A stretch of 61,758 nucleotides of DNA from positions 1 through 61,758 of the forward strand of contig NIVC01004073.1 of the NCBI GenBank assembly GCA_002269645.1, in the 5' to 3' direction. Source of the DNA: Macrostomum lignano. Taxonomy: Eukaryota. Shown here piece by piece: positions 1 through 61,758 of this stretch (its first letter is position 1; each line of letters opens with the position of its first letter). The notes beneath the pieces were generated by a model. The model saw only the letters and a program-made list of their open reading frames with translations. It was not told the DNA's origin and made no database searches. Position numbers and translations under genes: made by a program.

Positions 1-444
1 GCAGTCGGGTTTTATTACTGAATAAAACCGCAATGACAAGTAGTGCAATAAGAATGATGCCAGCAAAATGAAATGTTAAATTACGAATAGGAAAAAAGTA
101 CAAAAAAGCTGAAAATTGCGATTGGGTAACAGCAGCTATTCCTTCTAAGTTGCAATGCAATTCAAACATTCATAATGTATGCTTTTGTTGTAGTAGGACA
201 TGGCAGCTGGTCGCTCTCATGAGGAAGCTCACGTGAAGACTATAAATGAAACATCAATTCAATAGATCAAATCGAAAGACATGAAAAGCATTATTAAACT
301 TCATCATAAAAATTGAATAAAATAGAAAACGAACTTTGCGATCTGTTCCGATAAAGCAGTCAATAATTGCTCAATTTTCAACCGACTTTGGACTTTTTCG
401 CTGCTAAATACGGAGAACGCTGTTGGAGGGAGCCTTCAGCCAGT

Positions 445-3412
445 TCAGATGTCGCCCTCGACTGAAGTAGAGTTATAAAACAGTCAAAACTGTGACATGT
501 GCGCTATTTATCTAGGAAACAGGCTGAATAAACTTACACAGCAATCGGGGATTGCGAAAGCAGACTCTGCTGCCGGCCGTGGGACAGGAAACCTTCAGAC
601 AGAAGGGCCGGTAGGCCTCCGCCGCCCCTGATGCAGACTGGACGGCCGCGATCGGCAGGCTGAGCAGCTCGTACTTGGACAGCCCGGCCCGAGGACCGCT
701 AGAATTAATATAAATGAGACTTTGCACTTGCTCTACAGACTACTATAAGTAAACAGGATTTTGTTAGAGATGGTTGGAAATTTTAAGCAATAAAGATAAA
801 CACGAAAGAATTGGGGCGATAGAAAATTCGAGGTTAGGAAGGGAGGAGCGTCTGAAGACAGGAAGAGGGGGCAGAGGACAGGAAGAGGTGATAAAAGACA
901 GGAAGAGAAGAGGGGACAGAGGACAGGAAGAGGTGATAAAAGACAGGAAGAGAAGAGGGACAGAGGACAGGAAGAGGTGATAAAAGACAGGAAGAGGGGA
1001 CAGAGGACAGGAAGAGGTGATAAAAGACAGGAAGAGGGACAGAGGACAGGAAGAGGTGATAAAAGACAGGAAGAGGGGACAGAGGACAGGAAGAGGTGAT
1101 AAAAGACAGGAAGAGGGGACAGAGGACAGGAAGAGGTGATAAAAGACAGGAAGAGGGGACAGAGGACAGGAAGAGGTGATAAAAGACAGGAAGAGGGGAC
1201 AGAGGACAGGAAGAGGTGATAAAAGACAGGAAGAGGGGACAGAGGACAGGAAGAGGTGATAAAAGACAGGAAGAGGGGACAGAGGACAGGAAGAGGTGAT
1301 AAAAGACAGGAAGAGGGGACAGAGGACAGGAAGAAGGTGATAAAAGACAGGAAGAGGGGACAGAGGACAGGAAGAGGTGATAAAAGACAGCAATTAAGTA
1401 GAGAAAACTCAAAATCAACATTTTAGTTTCTTAGACTTTTGCCAATGCATTTCGACCACAATCGGTCATCTTCAGGGCAGACACGTCAATTAATCACGCA
1501 GAACCATGTTATAGATATTTATTTAGGAAATGAAAACTGTACAATGCCAAGTGCAAATCAATTTCGGTCCAGTCCGGTTAACAAGAGAAAAAAAACCTGA
1601 ATAAAGTTCGACGAGACTGCCAACCTAGCTAAAACACATTGAGCTGGCGGCTTGCACCCCCATGGTTAACTGCTGTTCAAAATTGGTTTCTGAGCCTTAA
1701 TGTACATAGCCTCGAGAATGTTAAATTTGTTTTCTTTGCTACAAGAATCGATCACTTTAAACATATCACAACAGCTCTTATTGCAGCAGGAGTTGCACGT
1801 GAGAAGGTGCTCATTGATGGCAGAATTTCTAATCCAATGTTCCTTAACCCTTGTGTACAAGTGTCGCTTGGTTTTACCAATGTAGGAGATGTTCTGATCC
1901 ACAGAACAATGAAATTTATAGACGACACCTGCAACAAGTGGTCCAGGAACACGGGACTTCAACCTGCAGACAAACTGAGCAATCTTTTCCGTACGGAACA
2001 AAACCCGGAGCTGGAAATCAATGTGACTTCTAAATAAATTTTCCACTTTCTTCCCAAACTCCATGGAGCAGAGGCCTAAATAAGGCACCACAATAACGGG
2101 ACTACGATCATTACTGAGATCATTCTTCTTGAGTATGATTTTGACCAGAAAACTTCTTGCAGAGAAACCTATTAATGATGCCGGAAATATGGCCACGAGG
2201 GTATCCATTCATCATGAACAGCCGAGTAAGCTGCTCCAGCTCATCATGAAAAAGCTTCCAGACAAAAGACAGGAAGAAGTGACAGAAGATAGGAAGAGGG
2301 GACAGAAGACAGGAAGGAGCGACAGAAGACGGAAGAGGTGACAGAAGACAGGAAGAGGTGACAGAAGACAGGAAGAGGCGACAGAAGACAGGAAGAGGTG
2401 ACAGAAGACAGGAAGAGGGGACAGAAGACAGGAAGAGGGGACAGAAGACAGGAAGAGGTGACAGAAGACAGGAAGAGGTGACAAAAGACAGGAAGAGGTG
2501 ACAGAAGACAGGAAGAGGTGACAAAAGACAGGAAAAGGTGACAGAAGACAGGAAGAGGTGACAGAAGACAGGAAGGAGCGACAAAAGACAGGAACTGAAG
2601 CGACAGAAGACAGTGATGGCAAACAAAGAAGGAATGGTTATTGGGTCGGTTATCATAAAAGCACTCACTCTCCCAGGCACAGCTGGCACTGTCTCCATGT
2701 GAGCCACATCTGCCGATAATCTGTCTGGTTGAGCAGGCTGGGTGCATTGTTGTGCGCGACCACCTCAGGATCCAGAGTTGATCGCAGAATGCAGCGCGAG
2801 TTTCCGAAGGCACCAATAGTTGCCTCATAGTCAACCTATTAGGGGTAATGGACAGCTCATTCATTAACAACTTGGAAAAGTAAACTTGCATTAGCATCTA
2901 AATTTAACAACTCTTAAAAAAATAAAATTATTCCCACTAAAAAATAAATACTTTTATACATATTTAGTGTTATATTTATATGTTGAATTAAGGCCCTACC
3001 ATTTCCTGTGGTCCACAAAGAGAAATGACAGCATCTGAGAATCCTTTCACATCAAATAGCACACCAACACTATGCTTCACTTCGGTTGAGCGGCATAGAT
3101 AGTCTGGCGATTTCGATGCAATCACCTCTGAAATAAAAAAATCAATTTAAACTGTCATGTATAGTTGCAACTGTAAATATAAAAGTAAAAAGTAAAATTA
3201 CATCAAACAGTAAACTAAGAAGTCTTTGCCCCACTTCTATTGATTTCTAATTAACAAACCTACCGATTTTTTAAATTTTGACTTTCTAAATTTGTATATT
3301 TTTACTGGCTAGCTAGGATGGGCTGTTTGCATTCTGGAACTGATAATAGTTAGTAAAGAACATTGCACTTACCAATGTATTGAGAGACATTTCGAGAGGG
3401 TGAACAACCCAT
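445..3412 (-). CDS. FAMeT-like (Methyltransf_FA) single-domain protein, 5 exons, 170 aa, N-terminal MGCSPS
   Basis: Exons 3412-3373, 3127-3000, 2835-2669, 698-538 and 461-445 all have GT/AG ends and consistent phases. Translation: MGCSPSRNVSQYIEVIASKSPDYLCRSTEVKHSVGVLFDVKGFSDAVISLCGPQEMVDYEATIGAFGNSRCILRSTLDPEVVAHNNAPSLLNQTDYRQMWLTWRQCQLCLGDGPRAGLSKYELLSLPIAAVQSASGAAEAYRPFCLKVSCPTAGSRVCFRNPRLLFEGDI*. FDVKGFSDAVISL, YEATIGAFGNSRCILR and YRQMWLTW match the remembered FAMeT pattern FxVKAxxDAHIAL, YEVxIGGWxNxKSxIR, FRxFWIxW. Confidence 0.7.
845..1390. repeat. Purine-rich minisatellite, 40-bp unit made of two 20-bp subunits
   Basis: GACAGGAAGAGGTGATAAAA-GACAGGAAGAGGGGACAGAG repeated. It explains ORFs 764..1393, 774..980 and 834..1421. 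Confidence 0.95.
1391..2260 (-). mobile_element. 5'-truncated Penelope-like retroelement (RT C-terminus plus GIY-YIG endonuclease), frameshifted
   Basis: WKLFHDELEQLTRLFMMNGYPRGHISGIINRFL is the RT thumb region. After a frameshift near 2150 come VPYLG, GVVYKFHC...SYIGKTKRHLYTRVKEH...SAINEH and ILEAMYIKAQKPILN, the PLE GIY-YIG pattern. A hammerhead motif lies in the 3' UTR. Confidence 0.9.
1433..1487 (-). ncRNA. Minimal type I hammerhead ribozyme (PLE-type)
   Basis: The minus strand reads UGCC-CUGAAGA-U-GACC gauugu GGUC-GAAA-UGCAU-U-GGCA: core boxes, 4-bp stem II, palindromic AUGCAU stem III and UGCC/GGCA stem I. Confidence 0.65.
2261..2612. repeat. 20-bp minisatellite related to the 845-1390 array
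   Basis: GACAGAAGACAGGAAGAGGT repeated. Confidence 0.95.
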
Positions 3413-5459
3413 TCTGGGGCTTTAATATAAGCAAATACTTAGCTTTCTTAGCTTAACTTCACAGTAAATTAAAAAAAATTTTTTACTATTACAAATATAA
3501 ATTAGAACAAGTTACAGACAGACGTGAGACAGTCAGTCAATGGACAACTAAGTTGTTCAGATCAACAACAGCTTGCTTGGTACTGTATTAATTTTCCGAA
3601 AGTTTGTAAAATATTTTATGAACAAGCTCTACTTTATGTCTGTTTCACTTGTGCCACGAATATTAGGGTTAAAGAAAAACAGAATAATTAACGACTAAAT
3701 AGTACGAACAGGACTTCTAAATCACAACGGGAGCACAAAGGTAAAAAAGAACTTCGACCGTTACTAATATACACACAAAAAACTCACAACAACAGCTCTT
3801 ATGCTGTCAAAACAGTTCTGCAGGCATTTATCATTAAAACTTTACTTCAAAAAGATCAAAGATTTTTTTTATCTTAGCAAGATTTGATTTACTACGCTAA
3901 CATATTCAAAGTTTGATAAGCATGTTGTTTTCTACGAAACAGTATAGATTAATGAGTGACGTGACGTCGGTGACGACCATGCAATCTTACTCTTAATCTT
4001 TGTCTTATGTAAGGCAGTAAGGGTTATGTCCAGGGGCAGTACGTCTATGTATCAGTTTTAGTCCTTATACTCCTAAAAATCTATTTTAATCATTGACTTT
4101 GAAGCATAAGTTAAATTTGGATAAAATTGAAATGAACTTAGCTTTTTAGTCTATTTTAGACTAAACTTAGTCTATTTTAGTGAGTTTTAAATTTGGTAAT
4201 AGTCAATTTTGATAACAAAATTTGGCAATAACTAGTTTCGCAGTAGAATAAGTTAATATAAATATATTATAATAACAATCCTTAATTATTTTAATCTTAT
4301 TTCTTTTATTACATTGGCTATAGTCAAGTCCCAGGGTCAGGATTGTATACTGCTGTATGCCAGAACAAAAACTGCTTCCATAGCTCATGTATGCCAATGG
4401 TATGCCAACAAACTTTTTATTGCATACAGAAATATGCCAAAATAAAAATACAAATTATGACCAATATTAATTAATAGCTTGCAAAATTTTAATATTTAAA
4501 AAATTAATATGTTTAAACTAGTATTTTTTTACTAAACTGTATAGAAGTAGTTTATTTTTACTATTTTTGTTTTACTTTTAACTTCTTAGAAAAGTTAAAT
4601 TGGGTTTTTAAATTTAGTTTGAATCTATTTTTTCATTAAGGGCTAGCTATTCCTTCTAATCAAAATTTAGCTATTGTAAATGTAACTATATGTACATGGA
4701 GACTACACCAAATGTAAACTTAAACATTTTGTATACTAATTGTATAGATTGATGGGGACTCAGAACTTTTAGTCCCACTTACTGTCTTGACAATTTCTAT
4801 ATGCCAAGCTGTAGGCCTATGCCAAAAGGGCACACCAGGTCCCTCTATATATCAAGTTGTATGCAAATGGTGTACTATAAGTCCCTCTGTATGCTGGAAT
4901 TTTCCGGCGTACATGTATACCATCCAGAGTCTGGCTATAGTCATAGATAGTAAAAGGCAATTATAAGTTAAAAGAATATTTGGCACTTGAATATAATAAA
5001 ATTGTAGCATCAATATACAAATCAATGATAAACAAATATTATAATATATTGTAAATTGAAATCTGCAAATGTTGCTGATTAGCATTTGTCTATTATATAA
5101 CTAACTATACTTGTTAATACCATATACAAAAAGAAAGATCTTTAAATATCTCTCCCCTCTATGGCTACTTGTGTCCAGTGCAAGGTGTATTTTGTTATTG
5201 TTATTTTATAATATATCAAAAAACATTGTTGATTGACTTTATACAAAGTATAGGTACAACATAAATTTCATAGATCCCATGCGTGTGACATACATTTACA
5301 TCTGTTGCCTGGTTATAGTATTTTTAGTGCATTTAACTGCATTAAGATAGCCCTAAGTTTGTATATAGCATTTGGAAAAAATATTTAGATGGGTGGGAAG
5401 ATGTCAGAGTGTCAGATGGGAGGACATATTGTCATCAAGTAATCTAAATTGTTAGCTTA

Positions 5460-5630
5460 TCACAATCCTATCAGTTGTGAAACCAGTTGCAGAAAGACAG
5501 ATGCTTGCTGATAAGGGCCAAAATCATATAAAAATTCTGTATGGCACAAGCCACTTCTGCAAAATTGATTGAACACCTGATCTGCATTCATTGCAACCTC
5601 TGGGTGGGTGTGCAACAGAGCCAGGATGAT
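5460..5630 (-). mobile_element. Possible hAT transposase C-terminal dimerisation-domain remnant
   Basis: The non-repeat tail of ORF 5460..6005, LIILALLHTHPEVAMNADQVFNQFCRSG, resembles the remembered hAT pattern LxxLALLxIHxDxxxDxDxIIDxFA. Short and unverified. Confidence 0.35.
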
Positions 5631-6110
5631 AAGCAGCAAGGGTGCCAGCCAGAGCAGCAGGGGTGCCAGCCAGAGCAGCAGGGGTGCCAGCCAGGGCAGC
5701 AGGGGTGCCAGCCAGGGCAGCAGGGGTGCCAGCCAGAGCAGCAAGGGTGCCAGCCAGAGCAGCAGGGGTGCCAGCCAGAGCAGCAGGGGTGCCAGCCAGA
5801 GCAGCAGGGGTGCCAGCCAGGGCAGCAGGGGTGCCAGCCAGAGCAGCAAGGGTGCCAGCCAGAGCAGCAGGGGTGCCAGCCAGAGCAGCAGGGGTGCCAG
5901 CCAGAGCAGCAGGGGTGCCAGCCAGAGCAGCAGGGGTGCCAGCCAGAGCAGCAAGGGTGCCAGCCAGAGCAGCAAGGGTGCCAGCCAGAGCAGCAGGGGT
6001 GCCATTCAGAGCAGCAGGGTGCCAGCCAGAGCAGCAGGGATGCCAGTCAGAGCAGCAAGGGTGCCAGCCAGAGCAGCAGGGGTGCCAGTTAGGACAGCAG
6101 CTCTGGCTGG
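5630..6110. repeat. 21-bp minisatellite
   Basis: CCAGCCAGAGCAGCAGGGGTG repeated. All six frames are open, which explains ORFs between 5460 and 6339. Confidence 0.95.
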
Positions 6111-6949
6111 CACCCTGAAAAATTTCAAAAAGAAAAATTTCTGATCGAACAGTGCAAGTTCGAAGAAAATCGGTCCAGCCGTTCGGGAGAAAATCGATTG
6201 CGCACAAGCAAACATACAAATAACTCATTTTTAGTGTATGGAAATGAAAAAAACTTGAAAAACTAATGCACATGTTTCGGTGTACAGAAGAAATGACTTG
6301 CAGTTTTGGGTCACTCCATGAGAAGGTATGCTCTACCATATCCCAGCCATAAAGTTTTTCGACAATTTCAGATAACTTCGACCGAGAGAATAGTAAAATT
6401 TATTTTGTGTGAAAGTTTTAGAAAATGTGTTTAACTCGACACGAGGATTTTTCACAGTAAATTTCAATTTAAATGACCAATTTAACACATTCGTTCCCGT
6501 TCATTCGACGTGTCTATCTTTAGAATTTGAATGGAAGCAATGAGCAACTGACGTGGTGATTGATCAATGATCAGCACAATGTTTTGCCTGATTTGCTAGT
6601 TGCTTGATTGCAGAGTTTCACTGTTAGGCCTTTGCTGTCAGGATTGGCACGCTGTATCAACTTCCGTTTTGTTAGTTAACGCGCCTCGGTATTATTATCC
6701 TTCTCCCGCAACTGGTCCCTAGGTTTGGCCTGGAACACCACCCACGCACAAATGATGACTTTGAATTGCGCGTGATTTTAAATCGGTTTCTTTAATCCGC
6801 TTCACAATTGTGTCTTAGTTGGTTGCTGAAACAAAATCTAAATTTTTCTTATCCTCTCCGGACTTCATCCAATCAAGTGTTGTGTGGCGCATTCGTGTGT
6901 CTTCCGAGCACGAGCTCAGTCCGACAAAGTTATGATTTCGCAGCTATCC

Positions 6950-7025
6950 GGCCTATCCAATCAGCTTTGCCGTTGAATTCTCTATAAAAATGGCAGCACG
7001 GTAGTCGCCGACACAGACGCCAGTC
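6950..7025 (+). promoter_or_regulatory. Putative core promoter of the prohormone-like gene
   Basis: CCAATCAG near 6957, TATAAAA at 6983-6989 and an initiator-like CCAGTC near 7020. A probable 5'UTR intron follows (GTAAGT near 7068, TTTCAG ending near 7153). Confidence 0.5.
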
Positions 7026-7194
7026 TGAAACTGTTGAGAATTGTCCTATTCTCTAAAGTGTCTTCTGGTAAGTGTCTGCTGGCTGTTCAACGTATTCTAA
7101 TAAGTGTTTTTCTACTAGCTGCAAGTTTACAAACCTGCTACTGACCATTTCAGATTCTTCAATATCGAAAGCGCTAACAAAAAGAAGCCAAATC

Positions 7195-7590
7195 ATGCTG
7201 AAGATTCGCGCCGCTTTTGTTGTCCTCCTGCTGACTGCCTGCGTGCTGGCCGGGTTAGTTTTAGTTTGATTTTGTTTATCTAGCATGTATTTTGTGTTGA
7301 AGACACCTGACTATGCAGTGCAATAAGTTGCATTTCTCAATTGCAGCAATTCCGTGTCCGGCAGCGAGGTCTCTAACAATCGGATCTGCCGTCTGATTGA
7401 GGCCATGGCTCGGGTGAGTCTCGGTGCCAGTCGGTTACAAAAGATCCCATATTCGCGCATGAAACATGCAGATTTTCTTGAACTTTTCTTAAACTTGCAG
7501 GTTGCGGACTGCGACTCCGTGCCAGCTGGCATCGACAATGTTTACCTGGGCAAGGCGCTGGAGAAACGCCGCGATCGATTCCGCGGCTGA
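7195..7590 (+). CDS. Secreted peptide prohormone / neuropeptide precursor candidate, 3 exons, 71 aa
   Basis: Exons 7195-7253, 7347-7413 and 7501-7590, with GT/AG introns of 93 and 87 nt and matching phases. Translation: MLKIRAAFVVLLLTACVLAGNSVSGSEVSNNRICRLIEAMARVADCDSVPAGIDNVYLGKALEKRRDRFRG*. It has a signal-peptide-like N-terminus, GK and KR sites and a terminal Gly. Confidence 0.7.
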
Positions 7591-9656
7591 TGGAACGTCA
7601 AAGCTGATTTGACCACAAGACTTGTTTTGTTTCTTCAACATTCTGCCCAGGAACTGAACTGTTCTAAGAATCCCTTCTATTTCCCGACTAAGTCTGTGTA
7701 TTTCGTTTTTTGAACTATCTATAACATTACACTTGAGTTTCTGGAGACTCGCTAGTGATTAGGAGAATGTTTTTTGAACGATATCAACTTTGACGATAAA
7801 AGCACAGCTTGTGATAAACTGAAACTACAAATATAATACACAATTATCGACTGGCTGAGTGAGTCTGTTGCTGACAGTTCTTCAACTGCCCGGTCGAAAG
7901 AGAGAGAGAGTTGTTAAATTGCAAACCATATAATATCTTCCTGTTTGGTCTTGGTTTTTTTACTATAATTGTAAAATCCTTGGTTAGGATCTTGGTCTGA
8001 TTGGACACTTGTCTTCTAGCTTGTTTGGCGTAGTCGATGCTTGTGGTCTAGCTCATTGAGCAATCTACAGTATAATAATGTATTTTGACAATCTTAAAGC
8101 AATTATTTGTCTTCTGTCAGAAGCGCTCTCGCCTACACAAATAATCTACGAAGTAGTTTAGCGTCTTTCAATCGCTATTGATGTGTAATCTTCTTAAGCA
8201 ACACTTTCTTCAGTGCCTTTTAACCAGTAGCATTTCAAATTTTCGTCAGTTAAAACAAAAAATATGCTTAAGGTGTGTGAAAGAGGCTAATGTTAATGTT
8301 AACAGGAGCTTGCGATGGCACAGGCATTGAACAGCAGGGATTGACGTTGGCATTCTTAACTATTTCTGCTGAGAACTGCGTCTTGGCGTTCTTGGTCGCA
8401 TTCAATCCAGCGAAGGTTATCGCTTCAATTCTATCTAGGAGCTGCTGTAATCCCACAACTAAGCCCTGTGCCTTATCATGCAGCTGCGGCGGCAGCTGAA
8501 CCCAAGCCTTGATCTCACTTCTATCGACTCAAAGCTTATCTGCGTGAGCTAAGGAATTAATCGACTTATCATTCGAAAATTACTTTTTTTCGAGTGAGAA
8601 AAAATGAGTTATTGCCTAGTTCAGTTGCAATTTTTTACTAGACTCATTTCCATTTTTTCGCTGCACCAGTTCTTGTACAAAAATAGTGTTGCAACACCGC
8701 TACAGGATCTACAAGTTAGTACTTGAATGTGTCATGTATCGTTGCTTCTGCACACGGCTCTTCTATGATGCATCCTGCACTGCGCTTATGGTTGTCATGC
8801 TTTACGACCTACTCAAAGATATAAGTCAACCGTTTTTACGATTGTAAACTTAAAAAGAAATGAGTTGCTCTTTAAGTTAATGCAGGTATATTGGTGTAAA
8901 GGCACTGAAATGGAACGTCATCCTATCTTCAGTTTTTAAATTCAAAATTCATGCGGCTTATTTATGGAAGTTTTTCATCTTACCAGACCAGACCTTAAGC
9001 TGACGAAGCTTTTGCTTCGGAAATTGCCTTCTTAATTCATTTGCTTTTTTTGCCGATCTGCTAAAACATGAGAATCTTTGGTCAAAGAAACTTGAGCCTT
9101 CGGGGAATTGCAGCTAATTTCCGTGCTAATTAGCACTGTCGAGTAGGATCGGAGCTGTGTTGGAGCGAGTCTTAAACCGCTTTGAGTTATTGTTGGCGCA
9201 GTATGGGGCGAGCAGAAATCCGTTTGATTCCGAAGTGGCTCCTTAATTTCCTTCTTTTTTTACTGAGGCAAGTACTGGAATTTTAATCCTGGATTTCCAC
9301 TGGTCCCTTGGGCATCGGCCTTATTATCCTCACATGATGAGATATGCATCGAGACGCGTTGGATTTATGCCAATTTCCTCCATCTTTTGCGAAGCAGATT
9401 AACCTCAGATTAGATCGATTTGGTCCGAGTCTGAATCCTTAGACCATCTACATTCGATTTTGTGCTAGAAAAGTGAATTTATTATATTTTTGTTGTTTTC
9501 CCTGAAAAAACTCAACTTTTATATGCTTTACAATGATGTAGAATAAATGCTTATCACAATAGTGACCCTTCTAATTGGCAAAACTTCAAAACTCCACCAA
9601 ATACAGATCAAATCACTGCAAGCAATTTCAGCCACCTGACCTATTCGCTCAGTAAA

Positions 9657-10827
9657 ATGTCGCTTGAAGCAATTCGCTACGCCAATGGCGAGCTGTCAAT
9701 TATTGATCAATTGCTTTTGCCGCATCAGACAGTGTACATTCGTATCGCCAGCTGTGAGGAAGCCTGGTCAGCTATTAAAAGGATGCAGGTGCGTAATTTT
9801 GTTACATTGCGTCTTGACATTGAGAGCATACAGCTGCATCTAATCTCTGGATTTCTCAGGTTCGTGGCGCCCCAGCCATTGGCATTGTTGGCAGCTTAGC
9901 CATGGCTGTAGAGCTGAAATCGCCGGACACCCTGTCTCAGGTGGACAGTTCGGCAAAATTGTCCGCCTGGTTAGGCGCCAAATGGGACCGACTGGTGTCG
10001 GCCCGTCCAACTGCCGTCAATCTGCAGGACAGCCGCGAACGGATGTTTCGCCTTCTATCCACCGACTGGTCAGCAATGGACGTAGCCGGTCAGCGTCTGG
10101 CCGCTGTGGAATGGCTGGAGTCGCAGCTGGAACAAGATGTCCGCTCCTGCCGAGCCATTGGAGAGGCTGGCGCCAATGCCCTACTACAAAGTGTCGAAGA
10201 GCGCGGCCTCGTACCGCCTGGTGGCCAAGTGAACGTGCTGACTCACTGCAACACGGGCTCTTTAGCCACCGGAGGCTACGGCACCGCACTAGGCGTTGTG
10301 CGCAGCCTGCACAATCGAGGGCGCTTAGGCCGGATATTCTGCACAGAGACTCGACCCTACAACCAGGGCGCCAGGCTCACAGCCTACGAAATCGTTGCTG
10401 ACGGGCTGCCGGGCACTCTAATCTGCGACAGCATGGTTGCCGCGGCCATGGCAAGCGGCCGAGTGCACGCTGTTGTCCTGGGTGCCGATCGGATCGTGTC
10501 CAACGGCGACACCGCGAACAAGATTGGCACCTATCAGATTGCCGTACTGGCTCGTCATCATTCCATACCGTTCTTCGTGGCGGCGCCTCTTACTAGCATT
10601 GATTTTAGCATGCGCACCGGTTCCGAGATCGTATCGAGGAGCGGCCGTCCGACGAGTTGGCCTGCGTTGCCGGCCAACGAATTGCTTGTCGCGGCATTGA
10701 CATCTGGAATCCGGCGTTCGACGTTACTCCGGCCGAGCTAATCACGGCCATAGTGACGGACACGGGCGTGGTGCCCCCAAATAATGTTGCAGCTCTGGCT
10801 AAGAAGCTGGGGGCCGAACAGGGCTGA
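9657..10827 (+). CDS. MRI1: Methylthioribose-1-phosphate isomerase, 2 exons, one apparent 1-nt deletion at about 10632
   Basis: Exon 9657-9788 ([10 protein letters not shown]...AIKRMQ), intron 9789-9859, then [17 protein letters not shown]-like [47 protein letters not shown] and [10 protein letters not shown]. After the frameshift comes IEERPSDEL...[19 protein letters not shown]. The restored protein is about 366 aa. Confidence 0.95.
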
Positions 10828-13800
10828 AGAACAGGCACTGAAAGGGAAGACAAATAATTGAAAATCTTGGTATTAATTTGCCGATTGCTAGTGCTGCATC
10901 CGATTCAAACCTCATGAAATTCTTGACTTAGTAGTTTGAGACGCATTATTCCATCAGCGCTAATCCAGGAGAGATCATCAATCAATAGGATAACGTTAAA
11001 AATCTTTACAGAGCTTTGCACGAAAATGAAACGACTAAATTTTTGAACTAATCCTATATAAGTTAACACCAATTGATACCTCTAAATGGAATCAAGAGGG
11101 GAGTTAATTAAAAGTGTTACTCCTGCTCTTTCTGGTCTGAAATTCTATATAGTAAATGCTTTAGTCATTCATTTGCGTGCGGTTTTATTTTCTAATTGAT
11201 CCTTTAAATCCGATTGTCTATGCAATGGTTTTAGTTTACATAAATTATTATCTTGTGTCGCATTAAACTTCCATTAATTATAATTCATAAAATGTTCGCA
11301 GTTTATTTGACTAGTTATTACAATATTTCACGCATAATATTTCAGAATCATTTAAAGTTTTCTTACTTATTCGTCTTGCACAAATTTCGTCAAACTTCAC
11401 AATTGTTAGTTACAGCAATGATATCAATGATATGGTATTTATTTCACACTTGAAAGTAGCGACATCCTAAATACTAGCTCGGATATACCAATCTACAATG
11501 TAAAAGCCCTCTCTCAAAGCAAACATGTACTTTGGTATGAGGTGGCCGTCCAAGAATGCTCTTGAGATGGTTGAAAAATATCGATCAAAACTTTGCAGCA
11601 CGACATTGAACTCGGCTAAAGAGCTATATCGATGTAAAATAAAATCTCATCTGCTGAGTGAGTTTTGTGTCTAATTGGCTCCCTCTTGGCAGAGCCTTTT
11701 GCGTCTCTAGCTCTTCAATAGCAAAAGTGTGTGACAAATATGAGATACACGTCGTTCGCTTAACGTCCAAAATTCTTACGATATGTCACAAGTTCACCTC
11801 TGTCGAGCCACAATGACGCACAAGGTTTCTTTTTCTTGGTTTTGTTGCGTATTGATGATTTGTCATTGTCCTTTGCCGTCTTTTTTGCAAAGTAATCCAA
11901 TGGCTGTCGAAAGACTTTAGCATCTTACCGAGGACAAAGTTAACACACTCGATTAACGGGCTCAATTCAAGCTTCATTTGTTCTCATTTTCAGCACCTGG
12001 TAATTATCTTACGTTCGGAGAAAAAAGAGGTGAAGGCCGTCATAATACATTTAGATAAGTGTTGAATATAGTAACATAATAGCATGGCATATCAGTTTCT
12101 GTACATGGCCGCTCAAAAAAATTAATTACACTCGCCTCGTTCAGGATACACGTAGGCATGATTTTATTCGTACATGATTGTAACAAATATACATGCGCCG
12201 CATGTCGCTCGATGTTGATCGCAATTCTTATGCTTTCTTTCATACCGATTCAAGGACCACTGAAGTTACGGTAAAGTCGTACTTCATAGTTAATATCATG
12301 AAGAAGTAAACTTCGGTTGTCCATGACAATTTAGCTGTCTATGGTTAGGTTGTGCACTAGCCATGCGTTTGTTCACTTCGACAATTTACTTGTCTTTTGA
12401 GATCGTAGCTTGTTGGTAATAAAGGACGTCGGCATCCCGAGGAGCCCGTAGTAAATCGTTTTTGCGTTTCTAGTTCAATCAAACCTGGAGCTAGGCTTTT
12501 CCCCGCCCAGCATTTTAAGGGTTAAATCGATTATTTTTATGGCAAAACTCTCAGGTTTTTTCGAAAGTCTCGATTTTCCGGTACTAGTTAAAAGCCAATT
12601 GGCAGCTTTTAACAAAAAAACAACCTGGCAAATACAATTTGCTTGAAGATTAAGATTTTGAATGCATTTTGGATAATTTTTTAAATTTAGTTAGATACTG
12701 CAATAACCATATTCAAAATAAAAGATAAGAAATATTTTCACTTGTATCGCAACTTTCAGGATTCTTTGAAAACTTCTGTCTAAAATTGGGACACTAGAAG
12801 CGGTCGGTCATCAAACGAATCCACAAATTCTAAACAAGCATCGAATATTATATTATGCTACGAATTTTTATTTGAAGATAAGTAAAGGCAACTCAAAAAC
12901 TCAATTTTTGTGCATTTCAAGTTTTGCATGTCTCGTTTACCCGCGGCCTAACCCTAATTCCATCTGAATGACCGAATCTGATGAATGAATCTCCCTTTCA
13001 TGGTCATAAGTAAAATGACACTTTCTTTTGAAAATTGGTCGAGTAATGAATGAAAAGGTTACAAAACTTCACAATAAATTTGCCCATTTGGTAGTATGAT
13101 AATTTTGGCCATAAAGTTAGGCCTAGTTTCTTATCAATATTGGTAGGCTAGTCCTTTACTTTTGTTCATTCAATTATTTTCTTTAAAGATTTGTAATTTA
13201 TGTTTAGGCTAGTTTAATGATGAATGCTATAACATATTTATAGAAATACCTATAAGTTTTAACATATAAATTGGCAACTGTCAACTAGTGAAACTGGTGA
13301 ATGGGTAGTCATAGATAAAATAGCAACAATAAACAGTGGTTTTAGGTGCTGGTAAGAGGCTAGCCATGGCATAGTTCTGTTAGTGCACCATGTCCCATGA
13401 TAATTGAGTTGATTGAGTTGAGTCTACTGCATCTGCCTGCAATGATTGACTACTAAGTTTATCTATCCTACTAAATATGCTTGGGTGCAACCTATGGATT
13501 CACCTGGCCATTTCTATTGGCAACACACACATGTAAGTCACTATTAGACGGAATAGTAGTCACGTGACTGCTCTTGGCCAATAGCAACTTACATGTGTAT
13601 GTTGCCAATAGAAATGGCCAAGTGATTCCCAAGGTTGTGTATGAGTGCTATTAAATAATTAGACTTTGTATATTTTTGTGCTATAGTCTAGATAAATATT
13701 TTAAGCTAGGCCTATATCATTCTATGTTGATTTGAATAGCATATTTCTAAAAAAAAAATAAATAAATAAAAAAGCTAAGATTGAGAATATAATATAAAAT

Positions 13801-14318
13801 AATTATTGTCTCTAAATTAAGGTATACTTAATATGGCTCCTGGACACTTTGTCATCTAACCACTTTGTCATCTCGATGACAAAGTGACTATGGTTTTTGG
13901 ATGCTTCGTCATATCAAAAAATTGTTAGTAAATCTAGATGACAAAGTGACTAAATTTTGAGGACACTTCGTCATCTCAAGATTTAGCAAGGCTGTAAATT
14001 GTTATTCGATTGTTATTGTTATAAGTTGTTACTCAATTTATTTAGTCTGTAAAATATAGGATTGAATACACAACTTAGAGATTCAACTTGTTGCTATAAT
14101 TGGCATCCAATGTACACAATGTATATGCAGTTTGCATATGCACGCTTTAATGTACGAGTACATACATGTAGATACTAGTGCTCGTTGTAATTATTGATTA
14201 TTGATTCATTGTTCAAACTTGCCAAGCTCTAATAATTATTTTTGCTTCCTTGCTAAAGCCTAAAATTAATTGGCATTATCACTTCTACAATCCAGGGGAG
14301 GCAACAAAGTATGTGGCC

Positions 14319-14476
14319 ATGGATTTCTCCTTGCTCCACCTGCAGGGACTTAACCAACCCTTGAATCACAACCCCATACAATCTGAGCTAGAGTGATGTT
14401 ACATAATGGATTTCTCCTTGCTCCACCTACAGGGACTTAACCAACCCTTCACACGCATAAGTCTGAGCTAGAGCGT
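14319..14476. repeat. Two-copy ~87-bp tandem duplication inside the TIR element
   Basis: ATGGATTTCTCCTTGCTCCACCT.CAGGGACTTAACCAACCCTT...TCTGAGCTAGAG occurs twice. Confidence 0.85.
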
Positions 14477-14889
14477 TTTCACCCCCTAAATAAACATGCA
14501 TTTGTGTCTATGAGTGCAACATGCCAATTCTCCAACCAACTAACCACATGGCAGATCCAAAAGGGGTTCAGGTGCAGAGATGGTCACTTTACCCCTTAAG
14601 ACTGAAGTGGCCAGCATACTCCCACCCAGAATTTTATTACAAATATAATGCATGAAATCACATATGAGAAGCAAGTACATGTAAGAAACAGCTAGTTTAT
14701 AAGTGAAAATGGCAGACATCTGCATTTTTGCCAAGAGCCAGTTAGCACAAAACAGCAAGCGCTTCAATATGATATTTGTCAGCAATGGCAGCACTGTTGT
14801 CTGTGTTGTGGCACAGGAATTTCTAAGGAAGAATATCAAGAGCTATCAAGCCAAGGGAACTTTCCATGGAGCTGCATATGTTGTTGAGG

Positions 14890-15150
14890 TGAGCTGCCAG
14901 CCATCTAGCCACCAGCTGCCCAGCTGCAGGTAGAGCTGCCAGCCATCCAGCCGCAGGTAGAGCCGCCAGCTGTCTAGCCGCCAGCTGCCCAGCCGCAGGT
15001 ATAGAGCAGCCAGCCACCCAGCCATAGGTATAGAGCTGCCAGCCGTCCAGCCGCAGGTAGAGCCTCCAGCCGTCCAGCAGCAGGTAGAGCCACCAGCCGT
15101 CCAGCTGCCAGCCATCCAGCAGCAGTAAAGCCACCAGCCGTCCAGCCAAT
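14890..15150. repeat. Degenerate GC-rich minisatellite (CTGCCAGCCGTCCAGCCGCAGGTAGAG-like)
   Basis: Visible tandem units. It explains ORFs 14823..15149 and 14846..15115. Confidence 0.85.
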
Positions 15151-16699
15151 TCAGTTAATTTTCAGTTAACTTTAACCAATTCACCAGGCCGTGCTCAGCT
15201 TTGCCACTGGGTGAAAGCAGATTAAAAAGATTTTAACTGTCTTCTTTCCAGACAATTTTGAATCTTTTGGCAAAAACACGATCAAAATTGGTGAAGAATT
15301 GCAAGCTCTAGAGCGTTATGAACATACAAACAAACAAACAAATATTAGAGATTTAGACAGATTTAGAAGGAAAGGATCAAATTAATTCTGCAGTAATTTA
15401 AATGTATAGGTCTTAATGCTATTCTCTTTGTGCTTTGATCTTTTTGATCTTTGTGCCTATATATAGCTACAAATTAGAGTATTTAACAACTATCTTTGTG
15501 GGTTGTGACTCCGCCATTGTCTGGTCCCAAGCCCAGAATGTGAAAGGAAGAGGGCGACTATATGTAGATACATATACATGTATAATGTTTAATCCTTATC
15601 TTTATATAGTTATATAGTTATATAATTGCATGGACGAGTATATATGTTACATATAGCAAAGTTTTTCATACAAAAAGTGGATGACGAAGTGTCCAGGGAG
15701 TAGATGACGAAGTGTCCACATTAGTAATGTGGATGACAAAGTGGTAAGATGACAAAGTGTCCAACAATAAGAGTGGATGACGAAGTGGTAAGATGACAAA
15801 GTGTCCAGGAACCCTTAATATTAGCTTTATATCTTCAACAATATAATATTAATTATTTACTGCTTTTGAGTTGACTTTGATAATAGACTTAAAAAACCTA
15901 TTAATTGACCTTTTTTGTTATAATTTAGATCTTAGGCTAATTTATTATAGGACTTGTCTTTTGTCTATCCAAAACAACACCTACAGAAAAACCTTGGTGT
16001 ATAGCATTCATTTTTATATTTTGTCCTAAATTCTTTGCTGCTAATGGAGTAACCTATCTAAATCTTATAGATTCTTCTAATCTTCTATTTAAAGTCTTAA
16101 TATTTTCTTAATGAAATTTGGCTTGTAGGTACCTTTACTACTTCTTTGTTACTTATAGAAATTGATAAAATATTTATTGTTAATGACAAAAAGGAAACTA
16201 TTCTAGATAAAAATGGAATAAACAGAACAATATAAGTCTCTTTTATGACAACTGTTGAAATTGGAATTGCCTTGAATGTTTTCATATCTCATTTTCTTAA
16301 AAATATTTAATGCTTGGTTGCAAACAAATAAGTAAAAAATTGTATTCAATGGCCTATGTCCCAAACCCTAAACCAATCTAGATTTGGAGTTCTTAAATCT
16401 TAAATCTAGAGTTTTTATCCTTATCCTCTATGGTCTAAACTTTTATTGACCATCACATAGTCTTAATGCATAGTAGTCTAGATAAAATCCTAAGTTATAT
16501 TAATCTTATAGAGCCTACAAAGTAATGAATAGGAATATATTGCTTAAATAGAAAAAATTATACTATTATTCTACTAAGTAAAAAACTGTCCATTGTCCTA
16601 CCATATTCTAAGGCTGGATAAAGCTTGGGGAGGGGTTGGTTTTACATTTTAAAGATTGTGCTTACTTTGAAAAGGCAATTAATAGGTAAATGGGTAGTC

Positions 16700-17750
16700 T
16701 ATTAAAGCCAAAATGATAATTTATGGTAGTTTATTAGCCTTTACATTTTTGACTAGAGATATACATAAACAATAATAATGCATAAGGCCCCTGAATAAGT
16801 CTATACAATAAACAAACTGGTAGTAGATAACATATAGCTAGTATTTTCTATCCCAATGTTAATTTAAAAGAGAATTCATGAAGATAAAGATTGAAAACCC
16901 ATGGCAACTTTTGAAAAAACATATTTTTAGTCAAAGATTTCTTTTAAAAAGCTTAAAAATTGTTATAGACATTTTTAAGTCATACATTAGATCAAAACTA
17001 AAAAATGGCTACCTAGATTTAGGATAGGAAAAAACAAATTGTTTTCTAGCCATTGCAGAGGTAATTCTAGTCAAAAACTTGGAATTCACTATTGCATTGT
17101 CTATAAGAATCTCTATGATATTAAATTCAATCCTCCGTACTATTTTCATGACTTCTTTATAATGGTAGTATTGCTTTTTGGTAATTTAGGTTTGTCATAG
17201 AAAATCTTGCCATCATCTTTGAACTTGCTCATTAGAGATTTTACTATAAAGCTTAGAGATTGAATAACTAGAACATATTATTTAGTCTATCAAGCAAGCT
17301 GTCATGGTACCAGGTAAACCCTAGCCAAAAGGACTTCCTTGCTACAAATGACCTGCACTCAAAATCAACCTATAAAATCAATACATAAACTGAAATTGAA
17401 CCAGCCATGTTTAGAATGTCATTGACACATGCTAAGGAATAGATAATTAAAATCCTATCTATGATGGCAACTTGAAATCTTCTAGGCTCATAGAGCTGAT
17501 ATTATCTTTGCCTTCAAATGTCTCTGCCATGGCTTCCAAGTATTGAACTTCCTTCTCTAGGTGATTGGAAGCAGTTATTATAGAAGTGGATTGTCAAATA
17601 GTAGCTGGATTTGAGGATAGGTAAAAAGTGCATTAGCAAATATAGTTGGGAATGTATCTTTCTACTTGTACCTTTCTACTTGTTGGCTCCTTTGTGGTGA
17701 AGTTCTTCAAGCTATTGAAGTTTTCCTTGATAGTCATTAGATAAAACTTG
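16700..17750 (-). pseudogene. Decayed P-element/THAP9-family transposase
   Basis: Broken minus-strand frames give EDFKLPS, FIVKSLMSKFKD, YKEVMKIVRRIEFNIIEILIDNAIVNSKFL, FSYPKSR*PFFSFDLMYDLK and KANKL. These follow the order of the remembered P-transposase motifs LPSxxTL, FMIKSxxSKYKDVV, IGFxVxxIxxDNxxxNxKFF, FFDxxHLLK and KxAxKL. Many stops and frameshifts. Confidence 0.55.
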
Positions 17751-18298
17751 CAAGGAGAGTAGCATACTTAAGACCTTGAGTGCTTGAAAAAAACAAAGTA
17801 TTTTCATGCCTTAAAAAATGGATTGGATTTTATTTACAAAGCTTTAAGAGCCTCATCTTTTTTGAAAAGAATGAAATATCACCTTTGTCTTAGCTAAGCT
17901 TGTTATAGAAGATTTCATATAGCCAAATGTTTAATAATTGTAACTTATACTCTTTTTAGGGATGTAAAATGACTGGTTAAGAGAAATTTAAATCAATTAG
18001 GTAGATTGAGATTGCAAGAAAACTATATTTATAGAAAACTATATATTCTAACCAAATATATATATTTATATTTATATATATATAGTCAAATAAATTGTAG
18101 AAATAGGCACAGGAAAACAGGATCTAAGGCACACATTCATAATTGTTTATTACTTATTATTTATTACCCTAGAACAAATTCGTAGCATCTGTCATTTAGG
18201 TCATATGAAATTCAGGTACTCATAAATTGCTTATAGGGCATAGTTAAAATTGAAATTAGAATATTTTTGTAACTAGTTTTATTAAGAAGCAATTTCAA

Positions 18299-21200
18299 AT
18301 GTTGCAACTGCAGCAGAGAACCTGTGACTCGCCATTATCAATGGAGTCTCTAATTAAAAGTGGCTCATTGTCATCCGATGATAAGGAGTTTTTACAGCAG
18401 TTTTCTAATGATGCAAATATGAATGCAGTAGTGAAATTGTGCGACATTCTTGAAGGCTATCTGGCTAGACGAGTGGCTCCTGTCACGCCGAGCGCACTAG
18501 AGGATGTTGTCGAGGTGATTAATGCCATTTTTTTCTATTTGTATCGTGTGTTTCTTGATAAATTAGACATGTTTATAAACATATAGATTATTAACTCAAT
18601 GGCATTATCAGATTAGCTCATGTTTGCTAATCATGTCTATCACTCAGGTATCTGTTCCCTTAATTAGGCTATCGCCCAGGTGTCTACTCCCTAAGTAGAG
18701 TCTATCGTCCAGGCGTCTTCCCTAATAAGAGGCTATCGCCCAGGTGTCTGTTCCCTAATAAGAGGATATCGCCCAGGTGTCTGTTCCCTAATAAGAGGAT
18801 ATCGCCCAGGTGTCTGTTCCCTAATAAGAGGATATCGCCCAGGTGTCTGTTCCCTAATAAGAGGATATCGCCCAGGTGTCTGTTCCCTAATAAGAGGATA
18901 TCGCCCAGGTGTCTGTTCCCTAATAAGAGGATATCGCCCAGGTGTCTGTTCCCTAATAAGAGGATATCGCCCAGGTGTCTGTTCCCTAATAAGAGGATAT
19001 CGCCCAGGTGTCTGTTCCCTAATAAGAGGATATCGCCCAGGTGTCTGTTCCCTAATAAGAGGATATCGCCCAGGTGTCTGTTCCCTAATAAGAGGATATC
19101 GCCCAGGTGTCTGTTCCCTAATAAGAGGATATCGCCCAGGTGTCTGTTCCCTAATAAGAGGATATCGCCCAGGTGTCTGTTCCCTAATAAGAGGATATCG
19201 CCCAGGTGTCTGTTCCCTAATAAGAGGCTATCGCCCAGGTGTCTGTTCCCTAATAAGAGGCTATCGCCCAGGTGTCTGTTCCCTAATAAGAGGCTATCGC
19301 CCATGTGTCTGCTCCCTAATAGGCTTTCGCCCAGGTGTCTGCTCCCTAATAGGCTTTCGCCCAGGTGTCTGCTCCCCAATAGGCTTTCGCACAGGTGTCT
19401 GCTCCCTAATAGGCTTTCGCCCAGGTGTCTGCTCCCTAATACTGTTAGAGTCTTCCGCACAGGTGTCTGTTCTCTAATAGGCTTTTGCACAGGTTTCTAG
19501 CTTAGTAATTTTCACTAAGCCATTCGCAACTAGACAAAAGCAACCCCTCCGCCAGAAATAAAATAATTTGATATTCAAATTGCCTTGCGCATTGCCCAAA
19601 TCGCAGGCCTACGACTATTTGCGCTGCCATCCGCACGCCGAAGGCTGTCACGAATTGGTACATCTATTGCGCAAGCCGCATATGAAAGCCTTGATCCAGT
19701 GTCACGATGACCTAGCTAATCGTACCTACGGCCCTAGACTATCGCCTGTGCCTCACGAGGTCGATGAAGACGATGTTAGCGTGAAAATTGTCGAGTTGGT
19801 GAAGCAGGACGAGCCGCTAGGCGCCACTATTAAGATTAATGAGCGAACCGGGGCCATCCTCATCGCCCGGGTGATGCACGGAGGGCTGGCTGATCGCAGC
19901 GACCTGCTGCAGGCCGGGGACGAAGTTCAAGCTGTCAATCAGGTTTGACTGATCGGCATGTATCTTGGGGTCTGTCTGTTCACAGGTCTAGCTAGCGGGC
20001 AGATCAGTGAGGCATCTAGCTAGCGGGCAGATCAGTAATGCATCTAGCTAGCGGGCAGATCAGTGAGGCATCTAGCTAGCGGGCAGATCAGTAATGCATC
20101 TAGCTAGCGGGCAGATCAGTGAGGCATCTAGCTAGCGGGCAGATCAGTAATGCATCTAGCTAGCAGGCAGATCAGTGAGGCATCTAGCTAGCGGGCAGAT
20201 CAGTAATGCATCTAGCTAGCGGGCAGATCAGTGAGGCATCTAGCTAGCGGGCAGATCAGTAATGCATCTAGCTAGCGGGCAGATCAGTGAGGCATCTAGC
20301 TAGCGGGCAGATCAGTAATGCATCTAGCTAGCGGGCAGATCAGTGAGGCATCTAGCTAGCGGGCAGATCAGTGAGGCATCTAGCTAGCGGGCAGATCAGT
20401 AATGCATCTAGCTAGCGGGCAGATCAGTGAGGCATCTAGCTAGCGGGCAGATCAGTAATGCATCTAGCTAGCGGGCAGATCAGTGAGGCATCTAGCTAGC
20501 GGGCAGATCAGTGAGGCATCTAGCTAGCGGGTAGATCAGTGAGGCATCTAGCTAGCGGGTAGATCAGTGAGGCATCTAGCTAGCGGGCAGATCAGTGAGG
20601 CATCTAGCTAGCGGGTAGATCAGTGAGGCATCTAGCTAGCGGGCAGATCAGTGAGGCATCTAGCTAGCGGGCAGATCAGTGAGGCATCTAGCTAGCCGGT
20701 AGATCAGTGAGGCATCTAGCTAGCGGGCAGATCAGTGAGGCATCTAGCTAGCGGGCAGATCAGTGGTGGCCAAGTGTATTAAAATTTTTGTGTAATGAAA
20801 GGCTAATGCATTGGAAATTGGCATTTACTCATTCGCAGGTGCTAGTGGCCGGCCAGGACCCCATGACGGCTATTCGAATGCTGACCACCGCCCGTGGCAA
20901 CGTCCGACTCTCCGTACTGCCGTCTGAGCGCAGATCCTCGTCAACAGCTGGAGGCGTTGGGAGCGTCAGCAGCGGCGGACAGCAGCAAGTCGGTGTCAGT
21001 CCGGCCACCGTGCGAGTGCTATTCAACTACAACCCAGCGGATGACGGGCTCATACCGTGCCAAGAGGCTGGACTCTGTCTGCGGCTAGGCGACATCTTGC
21101 AGCTGGTTAATCGCGAGGACGGCGATTGGTGGCAGGCGATCAAGGAGGGCGACGCCAGGCGGCGAGCCGGTCTGGTGCCCAGCACGGATCTGCTGCTTCG

Positions 21201-22805
21201 GCGGTATCAAAAGCAGCAGCAGCTTCAACAACAGCAGCAGCAGCAGGGCCGAAGATCGAGTGTAAAGTCCACGGCGTCCTCGGCCACTTCGTCGCCTTCA
21301 TCTCCGGCAACGGCGCATCGAGGTTAGTGGAAGTGTGGCGAAGCTTGATTTCATTTTGTTAGGTGAAGATTTTTATAGCGCTTCTCAACTTCATGTATTT
21401 GTGTACAGCGGCCATGTGTAAGTGTATGTGTACACAAAGCCAAATAGAGATTTATGTGGGGCGAAACTCCCATGCACCCAGCGCCAACTAGGGATTATAG
21501 GGCGCCAAAATCCCATGCACCCAACGCCAACTAGGGATTATAGGGTGCCAAAATCCCATGCACCCAGCGCCAACTAGGGATTATAGGGCGCCAAAATCCC
21601 ATGCACCCAGCGCCAACTAGGGATTATGTGGCGCCAAAATCCTATGCACCCAGCGCCAACTAGGGATTATGTGGCGCCAAAATCCCATGCACTTAGCGCC
21701 AAATAGGGATTATAGGGCGCCAAAATCCCATGCACCCAACGCCAACTAGGGATTATAGGGCGCCAAAATCCCATGCACCCGGCGCCAACTAGGGATTATG
21801 TGGCGCCAAAATCCCATGCACCCAGCGCCAACTAGGGATTATGTGGCGCCAAAATCCCATGCACCCATCGCCAACTAGGGATTATGTGGCGCCAAAATCC
21901 CATGCACCCAGCGCCAACTAGGGTTTATGCGGCGCCAATTGGGCAAGTGTAGCGCCGATATGACACAGTCTAATTAACGAAAACTTCGCAGTTGATACTA
22001 CTAGTCACCTCGCTGTTAAGTAGCATGCTAAGCTATTTTTTACTATTTGTACTTTCTAAAAAAAGCAGACAGCTCCGGCTCCGACCAGCAGCAGCCGCCG
22101 CCGCAGTTCTACGAAGAGCTCGGCCGATTTTATCCCGGCCAGCCGGACGGCCCAACTGGTTCGCCTGTGCCGCCCTACCGGCCGCTAGTGCTGATCGGAC
22201 CGTCCGGTGTTGGCCGGCGAGAACTGGCCAGACAGCTGGTTGGCACGGATCGGGAACACTTTGCTCTGCCTGTGCTTGTCTCCACCCGATCTCAGCAGCG
22301 CCCGGAACCGTTCGTGTCTCTCACGGCTGCTCAAATCCGGGCCCTAGCCGAAGCCGGCCGCCTGGCCGAACAGTGGACAGAGGACGGCGGCAACGAGACC
22401 TGGGCTCTGCCAGTCGACTCGCTGACTAAACTGCTCCGCGATGGCCGCGTGCCAGTCTGCGTGCCGCACGGGCCGCCGCCTCACTGCCTACTGGGCCTGC
22501 GCACTCCGTCGCTTCGAGCTTTCGTTGTCTACGTTAAGCCGCCTCCGTTGGACGTGCTCAGAGAGACCAGGGCGCCGCATCTGCTGCAGCAGCAGGAGGA
22601 CAGCCTGTACGATACTGGGCGTCAGCTGACTCTGTCCGAACTCGAGGCCATGGTCATTGAGGGCCAGCGCATGGAGTCGGCATGCGCCCACCTGATCGAC
22701 TTTACCTTGGTTAATGACGATTTGCCAGTAGCGCTGGAGACTCTGTCTGAGCTGGCTTATCGATTGGAAACTGACTTCTCCTATGTGCCCAAGCACTGGC
22801 TATGA
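18299..22805 (+). CDS. MPP7: MAGUK p55 subfamily protein (L27-L27-PDZ-SH3-GK), MPP7-like, 4 exons, about 590 aa
   Basis: Exons 18299-18514, 19607-19942, 20839-21322 and 22069-22805 have consistent phases. PDZ: SVKIVELVKQDEPLGATIKINERTGAILIARVMHGGLADRS (MPP7-type). SH3: VRVLFNYNPADDGLIPCQEAGL...DWWQA...AGLVPS. GK: YRPLVLIGPSGVGRREL. The start codon could instead be 18341. Confidence 0.85.
18640..19480. repeat. 33-bp minisatellite in MPP7 intron 1
   Basis: ATCGCCCAGGTGTCTGTTCCCTAATAAGAGGAT repeated, shortening to 30-bp variants at the right end. Confidence 0.95.
19985..20765. repeat. 28-bp minisatellite in MPP7 intron 2
   Basis: TCTAGCTAGCGGGCAGATCAGT(GAGG/AATG)CA. The two variants alternate in the left part. 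Confidence 0.95.
21460..21940. repeat. 43-bp minisatellite in MPP7 intron 3
   Basis: GGCGCCAAAATCCCATGCACCCAGCGCCAACTAGGGATTATAG repeated. Confidence 0.95.
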
Positions 22806-22817
22806 GCTGGCTCTGAG

Positions 22818-23520
22818 GCAGTGAGCTGCCATCTGCTTATCTGCCCCACACTGATCCTGCAGTGAGCTGTCATCTGTTTATCTGCCCCACACTGATCCTG
22901 CAGTGAGCTGCCATCTGCTTATCTGCCCCACACTAGTCCTGCAGTGAGCTGCCATCTGCTTATCTGCCCCACACTGGTCCTGCAGTGAGCTGCCATCTGC
23001 TTATCTGCCCCACACTAGTCCTGCAGTGAGCTGCCATCTGCTTATCTGCCCCACACTGGTCCTGCAGTGAGCTGCCGTGTGCTTATCTGCCCGCACACTA
23101 GTCCTGCAGTGAGCTGGCGTGTGCTTATCTGCCCCACACTGGTCCTGCAGTGAGCTGCCGTGTGCTTATCTGCCCCACACTGATCCTGCAGTGAGCTGCC
23201 ATCTGCTTATCTGCCCCACACTTATCCTGCAGTGAGCTGCCATCTGCTTATCTGCCCCACACTGATCCTGCAGTGAGCTGCCATCTGCTTATCTGCCCCA
23301 CACTAATCCTGCAGTGAGCTGCCATCTGCTTATCTGCCCCACACTGATCCTGCAGTGAGCTGCCGTGTGCTTATCTGCCCGCACACTAGTCCTGCAGTGA
23401 GCTGCCGTGTGCTTATCTGCCCCACACTGGTCCTGCAGTGAGCTGCCATCTGCTTATCTGCCCCACACTGATCCTGCAGTGAGCTGCCGTGTGCTTATCT
23501 GCCCCCACACTAGTCCTGCA
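22818..23520. repeat. 41-bp minisatellite starting just after the MPP7 stop (3'UTR)
   Basis: GCAGTGAGCTGCCATCTGCTTATCTGCCCCACACTGATCCT repeated. Confidence 0.95.
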
Positions 23521-24607
23521 AGGACCACTTCTTGTTTAAAAATGCAGCTTATATTTGTTACTGCTGTTACTAGTCTGAATACTGACTTTAGCTTATCATG
23601 CCTATACCAGAGCTTTTTTCGCTCAGTCTACAGCTTTAATTATTAATAATTTGAATTTCTGCACCCCCCTCTGCATTGTCTAGTCACATTAGTCTGAGTT
23701 GTAGCTTTTCTAGTTAATCATCAGTGTATTAACAATAAACTTGTTTTTACTGCAGTTAAAGTTTTATTAAGCAATTATGAGTGTATACATGTGTGTATTA
23801 TACATTGGCATTTGTTGTTGCATGCTGTACTTTGCAATATCGTTATTTTTGCTTCCAAGTTTTTTTATAATCACGCCTTGCTTGCATATTGTTGAATCTG
23901 ACAGTTAAAGAAATATGTACTAAATAACCGTATAGACTGGCTTTGTATATATTGTTGACTACTATTGGTTTTTATTCTATTTATTCTCTACGGCATGAAT
24001 TATGAGCTAACTTAATCCATGTTTTTAGGTATTTATGTACTAGGCTAATAATCAATAGTCATTAGTTGTTAAGAACTTTACCGTGACAAGAATCGCTAAA
24101 TATTGTCTGCAAACAACTCAGTAATGACTCTAGCGACTCTGGGGTGACTCCTTTGACTGTAATGCACACTGTTGAGTCACAAGCGCATCACTTGAGTTGT
24201 AGAATCGTAGAGTCGTCCAAGAGTCGCTGTGTTAGCGCTTAACTGTCTACTAACTCAAGTAGACTAAATGGAGTTGTTATCACGCCTCAAACTGACTCTT
24301 AGGCGACTCTTAGAAGACTTCTTGTCCTGTTTTACCTGTGTTACCTTCAACGACACTGGGTCTCGACGCAATTGAATCTAGGAGGCTTCCTGGCCTAAGT
24401 ACCAGAATATATCGATGAATCAAAGAATAGGGCTTAACTAGCTATTTTCTATTGCTAATTGGAAATTGGAAATTCTGAGCTCATTATTTGCGTACTTTTG
24501 CTCCCTGAAGGGGGGTGAATTGCTAGTCTAATATACTAAAAATGAAAATCTTGAACTCAATACAAAGCATTCATAATTTGTTTTTGCATGCTGAAAAACC
24601 GCCAGCC

Positions 24608-24973
24608 ATGTCTAGCGAGGACAGCCCCGCCCCAGTGTCCTCTGTCGGGCCGGAAGTGGACGCTCTATCAATGAAAGCGGCCCTATCTAGCGCGCCTACA
24701 ACCGGACACTATATGGCCGGCATGACAGCTGTGGCCTGGCTGTGCCGCAATGCTTATTTAAAAGCGCCCTGGTTCTACCAGCTGCCGCAGGGTCTGGTTG
24801 GCACAGCCGCTGTGTTTACCGCCGGCTATTTGCTAGACGTGTACTGGAATAATGAGCTCAAAATGCGAGCCGCCTACGTGGCCGACTTCAAGCGAACTCA
24901 CCCGGAGCTTTACCCGGAGACCAGGCGGCTGCGCTGGGGCGAGGTGCTCGATCCTTGGGTGCCGAAGCGTTAA
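24608..24973 (+). CDS. NDUFC2: NADH dehydrogenase 1 subunit C2 (B14.5b), intronless, 121 aa
   Basis: Two hydrophobic segments and the C-terminus RAAYVADFKRTHPELYPETRRLRWGEVLDPWVPKR, matching the NDUFC2 pattern YxxLHPExFP...YGExxxxxxPxR. Confidence 0.8.
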   Translation: MSSEDSPAPVSSVGPEVDALSMKAALSSAPTTGHYMAGMTAVAWLCRNAYLKAPWFYQLPQGLVGTAAVFTAGYLLDVYWNNELKMRAAYVADFKRTHPELYPETRRLRWGEVLDPWVPKR

Positions 24974-25321
24974 TTAACCTAATGCTTGAGTAGGAGGGAG
25001 CAAGGCAGATTTTTAATGCTCTCTGTTCTATTTTTAGAAAATGTCGTCATCCTATTCAATACATCTTAGTATATAGGTTTAAAAGTGTGTAGCGTCCCTT
25101 AGATTAGATGGGCTCTTTAGTTCCCGTAGTGACAGTGGAATAATAGGCCATGCCTAGTGTATATTCAAAACTGCTATTTAGCTAATATAAATCAACTTGT
25201 TATGCTCTTTTTCAAATGCCTGGACGAACTGGCTAAAAAGTTTGTTGTGGTTGACTTGTCCACTCTATTTTCTATCTTACTTTTGTTTAGTATGTGCTTG
25301 AACCTAGCGTTGTCATGTTTG

Positions 25322-25970
25322 CAGGAATGTAGAGAGAATAGATGTCAGAGACAGGAATGTGGGAGAGAATAGATGTCAGGGACAGGAATGTGGTAGAGAA
25401 TAGATGTCAGAGACAGGAATGGGGAGAGAATAGATGTCAGAGACAGGAATATGGGAGAGAATAGATGTCAGAGACAGAAATATGGGAGAAAATAGATGTC
25501 AGGGACAGGAATGTGGGAGAGAATAGATGTCAGAGACAGGAATGTGATAGAGAATAGATGTCAGAGACAGGAATGTGATAGAGAATAGATGTCAGAGACA
25601 GGAATAGGGGAGAGAATAGATGTCAGAGACAGAAATATGGGAGAAAATAGATGTCAGGGACAGGAATGTGGAAGTGAATAGATGTCAGAGACAGGAATGT
25701 GATAGAGAATAGATGTCTGAGACAGGAATGTGATAGAGAATAGATGTCAGAGACAGGAATGGGGAGAGAATAGATGTCAGAGACAGAAATATGGGAGAAA
25801 ATAGATGTCAGGGACAGGAATGTGGGAGTGAATAGATGTCAGAGACAGGAGTGTGATAGAGAATAGATGTCAGAGACAGGAATGTGATAGAGAATAGATG
25901 TCAGAGACAGGAATGTGATAGAGAATAGATGTCAGAGACAGGAATAGGGGAGAGAATAGATGTCAGAGAC
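25322..25970. repeat. 31-bp minisatellite
   Basis: GAGAATAGATGTCAGAGACAGGAATGTGATA repeated with variants. Confidence 0.95.
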
Positions 25971-26054
25971 TAATAGTAGTATATATGAGAAAACTACCAC
26001 AACTCTCCCGTTTATTATATTTTTATGTTTGCAACTTGCTCTCACAAATCAGCC

Positions 26055-26453
26055 ATGCAGGTTAGCAACAAGCTCGGTGCACTGCTAACAGCTGTAACTG
26101 CCGCAGTGTTTGTTTCCAGCTGCCTAGCCAATACCCACAACGCCATCCTTGGCGGCTGGAGCCAGATGAAGCAGTCTGATATGGATAGCGACGTATTTCG
26201 CGAGTGCCTGGATGCAGCTGCCGCTGAGTACAACGCCCGGCTAGCTTCATCTGATGGAGATTCCAGTGTGAAAGCTACCGTAGGCCGAGTGAGCCAGGCC
26301 CAGCAGCAGGTGGTGTCTGGAATGAAGTACAAATTTAAGGCTAGTATGACTGTGCCCGGCTGCGACTCCTGCGAGGACAGGAGCTGCGAATTTGTAGTCT
26401 GGTATCGCGCCTGGATGCCGGAGCGAGCCAAGGTGCTTAGCGTGAATTGTTAA
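26055..26453 (+). CDS. Secreted cystatin (cysteine protease inhibitor), intronless, 132 aa
   Basis: Signal-peptide-like N-terminus, LGGW, QVVSG reactive loop, C-terminal cysteines and WYRAW in place of the PW loop. Confidence 0.85.
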   Translation: MQVSNKLGALLTAVTAAVFVSSCLANTHNAILGGWSQMKQSDMDSDVFRECLDAAAAEYNARLASSDGDSSVKATVGRVSQAQQQVVSGMKYKFKASMTVPGCDSCEDRSCEFVVWYRAWMPERAKVLSVNC

Positions 26454-27322
26454 AGCCTTGGTTTTAACCACAGATACTAGAATAACTGGATGGGCCGCTC
26501 AGCACATTTGCGTGTGAGCTGCTTTCAGTTCAGTAGTAGCTTAAACTGAAGCATTTTAATGTATTTTTAAAGCCAAGGCTCATTTATTAGCTCAGATTAA
26601 ACCCTCTCACCGCACCTTTCCACACTACCCCCCGCCCCGCCCCAATTTTTATTGCCTTTCTCGGAATTCCAGCCTAAAGCTGCCATGTACATTTCAGTGG
26701 ACAGTCTAATGTACATTACTGAACCAATTAGCAATTTGTTTACGCCTGCAAGATTGGGCTTCTAAACTTATCAAAGTCATTTTAGCTGCCTTTATTTTTA
26801 TAAAATAGCTTATATATTCTTCTTTGCTACTGAACTGAAAGTGGCTTGCACGCGGGTGTGCTGAGTGGCCCATGTAGTTATTCTAGTATCTGTTGGTTTC
26901 AACTTTGGGAAGCTGCAAGTTTGACAGTCGGTCAAATTGTTTAGTTTATGATCGAAGCCCAGGCTAGATAAGCCACTGATAGGTGATAAAGCACAGCTCT
27001 CGGCCATAGACAAAAAAGCCATCAAGCCGACCGCTCGCAATTTTAAGCTGTCACTCTCCCACAGGCCAAAGCCAACTGACTAAGGCTCTGCTCTCTGGTT
27101 AAAAAAGCAAAGTAGAGAATTTCAAAACATGTTTATGAAAGGCAGACAATTTGATTTTACCTGCGTCTAAATGAAGACAAAATTAAGTATATAATCGGAT
27201 AAAGTTTCAGTTTAAAGAGTCTGTTTATATGTACATAGACGTCAAAATATTCTAGAATATTCTACACCTTTTTACGTTCAATTTTGATCAAAGTCCAGTT
27301 CTAAAAAAACTAGCGGAAATTC

Positions 27323-27459
27323 AATTCAGACAATTCAGACTGGGTACAATTTTGTCTATGGCTAAACCTTGCCTTGGTGGCAGAATGTTTTGAACTGGGG
27401 TTTGTTTCTATTGATTTTCCGTAAGCGTTCCCCCCCCCCCAGTCTGAATGGTCTGAATT
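27323..27459. repeat. 22-bp inverted repeat pair (possible small MITE)
   Basis: AATTCAGACAATTCAGACTGGG (27323-27344) and CCCAGTCTGAATGGTCTGAATT (27438-27459) differ by one mismatch. Confidence 0.6.
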
Positions 27460-28229
27460 CGATGTTGTCTGCGAGATAGATAGCAAGTCTGGAAGCCTCT
27501 CAATTCAGTGGATATTTAGGCATGGGTTTCGACCATAGACTAAAGCTTCTCTCTGACTAACTCTTAAGCTTGGCATCCATTTGAGCGCAAACTGCTCAAA
27601 GTCGCATTATTGAGCTCCTATTGTTAAGTGGTTATGGCTATTAAGCTTAATGTATATTCCGCTCCACATGTAGTTTATTTTCTTCTTAGCAGCTATTCTT
27701 GTCTGCTAAGGACTTCTAAATTTGTATTTTTCGTTCTTTTATACTCCAGAATACTACTTAGTAAGTAGTTTAAACTTCGCACTTGATAAAATATACTTAA
27801 GGCAGTGATGTTTGATACTGTTTTGGGTGTTGGGACTTTTCTGTTTTGATCCGTTTGTTGGATGAAACTTTCATGCATGTAAAAAATTGTGAAGGTCCAT
27901 GGCCATCAGTCATTCGCCACGGGTTATTTTTGCATATATATTTGTATATTTTACCTCATCTAAATTCGATATATTGTTTCATTGCTGGTTCGATAATTAT
28001 TTTTGAAATGCTTTAACTTTGCTATCACACGCGCGGCCATATTAAACAGTTATTGCCGCGACCGAATTCTGTTTATTTTGTCATCCCTTTCTTAAAAATG
28101 CCCAGAAAGTTTGAACTTTCAGACTTCTCAATACACTTTGTTGAAGCTTCTGTGCGCTTAGATTTGCTCCTTCTTTACGGGCATGCAGACTACTCGCTTT
28201 TTTAAATTGGTTATAATATGATGTAATAA

Positions 28230-28251
28230 ATAGATTGATTGATTAGTAGAC

Positions 28252-28338
<87 letters not shown>

Positions 28339-28352
28339 AAGATAGAAAGATG

Positions 28353-28430
<78 letters not shown>

Positions 28431-28447
28431 AAAAAGATAGATTGATA

Positions 28448-28494
<47 letters not shown>

Positions 28495-28530
28495 AGACCG
28501 ACAGGCAGGCAGGCAGACAGACAGGCAGGC

Positions 28531-28605
<75 letters not shown>

Positions 28606-28608
28606 TAA
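28230..28608. repeat. Compound microsatellite (GATA)n-(GATT)n-(GGCA/GACA)n
   Basis: Directly visible. It explains ORFs between 28158 and 29072. Confidence 0.97.
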
Positions 28609-28658
28609 GTAAGCCGCTTGTGCCCACCACCGCAGCCAATCGCTGAGCCCGGACAGAG

Positions 28659-28886
28659 ATGGCCCGCGGTCACCAGAAGATCCAGTCGCAGCAGAAAAAC
28701 GCTGAGAAGAAAGCCGCAATGAAAAAGTCGCAAGGCTCTGACCAGAAGAAGGCAGCTCAGAAAGCTCTGGTGTACACCTGCACCGTGTGCAAGGCTCAGA
28801 TCGGGGACATCAAGACCTACAAGATGCACTTCGAGGCCAAGCACCCCAAGATGGAGCTGCCAGCCGACCTCAAAGATGTGGAGTGA
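28659..28886 (+). CDS. ZNF706: Zinc finger protein 706, copy 1, intronless, 75 aa
   Basis: MARGHQKIQSQQKNA...DQKKAAQKALVYTCTVC...YKMHFEAKHPK, a 4F5 domain plus C2H2 finger as in ZNF706. Confidence 0.92.
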   Translation: MARGHQKIQSQQKNAEKKAAMKKSQGSDQKKAAQKALVYTCTVCKAQIGDIKTYKMHFEAKHPKMELPADLKDVE

Positions 28887-29364
28887 GAGGCTTGGAAATT
28901 TTGTCGGGCTATCGGGAGGTCCGAGTGACTGAGTCCGGTTATCCAGACATTGCCGTCTATATAGTGTACTTCTGTGATCCATTACTAGAGGCCGATTATA
29001 TTTTCGTATAAAAACTTTGAGCCCTAGGTATTGAAAAATTAAAGCAGCCAGAATTACCGCTTTGTGGGCCATTTATCCTATACTTTTAAACACATTCGTT
29101 GGAGTTTACTTGTTTTTTTCATTGCGAGTAAGTAGTTAACGCTCGTCAACTAAGGCAGGAGAAGCAAAAATAAGCCACTGCCTCAAAATTTCTGCTTTAA
29201 ATTGTCCGAATAAAATCTTTTTTTTATCTAAATATACGACGAACTTAATAGCATCATTCTGGTGCTTTCCTAACAGTTTTTTTGCCTGGCTGATTGATGC
29301 TATTTCTTTAATAAATTTTATTCAACTAGCTCTAATACCAATTCAGATGGATGTTGTGTCATTT

Positions 29365-30070
29365 CAGAGCTCTGGTTGGCTATCCACTACCTTCCCAAGA
29401 TATAAGAGCGGCGGAGAGCTCTGATTGGCTATCCACTCCCAACCCAAGATATGAGAGCGGCGGAGAGCTCTGATTGGCTATCCACTCCCTCTCCAAGATA
29501 TGAGAGCGGCGGAGAGCTCTGATTGGCTATCCACTCCCTCTCCAAGATATGAGAGCGGCGAAGAGCTCTGATTGGCTATCCACTCCCTCTCCAAGATATG
29601 AGAGCGGCGGAGAGCTCTAATTGGCTATCCACTCCCTCCCCAAGATATGAGAGCGGCGGAGAGCTCTGATTGGCTATCCACTCCCAACCCAAGATATAAG
29701 AGCGGCGGAGAGCTCTGATTGGCTATCCACTCCCTCTCCAAGATATGAGAGCGGCGGAGAGCTCTGATTGGCTATCCACTCCCTCTCCAAGATATGAGAG
29801 CGGCGAAGAGCTCTGATTGGCTATCCACTCCCTCTCCAAGATATGAGAGCGGCGGAGAGCTCTGATTGGCTATCCACTCCCTCCCCAAGATATGAGAGCG
29901 GCGGAGAGCTCTGATTGGCTATCCACTCCCTCTCCAAGATATGAGAGCGGCGGAGAGCTCTGATTGGCTATCCACTCCCTCTCCAAGATATGAGAGCGGC
30001 GGAGAGCTCTAATTGGCTATCCACTCCCTCCCCAAGATATGAGAGCGGCGGAGAGCTCTGATTGGCTATC
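29365..30070. repeat. 49-bp minisatellite, about 15 units, each with a reverse CCAAT box
   Basis: GAGAGCGGCGGAGAGCTCTGATTGGCTATCCACTCCCTCTCCAAGATAT repeated. CTGATTGGCT is the reverse complement of AGCCAATCAG. Confidence 0.95.
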
Positions 30071-30112
30071 ACACGTTGCCCTCCCGCAGCCAATCGCTGA
30101 GCCCGGACAGAG

Positions 30113-30340
30113 ATGGCCCGCGGTCACCAGAAGATCCAGTCGCAGCAGAAAAACGCTGAGAAGAAAGCCGCAATGAAAAAGTCGCAAGGCTCTGACCAGA
30201 AGAAGGCAGCTCAGAAAGCTCTGGTGTACATCTGCACCGTGTGCAAGGCTCAGATCGGGGACATCAAGACCTACAAGATGCACTTCGAGGCCAAGCACCC
30301 CAAGATGGAGCTGCCAGCCGACCTCAAGGATGTGGAGTGA
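30113..30340 (+). CDS. ZNF706: Zinc finger protein 706, copy 2, 75 aa
   Basis: Differs from copy 1 at two nucleotides: ACC>ATC (Thr>Ile) and AAA>AAG (silent). Confidence 0.92.
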   Translation: MARGHQKIQSQQKNAEKKAAMKKSQGSDQKKAAQKALVYICTVCKAQIGDIKTYKMHFEAKHPKMELPADLKDVE

Positions 30341-31376
30341 ATAACGGAATTTTGTTATGTAATAATAAACAGCCAACATTACCTGCGGCTCTGTTAATTT
30401 TTACTGATAAGCATCAGGGGTTTATTTTATTCGGTTTGCTTATAGACCGGCGATCTTTAAGGTAGTGTTCTGTTACTGCGTTTCTATACAGTGCTGCGTA
30501 TGTACGGGCTGTTTTTACTACACTGTATGCTTGCTAAAGGAGCTTAAATTGTGCGCTTTGTTATACCTAAGCTAATGCGTCTGATATACGAGCTATAATA
30601 ATCTTTTGTTTCTTGTTTGATCGGCCAGAATTATAAGCCAGAATTTTGCTTGCGCTACTTATAGTAGCTAAATAAAAATTGCGTTATTCTGCTAATGTTG
30701 AAGTAGGCCACAGAAAAATGCGGTAAATATACTTTATTACAGTATCTAATTCATAATGCCTTTATCTTCAATTTGGTTGCTTTATTATTTAAAAAAGGCT
30801 TTGATCTGATAAAAATAACACAAAAAGAGACCTCGCAATAGCTGGGGCATCGATAAAGTAGGGGGGGGATTTCAATTAAAAGCAGCAATACAATTATTGA
30901 ACAAATTGTTTTGTATGATAATCCGCAAACGTTGCTGCCTAAAATAATTTAAGCGTTGAAAATGATAAATAAACTAGTTAAATAGATTCATATATGCGAG
31001 TTTAGGACAAGTTTTTTGAACTTGCAAACATAAATTACTGCAGTAGAATGACGCTGCATCCGATTTTTCTTAAAAACCAGCTGGAGGCGCGTGGCGCTAA
31101 AGGAGGTTTTGCCATAGACAACTTCGGTGGAGAAAAATCCTATTAAAATGCCGTTATTTACCGGCCTCCAGTTTTTTTCTTAGCAAATCCAGTTCAACAT
31201 CTTGCTAATTCAATTGCACGTGCTTGTAGATTGGTTAATAAAATAACAAATATCCTCTTGTCAACTTCTTGTTATATTGTCAAAGCACTAGATAAATGAG
31301 ATCATAAAGTTATAACTCTCAGCAACATGTTCGAATTCCAACCACTGATAAACCTTTGTCAGATCGGAGCTTTCAT

Positions 31377-34197
31377 ATCTCCGAAGCTTCATGTCTCTGT
31401 AAGGGTTAAAAGTTATGCTTAGGGTTAGGGTTAGGGTTTGTCGGAGATATGAAGTGTCCGGGATATGTTGTGTCGGAGATATGAAGTGTCGGAGATATGA
31501 AGTGTCGAAGATATGAAGTGTCGAAGATATGAAGTGTCGGCGATATAAAGTGTCGGAGATATTAAGTGTCCGGGATGAAGTGTCGGAGATATGAAGTGTC
31601 CGGGATATGTTGTGTCGGAGATATGAAGTGTCGGAGATATGAAGTGTCGGAGATATGAAGTGTCGGAGATGTGAAGTGTCGGAGATCGAAGTGTCGGAGA
31701 TATGAAGTGTCGGAGATATGAAGTGTCGGAGATATGAAGTGTCGGAGATATGAAGTGTCAAAGAGATATGAAGTGTCGGAGAGATGAAGTGTCCGGGATA
31801 TGTTGTGTCGGAGAGATGAAGTGTCCGGGATATGTGTCGGAGAGATGAAGTGTCCGGGATATGTTGTGTCCGAGAGATGAAGTGTCCGGGATATGAAGTG
31901 TCGGAGATATGAAGTGTCCGGGATATGAAGTGTCGGCGATATAAAGTGTCGGAGATATGAAGTGTCCGGGATATGAAGTGTCGGAGATATGAAGTGTCCG
32001 GGATATGAAGTGTCGGCGATATAAAGTGTCGGAGATATGAAGTGTCCGGGATATGAAGTGTCGGCGATATGAAGTGTCCGGGATATGAAGTGTCGGAGAT
32101 ATGAAGTGTCCGGGATATGAAGTGTCGGAGATATGAAGTGTCCGGGATATGAAGTGTCGGAGATATGAAGTGTCCGGGATATGTGTCGGAGATATGAAGT
32201 GTCGGCGATATGAAGTGTCGGAGATATGAAGTGTCCGGGATATGTTGTGTCGGAGAAATGAAGTGTCCGGGATATGAAGTGTCGGCGATATAAAGTGTCG
32301 GAGATATGAAGTGTCCGGGATATGAAGCGTCCGAGAGATGAAGTGTCCGGGATATGAAGTGTCGGAGATATGAAGTGTCCGGGATATGAAGTGTCGGCGA
32401 TATAAAGTGTCGGAGATATGAAGTGTCCGGGATATGAAGTGTCCGAGAGATGAAGTGTCCGGGATATGAAGTGTCGGGTGTGAAGTCTCGGGGATATGAA
32501 GAGTCCGGGATATAAAGTGTCGGAGATATGAAGTGTCGGAGATCTGAAGTGTCGGAGATATGAAGTGTCGGAGATATGAAGTGTCGGAGATATGAAGTGT
32601 CGGAGATATGAAGTGTCAAAGAGATATGAAGTGTCGGAGATATGAAGTGTCAAAGAGATATGAAGTGTCGGAGATATGAAGTGTCGGCGACATAAAGTGT
32701 CGGAGATATGAAGTGTCCGGGATATGTTGTGTCGGAGATATGAAGTGTCGGCGATATGAAGTGTCCGGGATATGTTGTGTCGGAGATATGAAGTGTCTGG
32801 GATATGTTGTGTCGGAGAGATAAAGTGTCCGGGATATGAAGTGTCGGAGAGATGAAGTGTCGGGTGTGAAGTCTCGGGGATATGAAGTGTCCGGGACATA
32901 AAGTGTCGGGGATATGAAGTGTCCGGAATATAAAGTGTCCGGAATATGAAGTGTCGGCGGCGATATGAAGTGTCGGAGAGATGAAGTGTCGGAGATATGA
33001 AGTGTCGGAGATATGAAGTGTCGGAGATATGAAGTGTCCGGGATATGAAGTGTCGGAGATATGAAGTGTCGGCGATATGAAGTGTCGGAGAGATGAAGTG
33101 TCCGGGATATGTTGTGTCGGAGAGATGAAGTGTCCGGGATATGTGTCGGAGAGATGAAGTGTCCGGGATATGTGTCGGAGAGATGAAGTGTCCGGGATAT
33201 GTTGTGTCCGAGAGATGAAGTGTCCGGGATATGAAGTGTCGGAGATATGAAGTGTCCGGGATATGAAGTGTCGGAGATATGAAGTGTCCGGGATATGAAG
33301 TGTCGGCGATATAAAGTGTCGGAGATATGAAGTGTCCGGGATATGAAGTGTCGGCGATATGAAGTGTCCGGGATATGAAGTGTCGGAGATATGAAGTGTC
33401 CGGGATATGAAGTGTCGGAGATATGAAGTGTCCGGGATATGAAGTGTCGGAGATATGAAGTGTCCGGGATATGTGTCGGAGATATGAAGTGTCGGCGATA
33501 TGAAGTGTCGGAGATATGAAGTGTCCGGGATATGTTGTGTCGGAGAGATGAAGTGTCCGTGATATGAAGTGTCGGCGATATAAAGTGTCGGAGATATGAA
33601 GTGTCCGGGATATGAAGCGTCCGAGAGATGAAGTGTCCGGGATATGAAGTGTTGGAGATATGAAGTGTCCGGGATATGAAGTGTCGGCGATATAAAGTGT
33701 CGGAGATATGAAGTGTCCGGGATATGAAGTGTCGGAGATATGAAGTGTCCGGGATATGAAGTGTCGGAGATATGAAGTGTCCGGGATATGTGTCGGAGAT
33801 ATGAAGTGTCCGGGATATGTGTCGGAGATATGAAGTGTCGGCGATATGAAGTGTCGGAGATATGAAGTGTCCGGGATATGTTGTGTCGGAGAGATGAAGT
33901 GTCCGGGATATGAAGTGTCGGCGATATAAAGTGTCGGAGATATGAAGTGTCCGGGATATGAAGTGTCCGAGAGATGAAGTGTCCGGGATATGAAGTGTCG
34001 GAGATATGAAGTGTCCGGGATATGAAGTGTCGGCGATATAAAGTGTCGGAGATATGAAGTGTCCGGGATATGAAGTGTCGGAGATATGAAGTGTCCGGGA
34101 TATGAAGTGTCGGCGATATGAAGTGTCGGAGAGATGAAGTGTCCGGAATATGAAGTGTCGGGTATGTGAAGTGTCAGCGATATGAAGTATCGGAGAT
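31377..34197. mobile_element. Foldback-like element filled with a ~16-bp-unit satellite
   Basis: The left 23 bp ATCTCCGAAGCTTCATGTCTCTG matches the reverse complement of the right end (ATCTCCGATACTTCATATCGCTG) at 19/23 positions. (TTAGGG)3 lies near 31419-31436, followed by about 2.75 kb of GATATGAAGTGTC(GGA/CGG) units. No TSD was seen. It explains the 926-aa and 443-aa ORFs. Confidence 0.6.
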
Positions 34198-34708
34198 GCA
34201 ATTTTTTGGCCACTGGTTTTGATGGGGCGGAAACCTTAATGTGTTGCTGAGAGTACTTGTAGTACTTTTGTAGTAACGATGTACTCAATAGAAACAGGAC
34301 AGGCACACAATTGCAATGAGAGCAATATAATCTGTTTCTCATTGGCTCGAGGGCGGAGGAGGAGGCGCTAGCTATTCATGAATTATCGGAGTTCCACGGC
34401 TATACATGAACACGGATCTACAATAGTCATACTGAAAGATATGATATCGTGCGCATGCAATCCAGCAATGCTGTACGTGGGCATGGACTTATGAGAGGCA
34501 ATTTTGTTACGCAATTGCACGTTTAAAATTTCGATATTTGCTAAAAATATATCGCTCAAATCCTCAAAAGCATGGTGATCTATAACCTTTAAACTTGTAA
34601 TCTTGAGCCAAAAATTTTGTAGATTTCATTTGAGGGATCGCCAAAGCTACTTCAAGGGGTGGCGCATATACAGGTACGTATACTTTTGTCAAGTCAAGAA
34701 GCGGCGTA

Positions 34709-35019
34709 AGGGCTAGGGTAGGGCTAAGGGTTAGGGCTGGGGCTAGGGCTGGGACTAGGGTAGGGCTAAGGGTCAGGGCTGGGGCTAGGGTAGGGCTAAG
34801 GGTTAGGGCTGGGGCTAGGGTAGGGCTAAGGGTTAGGACTGGGACTAGGGTAGGGCTAAGGGTTAGGGCTGGGGCTAGGGTAGGGCTGGGGTTAGGGTAG
34901 GGTAGGGCTGGGGCTGGTAGGGTTAGGGCTGGGGTTAGGGTAGGGTTAGGGCTGGGGCTAGGGTAGGATTAGGGCTGGGGTTAGGGTAGGGTTAAGGCCG
35001 GGGCTAGGGTGGGGCTAGG
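34709..35019 (+). repeat. Degenerate telomere-like G-rich array (GGGCTAGGGTAGGGCTAAGGGTTAGGG)
   Basis: Dozens of GGG tracts separated by 1-3 nt, including TTAGGG units. Confidence 0.9.
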
Positions 35020-35203
35020 TTTCGGGCTCTTATCTAATCTGTCTATCGTTTGTTTTAACTGGAACCAGCAGAAACAATTGTACCAATCAGTTAAGTATTT
35101 GGTATCCGAGATGGGGGTATGTTTTTGATCGCCAATTAATGTCCTAGATGACACAAAATGCCCTCGCGAGCTCATGTACATGTACACATGCAAGATGCTG
35201 CAG

Positions 35204-38200
35204 TCACACGGTGGGCCTAGTTCTCAGCCGCTCAATAAACCCATTGACCCGCTGCATCGGTCTGCTGCCGGAACTCTCTCCTCCGCCGCCGTCGCCGTCA
35301 CCGTCGCCGCCCCGCCGCCGGCCGCCGCCGCCGGCGCTCAACCGATCCCTGATGGCGGCTATCCGACGGCCAAGCCGGCGCACCTTTTGAATGACCTCCT
35401 CCTGCATCAGCTTGAAGCACATGGCGAATACGGACAGACCGATGGCCACGTAGAACACCGTGGCGATCAGCTTCTCCTTGGGATTCTCGCTGTCCACCGT
35501 TGTACCTGCGGGGCGTGGCGGGCATCCAAAGTTGAAAGCCTACATAATGAAGACAGGTCGGGCCATAGACAGCACGCAGATTTCTGACAATCTGACACCC
35601 CAACTTATTCTGACTCTCGGTCTTTGCCAGCTTTGAACAGCTCAGGAAAGTCTGAGCTTTTTGAATTTTCAGTCAGCAATGAACATAGTTACTTGCAAAG
35701 CACTTCAAGCGCCCTTATCATGTCGGCGACAAGGGGCTGCACTGTCAGTCAAACCATAATAAGTTCAAATAAAAACCGACGCCATGAGCAGCTAAGGCCC
35801 GGCAGTGTTAAGAGGGCCTAGCCAGCAAATTTACTGGCTCTGCTAGGATAATCAGGCCTAATGCGTGCGCCGGAGCGTGTCACCGCAATTTAGTGGCCCG
35901 GGTTTGGGGCGGTAAATCATCTGCGGCCGTCTCTAAGACTTTCGCGCGCCCACAAGCCCATATCGCTCACTTGTCCTCGTGGCTCTGCATACGAAGGCCA
36001 GCTTTCTCTCCCGTTGTTTGTGCTGGTGGGATGAATTTTCGCCTCGATTTTTTAACGCACCTTCACTCCGGCGCTTTTTTGGGTGCCGGCGGCAGGGTTT
36101 TGGGACACTTCGGGGCCCGCGCCCATAGCGAGACAGATAGACGGTATAGTTTACGATTTTTCACTTGAACCGTTTCCGCGGTCCTTCTTCTGCAGCTCTC
36201 AATTTCACTTTTTTAGTGCCGGCTTTCGGCTGACTGGCTGAATATATTAATTGCTGCTTCCAAAACTGACGGCAACTGATAATTATATTTGGCCCTTTGA
36301 TGCAGCCCTCGGATTAGCTTACCTTAGACTTCTCAGCCTAGCTGGCTTATCTCATTGTTTTACGAGCTCCAAATTTGCATTATCAAACAACTAGTCCCAG
36401 TTCATAGCCCTGTAGTACAGTTCCCCTTCGAGGTTCAAGATGATTCCCCTATTTATTCCCTTCATTAGAGCCCTTCGACACAAGATTGTCTCACCTGGCA
36501 CAATATCACCGAAGCCTATTGTGCTCAACGTGATGAAGCAAAAGTATGACCATCTGATGTAGTTTTTGTCCTCCTCCCAAATTGTGAATATCAGTGCGCC
36601 GAATATGATGTACAGAATCATCACAGAGACGGACAGGGACAGGGGCACCGTAACCTGGTGCAGCGACAGGCCCTTCATCGAGTCCTTCTCGTCCTCCTCC
36701 TCCACCACAGTCGGTGTTGTCGGCGTTGGTGGCTCGTGCACGGACACGTAGCTGCACCGGCGCAGCATCGGGTTGCTGCCGGCCGCCTCCTGCAGCCACG
36801 GCGCGTTGGCCAGCGGCTCGGCCCCCACCGCCGACATCGACAGGCTGAATGGGCGACGCGGAGCTCGCGACGGTTGCGCTGGTAGTGGCGGCGGCGGCGG
36901 TGGAGTCGAAGACGGCGTCGTGATAGTTGTCATCGGCGACCCAGCCCCGGCCGTCACCTTCGCCGACGCCGCATCCGGGTTTTCGGCGAACTCGGCTGGC
37001 GAGGCGGCTGCGGCGAGCCCAGCGGAGATCGCCAGGGGTGCGGATCGAGTCCGCCTGACGTTAACCGCCTCGGAGTGCTCCAGCGCAGCCGCTGACGCCA
37101 CGGGAGGCTCGGCTACCGTTTCGGGCGCTTCTGAGAACTCTTCCCAGTCGATTAGCGGCACCTGCTGCAGCTCGTCGCTGGTCCAATCCATGATGGCCTT
37201 CTGCGAGATGGGCGTCTGCACCTCGTCCATCAGCGGATTAACAGCGGCGAAGCAGTCTCCGTTCTCCGTTACTAGCGGGGCGACGCCGCCGGACGGTGGC
37301 GATGGCGGCGAGGCCAAGGAGGTTTCGTGCGCGGGCAGCACGCGGGCCATCACGTAGGCCACCCGGATGGTGGCAGCGGCGCTGGCCAGGTGCAGCGGGT
37401 TCGACTCGATCAGCGGTCGCGTCCGAACGGGCGTTGCTGCCGTGTGCTGCGGCGTCAGCGGCAGCAGCGGCCGCTGTTCGAGCATCCCGACAGTCGGCAC
37501 CATCGGCGTCGCTCCCGTCGTCGTCTCGTCGTCCTGCCGGTCGTCGCTGTCGCCGAGGTTCTCGGCCGTCCAAGCCTGCAGCCGTTCGGTGAGCCGGTGC
37601 AGGCGCACGTGCGACAGAGAGATTGGAATCTTAGCAGCCACCGCGCGCTGCCACTCGAGCGCCAGGGTGCGCGCGCGCTGGCGCGTCCGCTTGCGGAACA
37701 CTCGGCGCCAGAACGGGCGAAAGGCGTCCCGATAGAAGAGGCGAAACGCGTCGGCCAAGTAGTCGCCGACGTTGTTGAGGTACAGAAAGGTGAGCGGGAT
37801 GCCGAAGAAAGCGTAGAGCATGGTCAGCATGTAGCCGCCCTCTGTCTTGGGGACCACTTGCCCGTAGCCTGGAAGCAAATTGTGCGGTTCGTTGCAATAT
37901 TTTTCACAGCATCAACAAAATTTCCGCAGACTGTATTTGATGCCAGTCCAGTCGATCAGCTCAAGTGGAAATCGGCATCAACAGAGGCAATCGGTTTATT
38001 TTTAACCAGCTGCTCACTCCCTCCCTCTCTCCATCTCAATCAGTTTGCACTGGTGTTCTATTTCGCCGAGCCTCTTTATCTCAGTTTTGTCTAATCCGGT
38101 GCTGGTCGTCGAGAGGCAGAGAGCTCCCCCCTCTAGGAGAAACGACAAAAGCAGCAAGCGACCTGCCCACGGGAAGAGCATTAATCCTTTTGGGAGCGAA

Positions 38201-41200
38201 ACGGTGGCTTGAACTGGGCAGCGGGGAGAATGGAAGGGCTGAGGAAGCTGGGGTCCCTCTCTCTCTCTCTCGAGGAGAGCATCGGGGGGACTGCCAGTTT
38301 TGATTGAGCCTGAGAGACCGCGTCGGGGCACTCGGGCAGCGGATTCTCCCCCCCCCCCCCCAGCTGGCAGTTTGCCCCGCCCTCTCGGCTTGGCAGCATC
38401 GCGAAAAACATATGCTAGGCTGGGAGATGGAGCGGCCTGAGCAGGCGGAGAAGCGACCCTCAAGACTGATCGACACACCGGCGCTGGGGATGCCTGAAAA
38501 TGCGGGAAATGAGTTTTTTCCTTCTCTCTCTCTCTCTTTCATTTTTCCCATCTACCGTTTCTCCCTTTGCATTCAAATAAAGAGGAAAGGAAGTTCACGG
38601 CCAGAAATTGCAGGAATCCCCGCTGCTAAGCCGGTTGATGGGGGAGGGGGCGGTAGGGAAGCCGCCATGGGAGGCTGGGAAATTGACTGGCGCGTTGCTC
38701 CGCGAGTTGTTCGACACGAGGCCGCCCTCCCGCCCCCAGCCCCCTGCAGGACATTTTGCTGCCACAGAATTGAACGAACGAAAACGCAGATTGAAGTCCG
38801 ACAAGTGACTTCTGCCCGTGCCTGTGCTTGAGAACAACTCTTCTGTGTTCTCTTTGCAATTCTGTGCTGCACTCTTGGCTGCTGTGTCTCTACTGACACT
38901 GTGAATCTCTCTGCTGACACTGTGAATCTCTCTGCTGACACTGTGAATCTCTCTGCTGACACTGTGAATCTCTCTGCTGACACTGTGAATCTCTCTGCTG
39001 ACACTGTGAATCTCTCTGCTGACACTGTGAATCTCTCTGCTGACACTGTGAATCTCTCTGCTGACACTGTGAATCTCTCTGCTGACACTGTGAATCTCTC
39101 TGCTGACACTGTGAATCTCTCTGCTGACACTGTGAATCTCTCTGCTGACACTGTGAATCTCTCTGCTGACACTGTGAATCTCTCTGCTGACACTGTGAAT
39201 CTCTCTGCTGACACTGTGAATCTCTCTGCTGACACTGTGAATCTCTCTGCTGACACTGTGAATCTCTCTGCTGACACTGTGAATCTCTCTGCTGACACTG
39301 TGAATCTCTCTGTTGACACTGTGAATATATCTCTTCTAACAATAAATCTCTCTCCTGACACTGTAAGTCTCTCTCCTGACACTACTTTTAGATATTACAA
39401 CTTCCAAAACTTACAAAAATTGAATTCAGTTACGGCTCGTGTGCCTGAATATTCAGACGCCATTGCGGAATGAATAAGCGGCGGCCAATGAAGCGGGTGC
39501 ATTGGCCTCTCTAAGCATTCTCTAAGCTGTTGCTCCCCAAGCTCTTCCAAGATGAAGAACAGGGAGAGAATGAGAGAGAGAACGGCATGATTGATGCGAT
39601 GGAGAAACTGGGAGGATGGATCATTGCACTGGGGAGAGTCGCATACATAGAGAGATGACAGCCGACTCGCCAATGCCGAGCAATTCACGCCAAGGAGGGT
39701 TGCGAGGTTCTCGTGCAAGACGTGATAAATCGCCGCCGCCCGATGCCTTTTTATCCAGGCTGATTCTCTCCTTAGCCTCGAGATCCAAATGCCGCTATCA
39801 AATATTTGCTTGGAGATTGTTGACCCTGACTTCCACAGTTCACTCGCGAGCGACCCAAGGGGGGGGAAGGGAGAGGACGCTGGAACAAGTGGAGTCCTAT
39901 AGTAGAGCCACGGGAATGAACCGCGCTTTGGGAAATTATCCCGACGATTACCTCCCCGCCAGCCGTAATTGACTGCCTGATTAGTCCTCTGTGCTTTCAA
40001 TTCAACTTGGTTTTGCAAATTAGAAAAAAATGCACGATTTCGAGCAACCGACTACTCATATTGGCGCTTATTTGCTCACCGAATACTCTGGGATTAGGCA
40101 GGGGAATTCTTGGATAGTTACATTTAAAAGCGGAAAACAGATGGAAGACAGACAGGTCCGTTGGTCCGTCGCGCGGAATTTGAATGTGGTTTGTCAGTTT
40201 AATGGTAAACAAAACTGAAAATTCCCACTTGCAGCGAAATTTTTTGCGAGTCCATGATTATTCCTCATTTTTGGGATTAATTTTTTAGTCTGGATGCCAG
40301 CTGGCTCTTCAAAAATGAGGCTTCACTCGGCATTTGGACTGCGGTTTGGTCCCCGAGCCCTGGAGACGGACCGCCATTGCATCTATTATTTATTGATGGG
40401 TTGACAAATCCAATTGTAATTATTTTTAAGTGCTTTCATTGCCGTTCAACAGTGCATTGCTATTCTCACTGAGCGCTTCTCACTCCCTTTTCGCTCCCTT
40501 CTCACTCCCTTGTCACTCCCTTCTCACTCCCTTCTCACTCCCTTCTCACTCCCTTCTCATTCCCTTCTCACTCCCTTCTCACTCCCTTCTCACTCCCTTC
40601 TCGCTCCCTTCTCACTTCCCTGTCACTCCCTTCTCCCTCCCTTGTCACTACCTTCTCCTTCCCTGTCACTCCCTTCTCACTCCCTTTTCACTCCCTTCAC
40701 ACTCCCTTGTCACTCCCTTCTCATTCCCTTCTCACTCCCTTCACACTCCCTTCACACTCCCTTCTCACTCCCTTCTCACTCCCTTCTCACTCCCTTCACA
40801 CTCCCTTCACACTCCCTTCACACTCCCTTCTCACTCCCTTCTCACTCCCTTCTCACTCCCTTCTCACTCCCTTCTCACTCCCTTCTCACTCCCTTTTCGC
40901 TCCCTTCTCACTTCCCTGTCACTCCCTTCTCCCTCCCTTGTCACTACATTCTCCTTCCCTGTCACTCCCTTCTCACTCCCTTCTCCCTCCCTTGTCACTC
41001 TCTTCTCACTCCCTTGTCAATCCCTTTTCACTCCCTTACCATTCCCTTTTCACCCTTGTCTCACTCCCTTCTCCCTCCATTCAATGGAAGGGAGCCAAAG
41101 GAAGGGATTCACTCCATTTTAACTCCCTTCTCACCCCTCTACCCTCATCCTTTCTCTTCTCCTCTCCCTACTCTCTTTTTTCTCTCTTTCCTTGTCCTTT

Positions 41201-42213
41201 CTCTTTCTTTCTTTTTTATATCCAATGAAACTTTGCCCTCTTAATTTATAGATAATCAAAAACCGCCACTCAATTCGCTAGCGACGGGGGCTATAGCCAC
41301 TGCACCGCAGTCATGCCCATTCTGTAGATCCCTGAGCATGCATAAAGAACTGGGATTCGTACTCAGCTCACGGCACTGTCTATATTGGCACTGTCTGTCA
41401 TACAGGGTGAGCAGAGGTACCCTAAACCTAACCCTAACCCTAACCCTAACCCTAACCCTAACCCTAACCCTAGCCCCAACCCTAACCCTAACCCTTACCC
41501 TAGCCACTCCCACACTATTGCTCAGCAATGAGGTGCGGCCGCTCACCAATCGTGGTGATCACGGTCACCACGTACAGCAGCGCGCCGGAGAAGCTCCAGT
41601 TGAGATCGGCGTCATCGTAGCGGCCGTTCCAGCCGTCATCAGTCAGCCGCTTGATCAGCTGCCGGCTGAACTCGCGCATCTGGGCGGCGAATCGCCGTTC
41701 AAAGTCCTGCACGGCTGCCGCCGCCTGCGAGGACATGTTGCCGGCTGCCCCGTCTGCCGCCGCCGCTGCCAGAGCGACGTTGGTCTGACTGGAGTTCCAC
41801 CGACGCAGCCACCGTTGAGCCTCGTCGAGCAGCTGGCCGCTGACATTTTTCACGGTGCTGTCCAGGTGGTCTCTGGCGGCGGCCTTCACTCGCAACTCGT
41901 CGCCCTGCTCAAGCCGACGGAACAGCTCGCCGCCAATGATGACGTACAGAATAATGAGGCTGGACAGGCCCAGATTGGAGAACATGAATGCCAGGAAATG
42001 CTTGCAGCAGGTCACCGTCTCTTTGATTCGCTTCTTTCGACGCTGCCGACGGGCGTGCCGCCTCCGCTGCGACTTGGTGTTGTCGGCTGTCGAGGTCATA
42101 GCGGTCATGTTGATGGGGGCGGAGCGCTGGCTCTGCATCGGGGCCCGCACGGTGGGCCGCACTGTCGGGCGGGACATCTGCGGCCTCGGCCGCGGCGGCT
42201 GACTGAGCTCCAT
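35204..42213 (-). CDS. TWiK-family two-pore-domain potassium channel (K2P), 3 exons, about 780 aa
   Basis: Exons 42213-41547, 37868-36495 and 35505-35204 are joined by phase-1 introns. P1 is WSFSGALLYVVTVITTIG|YG and M2 is LYAFFGIPL. P2 is YFCFITLSTIGFGDIVPG and M4 is FYVAIGLSVFAMCFKLMQE. Confidence 0.93.
38885..39330. repeat. 21-bp minisatellite in K2P intron 1
   Basis: ACTGTGAATCTCTCTGCTGAC repeated about 21 times. Confidence 0.97.
40470..41085. repeat. Pyrimidine-rich 11-bp-based repeat (CTTCTCACTCC)n
   Basis: Visible tandem units. It explains ORFs between 40430 and 41244. Confidence 0.93.
41421..41505. repeat. Interstitial telomeric repeat (CCCTAA)n
   Basis: About 14 mostly perfect CCCTAA units. 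Confidence 0.95.
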
Positions 42214-42976
42214 TGTCTTTGTGACCTTGACCGTGACCTTGACCTTGACCTTGACCTCGAACTTGACCTTGACCTTGATTTTGAATAATCTGAAACTTTT
42301 CAGCCAGACTGTCGGAGTGACGCTCCTGCTCTGATCCAGATTTTTTTTAAAAACCCGCTTTGCTGCAGAGTTTTATTGTCACCCAGCCAACCAAACGATG
42401 CATGGATTCCGCAGCCTCAGCCAATCGGAATCGCTGGCTTGACAACAGGCAAAGTCCGCAACGAATCTTGAAAGATTAAAGATTTCTTCTCATAGCTCTC
42501 CTGCGTGTTTTCTGCATTTTAATTTTTCCGATTGTTCGAGCTGTGTCCCGGAGTCAGTTGAATGTTGGCCCACTGTGTCCGTGATTTTACAGACATGATG
42601 CCTGATATTCAGAAGTGCACCACTTCTGTTAGTTCACAGACGGGCATTTTGTCTAGTTCGGCTTGCACTTTAGTATAGCTGATTGCATACATGAATGCCG
42701 AAGCTTGTTCTCGCTGTGAATACTCGAATAGGCAAACTGCTTTAGAATTGCCGAGCTTGTCATAATGAGCTGCGGATTGTGCAGGATGCAGAGCGGGGCA
42801 GCCCAAAGAAAAATTGTTACTTCCAGCTGACTGCCTCCAGCAGCCCATTGTGCCGCTCTTCTTCACTGCCCACTTCCACTCGCTTCGTGTCCGGGCTGCG
42901 GGGGAGCTTGGACACTTGAGAGCTTGGGAAGTGCGGCTGCCTGCTTTGCATACGGTGAGCCACTGGGAGCCTGTAG

Positions 42977-43813
<837 letters not shown>

Positions 43814-44165
43814 CACATTAACTTCCTGCTCCCACATGGCCCACCCAGCTCCTGTCAGGCAGTAAAGTGCAGGCCAGTCATTTTCGGACTTTTATTCGTG
43901 TCCGTTTTGAATTATGCAAATGGCGCCCTGAGCTGCGCTGGACTCCGTGAGTCGCTCCTACACTCTGGCTGGTAGATTTTCAGCTCGGGTTTCCAATCTC
44001 AAAGCATTATTATGTTTTATTACTAGTTGTTACCTGCCAATCGAAACTCATTTACGATGTGAAGCATGGCGTGAGTGCCTGCCTGTCTCCAATTTCCTAT
44101 GCAGATTGCGCCTGATTTTACAATTTTCAGGAATTGCGAAATCAAAATCAACATCAAAATTCAGG

Positions 44166-45004
44166 GCCAAAATATCGGCTATGGGAGTGCCAAAATACCG
44201 GCTATGGGAGTGCCAAAATACCGGCTATGGGAGTGCCAAAATACCGGCTATGGGAGTGCCAAAATATCGGCTATGGGAGTGCCAAAATATCGGCTATGGG
44301 AGTGCCAAAATATCGGCTATGGGAGTGCCAAAATATCGGCTATGGGAGTGCCAAAATATCGGCTATGGGAGTGCCAAAATACCGGCTATGGGAGTGCCAA
44401 AATATCGGCTATGGGAGTGCCAAAATATCGGCTATGGGAGTGCCAAAATATCGGCTATGGGAGTGCCAAAATATCGGCTATGGGAGTGCCAAAATATCGG
44501 CTATGGGAGTGCCAAAATACCGGCTATGGGAGTGCCAAAATACCGGCTATGGGAGTGCCAAAATACCGGCTATGGGAGTGCCAAAATATCGGCTATGGAG
44601 TGCCAAAATATCGGCTATGGGAGTGCCAAAATATCGGCTATGGGAGTGCCAAAATATCGGCTATGGGAGTGCCAAAATATCGGCTATGGGAGTGCCAAAA
44701 TACCGGCTATGGGAGTGCCAAAATATCGGCTATGGGAGTGCCAAAATATCGGCTATGGGAGTGCCAAAATATCGGCTATGGGAGTGCCAAAATATCGGCT
44801 ATGGGAGTGCCAAAATATCGGCTATGGGAGTGCCAAAATATCGGCTATGGGAGTGCCAAAATATCGGCTATGGGAGTGCCAAAATATCGGCTATGGGAGT
44901 GCCAAAATATCGGCTATGGGAGTGCCAAAATATCGGCTATGGGAGTGCCAAAATATCGGCTATGGGAGTGCCAAAATATCGGCTATGGGAGTGCCAAAAT
45001 ACCG
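44166..45004. repeat. 23-bp minisatellite
   Basis: GCCAAAATATCGGCTATGGGAGT repeated. It explains three 300-360-aa pseudo-ORFs. Confidence 0.97.
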
Positions 45005-45389
45005 GCCACAGTATTGGCCGGTAAAATAGAGCAACAGAGTCCAGCTTCTGTTCCCGAGCCCTGTCAGCTCATTAGAGATGGCGCAGTGAAAAATTGTAGT
45101 TTTGTAAAAATCTCCACAAATCTAATTGAGCTTCTTGGCGCGTGAAACCCTCCAAAATTAGCGATATTTGAAACTGAAATTTTCCCAGTGCCAACTCTAT
45201 ATCGAATTTCTACCTTAATTAATTAGGACCTTGAAAACCGGAAGATGTTTCCGTGAGAGAAAATTTGAACTCGAAGGACTCGAACTTGATCTGGCTCTGA
45301 AAAGTTTTCGGTAGATTTGGAAACAGAGAAATTAATTGTTGTGGCGCTAAAATATTATATGTTAGCACCTAAATAGTCTATTTTAGCGC

Positions 45390-46432
45390 TAAAATGGCTA
45401 TTGTGGCACTAAAATGGCTAATGTTGCGCTCAAATGGCTATTGTGGAGATAAGATGGCTAATGTTGCGCTCAAATGGCTATTGTGGAGATAAGATGGATA
45501 GTGTGGCGATAAGATGGATAGTGTGGCGATAAGATGGATAGTGTGGCGATAAGATGGATAGTGTGGCGATAAGATGGATAGTGTGGCGATAAGATGGATA
45601 GTGTGGCGATAAGATGGATAGTGTGGCGATAAGATGGATAGTGTGGCGATAAGATGGATAGTGTGGCGATAAGATGGATAGTGTGGCGATAAGATGGATA
45701 GTGTGGCGATAAGATGGATAGTGTGGCGATAAGATGGATAGTGTGGCGATAAGATGGATAGTGTGGCGCTAAAATGGCTAGTGTGGCGCTAAAATGGCTA
45801 GTGTGGCGCTCAAATGGCAAGTGTGGCGCTCAAATGGCTAGTGTGGCGCTAAAATGGCTAGTGTGGCGCTAAAATGGCTAGTGTGGCGCTCAAATGGCTA
45901 GTGTGGCGCTCAAATGGCTAGTGTAGCGCTCAAATGGCTAGTGTAGCGCTCAAATGGCTAGTGTGGCACTCAAATGGCTAGTGCGGCGCTCAAATGGCTA
46001 GTGTGGCACTCAAATGGCTAGTGCGGCGCTCAAATGGCTAGTGCGGCGCTCAAATGGCTAGTGCGGCGCTCAAATGGCTAGTGTGGCACTCAAATGGCTA
46101 GTGCGGCGCTCAAATGGCTAGTGTGGCGCTCAAATGGCTAGTGTGGCGCTCAAATGGCTAGTGCGGCGCTCAAATGGCTAGTGCGGCGCTCAAATGGCTA
46201 GTGTGGCACTCAAATGGCTAGTGCGGCGCTCAAATGGCTAGTGTGGCACTCAAATGGCTAGTGCGGCGCTCAAATGGCTAGTGTGGCACTCAAATGGCTA
46301 GTGCGGCGCTCAAATGGCTAGTGCGGCGCTCAAATGGCTAGTGTGGCACTCAAATGGCTAGTGTGGCACTCAAATGGCTAGTGCGGCGCTCAAATGGCTA
46401 GTGTGGCGCTCAAATGGCTAGTGTGGCTTTAA
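45390..46432. repeat. 20-bp minisatellite with block-wise variants
   Basis: A GTGTGGCGATAAGATGGATA block is followed by GTG(T/C)GGC(G/A)CTCAAATGGCTA blocks. Confidence 0.97.
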
Positions 46433-47047
46433 AATATATATATTCCAGACAAATAATTCTCTGTAAAAAGGCAGACAAATGAAAAATAATTGTAAGAGCC
46501 TTTACTTGAACAACCTGCCCTTATTAGAACGAACGCAGGCCTGCATCAGTTTCAGATGCTATTCTATAATTTTGAAATGTCTATAAAAACGTGCCAAAGA
46601 GATTTGCATCCAGTCTGACTATGGTTAAAGTTACTATTTAAAGATTTTCGAAGACGTGTTCAGGCTTGATTCCCTGTGCTTCAATATTTGCTGTCGTATC
46701 TACATGTATTTGCCAACTGAAAATTTGCAATCCACAACCCTCTTCTCTTCTCTGTTCAACTAAGCCCGTCTTTTGTCTTGGAAAATACCTTTTAGAAAAT
46801 ACTGCGGTTTGTATGCAGATTGTTATGGCTCTTCTATAGCCAACAAGTTGGATTGGCAATTTTTTTATATTTTTGGTTGCCAACCGGTCTGAATGCTATG
46901 GTGTTAACATGGTGTCCACGGCTGCCAGTTGGGAAACATAAGGGAAACTTTTCAGTTTCTTTGTATCAATTAGCAGTAGTTTATCTTCTGAAGTTACAAA
47001 TAGAAAATGAAGCAGGTATCATATTTTCCAAGCTCATCCCAGCACAA

Positions 47048-47610
47048 GTGAGTGAATGAGTGAGTTCATGAGTTCATGAGTGAGTTCATGAGTGAGTTCA
47101 TGAGTTCATGAGTGAGTTCATGAGTGAGTTCATGATTTCATGAGTGAGTTCATGAGTTCATGAGTTCATGAGTGAGTTCATGAGTTCATGAGTTCATGAG
47201 TTCATGAGTTCATGAGTTCATGAGTGAGTTCATGAGTTCATGAGTTCATGAGTTCATGAGTGAGTTCATGAGTTCATGAGTTCATGAGTGAGTTCATGAG
47301 TTCATGAGTGAGTTCATGAGTTCATGAGTTCATGAGTTCATGAGTGAGTTCATGAGTTCATGAGTGAGTTCATGAGTTCATGAGTTCATGAGTGAGTTCA
47401 TGAGTTCATGAGTTCATGAGTGAGTTCATGAGTGAGTTCATGAGTTCATGAGTTCATGAGTGAGTTCATGAGTTCATGAGTGAGTTCATGAGTTCATGAG
47501 TGAGTTCATGAGTTCATGAGTGAGTTCATGAGTTCATGAGTGAGTTCATGAGTTCATGAGTGAGTTCATGAGTTCATGAGTGAGTTCATGAGTTCATGAG
47601 TGAATTTATG
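47048..47610. repeat. (GAGTTCAT / GAGTGAGTTCAT)n array, block 1
   Basis: Mixed 8- and 12-bp units. Confidence 0.97.
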
Positions 47611-48359
47611 AGCTATTGAGCTCATGATTGTATGAAAGATCTGTGCTGCAAAAGAATAAATTGTGCGTTCGAATACTCAAACTGGTTGCTTCACAGTCCT
47701 CCATTTGGGCCATAGACAATGAGAAGCCAGTCTTCAATCAGCTGGACTCTCCCAGTAAGAAATTTATTGCTTGCTGCTACTCATGAGCTCTTGAAAATGC
47801 AGTAGTAGCAAGGAGACTGGGTGACCAATCGGATATCCTAGAGAATGGTAATGGTAGTCTATGGTAAAACTCGTTGAGCACAGACTTTGAGCACAGGGGC
47901 GGGAGTGAGGCAATAAAAACCCGCGTAGAATTCGTAAAAGTACACGCGAACTTATAATTTAGTTGGCAGCCGGCTCTGAGGAGTGTTTTTGGTAGCCCAG
48001 TAAAAATAGCCTGCATGGAGACTGACGCTTCGGAAGAGCTGACAGGGGGGATAGCATTTTCTCACCACCCCCCCCCGTCTGCCTCATCTCTCCCTCCCTG
48101 CCTCTCGGATCCTTTTCAGACAGCTTCTTGAGATTTCAGACTGCCAGCGGCCGGCCATGCATTAAATCAGAAGTCAGACTGGTGGGTGAGTGAACGTACA
48201 TGCATGCATGTCGAATGTATTGGTGCTGGGTGTACATTTGATGGTGGCGTGGGCTTTTCATATTTTCAGCTGGCGAAAAGCAACATATAGCGTTTGGAGA
48301 GTGTGCCTCGCTTTTATGCGTGTATGTGAGAATAAGTACATTTATTGTGCGAGTGTGTC

Positions 48360-48968
48360 TGTGAGTTCATGAGTGAGTTCATGAGTGAGGTCATGAGTGA
48401 GTTCATGAGCGAGTTCATGAGTGAGTTCATGAGTTCATGAGTGAGTTCATGAGTGAGTGAGGTCATGAGTGAGTTCATAAGTGAGTTCATGAGTGAGTTC
48501 ATGAGTGAGTTCATGAGTGAGGTCATGAGTGAGTTCATGAGCGAGTTCATGAGTGAGTTCATGAGTGAGTTCATGAGTGAGTGAGTGAGTGAGTTCATGA
48601 GTGAGTTCATGAGTTTATGAGTGAGTTCATGAGTGAGTTCATGAGTGAGTTCATGAGTGAGTTCATGAGTGAGTTCATGAGTGAGTTCATGAGTTCATGA
48701 GTTCATGAGTTTATGAGTGAGTTCATGAGTGAGTTCATGAGTGAGTTCATGAGTGAGTTCATGAGTGAGTTCATGAGTGAGTTCATGAGTGAGTTCATGA
48801 GTGAGTTCATGAGTGAGTTCATGAGTTTATGAGTGAGTTCATGAGTTCATGAGTTTATGAGTGAGTTCATGAGTGAGTTCATGAGTGAGGTCATGAGTGA
48901 GTTCATAAGTGAGTTCATAAGTGAGTTCATGAGTGAGGTCATGAGTGAGTTCATGAGTGAGTGAGTGA
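48360..48968. repeat. (GAGTGAGTTCAT)n array, block 2
   Basis: Same family as 47048-47610, mostly 12-bp units. Confidence 0.97.
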
Positions 48969-49419
48969 GCTAAGCTAGTTAGTTGCCAAGCAAATGAACG
49001 ATAAAGGCCATGGCCTGCATGCAGTGAGCAACTTATCACAGACCGCCCCCTCTGCCTGTGACTCGATACATCTTGTTGTGTGTTTTTTCAGTCTTGGAAG
49101 TGGAAAGTGCGCAGTGCCAGGCGTATAGACAATCCAGGACTGTCTGCTGGCCGAGTCCCCTGTGCAGAGTTCGGGGAGACAGATTGCTGCAGATGGCATT
49201 GTCCGCCTAGCGATTCGTTTGAATTACCCGATTAGCTATGCCTGCTGGTTGCAGGAAATCACAATGCGAATGAAATACCTATTTTAGCATTGTGTGTTTT
49301 CCAGTATTGATATTTTATATGCTGGTCCCATACTAGGTTTCTGAAGCGAGATCACAGTTATATCATCTATTTAGTGCTGTCAGAAAAATTGGATTCAAAA
49401 AGGCTTTGAAGCTCTGGAA

Positions 49420-49945
49420 TCCCTGAGTCTCTGAATCCCTGAGTCCCTGAATGACCTGTGTCCCTGAATACCTGAGTCCCTGAATCCCTGAGTCCCTGAA
49501 TCCCTGAGTCCCTGAATTCCTGAGTCTCTGAGTCCCTGAATCCATGAGTCCCTGAATCCCTGAGTCCCTGAATACCTGTGTCCCTGAATCCCTTAGTCCC
49601 TGAATCCCTGAGTCCCTGAATCCCTGAGTCCCTGAATCCCTGAGTCCCTGAATCCCTGAGTCCCTGAATCCATGAGTCCCTGATTACCTGAGTCCCTGAG
49701 TCCACGAATCCTTGAATCCTGAATCCCTGAGTCCCTGAATCCCTGAGTCCCTGAATCCATGAGCCCCTGAATCCCTGAGTCCCTGAATCCCTGAGTCTGT
49801 GAATGAATCCTTGAGTCCCCGAATCCTTGAATCCTTGAGTCCCTGAGTCCTTGAATCTCTGAATCCCTGAATCCCTGAGTTCCTGAGTCCCTGAATCCCC
49901 GAGTTCCCGAGTTCTTGAGTCTGTGAATCCCTGAGTCCCTGAATA
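49420..49945. repeat. (CCCTGAAT CCCTGAGT)n 8/16-bp repeat
   Basis: Directly visible. Confidence 0.95.
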
Positions 49946-50684
49946 TTTGAAAACTGTGCAGAATCGGCAGCCCGTTGATTTCCCTTCAAAGCACCATGCA
50001 GTCACATGAATCACAGGAGTTCGTACTAGTGCTTTTTTCATAAACTCATCTCATCATCGGTGCCAGCCGGTCATGATTTAATTGAGCTGTCAATCGATAC
50101 ACCCGGAGTCCCGTCACGTCTCGAATCTGTCAGGCCTTCGTCTTGGCTAAATCTGGTTTTAGACGAGCCTTATTCTATCCAGGACCAGATATCAGAGCGC
50201 GCTATGAGGCTAAAATACTTCAATCGATACAGATAGGGAAGATTCAACATTTACTGTTCGCATCGAAGCTGTCAAAGCTGACTGCGCGCGGTAAAATAAT
50301 ATTTGGTCGCTGCTTTTATTTGCTGACAGATTGCAGCTGTCAGCAGCTGGGCCGGTATGAAAGCGCCGCTTAGATAACAGAGCCGCTGCCTCATCCAGAG
50401 AATGCATCAGCCTGAGAGCATAGCGACTAGACGCTCTCCCAACTGGCAAGCTGGGAGGATGCTGCCCAATAAAATGAAATGGAAATTTGCTCGTTGGCGA
50501 GTCCGCTTGAAACTAAAAAGTGGCACTCCAGCCTAGGGGCCCAGACAGTTCAAAACCGTCGGATCGACTTTGCCTGTCAAACTTGATGAGGTTCACTGGG
50601 GGCGTTTCAATTTTTCTTGAGCGTAGTATAGCATTGCCAATATGCTGATTTCTACTCCGTCAAAAATCGATGAGGTGGGGCCAT

Positions 50685-51020
50685 GGGGCTAAGGGTGTGA
50701 GGTGGGGAGGTGGGGCATCGGGGGTAAGGAATGTAGAGACAGAGATAGCAGCTGAGGGTGTGAGGTGGGGAGGTGGGCCATCGGGGATAAGGAATGGAGA
50801 GACAAAGATAGCAGCTGAGGGTGTGAGGTGGGGAGGTGGGCCATCGGGGATAAGGAATGGAGAGACAGAGATAGCAGCTGAGGAAGTGAGGTGGGGAGGT
50901 GGGCCATCGGGGGTAAGGAATGGAGAGACAAAGATAGCAGTTGAGGGTGTGAGGTGGGGAGGTGGGGCATCGGGGGTAAGGAATAGAGAGACAGAGATAG
51001 CAGCTGAGGGTGTGAGGAAT
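50685..51020. repeat. 63-bp minisatellite, about 5 units
   Basis: GCTGAGGGTGTGAGGTGGGGAGGTGGGCCATCGGGG...GAGACAAAGATAGCA has a period of 63. Confidence 0.92.
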
Positions 51021-51589
51021 GGAAAGACAGAATGCGATTCAATAATACTTACAAAACAAGCGTCTGTAATACAAAAATTCATCAAATACCTCCTCAGTAT
51101 ATATTTAGAAACCAGGGGATTAACTTTGCGTCTATACTGATAAGAAGAGACATATAAGCAATGAGGTTTCGAAAATAAACCATTGGAAAGTAGCAGTTGA
51201 CGGATGGACTCAACTTCAATTAGACCTCAAGACCTGAACGGGGAGTTCTCAGAATAGTGAGTCGGAATAGCGATCCCGACTGATGGATGGATTTTCAACA
51301 AATCTCATTCGGCCGAGAAGCTTTTTATTTAATTAACCTGATCTCAAATGCGAATCTAAGCTGCTTCAGGTGTCCATTTCAGTCAGTTGATTCCTTGCCG
51401 TTTTTCTCCTGGGATCAGAGAAGTCCGCAGCTGATGGATGGGGCGGCTTGGTGGCACTTTTAGTGCAGATTGACCCAAAAGTGCTTATTGTTACTCCACT
51501 GGGTATTAGTTAGCGGCAAAACAGTGACACACTGAAAGTTTTAAGCGAAATTACCCTCTGAATTCGGGGGTGGGTCAGGAACTGAAGAT

Positions 51590-52492
51590 TCGGAGGTGGT
51601 GGGTCAGGAACCGGGGATTCTAAGGTGGGTCAGGAACCGGGGATTCTAAGGTGGGTCACGAACCGGGGATTTTAAGGTGGGTCACGAACCGGGGATTTTA
51701 AGGTGGGTCAGGAACCGGATATTCTGAGGTGGGTCAGGACCGGATATTCTGAGGTGGGTCAGGAACCGGATATTCTGAGGTGGGTCAGGAACCGGATATT
51801 CTGAGGTGGGTCAGGAACCGGATATTCTGAGGTGGGTCAGGAACCGGATATTCTGAGGTGGGTCAGGAACCGGATATTCTGAGGTGGGTCAGGAACCGGA
51901 TATTCTGAGGTGGGTCACGAACCGGGGATTTTAAGCTGGGTCACGAACCGGGGATTTTAAGGTGGGTCAGGAACCGGATATTCTGAGGTGGGTCGGAACC
52001 AGATATTCTGAGGTGGGTCAGGAACCAGATATTCTGAGGTGGGTCAGGAACCGGATATTCTGAGGTGGGTCAGGAACCGGATATTCTGAGGTGGGTCAGG
52101 AACCGGATATTCTGAGGTGGGTCAGGAACCGGATATTCTGAGGTGGGTCAGGAACCGGATATTCTGAGGTGGGTCACGAACCGGGGATTTTAAGGTGGGT
52201 CACGAACCGGGGATTTTAAGGTGGGTCAGGAACCGGATATTCTGAGGTGGGTCAGGAACCGGATATTCTGAGGTGGGTCAGGAACCGGATATTCTGAGGT
52301 GGGTCAGGAACCGGATATTCTGAGGTGGTCAGGAACCGGATATTCTGAGGTGGGTCAGGAACCGGATATTCTGAGGTGGGTCAGGAACCGGATATTCTGA
52401 GGTGGGTCAGGAACCGGATATTCTGAGGTGGGTCAGGAACCGGATATTCTGAGGTGGGTCAGGAACTGAAAGTTTCGGACGTGGGTCAGGAA
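51590..52492. repeat. 26-bp minisatellite
   Basis: GAGGTGGGTCAGGAACCGGATATTCT with the variant AAGGTGGGTCACGAACCGGGGATTTT. Confidence 0.96.
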
Positions 52493-54509
52493 CCGCGGAC
52501 TCCGAAGCAGATCACGATACAGAGATTAAAGACTTTATGAGCAAGCTTTCTTCAAGCACCCATTTATGAGATCAGCAGAAAAAGTGTGAAGTTGGCTAGA
52601 CAAAAATGAATTGCCGAGTTATTAACGATCTTGCTATCTCGCTATCAAAAGAGGAGCGGATCGAGACTGAACTGAGGTGTAGGGATAGATAAGCACTTGG
52701 GGTGAGCATTTTATAGCCCTACTCAAAGCCTTGATCCAGCCAAGCTCTTCCTTGCACCAGCTCCGCACCGAATATTATTGAGCTCGAATAGAAACTTCGA
52801 GTCGAGAAGAAAAAAGCTCGAAAAGTTTGCAAGTTTGATCCCACTACGAAGAAAATCCCAGCCTGTGCTTGAGTTTACTCACTAGCTAAGCTAACTGCAA
52901 TCCCCTTTCTCCTCTCTCCTTTTCTTCCTCACTCGAATGCACTTATTAAAGTGTCGTGAAATCGCCAAAAATTAGGTTAAAAGTGAGCACTCTTTCATGG
53001 GCTAGGTATGGCCAAGTCTGAGCTGCAAAGCACTGCAGATCCGACAGTGCATTACTCGCAGACAAAATAATGTCCTTACAGTGCATGGCCTTTGCACTAA
53101 TCCTCTGTTGCAGATTCCATCTCCATCTCGGGCTGGTGATTGCGTTTCGGCAAAAATAGATGCTGCACAGATGGATCTGCGGAGAGAACGCGCCTCCCAT
53201 GTCAATTTCGCGTCAAAGCTACCCGGCAGTCTCCTCTGTATTATTCAAGCTCGCGACTTCCCCGATTCGAAAAAATTAATGGAAATTTTTCTCCCTGGAA
53301 TTGGCGCCTGAAAAAATTTCCATATATTGCGAAAAGAGCCTCGTTGCTCCCGGAAGCGGCTGACACCGACACCGGCTGGGGACCTCCGCCTCAGGGGGGG
53401 GGGGGGTCAGGAGCCGAGGCGAGGGGACTCCAGGATTCCAATCGATTTTTCAGGCCAGCTTGTTCAACAGAATCGAAGCGCAATGTCCAGAGGGAGACCA
53501 AGACAGACAGCCAGAAAACCAGGAAGGAGATTGCTTGGGCAGAGGCGCGAGATTTCAACTTAAAGAATTTCCACTCTTGCTTTCAGAAGAAAAGAAGCCG
53601 TTATTCTTGTGCGTCACAATCTGCCGCTGTGCTGTAAAATATTTAAAGAGAAGTGCCGCCAACAAAAGAGAAAAGTGTTTTTCTTTGTTACTTTAAAAGC
53701 CAAAAACACCTTTCGCGGCAGTCATTTCTCAAGTCTATAATTTATTGCCCCGATGCTTGGACTCTTTTAGCTAAAAATCAAAAAAAAATTTTTCTTTTCA
53801 TGGATATTTACCTAATATTCTGTTCACGCCACTGTCAGTAGAATGGAAAGGATGTTGATGGCGAAAAAAAACGAATCGATACAAAATTTCACCATTTTGA
53901 AAACCCATTTAGGTCATCATTCAATCAAAAAAGGTGAGAGGAAAAGTGCTTCTTTCCTGTGTCATGACTTTCGAGACTGAAATGTTTATCCCATTTCCAT
54001 GAAAATATAAGTTTCAGTTTTATAGAATCCAGTCATTAAGTAGTTTGAGAATTGCAGCTCAGAAACAGCAGAATCGAGGTGGACAGACGTCTCAGGAGGG
54101 GGAGGTCGCAATAAAATATTAATAATCTTTTAGCGGATATAAAAATTGACGGCCTTGGAGACTCGCGTGCAACTTCATCTTCGCCATTTTGAGCACTAAT
54201 TGAGTAGCTCCGGGATCCCAGGTGGAACGGAGCGCTGGGAGCTGATGGCGGGGGTAGCACCGGATGCAGCTGCTGCCTAGAATTTTTTGTGTTGATGGCT
54301 TGGTTCAGGGACACCGCGAGCTAGACATCCGGGCAGGAAGTTGAGCTCTGCAGCAAGGAAAGAGTGATGGTCCGGATGTATTATTCTCAAATCGAACTAG
54401 CTAAATGGGATCTATGATCCCCAAATCGAACTCAGTGAGACTTATGATCCCCAACTCGAACTCAGTGAGACTTATGTCCTTTGAGTGCCAGCATTATATT
54501 CCAAATATT

Positions 54510-54651
54510 CCATTTTACAGCTGGGTTGAACTGAAGCAATGCAGAGTTGAGTGTCTTGCTCAAGGACACAAATTGTTCCAGTGGGATCTGGAATCGAACC
54601 CCTAACCTTCAAGTCATGAGTCCGACACTTTAACCGCAAAGCTACAACTTC
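54510..54651 (-). mobile_element. tRNA-derived SINE (CORE-like), copy 1
   Basis: The minus strand reads GTTGTAGC...GGGGTTCGATTCCAGATCCCACTGGAACAATTTGTGTCCTTGAGCAAGACACTCAACTCTGCATTGCTTCAGTTCAACCCAGCTGTAAAATGG: a B box plus a CORE-like domain. Confidence 0.8.
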
Positions 54652-55033
54652 AAGCCTCCAATTAAGAGCGCTCCAGACTCTCTGTCTCCAGTGCTCCCTG
54701 GCCGCTTTTCACTTCGTCCATTTCCGTCTCCAGGGAGGATGCTTCAGAGCAGGCATAAAAATATTATAAAGATCCAACTTATCCGGCCGTTCGTCATCCA
54801 AATCCACCTCCCTACGGTTAGGCATCCCAATGGGATCGTTCTCCCTTCCAGGCCGAGCCTTAGGAACTATAGGGACATTATTGTTGGGGCGCTGGCTGTA
54901 TGAAGAAATTGAAGAAATTCAATTTTTGCCGGGTGCGGGCCGGCTACTCATCAATCCTCAAGCCATGAAACGCACTAGCAAAGTACAATACTACTCGAAT
55001 ATATGATAATAATGCGAATGTATAATAATAATA

Positions 55034-55200
55034 AGGGGTTGTAGCCTAGTGATTATAGCGTCGGACTCACGACTGAAAGGTCAGGGGTTCGATTCCCGAT
55101 CCCACTGGAACAATTTGTGTCCTTGAGCAAGACGCTTAACTCTGCATTGCTTCAGTTCCCCAGCTGTAAAATGGGTGCCAGCATTAGCTGGGGTAATTGA
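55034..55200 (+). mobile_element. tRNA-derived SINE (CORE-like), copy 2
   Basis: A box TAGCCTAGTGA, B box GGTTCGATTCCC (55086-55097), then GTGTCCTTGAGCAAGACGCTTAAC...CCCAGCTGTAAAATGGG. Confidence 0.85.
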
Positions 55201-55548
55201 TAGTATGGGTGGCGACCCCCAGTCCCTGGACTGAACAGCCGTACGCAGCCTTCAGATGCGCGCGCAATAGCTGCGGCTGAGCTGTCGGTTGCACATCTGG
55301 CCATTAGGACAGTTGTAATGAAGTAATAATAATTGCAGCAGAGTTTTGGTCACTCTGGTGCGTCCCACAACCAGCACTGAGACGATTCTGCTCATTCTGC
55401 TGGCTCCTGAGCACATGCAAGCGCGCCAATGCTGTATGCAGACACGCACTCATGCACTGTACAGCGATCCCGACTATGTAATCGTGGTGTCGCGAGAGTC
55501 AGACATGTTCAAGGCTGCTACTCGACCATATACTCAAGCGAAACAGCC

Positions 55549-56303
<755 letters not shown>

Positions 56304-57092
56304 AGTGCATCAGTCAGACGAAAGTAATAGTTAAAAAGTACATCAGGGTTTTTTAGTAAGCGCGGCAGACCCGGAGTCTCCTAAAGAGAAATAGGAGACG
56401 AAATGGCCGGTGGCGAGCAGTTTTATGGCCCCCACTGAGAAAGAAATGTCCGGCCGAGTCTGATCGATAAAGGGAAGAGTTGGGATGGAATTACTAGCTG
56501 GCAAGATATTCCTAAGCTGCATTATAAGCTGGGAAATGAATCACTTTGGCTGGCCGCCATAGGCTCGGATATGGAGTACTAAAACTGGCAATCTGGAGTG
56601 GAAACTTGCTGACTTTTCATCCGGTTTTTATGCGAAAAAACCTTCGGCGCGGACAACAACGAGAAGAAGGACGCTGAGAGTGTACATGCCTGGATGATTA
56701 TAAAGTCATGCGCCGCTGTACACCTGTGTGAGCGTGTGTATGCAAGTCTGTGCCTGCGTACAGTCTTGGCGCGCTTGTTATGTGCTTGTATTTAAAACCA
56801 AAGATTTCTGTTTGGCTTACGGTTTAACGGGGTTTTTACCAGAGACGAGACTCATATAAAGAAAAATGCGACTAGAGAAGATGGCTGAGAGATACAGGAA
56901 CAGCTTCTGTTCCAGATTCTGTTGGAAAAGGATTGAGACTGGATCTCCAGATACCGGAACTAGAACTCCATGGTTCCAAGTGAGCAGTTAAAAGTCTCAG
57001 TTTCCTCACTGGAGAAGTGTCTCCGGACGGGACCAGCAGTGAGAACCGTTAAGTCACAAAGTAGAACTTCAACTCATTCGAACATCTGAAGA

Positions 57093-58263
57093 ATGGCGGA
57101 TGAACAAGGTAAGGTATTTAGAACCTGTGCGTGGATGAAATCATTGATTTATTTTAAACATTGCCAAACAACAACCAATCAAACATAACTTATTTGTGAC
57201 TTTTTCACTGGATGAATGAATGTGATGCTGCGATCTGAAACTCTAATTAAAAATTACAAAATTACTAACTAATTCAGTGTTACATATTGAATTATTGGGA
57301 CATTGCTTTCTCAGGGTTCCTTGAATGTCTTTATTATTACCGTATAAAGAGACGTAATTGCTGCTTTAAATTTACATGCTTGCATTGCTCTGGTTATTAA
57401 TTTTTTAAGCTGAAGCTGCTGAGCCTGAAGCGACTGAGCCTGAAGCGACTGAGCCTGAAGCGACTGAGCCTGAAGCGACTGAGCCTGAAGCGACTGAGCC
57501 TGAAGCGACTGAGCCTGAAGCGACTGAGCCTGAAGCGACTGAGCCTGAAGCGACTGAGCCTGAAGCGACTGAGCCTGAAGCGACTGAGCCTGAAGCGACT
57601 GAGCCTGAAGCGACTGAGCCTGAAGCGACTGAGCCTGAAGCGACTGAGCCTGAAGCGACTGAGCCTGAAGCGACTGAGCCTGAAGCGACTGAGCCTGAAG
57701 CGACTGAGCCTGAAGCTGCTAAAACTGAAGCGACTGAGCCTGAAGCTGCTAAACCTGAAGCGACTGAGCCTGAAGCGACTGAGCCTGAAGCGACTGAGCC
57801 TGAAGCGACTGAGCCTGAAGCGACTGAGCCTGAAGCGACTGAGCCTGAAGCGACTGAGCCTGAAGCGACTGAGCCTGAAGCGACTAAGCCTGAAGCGACT
57901 GAGCCTGAAGCGACTGAGCCTGAAGCGACTGAGCCTGAAGCGACTGAGCCTGAAGCGATTGAGCCTGAAGCGACTGAGCCTGAAGGGACTGAGCCTGAAA
58001 GGACTGAGCCTGAAGCGACTGAGCCTGAAGCGACTGAGCCTGAAGCGACTGAGCCTGAAGCGACTGAGCCTGAAGCGACTGAGCCTGAAGCGACTGAGCC
58101 TGAAGCGACTGAGCCTGAAGCGACTGAGCCTGAAGCGACTGAGCCTGAAGCGACTGAGCCTGAAGCTGCTAAACCTGAAGCTGCTGAGCCTGAAGCTGCT
58201 AAACCTGAAGCTGCTGAGCCTGAAGCGACCGAGGCCGAGGCTGCTGAACCTGAAGCAGCTTAA
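57093..58263 (+). CDS. Putative acidic pentapeptide-repeat protein MADEQA-EAA-(EPEAT)n, 2 exons, about 289 aa
   Basis: Exon 1 is 57093-57108 (ATG GCG GAT GAA CAA G|GTAAGG). The acceptor TTTTTTAAG at 57409 restores GCT in phase. About 54 15-bp units stay in frame without stops and end [15 protein letters not shown] at TAA 58261-58263. Confidence 0.55.
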
Positions 58264-59004
58264 ACAGCAGTTTCTCACATCCCTGAACTTTGATTCTGAT
58301 TATCTAATTATTAATCCTAGAGCGATGACTTTGGAGATTCCCCAGGGACCATCCATGCGGGGAGAGCTTTAAATTAATCTGCTTGACGGTCTCGCGTCAT
58401 TCGTGCTTCAATTTCAACTCTATCGCCTTATTAATCCGCAGTCTCCCTGCTAAAAATTACAGCCTAATTCTCTATCTGTTTAACCTGAATTCCCCGCTTT
58501 GCTTGCCACAAAGTTTTCTTGCACCACTTTGACAGCTTGCCAGACTGATTATTGCTTCGCTTTTTCACAATTCGGTTTTTTGATCTTTGCTGTTTTGGCC
58601 CTGTCGCAGTAGCTTACTGTGAGTAGTCTCGTTAGAATATTTGCAAATATTGTTGCTACAAAGACAAGAAACTTCTCTTGCTTTCTATATAAAAGAAATT
58701 ATATTCATGATAAAGTTTTACCGCCAATGCTTTCTGCTTAGCAATGAAAAGCTGGTTTCGCGCCTTCTTCGTGAATTTCTTCAAGTTGTAGAAATTTCTG
58801 CTGGACAGTAAAAGGAAAAAAGTTATTTGCATTTTTATTGCGCCATCCTTTATTATATATATCATATATCATACTGTTTACGCTCGTAACAACTATGCAG
58901 AAAATTTCGAAACTAATGGGGGGGCAGGAAGCGTCGAGGATATATTGACTTAGCTGCAGGGGGCATCGTCCGGCGCAGTCGAGAATGTCAGGAAGCATAA
59001 AAAT

Positions 59005-59352
59005 GTCAGGAAGCATTAGCAATGTCAGGACAAAGAAACATGTCAGAAAGCATTAAATGTCAGGAAGCTTAAAAAATGTCAGGAAGCGTCAAAAATGTCA
59101 GAAAGCGTTGGAATGTCAGGAAGCGTTTGGAATGTCAGGAAGCGTTGGAATGTCAGGAAGCGTTTGGAATGTCAGGAAGCGTTTGGAATGTCAGGAAGCG
59201 TTTGGAATGTCAGGAAGCGTCGAGAATGTCAGGAAGCGTCGAGAATGTCAGGAAGCGTCGAGAATGTCAGGAAGCGTCGAGAGAATGTCAGGAAGCGTCG
59301 AGAATGTCAGGAAGCGTCGAGAATGTCAGGAAGCGTCGAGAATGTCAGGAAG
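59005..59352. repeat. 19/20-bp minisatellite
   Basis: GAATGTCAGGAAGCGT(TTG/CGA) repeated. Confidence 0.95.
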
Positions 59353-59405
59353 CGGCTCATAATGGATTAAATTAATTAGCTATTTATATCATCCAGAACA
59401 GCCGT

Positions 59406-59474
59406 CAGTGGCAGATCAGAGTTTTCCCGGGGGGTCAGCCGACCCCTTGACCCCTCCCCCTGGATCGGCCCATG
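59406..59474. mobile_element. Possible tiny degenerate palindromic MITE
   Basis: CAGTGGCAGATCAG...GGGGGG...CCCCC TGGATCGGCCCATG has imperfect inverted ends. Confidence 0.3.
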
Positions 59475-60248
59475 CTCGCCGTTTCAAAAAGCCGTAGGAA
59501 CACGCGCTGCTGGTGAGTAAGGCGGCGCACAGACGGCTTGAATTTGCTTAGTAAAAACCCGATCTGCGGCGCGTGACAAAGCGAGTCAGGGCAGAAATTC
59601 CCAGTGGAATTTTGGCAGTTTTTCTATTGTCAACTTTGGCCTTTACATCGTATTCTGCTGCTCAAACTGATTGAATAGCCGCAAACAAGGAGTTCTAAGT
59701 CTAATTATTTGCAAACGTATTCAAAGCTGTTCGCGCACAAGCACGCAGGTCTCATTCTACTGGTTTCTACTGAATAGTATTGTCTGTCGTTTATTTCGTC
59801 CAAAATCTTTGCTCATTAGCTTTGGACATTGCTGAAAAATCCGAGCCTGAAAGAGTATTAAATTGAGTACTCAGTCGAGTACAGTGCAGTTGTATGGTCA
59901 TACCTAGCAGCAGAGCTATAGTTGCGGGTATACTGTAGATATTGTAGGTCAGCTGAAGACACACACACACACACACACACACCTGCCTGCCTATGTGCCT
60001 GAAAGTCGCATTCGCGTCTCTTCCAGCGCTTATCGATGCCCGAACGAGCGACTGATAAGAAAAAGGGCGATTGGAACAGCTAGCATGGGAGCAGCTTGGG
60101 CTGGCACTATCAGGGGGGGGGGGTTCTTATCTCACTAAGGCCCAACCTCAACAACAAATCGAGTTAGGAAATCTTAGAAAAGCCAGCAGAGCGAAGCGTC
60201 AAGAGGCAAAAATTCGAGTCAACCGCTCTAAGCCAGACTGCTGCAGTT

Positions 60249-61338
60249 ATGTCCTTCTTCCGGGCGCCCAGCGAGTCCAAAGGCTTCGAACTAGATGACG
60301 GAGCCGGGAGTCTGGACGCGCAGCCGCGCAGGACGGCGCCAAGCGTGACCGGCGCCAGCTCAGCGGCCGGTGGCAGCGTCGCCGCCCGCTCGCACATCAC
60401 CAAGGCCAGCCGCTACACTCAGCAGACATTCACGAATACCGCTAGCGAGTTGCCCGACCGTCGGCCGGCTCTGGTGCGCGAGGCGAAGCGTTCCTGATGT
60501 ACCTGTACAACCCTGAGTCGGGAACCATTCTCGACCGCACACTGCCGCAATTCTTCGCTTTGATGCTATCCTACTTCATATTTTACTCCCTCATCATTGA
60601 TTCTGCTGATCATCAGCTACGTGATCTTCTCATTCTTAGTTATCAATGAGGACACGCCGCACCTCACTGGAGAGCAGAACGTCCTGCGCCTCTCGCCAGC
60701 TCTGGCCATGCGACCGGTGCCTGACTTCATGGGCACGCTGATTCGCTTCAGGCAGACCCGGCGGAGAGTTACCTGATCTACACCACCCACCTGCAGGCCT
60801 ATCTGGATCAGTACGAGCTGTTTTACAACACCGAGCGCGATGTGAACATCGTGGATTGCAATATTGAGACGCAGGAGCGCGCAGCCCCGACCCGAACGAT
60901 CCGTGCCGTTTTCGAGCTCAGCTGGCTGGACCCGTGCAGCAAGCAGGGCTTCTTCGGCTATCCGCGCGGCTCGCCTGCGTCCTGCTGAAGCTGAACGAGT
61001 GTTCGGCTGGGTGCCCGACATCATCAGCAACAGCACCTCGTACAATATGCTTGTGCGCTGCGACGGGAGAACGGACACGGACAGGGAGAACATGGCCAAA
61101 TTAAGTACTACCCTTCGGAGACGATCAAAGGTGTGGAGTACGGCATCATGAGCCCTCTGTTTTTATCCCTACCTGACGCAGGTTGGTTACAGAAGTCCGC
61201 TCGTGGCGGCTCGATTCGTTAGTCCGAAGCGAAACGTGGTCATCATGGTGGAGTGCCGGGTGTACAATGTTCACAACGTGCGAACAACAAACGATTTGCG
61301 ATCTGATCGATTGGCGTTCGAGCTGCATGATTGACTAA
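60249..61338 (+). pseudogene. Na+/K+-ATPase beta subunit (nervana/ATP1B-like), intronless, many frameshifts (pseudogene or sequence errors)
   Basis: Frame-hopping translation gives FLMYLYNPESGTILDRT, a TM segment, SPALAMRPVPD, IVDC, CSKQGFFGYPRGSPCVLLKLNRVFGWVP, LVRCDG, FYPYLTQVGYRSPLVAARF, VVIMVECR and FEL-MID*. Several 1-nt indels are needed, mostly in short homopolymers. Confidence 0.85.
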
Positions 61339-61542
61339 ACTTGACTAAGCATAAATTTGCATTAACCGCAACTAGCCTTATGAATCACTGTAGACTGCTC
61401 ATTAGCTTGGCTTATTGACTTCTAATTATATACATATATGAGACATGTATACTACTTTCGAATAAACGTTAATGCAGCAAATTCATTGTGCGAAAGGTGC
61501 CTGTGTGTAGTAATTTTATATAATTATTAATAAATAACAAAT

Positions 61543-61758
61543 TACTGCCAAGCTGCAGCGCCCGTCCATCATCCTGCGCCGGCGGCGACTTCAACTGGCG
61601 GGCCACGCGATCCGGGCCGAGGGCTGCCCCCCGCCTTTTCAGGACGTCCTGCTGCTCACCTTGCAGGGCCCGTTCAGACGGGGTCAGGCCCAGACCCGTC
61701 GATATGTGGACTCCCACGCGACGCCGGGGCGCCCGACACTGCGAACGGGCGGACTTCA
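61543..61758 (+). mobile_element. 3' fragment of an RTE-like non-LTR retrotransposon, truncated by the window end
   Basis: SIILRRRRLQLAGHAIRAE...FQDVLLLTLQGPFRRGQAQTRRYVD matches the RT C-terminal pattern IRxRRLxxAGHxxR...GxRxRGRPxxRxxD. Confidence 0.7.

What the first reader, a model, noticed from the sequence alone, without database searches (positions are those of the whole stretch)
6950..7590. Hidden three-exon gene for a candidate novel neuropeptide precursor ending KR-RDRFR-G-stop
Seen: TATA and CCAAT boxes, a 5'UTR intron, three in-phase coding exons and a hydrophobic signal-like N-terminus. Established processing rules (dibasic cleavage, Gly-dependent amidation) predict RDRFR-amide. 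A second, larger peptide ending NVYL-amide (before GK) could carry a Cys-X11-Cys loop. I do not recognise the family, so it may be a new peptide signalling system (inference).
Basis: partly seen in the sequence, partly recalled or inferred. Interest (0 to 1): 0.7.

Follow-up and report, generated by a model that had tools for sequence, protein, structure and literature searches.

The report
Annotated flatworm small secreted-peptide gene
The three-exon gene is real, but it is already annotated in the Macrostomum lignano genome as a 71-residue hypothetical secreted protein, and its reading as a new neuropeptide precursor is plausible but untested.

Summary
The window is the whole contig NIVC01004073.1 of the flatworm Macrostomum lignano. 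The described gene is there exactly as stated. It has a CCAAT box (6957), a TATA box (6983), a GT-AG intron in the 5'UTR (7068-7153) and three coding exons (7195-7253, 7347-7413, 7501-7590). The product is 71 aa, with a signal-peptide-like N-terminus, two Cys 11 residues apart, a KRR site and the end RDRFRG-stop.

It is not hidden. GenBank already holds this exact protein (PAA48720.1, BOX15_Mlig028683g2). A 99%-identical second genomic copy encodes PAA51565.1, which UniProt names "Secreted protein". That annotation was built from RNA-seq.

No relative was found by word-index search, full HMMER, Pfam, NCBIfam or the PDB. A control shows these databases lack other Macrostomum species, so "orphan" is not established.

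The protein meets the in-silico criteria used for planarian prohormones. A validated planarian prohormone (Smed-spp-13) also ends KR-peptide-Gly-stop. However, the KR...G-end pattern arises in 1-4% of random 52-mers. There is no conservation, expression or peptide evidence either way.

NVYL-amide at a lone Lys is unlikely. The candidate is worth a bench test but is not a discovery.

The parts
6957..6961 (+). CCAAT box
   Evidence: Motif located. It lies 26 bp upstream of the TATA box and is identical in the second genomic copy.
6983..6989 (+). TATA box (TATAAAA)
   Evidence: The expected transcription start is about 25-30 bp downstream, near 7010-7015 (inferred, not measured).
7012..7067 (+). 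Putative non-coding first exon (5'UTR); its 5' end is inferred
   Evidence: Ends at the consensus donor CTG|GTAAGT. It contains no AUG.
7068..7153 (+). 5'UTR intron, 86 nt, GT-AG
   Evidence: It carries most of the differences between the two genomic copies: 3 substitutions, a 6-bp indel and a 1-bp indel. The acceptor at 7153 could instead be a spliced-leader trans-splice site; this was not tested.
7154..7194 (+). 5'UTR part of the second exon
   Evidence: The start-codon context is CAAATCATGC, with A at -3.
7195..7253 (+). Coding exon 1 (M1 to the first two bases of the G20 codon): the signal peptide
   Evidence: GC is 0.61 and Kyte-Doolittle hydropathy peaks at 3.07 over residues 9-17. It coincides with the start of the annotated gene.
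7254..7346 (+). Intron 1, 93 nt, splits a codon after its second base
   Evidence: GTTAGT...TTGCAG ends and GC 0.33. Retention would hit a stop codon at once.
7347..7413 (+). Coding exon 2 (last base of the G20 codon to R42): N-terminal propeptide with Cys34
   Evidence: GC is 0.58. The only coding difference from the second copy is here (7396 A/G, Ile37Val).
7414..7500 (+). Intron 2, 87 nt, lies between codons
   Evidence: GTGAGT...TTGCAG ends and GC 0.43. Its length is a multiple of three and it has no in-frame stop, so retention would add 29 residues.
7501..7590 (+). Coding exon 3 (V43-G71 plus TGA): Cys46, G59-K60, K64-R65-R66, RDRFRG-stop
   Evidence: GC is 0.62. Its end coincides with the end of the annotated gene.
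7591..7850 (+). Probable 3'UTR (extent not established)
   Evidence: No AATAAA or ATTAAA lies within 1 kb of the stop. Variant hexamers are GATAAA at 7795 and 7813 and AATATA at 7830.

Best explanation
This is a genuine M. lignano gene, already annotated as Mlig028683.g2 (GenBank PAA48720.1). It encodes a 71-residue pre-protein that enters the secretory pathway.

The most likely mechanism has four steps.
1. Signal peptidase cuts after Ala19 (VLA|GN) and releases a pro-protein of about 52 residues.
2. Cys34 and Cys46 form one disulfide.
3. A PC2-type convertase cuts at K64-R65-R66, and carboxypeptidase trims the basic residues.
4. The final Gly71 is used by the amidating enzyme.

This would give a 43-44-residue disulfide-looped peptide (G20/N21 to E63) and a very short amidated C-terminal peptide, RDRFR-NH2 or DRFR-NH2. 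On this reading the gene is a prohormone-type precursor of secreted signalling peptides.

Shown: the gene structure, the reading frame, identity to a transcript-based public gene model, the secretory-type N-terminus, and the presence of the sites.

Inferred: every processing step, the disulfide, and any signalling role.

My probabilities: real expressed coding gene about 0.9; secreted product about 0.8; convertase-processed signalling-peptide precursor about 0.35-0.4; RDRFR/DRFR-amide as a bioactive product about 0.15.
For: Gene:
- The exact 71-aa product and the range 7195-7590 are in the public annotation. That annotation was derived from RNA-seq with StringTie, TACO and TBONE (PMC5730564).
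- The splice sites are canonical, and exon GC exceeds intron GC, with GC3 0.72 like neighbouring genes.
- ATG 7195 is the first AUG of the leader and has A at -3.
- A second genomic copy with intact structure sits between the same neighbour genes.

Secretion:
- The N-terminus has an n-region with K3 and R5, a hydrophobic core at residues 6-19, and VLA|G.
- UniProt names the sister copy 'Secreted protein'.

Prohormone-like features:
- It meets the criteria of Collins et al. 2010: a signal sequence, basic sites flanking the peptides, under 200 aa, and no similarity to non-prohormone genes.
- Planarian prohormones cloned from cDNA and expressed in the nervous system end the same way. Smed-spp-13 ends ...KRFRGLLG-stop, and spp-11 and spp-15 end ...G-R-stop.
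- M. lignano has a pc2 homologue whose knock-down gives a strong phenotype (PMC4490696).
Against: - There is no evidence of conservation. The only relative is a 99%-identical copy that is equally similar in introns, so it carries no selection signal (Fisher p = 0.70). The single coding difference between the copies is non-synonymous.
- The KR...G-end pattern occurs in 3.9% of shuffles of the mature sequence and 1.3% of average-composition 52-mers. With about 44,000 non-redundant genes, chance examples are expected.
- There is only one candidate amidated peptide, and it is 4-5 residues long and mostly Arg. No repeated peptide copies are present.
- No expression site or peptide data were found. 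The identifier is absent from the supplements of five M. lignano papers and from full-text search.
- No transcript-derived contig carrying this protein is on record in the assembly collection.
- No canonical poly(A) signal lies within 1 kb of the stop.
- AlphaFold2 gives only low-confidence helices (pLDDT 55).
Confidence: 0.38

Rival explanations
1. It is a small secreted protein that is not convertase-processed. The roughly 52-residue product, with one disulfide and a cationic C-terminal tail, would act as such. Possible roles are a gland secretion, an antimicrobial or defence peptide, or a reproductive or adhesive-gland product. The KRR and terminal Gly would then be incidental parts of a basic helix.
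For: - The signal peptide and small size fit this equally well.
- The mature part has pI 8.9, and 6 of its last 12 residues are basic.
- AlphaFold2 places KRR inside a predicted helix at residues 55-70, although at low confidence.
- The pattern arises by chance in 1.3-3.9% of sequences.
- TATA-box promoters are typical of any strongly tissue-specific secretory gene (my own knowledge).
Against: - KR and RR sites in a secretory protein are usually cut wherever convertases are present.
- The exact KR-short peptide-Gly-stop layout recurs in validated planarian prohormones.
- The identifier is absent from the held supplementary lists of testis-, ovary-, tail-, germline- and neoblast-enriched genes. 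This is weak evidence, because long files may have been truncated when stored.
Confidence: 0.35
2. It is a young, lineage-restricted transcript with an open reading frame and little or no function. The ORF may be weakly translated or untranslated, and its prohormone look would be coincidence.
For: - No homologue appears in 1.84 billion representative proteins at E <= 0.001. There are no matches in Pfam or NCBIfam.
- The only coding difference between the two copies is non-synonymous.
- No canonical poly(A) signal is present.
- The identifier appears in no expression list searched.
Against: - The elevated exon GC and GC3 of 0.72 match real genes in the window and contrast with the introns. This is hard to explain without coding constraint or long-standing translation.
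- The gene has three precisely spliced coding exons, a good signal peptide, a TATA/CCAAT promoter, and an A at -3 of the start codon.
- The lack of homologues is uninformative. A conserved control protein (NDUFC2) also found only M. lignano copies.
Confidence: 0.15
3. It is a diverged member of an already named neuropeptide family, with similarity too short to score. Candidates are the planarian spp-14 family (NGLDIDDLFM-amide and TYL-amide), PDF/cerebrin, or NPF/NPY (RXRF-amide).
For: - Residues 53-60, IDNVYLGK, align without gaps to IDDLFMGK of Smed-spp-14, just before its amidation and cleavage site. The match is 4 identical plus 4 conservative out of 8 (BLASTP E = 0.089 for the single comparison).
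- R-D-R-F resembles the R-X-R-F end of NPF (for the family's features).
Against: - An E of 0.089 for one pair is not significant once about 50 planarian prohormones are considered.
- Here the Gly-Lys is followed by Ala, not by a second basic residue.
- In NPF the Phe is followed directly by Gly and the peptide follows the signal peptide. Here Phe is followed by Arg-Gly, there is no intron in the Arg codon, and a disulfide is present.
- No Pfam neuropeptide family matches, even at E <= 10.
- Motif words from this protein are absent from the planarian and schistosome prohormone supplements.
Confidence: 0.08

Closest known systems
Planarian 'secreted peptide prohormones' (Smed-spp genes of Collins et al. 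2010), especially Smed-spp-13 (BK007029)
   Same: Both are small flatworm pre-proteins (78 aa versus 71 aa) with a signal peptide. Both have a long N-terminal spacer peptide and a last peptide bounded by KR upstream. In both, a Gly that is the very last residue of the precursor (…KR-FRGLLG-stop versus …KRR-DRFRG-stop) implies C-terminal amidation. The candidate also meets the same operational criteria.
   Different: There is no sequence similarity. spp-13 carries two copies of its peptide and no Cys pair. spp-13 was cloned from cDNA and shown to be expressed in the brain and nerve cords, and nothing of that kind exists for this gene.
Smed-spp-14 (BK007030; NGLDIDDLFM-amide and TYL-amide)
   Same: An eight-residue stretch ending in Gly-Lys is similar (IDNVYLGK versus IDDLFMGK). 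The aromatic-Leu/Met-Gly end also resembles TYL-Gly.
   Different: The similarity is not statistically significant. spp-14 uses canonical G-K-R sites and repeated copies. Here the Lys stands alone, so amidated ...NVYL is unlikely to be released.
NPF/NPY family
   Same: The C-terminal tetrapeptide R-D-R-F fits R-X-R-F/Y. The gene is a small secretory precursor.
   Different: The Phe is followed by Arg-Gly rather than Gly, so no RF-amide can form. The conserved intron inside the Arg codon is missing. A disulfide is present, and there is no Pfam match.
Luqin/RYamide-type precursors (from my own knowledge, not tested)
   Same: These are single-peptide precursors that also carry a conserved pair of Cys about 10 residues apart in the non-amidated part.
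   Different: In luqin precursors the amidated peptide directly follows the signal peptide and the Cys pair is C-terminal. Here the order is reversed, and the amidated end is Arg-amide rather than RF/RY/RW-amide.

Membership tests
Flatworm prohormone (operational definition of Collins et al. 2010, PMC2953531) | N-terminal signal sequence | tested here: met
   Hydropathy and the -3/-1 rule (VLA|G after residue 19) fit. UniProt names the 99%-identical copy 'Secreted protein'. SignalP itself was not available.
Flatworm prohormone (operational definition of Collins et al. 2010, PMC2953531) | Basic cleavage sites flanking predicted or MS-confirmed peptides | tested here: met
   K64-R65-R66 precedes (R)DRFR-Gly-stop. 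This is by prediction only, with no MS data.
Flatworm prohormone (operational definition of Collins et al. 2010, PMC2953531) | Shorter than 200 residues and no similarity to genes annotated as something else | tested here: met
   The protein is 71 aa. There were no hits in Pfam or NCBIfam at E <= 10. HMMER against 1.84 billion representatives returned only the protein itself. The best PDB hit had E = 1.3, which is chance level.
Flatworm prohormone (operational definition of Collins et al. 2010, PMC2953531) | Gene prediction verified by cDNA | tested here: inconclusive
   The public gene model comes from an RNA-seq-guided annotation and equals my model. I could not see the reads or a cDNA, and no transcript contig is on record.
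Neuropeptide / peptide hormone in the strict sense | Expression in neurons or endocrine cells, mature processed peptides detected, and a receptor or bioactivity | not testable with these tools
   The identifier was not found in full text or in the supplements of five M. lignano expression papers.
Neuropeptide / peptide hormone in the strict sense | Cleavage and amidation sites conserved in orthologues | tested here: inconclusive
   Only a 99%-identical copy from the same genome is available. A control shows that the database lacks other Macrostomum species.
NPF/NPY | C-terminal R-X-R-F/Y followed directly by Gly (amide), a 36-40-aa peptide right after the signal peptide, and an intron within the Arg codon | tested here: not met
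   The end is R-D-R-F-R-G-stop. No intron lies in exon 3. There is no Pfam hit.
FMRFamide-like / RFamide peptides | Arg-Phe-Gly followed by a basic site or stop | tested here: not met
   The sequence reads Arg-Phe-Arg-Gly-stop. The predicted amide is Arg-NH2.
PDF / cerebrin | A peptide of about 17-20 aa preceded by a dibasic site, an internal Leu-Pro, and a C-terminal amide (features recalled from my own knowledge) | tested here: not met
   No basic site lies before residues 47-53. There is no Leu-Pro and no Gly before KRR. No Pfam match was found.
Smed-spp-14 family | Significant sequence similarity of the precursor or its peptides | tested here: inconclusive
   There is an 8-residue ungapped match with BLASTP E = 0.089 for one comparison. 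It is not significant after allowing for the number of precursors compared.

The most novel reading that the evidence does not exclude
The gene founds a Macrostomum- or macrostomorph-restricted peptide signalling system. One precursor would yield a 43-44-residue peptide with a Cys-X11-Cys loop and an Arg-amide tetra- or pentapeptide ((R)DRFR-NH2). Neither product would belong to any described bilaterian neuropeptide family.
Probability: 0.2. Interest if true: 0.45.

Novelty: new member of a known kind. Interest (0 to 1): 0.22.

Why it matters
If the prohormone reading is right, M. lignano would gain a lineage-specific signalling peptide. This is the one flatworm with stable transgenesis, so the peptide could be studied with reporters, RNAi and receptor pairing. 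It would also add to the picture of fast turnover in flatworm neuropeptide repertoires.

As it stands, the gene is one of many uncharacterised small secreted proteins in a genome with about 44,000 non-redundant genes. The gene model itself is not new. The practical value of this check is to correct "hidden", to narrow the plausible products, and to state the cheap tests that would decide the question. The plausible products are the 43/44-mer plus (R)DRFR-NH2, not NVYL-amide.

Tried and rejected
Homology and structure searches
- The word-index homology search found only the protein itself. Full HMMER over 1.84 billion representatives also found only itself.
- Pfam and NCBIfam gave no hits at E <= 10.
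- The best PDB sequence hit was ribosomal protein eL30, with 14 of 30 residues identical and E = 1.3. I rejected it as chance: there is no Pfam L7Ae match, and by my recollection identity to metazoan eL30 is only about 30%.
- AlphaFold2 on the single sequence gave pLDDT 55, too low for a fold search, so none was run.
- The JGI metagenome scan matched 600 patterns, but none was confirmed.

Other sequence tests
- I compared the two genomic copies to look for purifying selection. They are 99% identical in exons and introns alike, so the comparison is uninformative.
- No Rfam match lies in 6000-9000.
- Two scripts failed because a locus file was not yet available. They were replaced.

Literature
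- The identifier Mlig028683 is absent from full text and from the supplements of PMC5816591, PMC5946080, PMC12896417 and PMC7336406.
- One motif search for 'YLamide' and similar terms was swamped by 'acrylamide' and was wasted.
- Searches for spp-14, TYLamide and single-cell data gave nothing useful.
- Koziol 2016 and McVeigh 2009, the main flatworm neuropeptide catalogues, are not held.
- Four- and five-residue words of the protein are absent from the planarian and schistosome prohormone supplements. The exceptions are RFRG in spp-13 and DRFR in Sma-npp-27, neither in a comparable position.

Families considered and rejected: NPF/NPY, RFamide and PDF/cerebrin (see the membership tests).

Full report
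**Origin of the window.** An exact-sequence look-up of the spliced product shows that the window is the complete 61,758-bp contig NIVC01004073.1 of the Macrostomum lignano assembly GCA_002269645.1. [quoted passage not shown]

**The observation.** I rebuilt the gene model from the sequence.
- Promoter: CCAAT at 6957 and TATAAAA at 6983.
- Leader: a non-coding first exon ends at the consensus donor CTG|GTAAGT (7067/7068). An 86-nt intron ends at CATTTCAG (7153).
- Start codon: ATG at 7195 has A at -3. It is the first AUG downstream of the expected start site. The only other ATG abuts the TATA box at 6990.
- Coding exons: 7195-7253, 7347-7413 and 7501-7590, separated by introns of 93 and 87 nt with GT-AG ends.
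- Coding signal: the exons are 58-62% GC with GC3 0.72. That matches the well-supported genes of the same window (GC3 0.60-0.69). The introns and flanks are 33-43% GC.
- Product: the 216-nt CDS encodes MLKIRAAFVVLLLTACVLAGNSVSGSEVSNNRICRLIEAMARVADCDSVPAGIDNVYLGKALEKRRDRFRG.

**The gene is not hidden.** The same 71 residues are GenBank PAA48720.1 / UniProt A0A267DHD2, "hypothetical protein BOX15_Mlig028683g2". The annotated gene spans exactly 7195-7590. A second copy, Mlig028683g1 (PAA51565.1 / A0A1I8I5P2, which UniProt names "Secreted protein"), lies on contig NIVC01003400.1. It sits between the same neighbours, a Methyltransf_FA-domain gene upstream and an IF-2B-family gene downstream. The Mlig_3_7 annotation was produced from RNA-seq by genome-guided transcript assembly with StringTie, TACO and TBONE (PMC5730564). 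The model therefore rests on spliced transcripts, although I could not inspect the reads. No transcript-derived contig carrying this protein is on record in the assembly collection.

**What the two copies tell us.** They are 99% identical over 1.2 kb, in introns as much as in exons. There is 1 substitution in 216 coding positions against 10 in 977 non-coding positions (Fisher p = 0.70). The one coding change is Ile37Val. The copies are too recent to show selection for or against the reading frame. They are homeologues or haplotypes of this neopolyploid genome.

**Homology.** Nothing was found.
- The word-index search returned only the protein itself.
- Full HMMER against 1.84 billion representatives returned only itself at E <= 0.001.
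- Pfam and NCBIfam gave no hits at E <= 10.
- The best PDB hit was a 30-residue stretch of ribosomal protein eL30 at E = 1.3, which is chance level.
- A metagenome scan confirmed nothing.

To calibrate this silence I ran a control. The conserved mitochondrial protein NDUFC2, encoded at 24542-24973, also retrieved only the two M. lignano copies from the 5.8-billion-protein index. That index evidently lacks other Macrostomum species and missed other flatworms too. The full HMMER search had no such control. A 50-residue peptide also cannot reach significance at distant relationships in a library of that size. "I do not recognise the family" therefore stands, but "new family" is not shown.

**Protein features.** Residues 1-19 have the n-, h- and c-regions of a signal peptide: K3 and R5, then a hydrophobic core peaking at 3.07 on the Kyte-Doolittle scale, then VLA|G. 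The remaining part of about 52 residues has pI 8.9. It has two Cys (34 and 46, i.e. C-X11-C), one Gly-Lys (59-60), a tribasic K64-R65-R66, and the end D-R-F-R-G-stop. AlphaFold2 without an alignment gives only low-confidence helices at 30-43 and 55-70 (pLDDT 55), so I ran no fold search.

**Evidence for a prohormone.**
- The protein meets the criteria that Collins et al. used for planarian prohormones. These are a signal sequence, basic sites flanking the peptides, under 200 aa, and no similarity to other genes.
- The unusual-looking end has a direct precedent. Smed-spp-13 ends ...KR-FRGLLG-stop, and spp-11 and spp-15 end ...G-R-stop. All three were cloned from cDNA and are expressed in the brain and nerve cords.
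- M. lignano has a pc2 homologue with a strong RNAi phenotype.

**Evidence against, or limits.**
- The pattern "dibasic, 3-20 residues, Gly at the end" occurs in 3.9% of shuffles of the mature sequence. It occurs in 1.3% of average-composition 52-mers. In a genome with about 44,000 non-redundant genes, chance cases are expected.
- Only one candidate amidated peptide exists. It has 4-5 residues and is mostly Arg.
- No expression or peptide data could be found.

Releasing ...NVYL-amide needs cleavage after Lys60. That is a lone Lys followed by Ala, with no basic residue at P4, P6 or P8. By the usual rules for monobasic sites (my own knowledge) this is improbable. The same applies to Arg32. The likelier large product is therefore the 43/44-mer G20/N21-E63. 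One weak lead points the other way. IDNVYLGK aligns without gaps to IDDLFMGK, the end of NGLDIDDLFM-amide in Smed-spp-14 (4 identical and 4 conservative of 8). However, BLASTP E = 0.089 for that single pair is not significant once about 50 precursors are considered.

**Known families considered.**
- NPF/NPY is not met. It requires R-X-R-F-Gly, a peptide directly after the signal peptide, and an intron in the Arg codon. Here the sequence is R-F-R-G with no such intron.
- RFamides are not met, because the predicted amide is Arg-NH2.
- PDF/cerebrin is not met. There is no upstream basic site, no Leu-Pro, and no Gly before KRR.
- Luqin-type precursors share a Cys pair, but in the reverse order (from memory, not tested).

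**Verdict.**
- The gene is real (about 0.9) and its product is probably secreted (about 0.8), but it is already annotated.
- The neuropeptide-precursor reading is a reasonable hypothesis at roughly 0.35-0.4. It is about level with the reading of an unprocessed small secreted protein (0.35).
- A functionless young ORF is a lesser possibility (0.15).
- Nothing here is surprising to a specialist. It is a candidate for the standard pipeline of orthologue check, in situ hybridisation, peptidomics and RNAi.

Noticed in passing
window 7414-7500: Intron 2 of the gene is 87 nt, a multiple of three, and has no in-frame stop. Retaining it would keep the frame and give a 100-residue isoform with 29 extra residues between Arg42 and Val43. 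Retaining intron 1 would terminate at once.
   Followed up: partly
L002 (NIVC01003400.1) 9506-10706 and beyond; window about 2200-25000: A second copy of the locus is 99% identical in exons and introns and has the same neighbours. The duplicated block reaches at least as far as the NDUFC2 gene, whose sister copy lies on the same 99.7-kb contig. This fits the recent whole-genome duplication or the haplotypes of M. lignano.
   Followed up: partly
window 1666-2208 (-): An ORF with a GIY-YIG nuclease domain (Pfam E = 2.3e-06) is flanked by 20/40-bp minisatellites at 855-1390 and 2261-2613. It may be a remnant of a Penelope-like retroelement.
   Followed up: no
window 9902-10741 (+), 19568-22805 (+), 24542-24973 (+), 26025-26453 (+), 36391-37878 (-) and 41515-42213 (-): Other genes in the window, by Pfam: an IF-2B-family exon (methylthioribose-1-phosphate isomerase-like); a MAGUK p55-like gene with L27, PDZ, SH3 and guanylate-kinase exons; NDUFC2; a single-exon secreted cystatin-domain protein; and exons of a two-pore-domain K+ channel.
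   Followed up: partly
window, e.g. 31439-34197, 42980-43813, 55543-56304, 44166-45006, 45386-46427: Micro- and minisatellite arrays are unusually dense, with more than 25 arrays scoring above 400. They include a 2.8-kb array of a 16-bp unit, (AGAT)208 and (ACAG)191. Many of the long 'ORFs' in a six-frame listing are artefacts of these arrays.
   Followed up: no
window 7347-7590, protein residues 35-64: A 30-residue ungapped similarity (14 identities) to residues 57-86 of a Trichomonas ribosomal protein eL30 (PDB 5xy3 chain c) has E = 1.3. I judged it to be chance.
   Followed up: partly

What the first reader, a model, noticed from the sequence alone, without database searches (positions are those of the whole stretch)
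57093..58263. Hidden gene inside a 15-bp satellite: extremely acidic (EPEAT)~54 protein
The ORF track shows only the (LSLKR)n and (RFRLS)n frames. A strong mini-exon ATG GCG GAT GAA CAA G|GTAAGG splices in phase to TTTTTTAAG|CT, opening the E-P-E-A-T frame for 283 codons. The terminal units vary synonymously (GAG/GAA, GCG/GCT/GCC/GCA) while keeping E-x-E-A-x, which suggests selection on the protein. The product would be a roughly 289-aa, about 40% Glu, disordered polyanion without a signal peptide. It could act as a cation buffer, a spacer or a partner of basic proteins (inference). I know no named homologue.
Basis: partly seen in the sequence, partly recalled or inferred. Interest (0 to 1): 0.7.

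Follow-up and report, generated by a model that had tools for sequence, protein, structure and literature searches.

The report
Possible acidic repeat gene in flatworm minisatellite
A 15-base repeat array in the flatworm Macrostomum lignano carries unusually good start and splice signals and could encode a 289-residue, extremely acidic (EPEAT)n protein. No transcript or relative could be found, so it remains a plausible but unproven orphan gene.

Summary
The sequence is as described. A 15-bp array (57410-58256, 56.5 units, no indels) joins to the mini-exon ATGGCGGATGAACAAG (57093-57108). Together they read MADEQ-AEAA-(EPEAT)n...EPEAA-stop: 289 aa, 37.7% Glu, net charge -104.

The window is Macrostomum lignano DNA, about a third of it tandem arrays.

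For a gene:
- The donor AAG|GTAAGG is the best-scoring of 6064 GT sites in the window.
- A T-rich AAG acceptor with a 58-nt AG-free zone sits exactly at the array edge.
- This is the only one of 26 arrays (39 open array-frames) with a spliced ATG model.
- A model this good is expected by chance about 0.014 times per window.

Against a gene:
- A stronger acceptor inside the "intron" (57315) gives a 33-aa ORF that stops before the array.
- A second ATG (57100) puts the same donor in the LKRLS frame.
- Codon usage fits EPEAT poorly (GC3 40% against 71% in neighbouring genes).
- The synonymous excess is weak (6 of 13, p=0.07).
- The only matches are bacterial (TEPEA)n linkers, which are convergent.

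Absence from GenBank says nothing, because the Mlig_3_7 GenBank annotation left out repeat-overlapping transcripts.

Verdict: probably a young orphan coding minisatellite (about 0.4). A non-coding array remains a serious rival.

The parts
56855..56860 (+). TATAAA hexamer, a possible core promoter about 235 nt upstream of the start codon
   Evidence: Read directly from the sequence. Function is inferred only.
56970..57089 (+). Upstream ORF in the putative 5' leader: 39 codons plus a TGA that ends 3 nt before the main ATG
   Evidence: ATG 56970, MVPSEQ...HSNI stop. It would lower translation of the main ORF or require reinitiation (inference).
57093..57108 (+). Coding mini-exon ATG GCG GAT GAA CAA G (MADEQ plus the first base of a codon). 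The start context is AAGAATGG. The donor is AAG|GTAAGG.
   Evidence: The donor scores 11.25 bits, the best of 6064 GT sites on both strands. A second ATG at 57100 is in phase 0 and would read LKRLS.
57109..57409 (+). Proposed intron: 301 nt, 30.6% GC. It holds a TACTAAC branch-point-like site (57263-57269) and a competing acceptor TTTCTCAG|G whose exon would start at 57315.
   Evidence: GC. Acceptor scores are 7.1 (57315) and 5.0 (57410). Using 57315 gives [33 protein letters not shown]-stop. An AG-free zone runs 57350-57408.
57410..58263 (+). Proposed terminal coding exon. Two bases complete the junction codon, then 283 codons of the (EPEAT)n frame, then TAA at 58261-58263.
   Evidence: The frame is closed by TAA at 57406-57408 just upstream, so it is open only across the array (read).
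57410..58256 (.). 15-bp minisatellite: 56.5 units, 43 of them identical (GAAGCGACTGAGCCT). Variant units (GCTGCT, AAA) cluster at both ends and at 57713-57757.
   Evidence: No copy of the unit or of its flanks occurs elsewhere in the window or in locus L001.

Best explanation
This is a lineage-restricted (orphan) two-exon gene of Macrostomum lignano whose whole second exon is a coding minisatellite.

Proposed mechanism (all steps after the sequence itself are inferred):
1. Transcription starts downstream of the TATAAA at 56855.
2. The leader and the first 16 coding bases (MADEQ plus one base) are spliced from the strong donor at 57108|57109 to the T-rich AAG acceptor at 57409|57410. An in-phase alternative acceptor lies at 57415|57416.
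3. Translation runs through about 56 units of GAG-CCT-GAA-GCG-ACT to the TAA at 58261.

The product is a protein of about 30 kDa that is almost pure (EPEAT)n: net charge about -104, no signal peptide, no predicted fold. It would act through bulk physical properties. It could be an extended polyanionic chain serving as an electrostatic shield or counter-ion for basic partners or cations. Each T-E-P-E also fits a casein-kinase-2-type phosphorylation consensus.

The array grows and shrinks by whole 15-bp units through slippage or unequal exchange. That always preserves the frame, so protein length is expected to differ between homeologs and individuals. The near-identity of the core units points to a recent expansion from an older, Ala/Lys-containing 30-bp unit ([10 protein letters not shown]) that survives at the array ends.

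Shown: the sequence, the frame, and the quality and rarity of the signals. Inferred: transcription, use of this acceptor, translation and function.
For: - Donor AAG|GTAAGG is the single best of 6064 GT sites in 2 x 61.8 kb. It scores above the proven MRI1 donor, 11.25 against 9.83.
- An acceptor as good as the observed one, within -3..+8 nt of a boundary and preceded by at least 55 AG-free nt, occurs at 0.43% of AT-rich positions. Without the AG-free condition the figure is 5.3%.
- Of 26 arrays (39 fully open array-frames), only this one has any ATG-donor-acceptor model.
- The empirical chance of a model this good is 3.5e-4 per boundary-frame, or 0.014 per window.
- The first ATG has a purine at -3 and G at +4, and is the one in phase with EPEAT.
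- The intron is AT-rich (30.6% GC) and the exon GC-rich (58.5%), close to the 60.7% of known coding exons in the window.
- The synonymous share of distinct variants is highest in the EPEAT frame (6 of 13, p=0.07). In the LKRLS frame the same terminal changes would be Leu>Pro and Ser>Arg.
- No other phase-1 acceptor within the remaining 4.3 kb opens more than 76 codons.
- The (TEPEA)n pentapeptide is a viable polypeptide. It recurs in many bacterial proteins and varies there in 5-residue steps.
- AlphaFold2 on the single sequence gives mean pLDDT 46 and no secondary structure, consistent with disorder.
- Absence from the GenBank annotation is uninformative, because the Mlig_3_7 GenBank annotation excluded transcripts overlapping repeat annotations (PMC5730564).
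Against: - No transcript, peptide, paralogue or orthologue was seen. The exact protein is not among about 15 billion sequences. No eukaryotic relative appeared in two searches.
- A stronger acceptor lies upstream at 57315. It shares TTTCTCAG|G with the proven MRI1 acceptor and has TACTAAC 46 nt upstream. It would give a 33-aa ORF and leave the array untranslated.
- The boundary acceptor is only average (578 sites as good) and uses the disfavoured AAG.
- Codon usage is poor for this genome: GC3 is 40% against 71%, and log-odds are 0.97 against 4.26 for SLKRL.
- A 39-codon uORF precedes the ATG.
- A protein with only 5 non-repeat residues is unusual.
- The genome is about 15% simple and tandem repeats, and this window is packed with neutral-looking arrays, some inside introns of the MPP gene. 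The prior for any one array being coding is therefore low.
- With lax splice thresholds, 0.76 chance models are expected per window.
- If many windows were scanned, some chance cases this good are expected.
Confidence: 0.4

Rival explanations
1. This is an ordinary non-coding minisatellite. The array is one of many neutral tandem arrays in a repeat-dense part of the M. lignano genome. The ATG, donor, acceptor and TATAAA are chance matches, and nothing is spliced or translated.
For: - The window has 58 TRF rows, covering about 26 distinct arrays.
- Four of the six frames are open across the whole array, so an open frame is expected.
- About a third of the arrays have a period divisible by 3, as chance predicts.
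- Indel-free arrays with variant units at the ends are the rule here.
- Codon usage does not favour EPEAT.
- The synonymous excess is not significant.
- With lax thresholds, 0.76 chance splice models are expected per window.
- There is no homologue and no annotation.
Against: - The donor is the best in the window.
- The full model is expected only 0.014 times per window.
- The acceptor plus AG-free zone at the exact boundary occurs at 0.4% of comparable positions.
- No other array shows such a model.
Confidence: 0.3
2. The locus is transcribed and spliced, but the array is not translated. The strong donor pairs with the better acceptor at 57314|57315. The mRNA then carries only a 33-codon ORF ([33 protein letters not shown]) or is effectively non-coding, and the minisatellite lies in its 3' untranslated part.
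For: - The acceptor at 57315 scores 7.1 against 5.0 for 57410. It shares TTTCTCAG|G with the proven MRI1 acceptor. It follows a TACTAAC branch-point consensus by 46 nt, with no AG in the last 36 nt before it.
- A uORF and weak codon usage fit a poorly translated RNA.
Against: - It does not explain the acceptor and the 58-nt AG-free zone placed exactly at the array edge.
- It does not explain the in-phase stop at the array end.
- A decoy acceptor of this strength is expected 0.39 times in any 300 nt, so its presence is not evidence by itself.
- The 33-aa peptide has no support of its own.
Confidence: 0.2
3. The locus is coding, but not as proposed. One option is that the basic Leu-rich (LKRLS)n frame is read, starting at ATG 57100 with the same donor, or at ATG 56881 with donor 56979|56980. 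The other is that the mini-exon belongs to a larger gene whose next exon lies beyond the window, so that the array is intronic, as in the neighbouring MPP gene.
For: - Both LKRLS models pass the same splice thresholds.
- The SLKRL frame has the best codon-usage score, 4.26, with GC3 of 80%.
- Arrays sit between exons of the MPP gene in this window.
Against: - ATG 57100 lies downstream of a better-context ATG.
- Terminal variants are radical in the LKRLS frame (Leu>Pro, Ser>Arg), with no synonymous excess.
- No downstream phase-1 exon longer than 76 codons exists in the window.
- None of the ORFs between 47 and 61.7 kb matches any known protein.
Confidence: 0.1

Closest known systems
Gadid antifreeze glycoprotein (AFGP) gene and other ORFs built or lengthened by tandem repeats (PMC6410882; PMC12888051)
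   Same: The coding sequence is a tandem array of a short unit whose length is a multiple of 3. The start of the ORF comes from a small upstream spliced exon. There is no homologue outside the lineage. Length evolves by gain and loss of units (abstracts read).
   Different: AFGP has a secretory signal, a proven function, and a documented non-coding ancestor in sister species. Here there is no signal peptide, and expression, function and ancestry are all untested.
Bacterial secreted or lipoproteins with (TEPEA)n / (TEPEV)n linkers, e.g. Ruminococcus sp. MBQ8539802.1 and relatives P0169, P0232, P0255, P0297
   Same: They carry the identical pentapeptide repeat, up to 97% identity over the repeat. 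Copy number changes in 5-residue steps within a cluster: lengths 408, 423, 428, 433, 438 and 443 aa.
   Different: There the repeat is a spacer between a signal peptide and folded domains. Nothing resembles this locus outside the repeat, and they come from a different domain of life. This is convergence of low-complexity sequence, not homology.
Trypanosoma brucei procyclins, with EP dipeptide and GPEET pentapeptide repeats (PMC1277927, PMC2132531; details from my own knowledge)
   Same: They are small proteins dominated by acidic, proline-containing short repeats that form an extended polyanionic chain.
   Different: Procyclins have a signal peptide and a GPI anchor and coat the cell surface. 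The present ORF has neither. The organisms are unrelated.
Highly charged disordered cytosolic or nuclear polyanions such as prothymosin-alpha or 'Hero'-type proteins (my own knowledge, not tested here)
   Same: No signal peptide, extreme negative charge and predicted disorder. Function comes from bulk electrostatics.
   Different: Those proteins are not perfect tandem repeats, are conserved, and are experimentally characterised.
Neutral minisatellites of the M. lignano genome
   Same: A head-to-tail array of a 15-bp unit with homogenised core and variant ends, sitting in a region full of similar arrays. Simple and tandem repeats make up about 15% of the genome (PMC5730564).
   Different: This is the only array in the window bracketed by a start codon, a top-ranked donor, a boundary acceptor and a stop in one frame.

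Membership tests
Spliced protein-coding gene | A canonical GT-AG intron joining an ATG-bearing exon in phase to an open frame that ends in a stop | tested here: met
   57093-57108 joined to 57410-58263 gives 870 nt, or 289 codons plus TAA. Donor scores 11.25, acceptor 4.97.
Spliced protein-coding gene | The proposed acceptor is the preferred one for that donor | tested here: inconclusive
   A stronger acceptor at 57315 (score 7.1) lies inside the intron. The boundary acceptor has the longer AG-free zone, 58 nt.
Spliced protein-coding gene | Transcript or peptide evidence | not testable with these tools
   No M. lignano RNA data are reachable. The GenBank annotation excluded repeat-overlapping transcripts, so absence is uninformative.
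Spliced protein-coding gene | Codon usage typical of the host's genes | tested here: not met
   GC3 is 40% against 71% in 1835 training codons. Log-odds are 0.97, below the SLKRL frame at 4.26. Only 5 distinct codons, so the test is weak.
Spliced protein-coding gene | Purifying selection, or conservation of the frame in relatives | tested here: inconclusive
   Within the array, 6 of 13 events are synonymous (p=0.07). The homeolog NIVC01003400.1 is collinear, but its copy of the locus could not be fetched.
Neutral minisatellite | A head-to-tail array of near-identical units with variants at the edges | tested here: met
   56.5 copies, 93% matches, 43 identical units, variants at both ends.
Neutral minisatellite | No association with gene signals beyond chance | tested here: not met
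   The model is expected 0.014 times per window at the observed signal strength, and it is unique among 26 arrays.
Procyclin-like acidic repeat surface coat | An N-terminal signal peptide and a C-terminal GPI-anchor signal | tested here: not met
   The N-terminus is MADEQAEAAEPE and the C-terminus is ...AEPEAA. Neither has a hydrophobic segment.
Bacterial (TEPEA)n linker proteins | Similarity extending beyond the repeat into flanking domains | tested here: not met
   The hits align only over the repeat. They have signal peptides and unrelated domains.
De novo or orphan repeat-built gene (AFGP-like origin) | The coding sequence is a tandem array and no homologue exists outside the lineage | tested here: met
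De novo or orphan repeat-built gene (AFGP-like origin) | The orthologous region is non-genic in sister species, and the gene is expressed and functional in this one | not testable with these tools
   No access to other Macrostomum genomes or to expression data.

The most novel reading that the evidence does not exclude
This could be a very young coding minisatellite caught in the act. A short ancestral Ala/Glu/Pro/Lys peptide exon ([10 protein letters not shown]-like) would have been inflated recently by unit expansion into a translated polyanion of about 290 residues and charge about -104. It would have almost no non-repeat sequence. Its length would differ between the three M. lignano subgenomes, and it would be under selection for charge and composition rather than for sequence.
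Probability: 0.2. Interest if true: 0.55.

Novelty: new member of a known kind. Interest (0 to 1): 0.3.

Why it matters
If it is expressed, this would be a clean invertebrate example of a gene whose whole coding body is a homogeneous minisatellite. That bears on how tandem-repeat expansion creates and lengthens orphan ORFs.

It would also point to a blind spot. The GenBank annotation of this genome, which is about 15% simple and tandem repeats, removed transcripts overlapping repeats, so whole classes of repeat-encoded proteins would be missing.

If it is not expressed, it is a useful warning. In repeat-dense genomes, open frames, ATGs and even good splice sites next to arrays are not enough to call a gene.

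Tried and rejected
1. An exact look-up of the 289-aa protein found nothing in the collection.
2. A word-indexed homologue search and an exhaustive representative search returned thousands of hits. All were period-5 Pro/Glu low-complexity matches. The best were bacterial (TEPEA)n linkers. I rejected them as homologues.
3. Pfam gave no family. Rfam gave nothing in the window.
4. I tried to reach the homeologous copy of the locus. MRI1 identified M. lignano contig NIVC01003400.1, which is collinear with the window at 94-98% identity. The locus would lie near 91-93 kb of that record, but fetching needs an annotated gene within 10 kb.
5. A chimeric query of every ORF of at least 45 aa between 47 and 61.7 kb, plus the other array frames, found no annotated protein. 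No allele or homeolog comparison was therefore possible.
6. The flanks are not copies of a dispersed repeat within the window or L001, so I dropped a transposon-borne array as an explanation.
7. The poly(A) signal test was uninformative. Proven genes in the window also lack AATAAA near their stops.
8. A literature search for the peptide and for acidic repeat proteins in Macrostomum found nothing specific.
9. No minus-strand gene model passed the same thresholds.
10. Structure prediction was run only to check disorder. No fold search was made, because the model has no confident structure.

Full report
**What the window is.**
The 279-aa exon at 9902-10741 is 100% identical to the methylthioribose-1-phosphate isomerase (MRI1) protein of Macrostomum lignano (BOX15_Mlig017452g1). 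The contig carrying that gene is NIVC01003400.1 of assembly Mlig_3_7. It is collinear with the first 21 kb of the window at 94-98% identity.

That level of divergence fits another homeolog or assembly of this neopolyploid flatworm. Its three subgenomes differ by 1.4-2.4% in SNPs (bioRxiv 10.1101/2023.04.19.537444).

Bona fide genes in the window:
- MRI1;
- a MAGUK/MPP gene (19568-22805);
- NDUFC2 (24542-24973);
- a cystatin (26025-26453);
- a two-pore K+ channel (36391-42213, minus strand).

The window is saturated with tandem arrays: 58 TRF rows, about 26 distinct arrays. Several lie between MPP exons. The published genome is about 15% simple and tandem repeats (PMC5730564).

**The observation.**
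The array at 57410-58256 has a 15-bp period, 56.5 copies and no indels. 43 units are the identical GAAGCGACTGAGCCT. Variant units sit at both ends and at 57713-57757.

Joining ATGGCGGATGAACAAG (57093-57108) to 57410-58263 gives a 289-codon ORF that ends in TAA. It reads MADEQ-AEAA-(EPEAT)n-...[25 protein letters not shown].
- Glu is 37.7% and the net charge is -104.
- There is no hydrophobic N-terminus.
- AlphaFold2 on the single sequence gives mean pLDDT 46 and no secondary structure.

The frame is closed by TAA one codon upstream of the array and by TAA at its end, so it is open exactly across the array.

**Is it more than chance?**
Openness is not. Four of the six frames are open across the whole array. 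A fifth is open in the consensus unit but closed by variant units. Many other arrays in the window have open frames with a contiguous ATG.

The splice model is more than chance. I scored it with a generic metazoan weight matrix.
- The donor AAG|GTAAGG scores 11.25 bits. It is the single best of 6064 GT sites on both strands and beats the proven MRI1 donor at 9.83.
- The acceptor TTATTAATTTTTTAAG|C is only average: 4.97 bits, with 578 sites as good.
- The acceptor lies exactly at the first base of the array and follows a 58-nt AG-free stretch.
- Among positions with an AT-rich upstream context, 5.3% have an acceptor this good within -3..+8 nt. Only 0.43% also have an AG-free zone of at least 55 nt.
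- I applied one rule to all 26 arrays (39 fully open array-frames): donor at least 7 bits, boundary acceptor at least 4 bits, in-phase ATG. Only this array yields any model.
- Random boundaries give such a model at 2% per frame with these lax thresholds, or 0.76 per window. At the observed signal strength the rate is 3.5e-4, or 0.014 per window.

Other points in favour:
- The first ATG has a good context (AAGAATGG).
- A TATAAA lies about 235 nt upstream.
- The intron is 30.6% GC and the exon 58.5%.
- No other phase-1 acceptor in the remaining 4.3 kb opens more than 76 codons.

**What weakens the gene reading.**
1. **Competing acceptor.** Inside the proposed intron is a better acceptor, GACATTGCTTTCTCAG|G (exon start 57315, 7.1 bits).
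   - It shares TTTCTCAG|G with the proven MRI1 acceptor and lies 46 nt downstream of a TACTAAC branch-point consensus.
   - Using it gives [33 protein letters not shown]-stop and leaves the array untranslated.
   - A decoy this strong is expected 0.39 times per 300 nt, so it is not decisive either way.
2. **Second ATG.** ATG 57100 is in phase 0 with the same donor and reads the LKRLS frame. ATG 56881 with donor 56979|56980 does the same. The 'in phase' coincidence is therefore worth less than it looks.
3. **Codon usage.** Against 1835 codons of the window's real genes, the EPEAT frame uses minor codons (CCT 11%, GCG 19%, ACT 23%, GAA 32% of their families).
   - GC3 is 40% against 71%.
   - Log-odds are 0.97 for EPEAT and 4.26 for SLKRL.
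   - This rests on five codons, so it is weak.
4. **Selection.** Of 13 distinct substitution events, 6 are synonymous in the EPEAT frame against 24% expected (p=0.07). The LKRLS frame has 4 of 13 (p=0.6) (the printout swapped the labels of shift 1 and shift 2).
   - In LKRLS the terminal changes would be Leu>Pro and Ser>Arg. EPEAT is therefore the better of the two frames, but the signal is not significant.
   - 'E-x-E-A-x is kept' is not strictly true, because Glu becomes Lys in 5 units.
5. **Upstream ORF.** A 39-codon uORF ends 3 nt before the ATG.
6. **Poly(A) signal.** There is no AATAAA within 1.1 kb downstream. Proven genes here lack it too, so this is uninformative.

**Relatives and annotation.**
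- The exact protein is not in the 15-billion-sequence collection.
- Both homology searches return only low-complexity matches.
- The closest hits carry the same (TEPEA)n pentapeptide. They are bacterial signal-peptide proteins in which the repeat is a linker. The one cluster member that carries a name is from a Ruminococcus sp. MAG.
- Within one such cluster, lengths differ in 5-residue steps. This is a nice parallel for whole-unit turnover, but it is convergence, not homology.
- Pfam finds nothing.
- No annotated M. lignano protein matches any ORF between 47 and 61.7 kb, or any other frame of the array.
- The authors state that transcripts overlapping repeat annotations were excluded from the GenBank annotation (PMC5730564). 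A gene made of a minisatellite would have been filtered out, so its absence says nothing.
- I could not fetch the homeologous locus, which should lie near 91-93 kb of NIVC01003400.1. No annotated gene lies within 10 kb to anchor on.

**Weighing.**
The prior that a given minisatellite in this genome is a coding exon is low, about 1%. The splice and boundary evidence is worth a likelihood ratio of roughly 50-200. Smaller positive terms are the period divisible by 3, the start-codon context, the TATAAA and the synonymous bias. Smaller negative terms are codon usage, the uORF, the competing acceptor and the near-absence of non-repeat residues.

| Explanation | Probability |
|---|---|
| Locus produces the EPEAT protein | about 0.4 |
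| Chance signals on a neutral array | about 0.3 |
| Spliced transcript in which the array is untranslated | about 0.2 |
| Another frame, or a larger gene | about 0.1 |

**Mechanism if real.**
The steps below are inferred.
- A TATA-driven transcript is made.
- A 301-nt intron is removed.
- The first AUG is used, possibly by reinitiation after the uORF.
- The product is a polyanion of about 30 kDa with no fold. It would act by charge and extension, as a shield, spacer or counter-ion for basic proteins or cations.
- About 47 T-E-P-E casein-kinase-2-type sites could raise the charge further.

The array evolves by whole-unit slippage or unequal exchange, which cannot break the frame. The Ala/Lys-containing 30-bp units at the ends ([10 protein letters not shown]) look like the older state. 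The homogeneous EATEP core looks like a recent expansion.

**Comparison with known systems.**
- **In origin and architecture**, the closest are repeat-built orphan genes. One is the gadid antifreeze glycoprotein gene, with a 9-nt unit array plus a spliced upstream exon (PMC6410882). Another is the tandem-repeat elongation of de novo ORFs (PMC12888051).
- **In chemistry**, it resembles trypanosome EP/GPEET procyclins, but it lacks their signal peptide and GPI signal. It also resembles bacterial (TEPEA)n linkers.

It is not a member of any sequence family.

**Verdict.**
The feature is real. The gene model is plausible and statistically unusual for this window, but unproven. At best it is a new member of a known kind, an orphan coding minisatellite. 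Interest is modest until a junction read or a conserved frame is shown.

Noticed in passing
window 9642-10826: The MRI1 gene of the window has a 1-bp deletion near 10633 relative to the annotated protein of contig NIVC01003400.1 (GTAATC there, GTATC here), which shifts the last 64 codons. It is either a long-read assembly error or a decaying homeolog.
   Followed up: partly
window 1-21000 versus L001 (NIVC01003400.1:34597-55783): The window is collinear with a Mlig_3_7 contig at 98.4% identity, falling to about 94%, with array-length differences. This fits a second homeolog or assembly of the same region in a neopolyploid genome.
   Followed up: partly
window 18638-23520: Minisatellite arrays with periods of 28 and 43 bp lie between the three large exons of the MAGUK/MPP gene. 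Arrays of 33 and 41 bp lie just outside it. Arrays inside introns are therefore normal here.
   Followed up: no
window 5524-6339 (-), array 5632-6088: A 21-bp array has four open frames. A 271-aa minus-strand ORF starts at an ATG with a non-repeat N-terminus and runs into (AGTPAAL)n. It is another 'coding-looking' array. It has no Pfam support and no gene call at the matching place in L001.
   Followed up: partly
window 41419-41502: An interstitial telomere-like (ACCCTA)14 tract lies just downstream of the first large exon of the two-pore K+ channel gene, probably inside its intron.
   Followed up: no
window 42200-56350: About 14 kb between the K+ channel gene and the candidate gene is almost entirely tandem arrays. 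They include (AGAT)208, (ACAG)191 and units of 23, 20, 12, 16, 63 and 26 bp. No ORF there matches any known protein.
   Followed up: partly
window 57315-57400: Using the stronger internal acceptor gives a 33-residue, Cys-rich peptide ([33 protein letters not shown]). It could be a small ORF in its own right or simply noise.
   Followed up: no
proteins P0297, P0304-P0310 (bacterial cluster): Members of one 90%-identity cluster of a bacterial (TEPEA)n-linker protein differ in length in steps of 5 residues (408, 423, 428, 433, 438, 443 aa). The same pentapeptide repeat therefore also turns over by whole units in bacteria.
   Followed up: no
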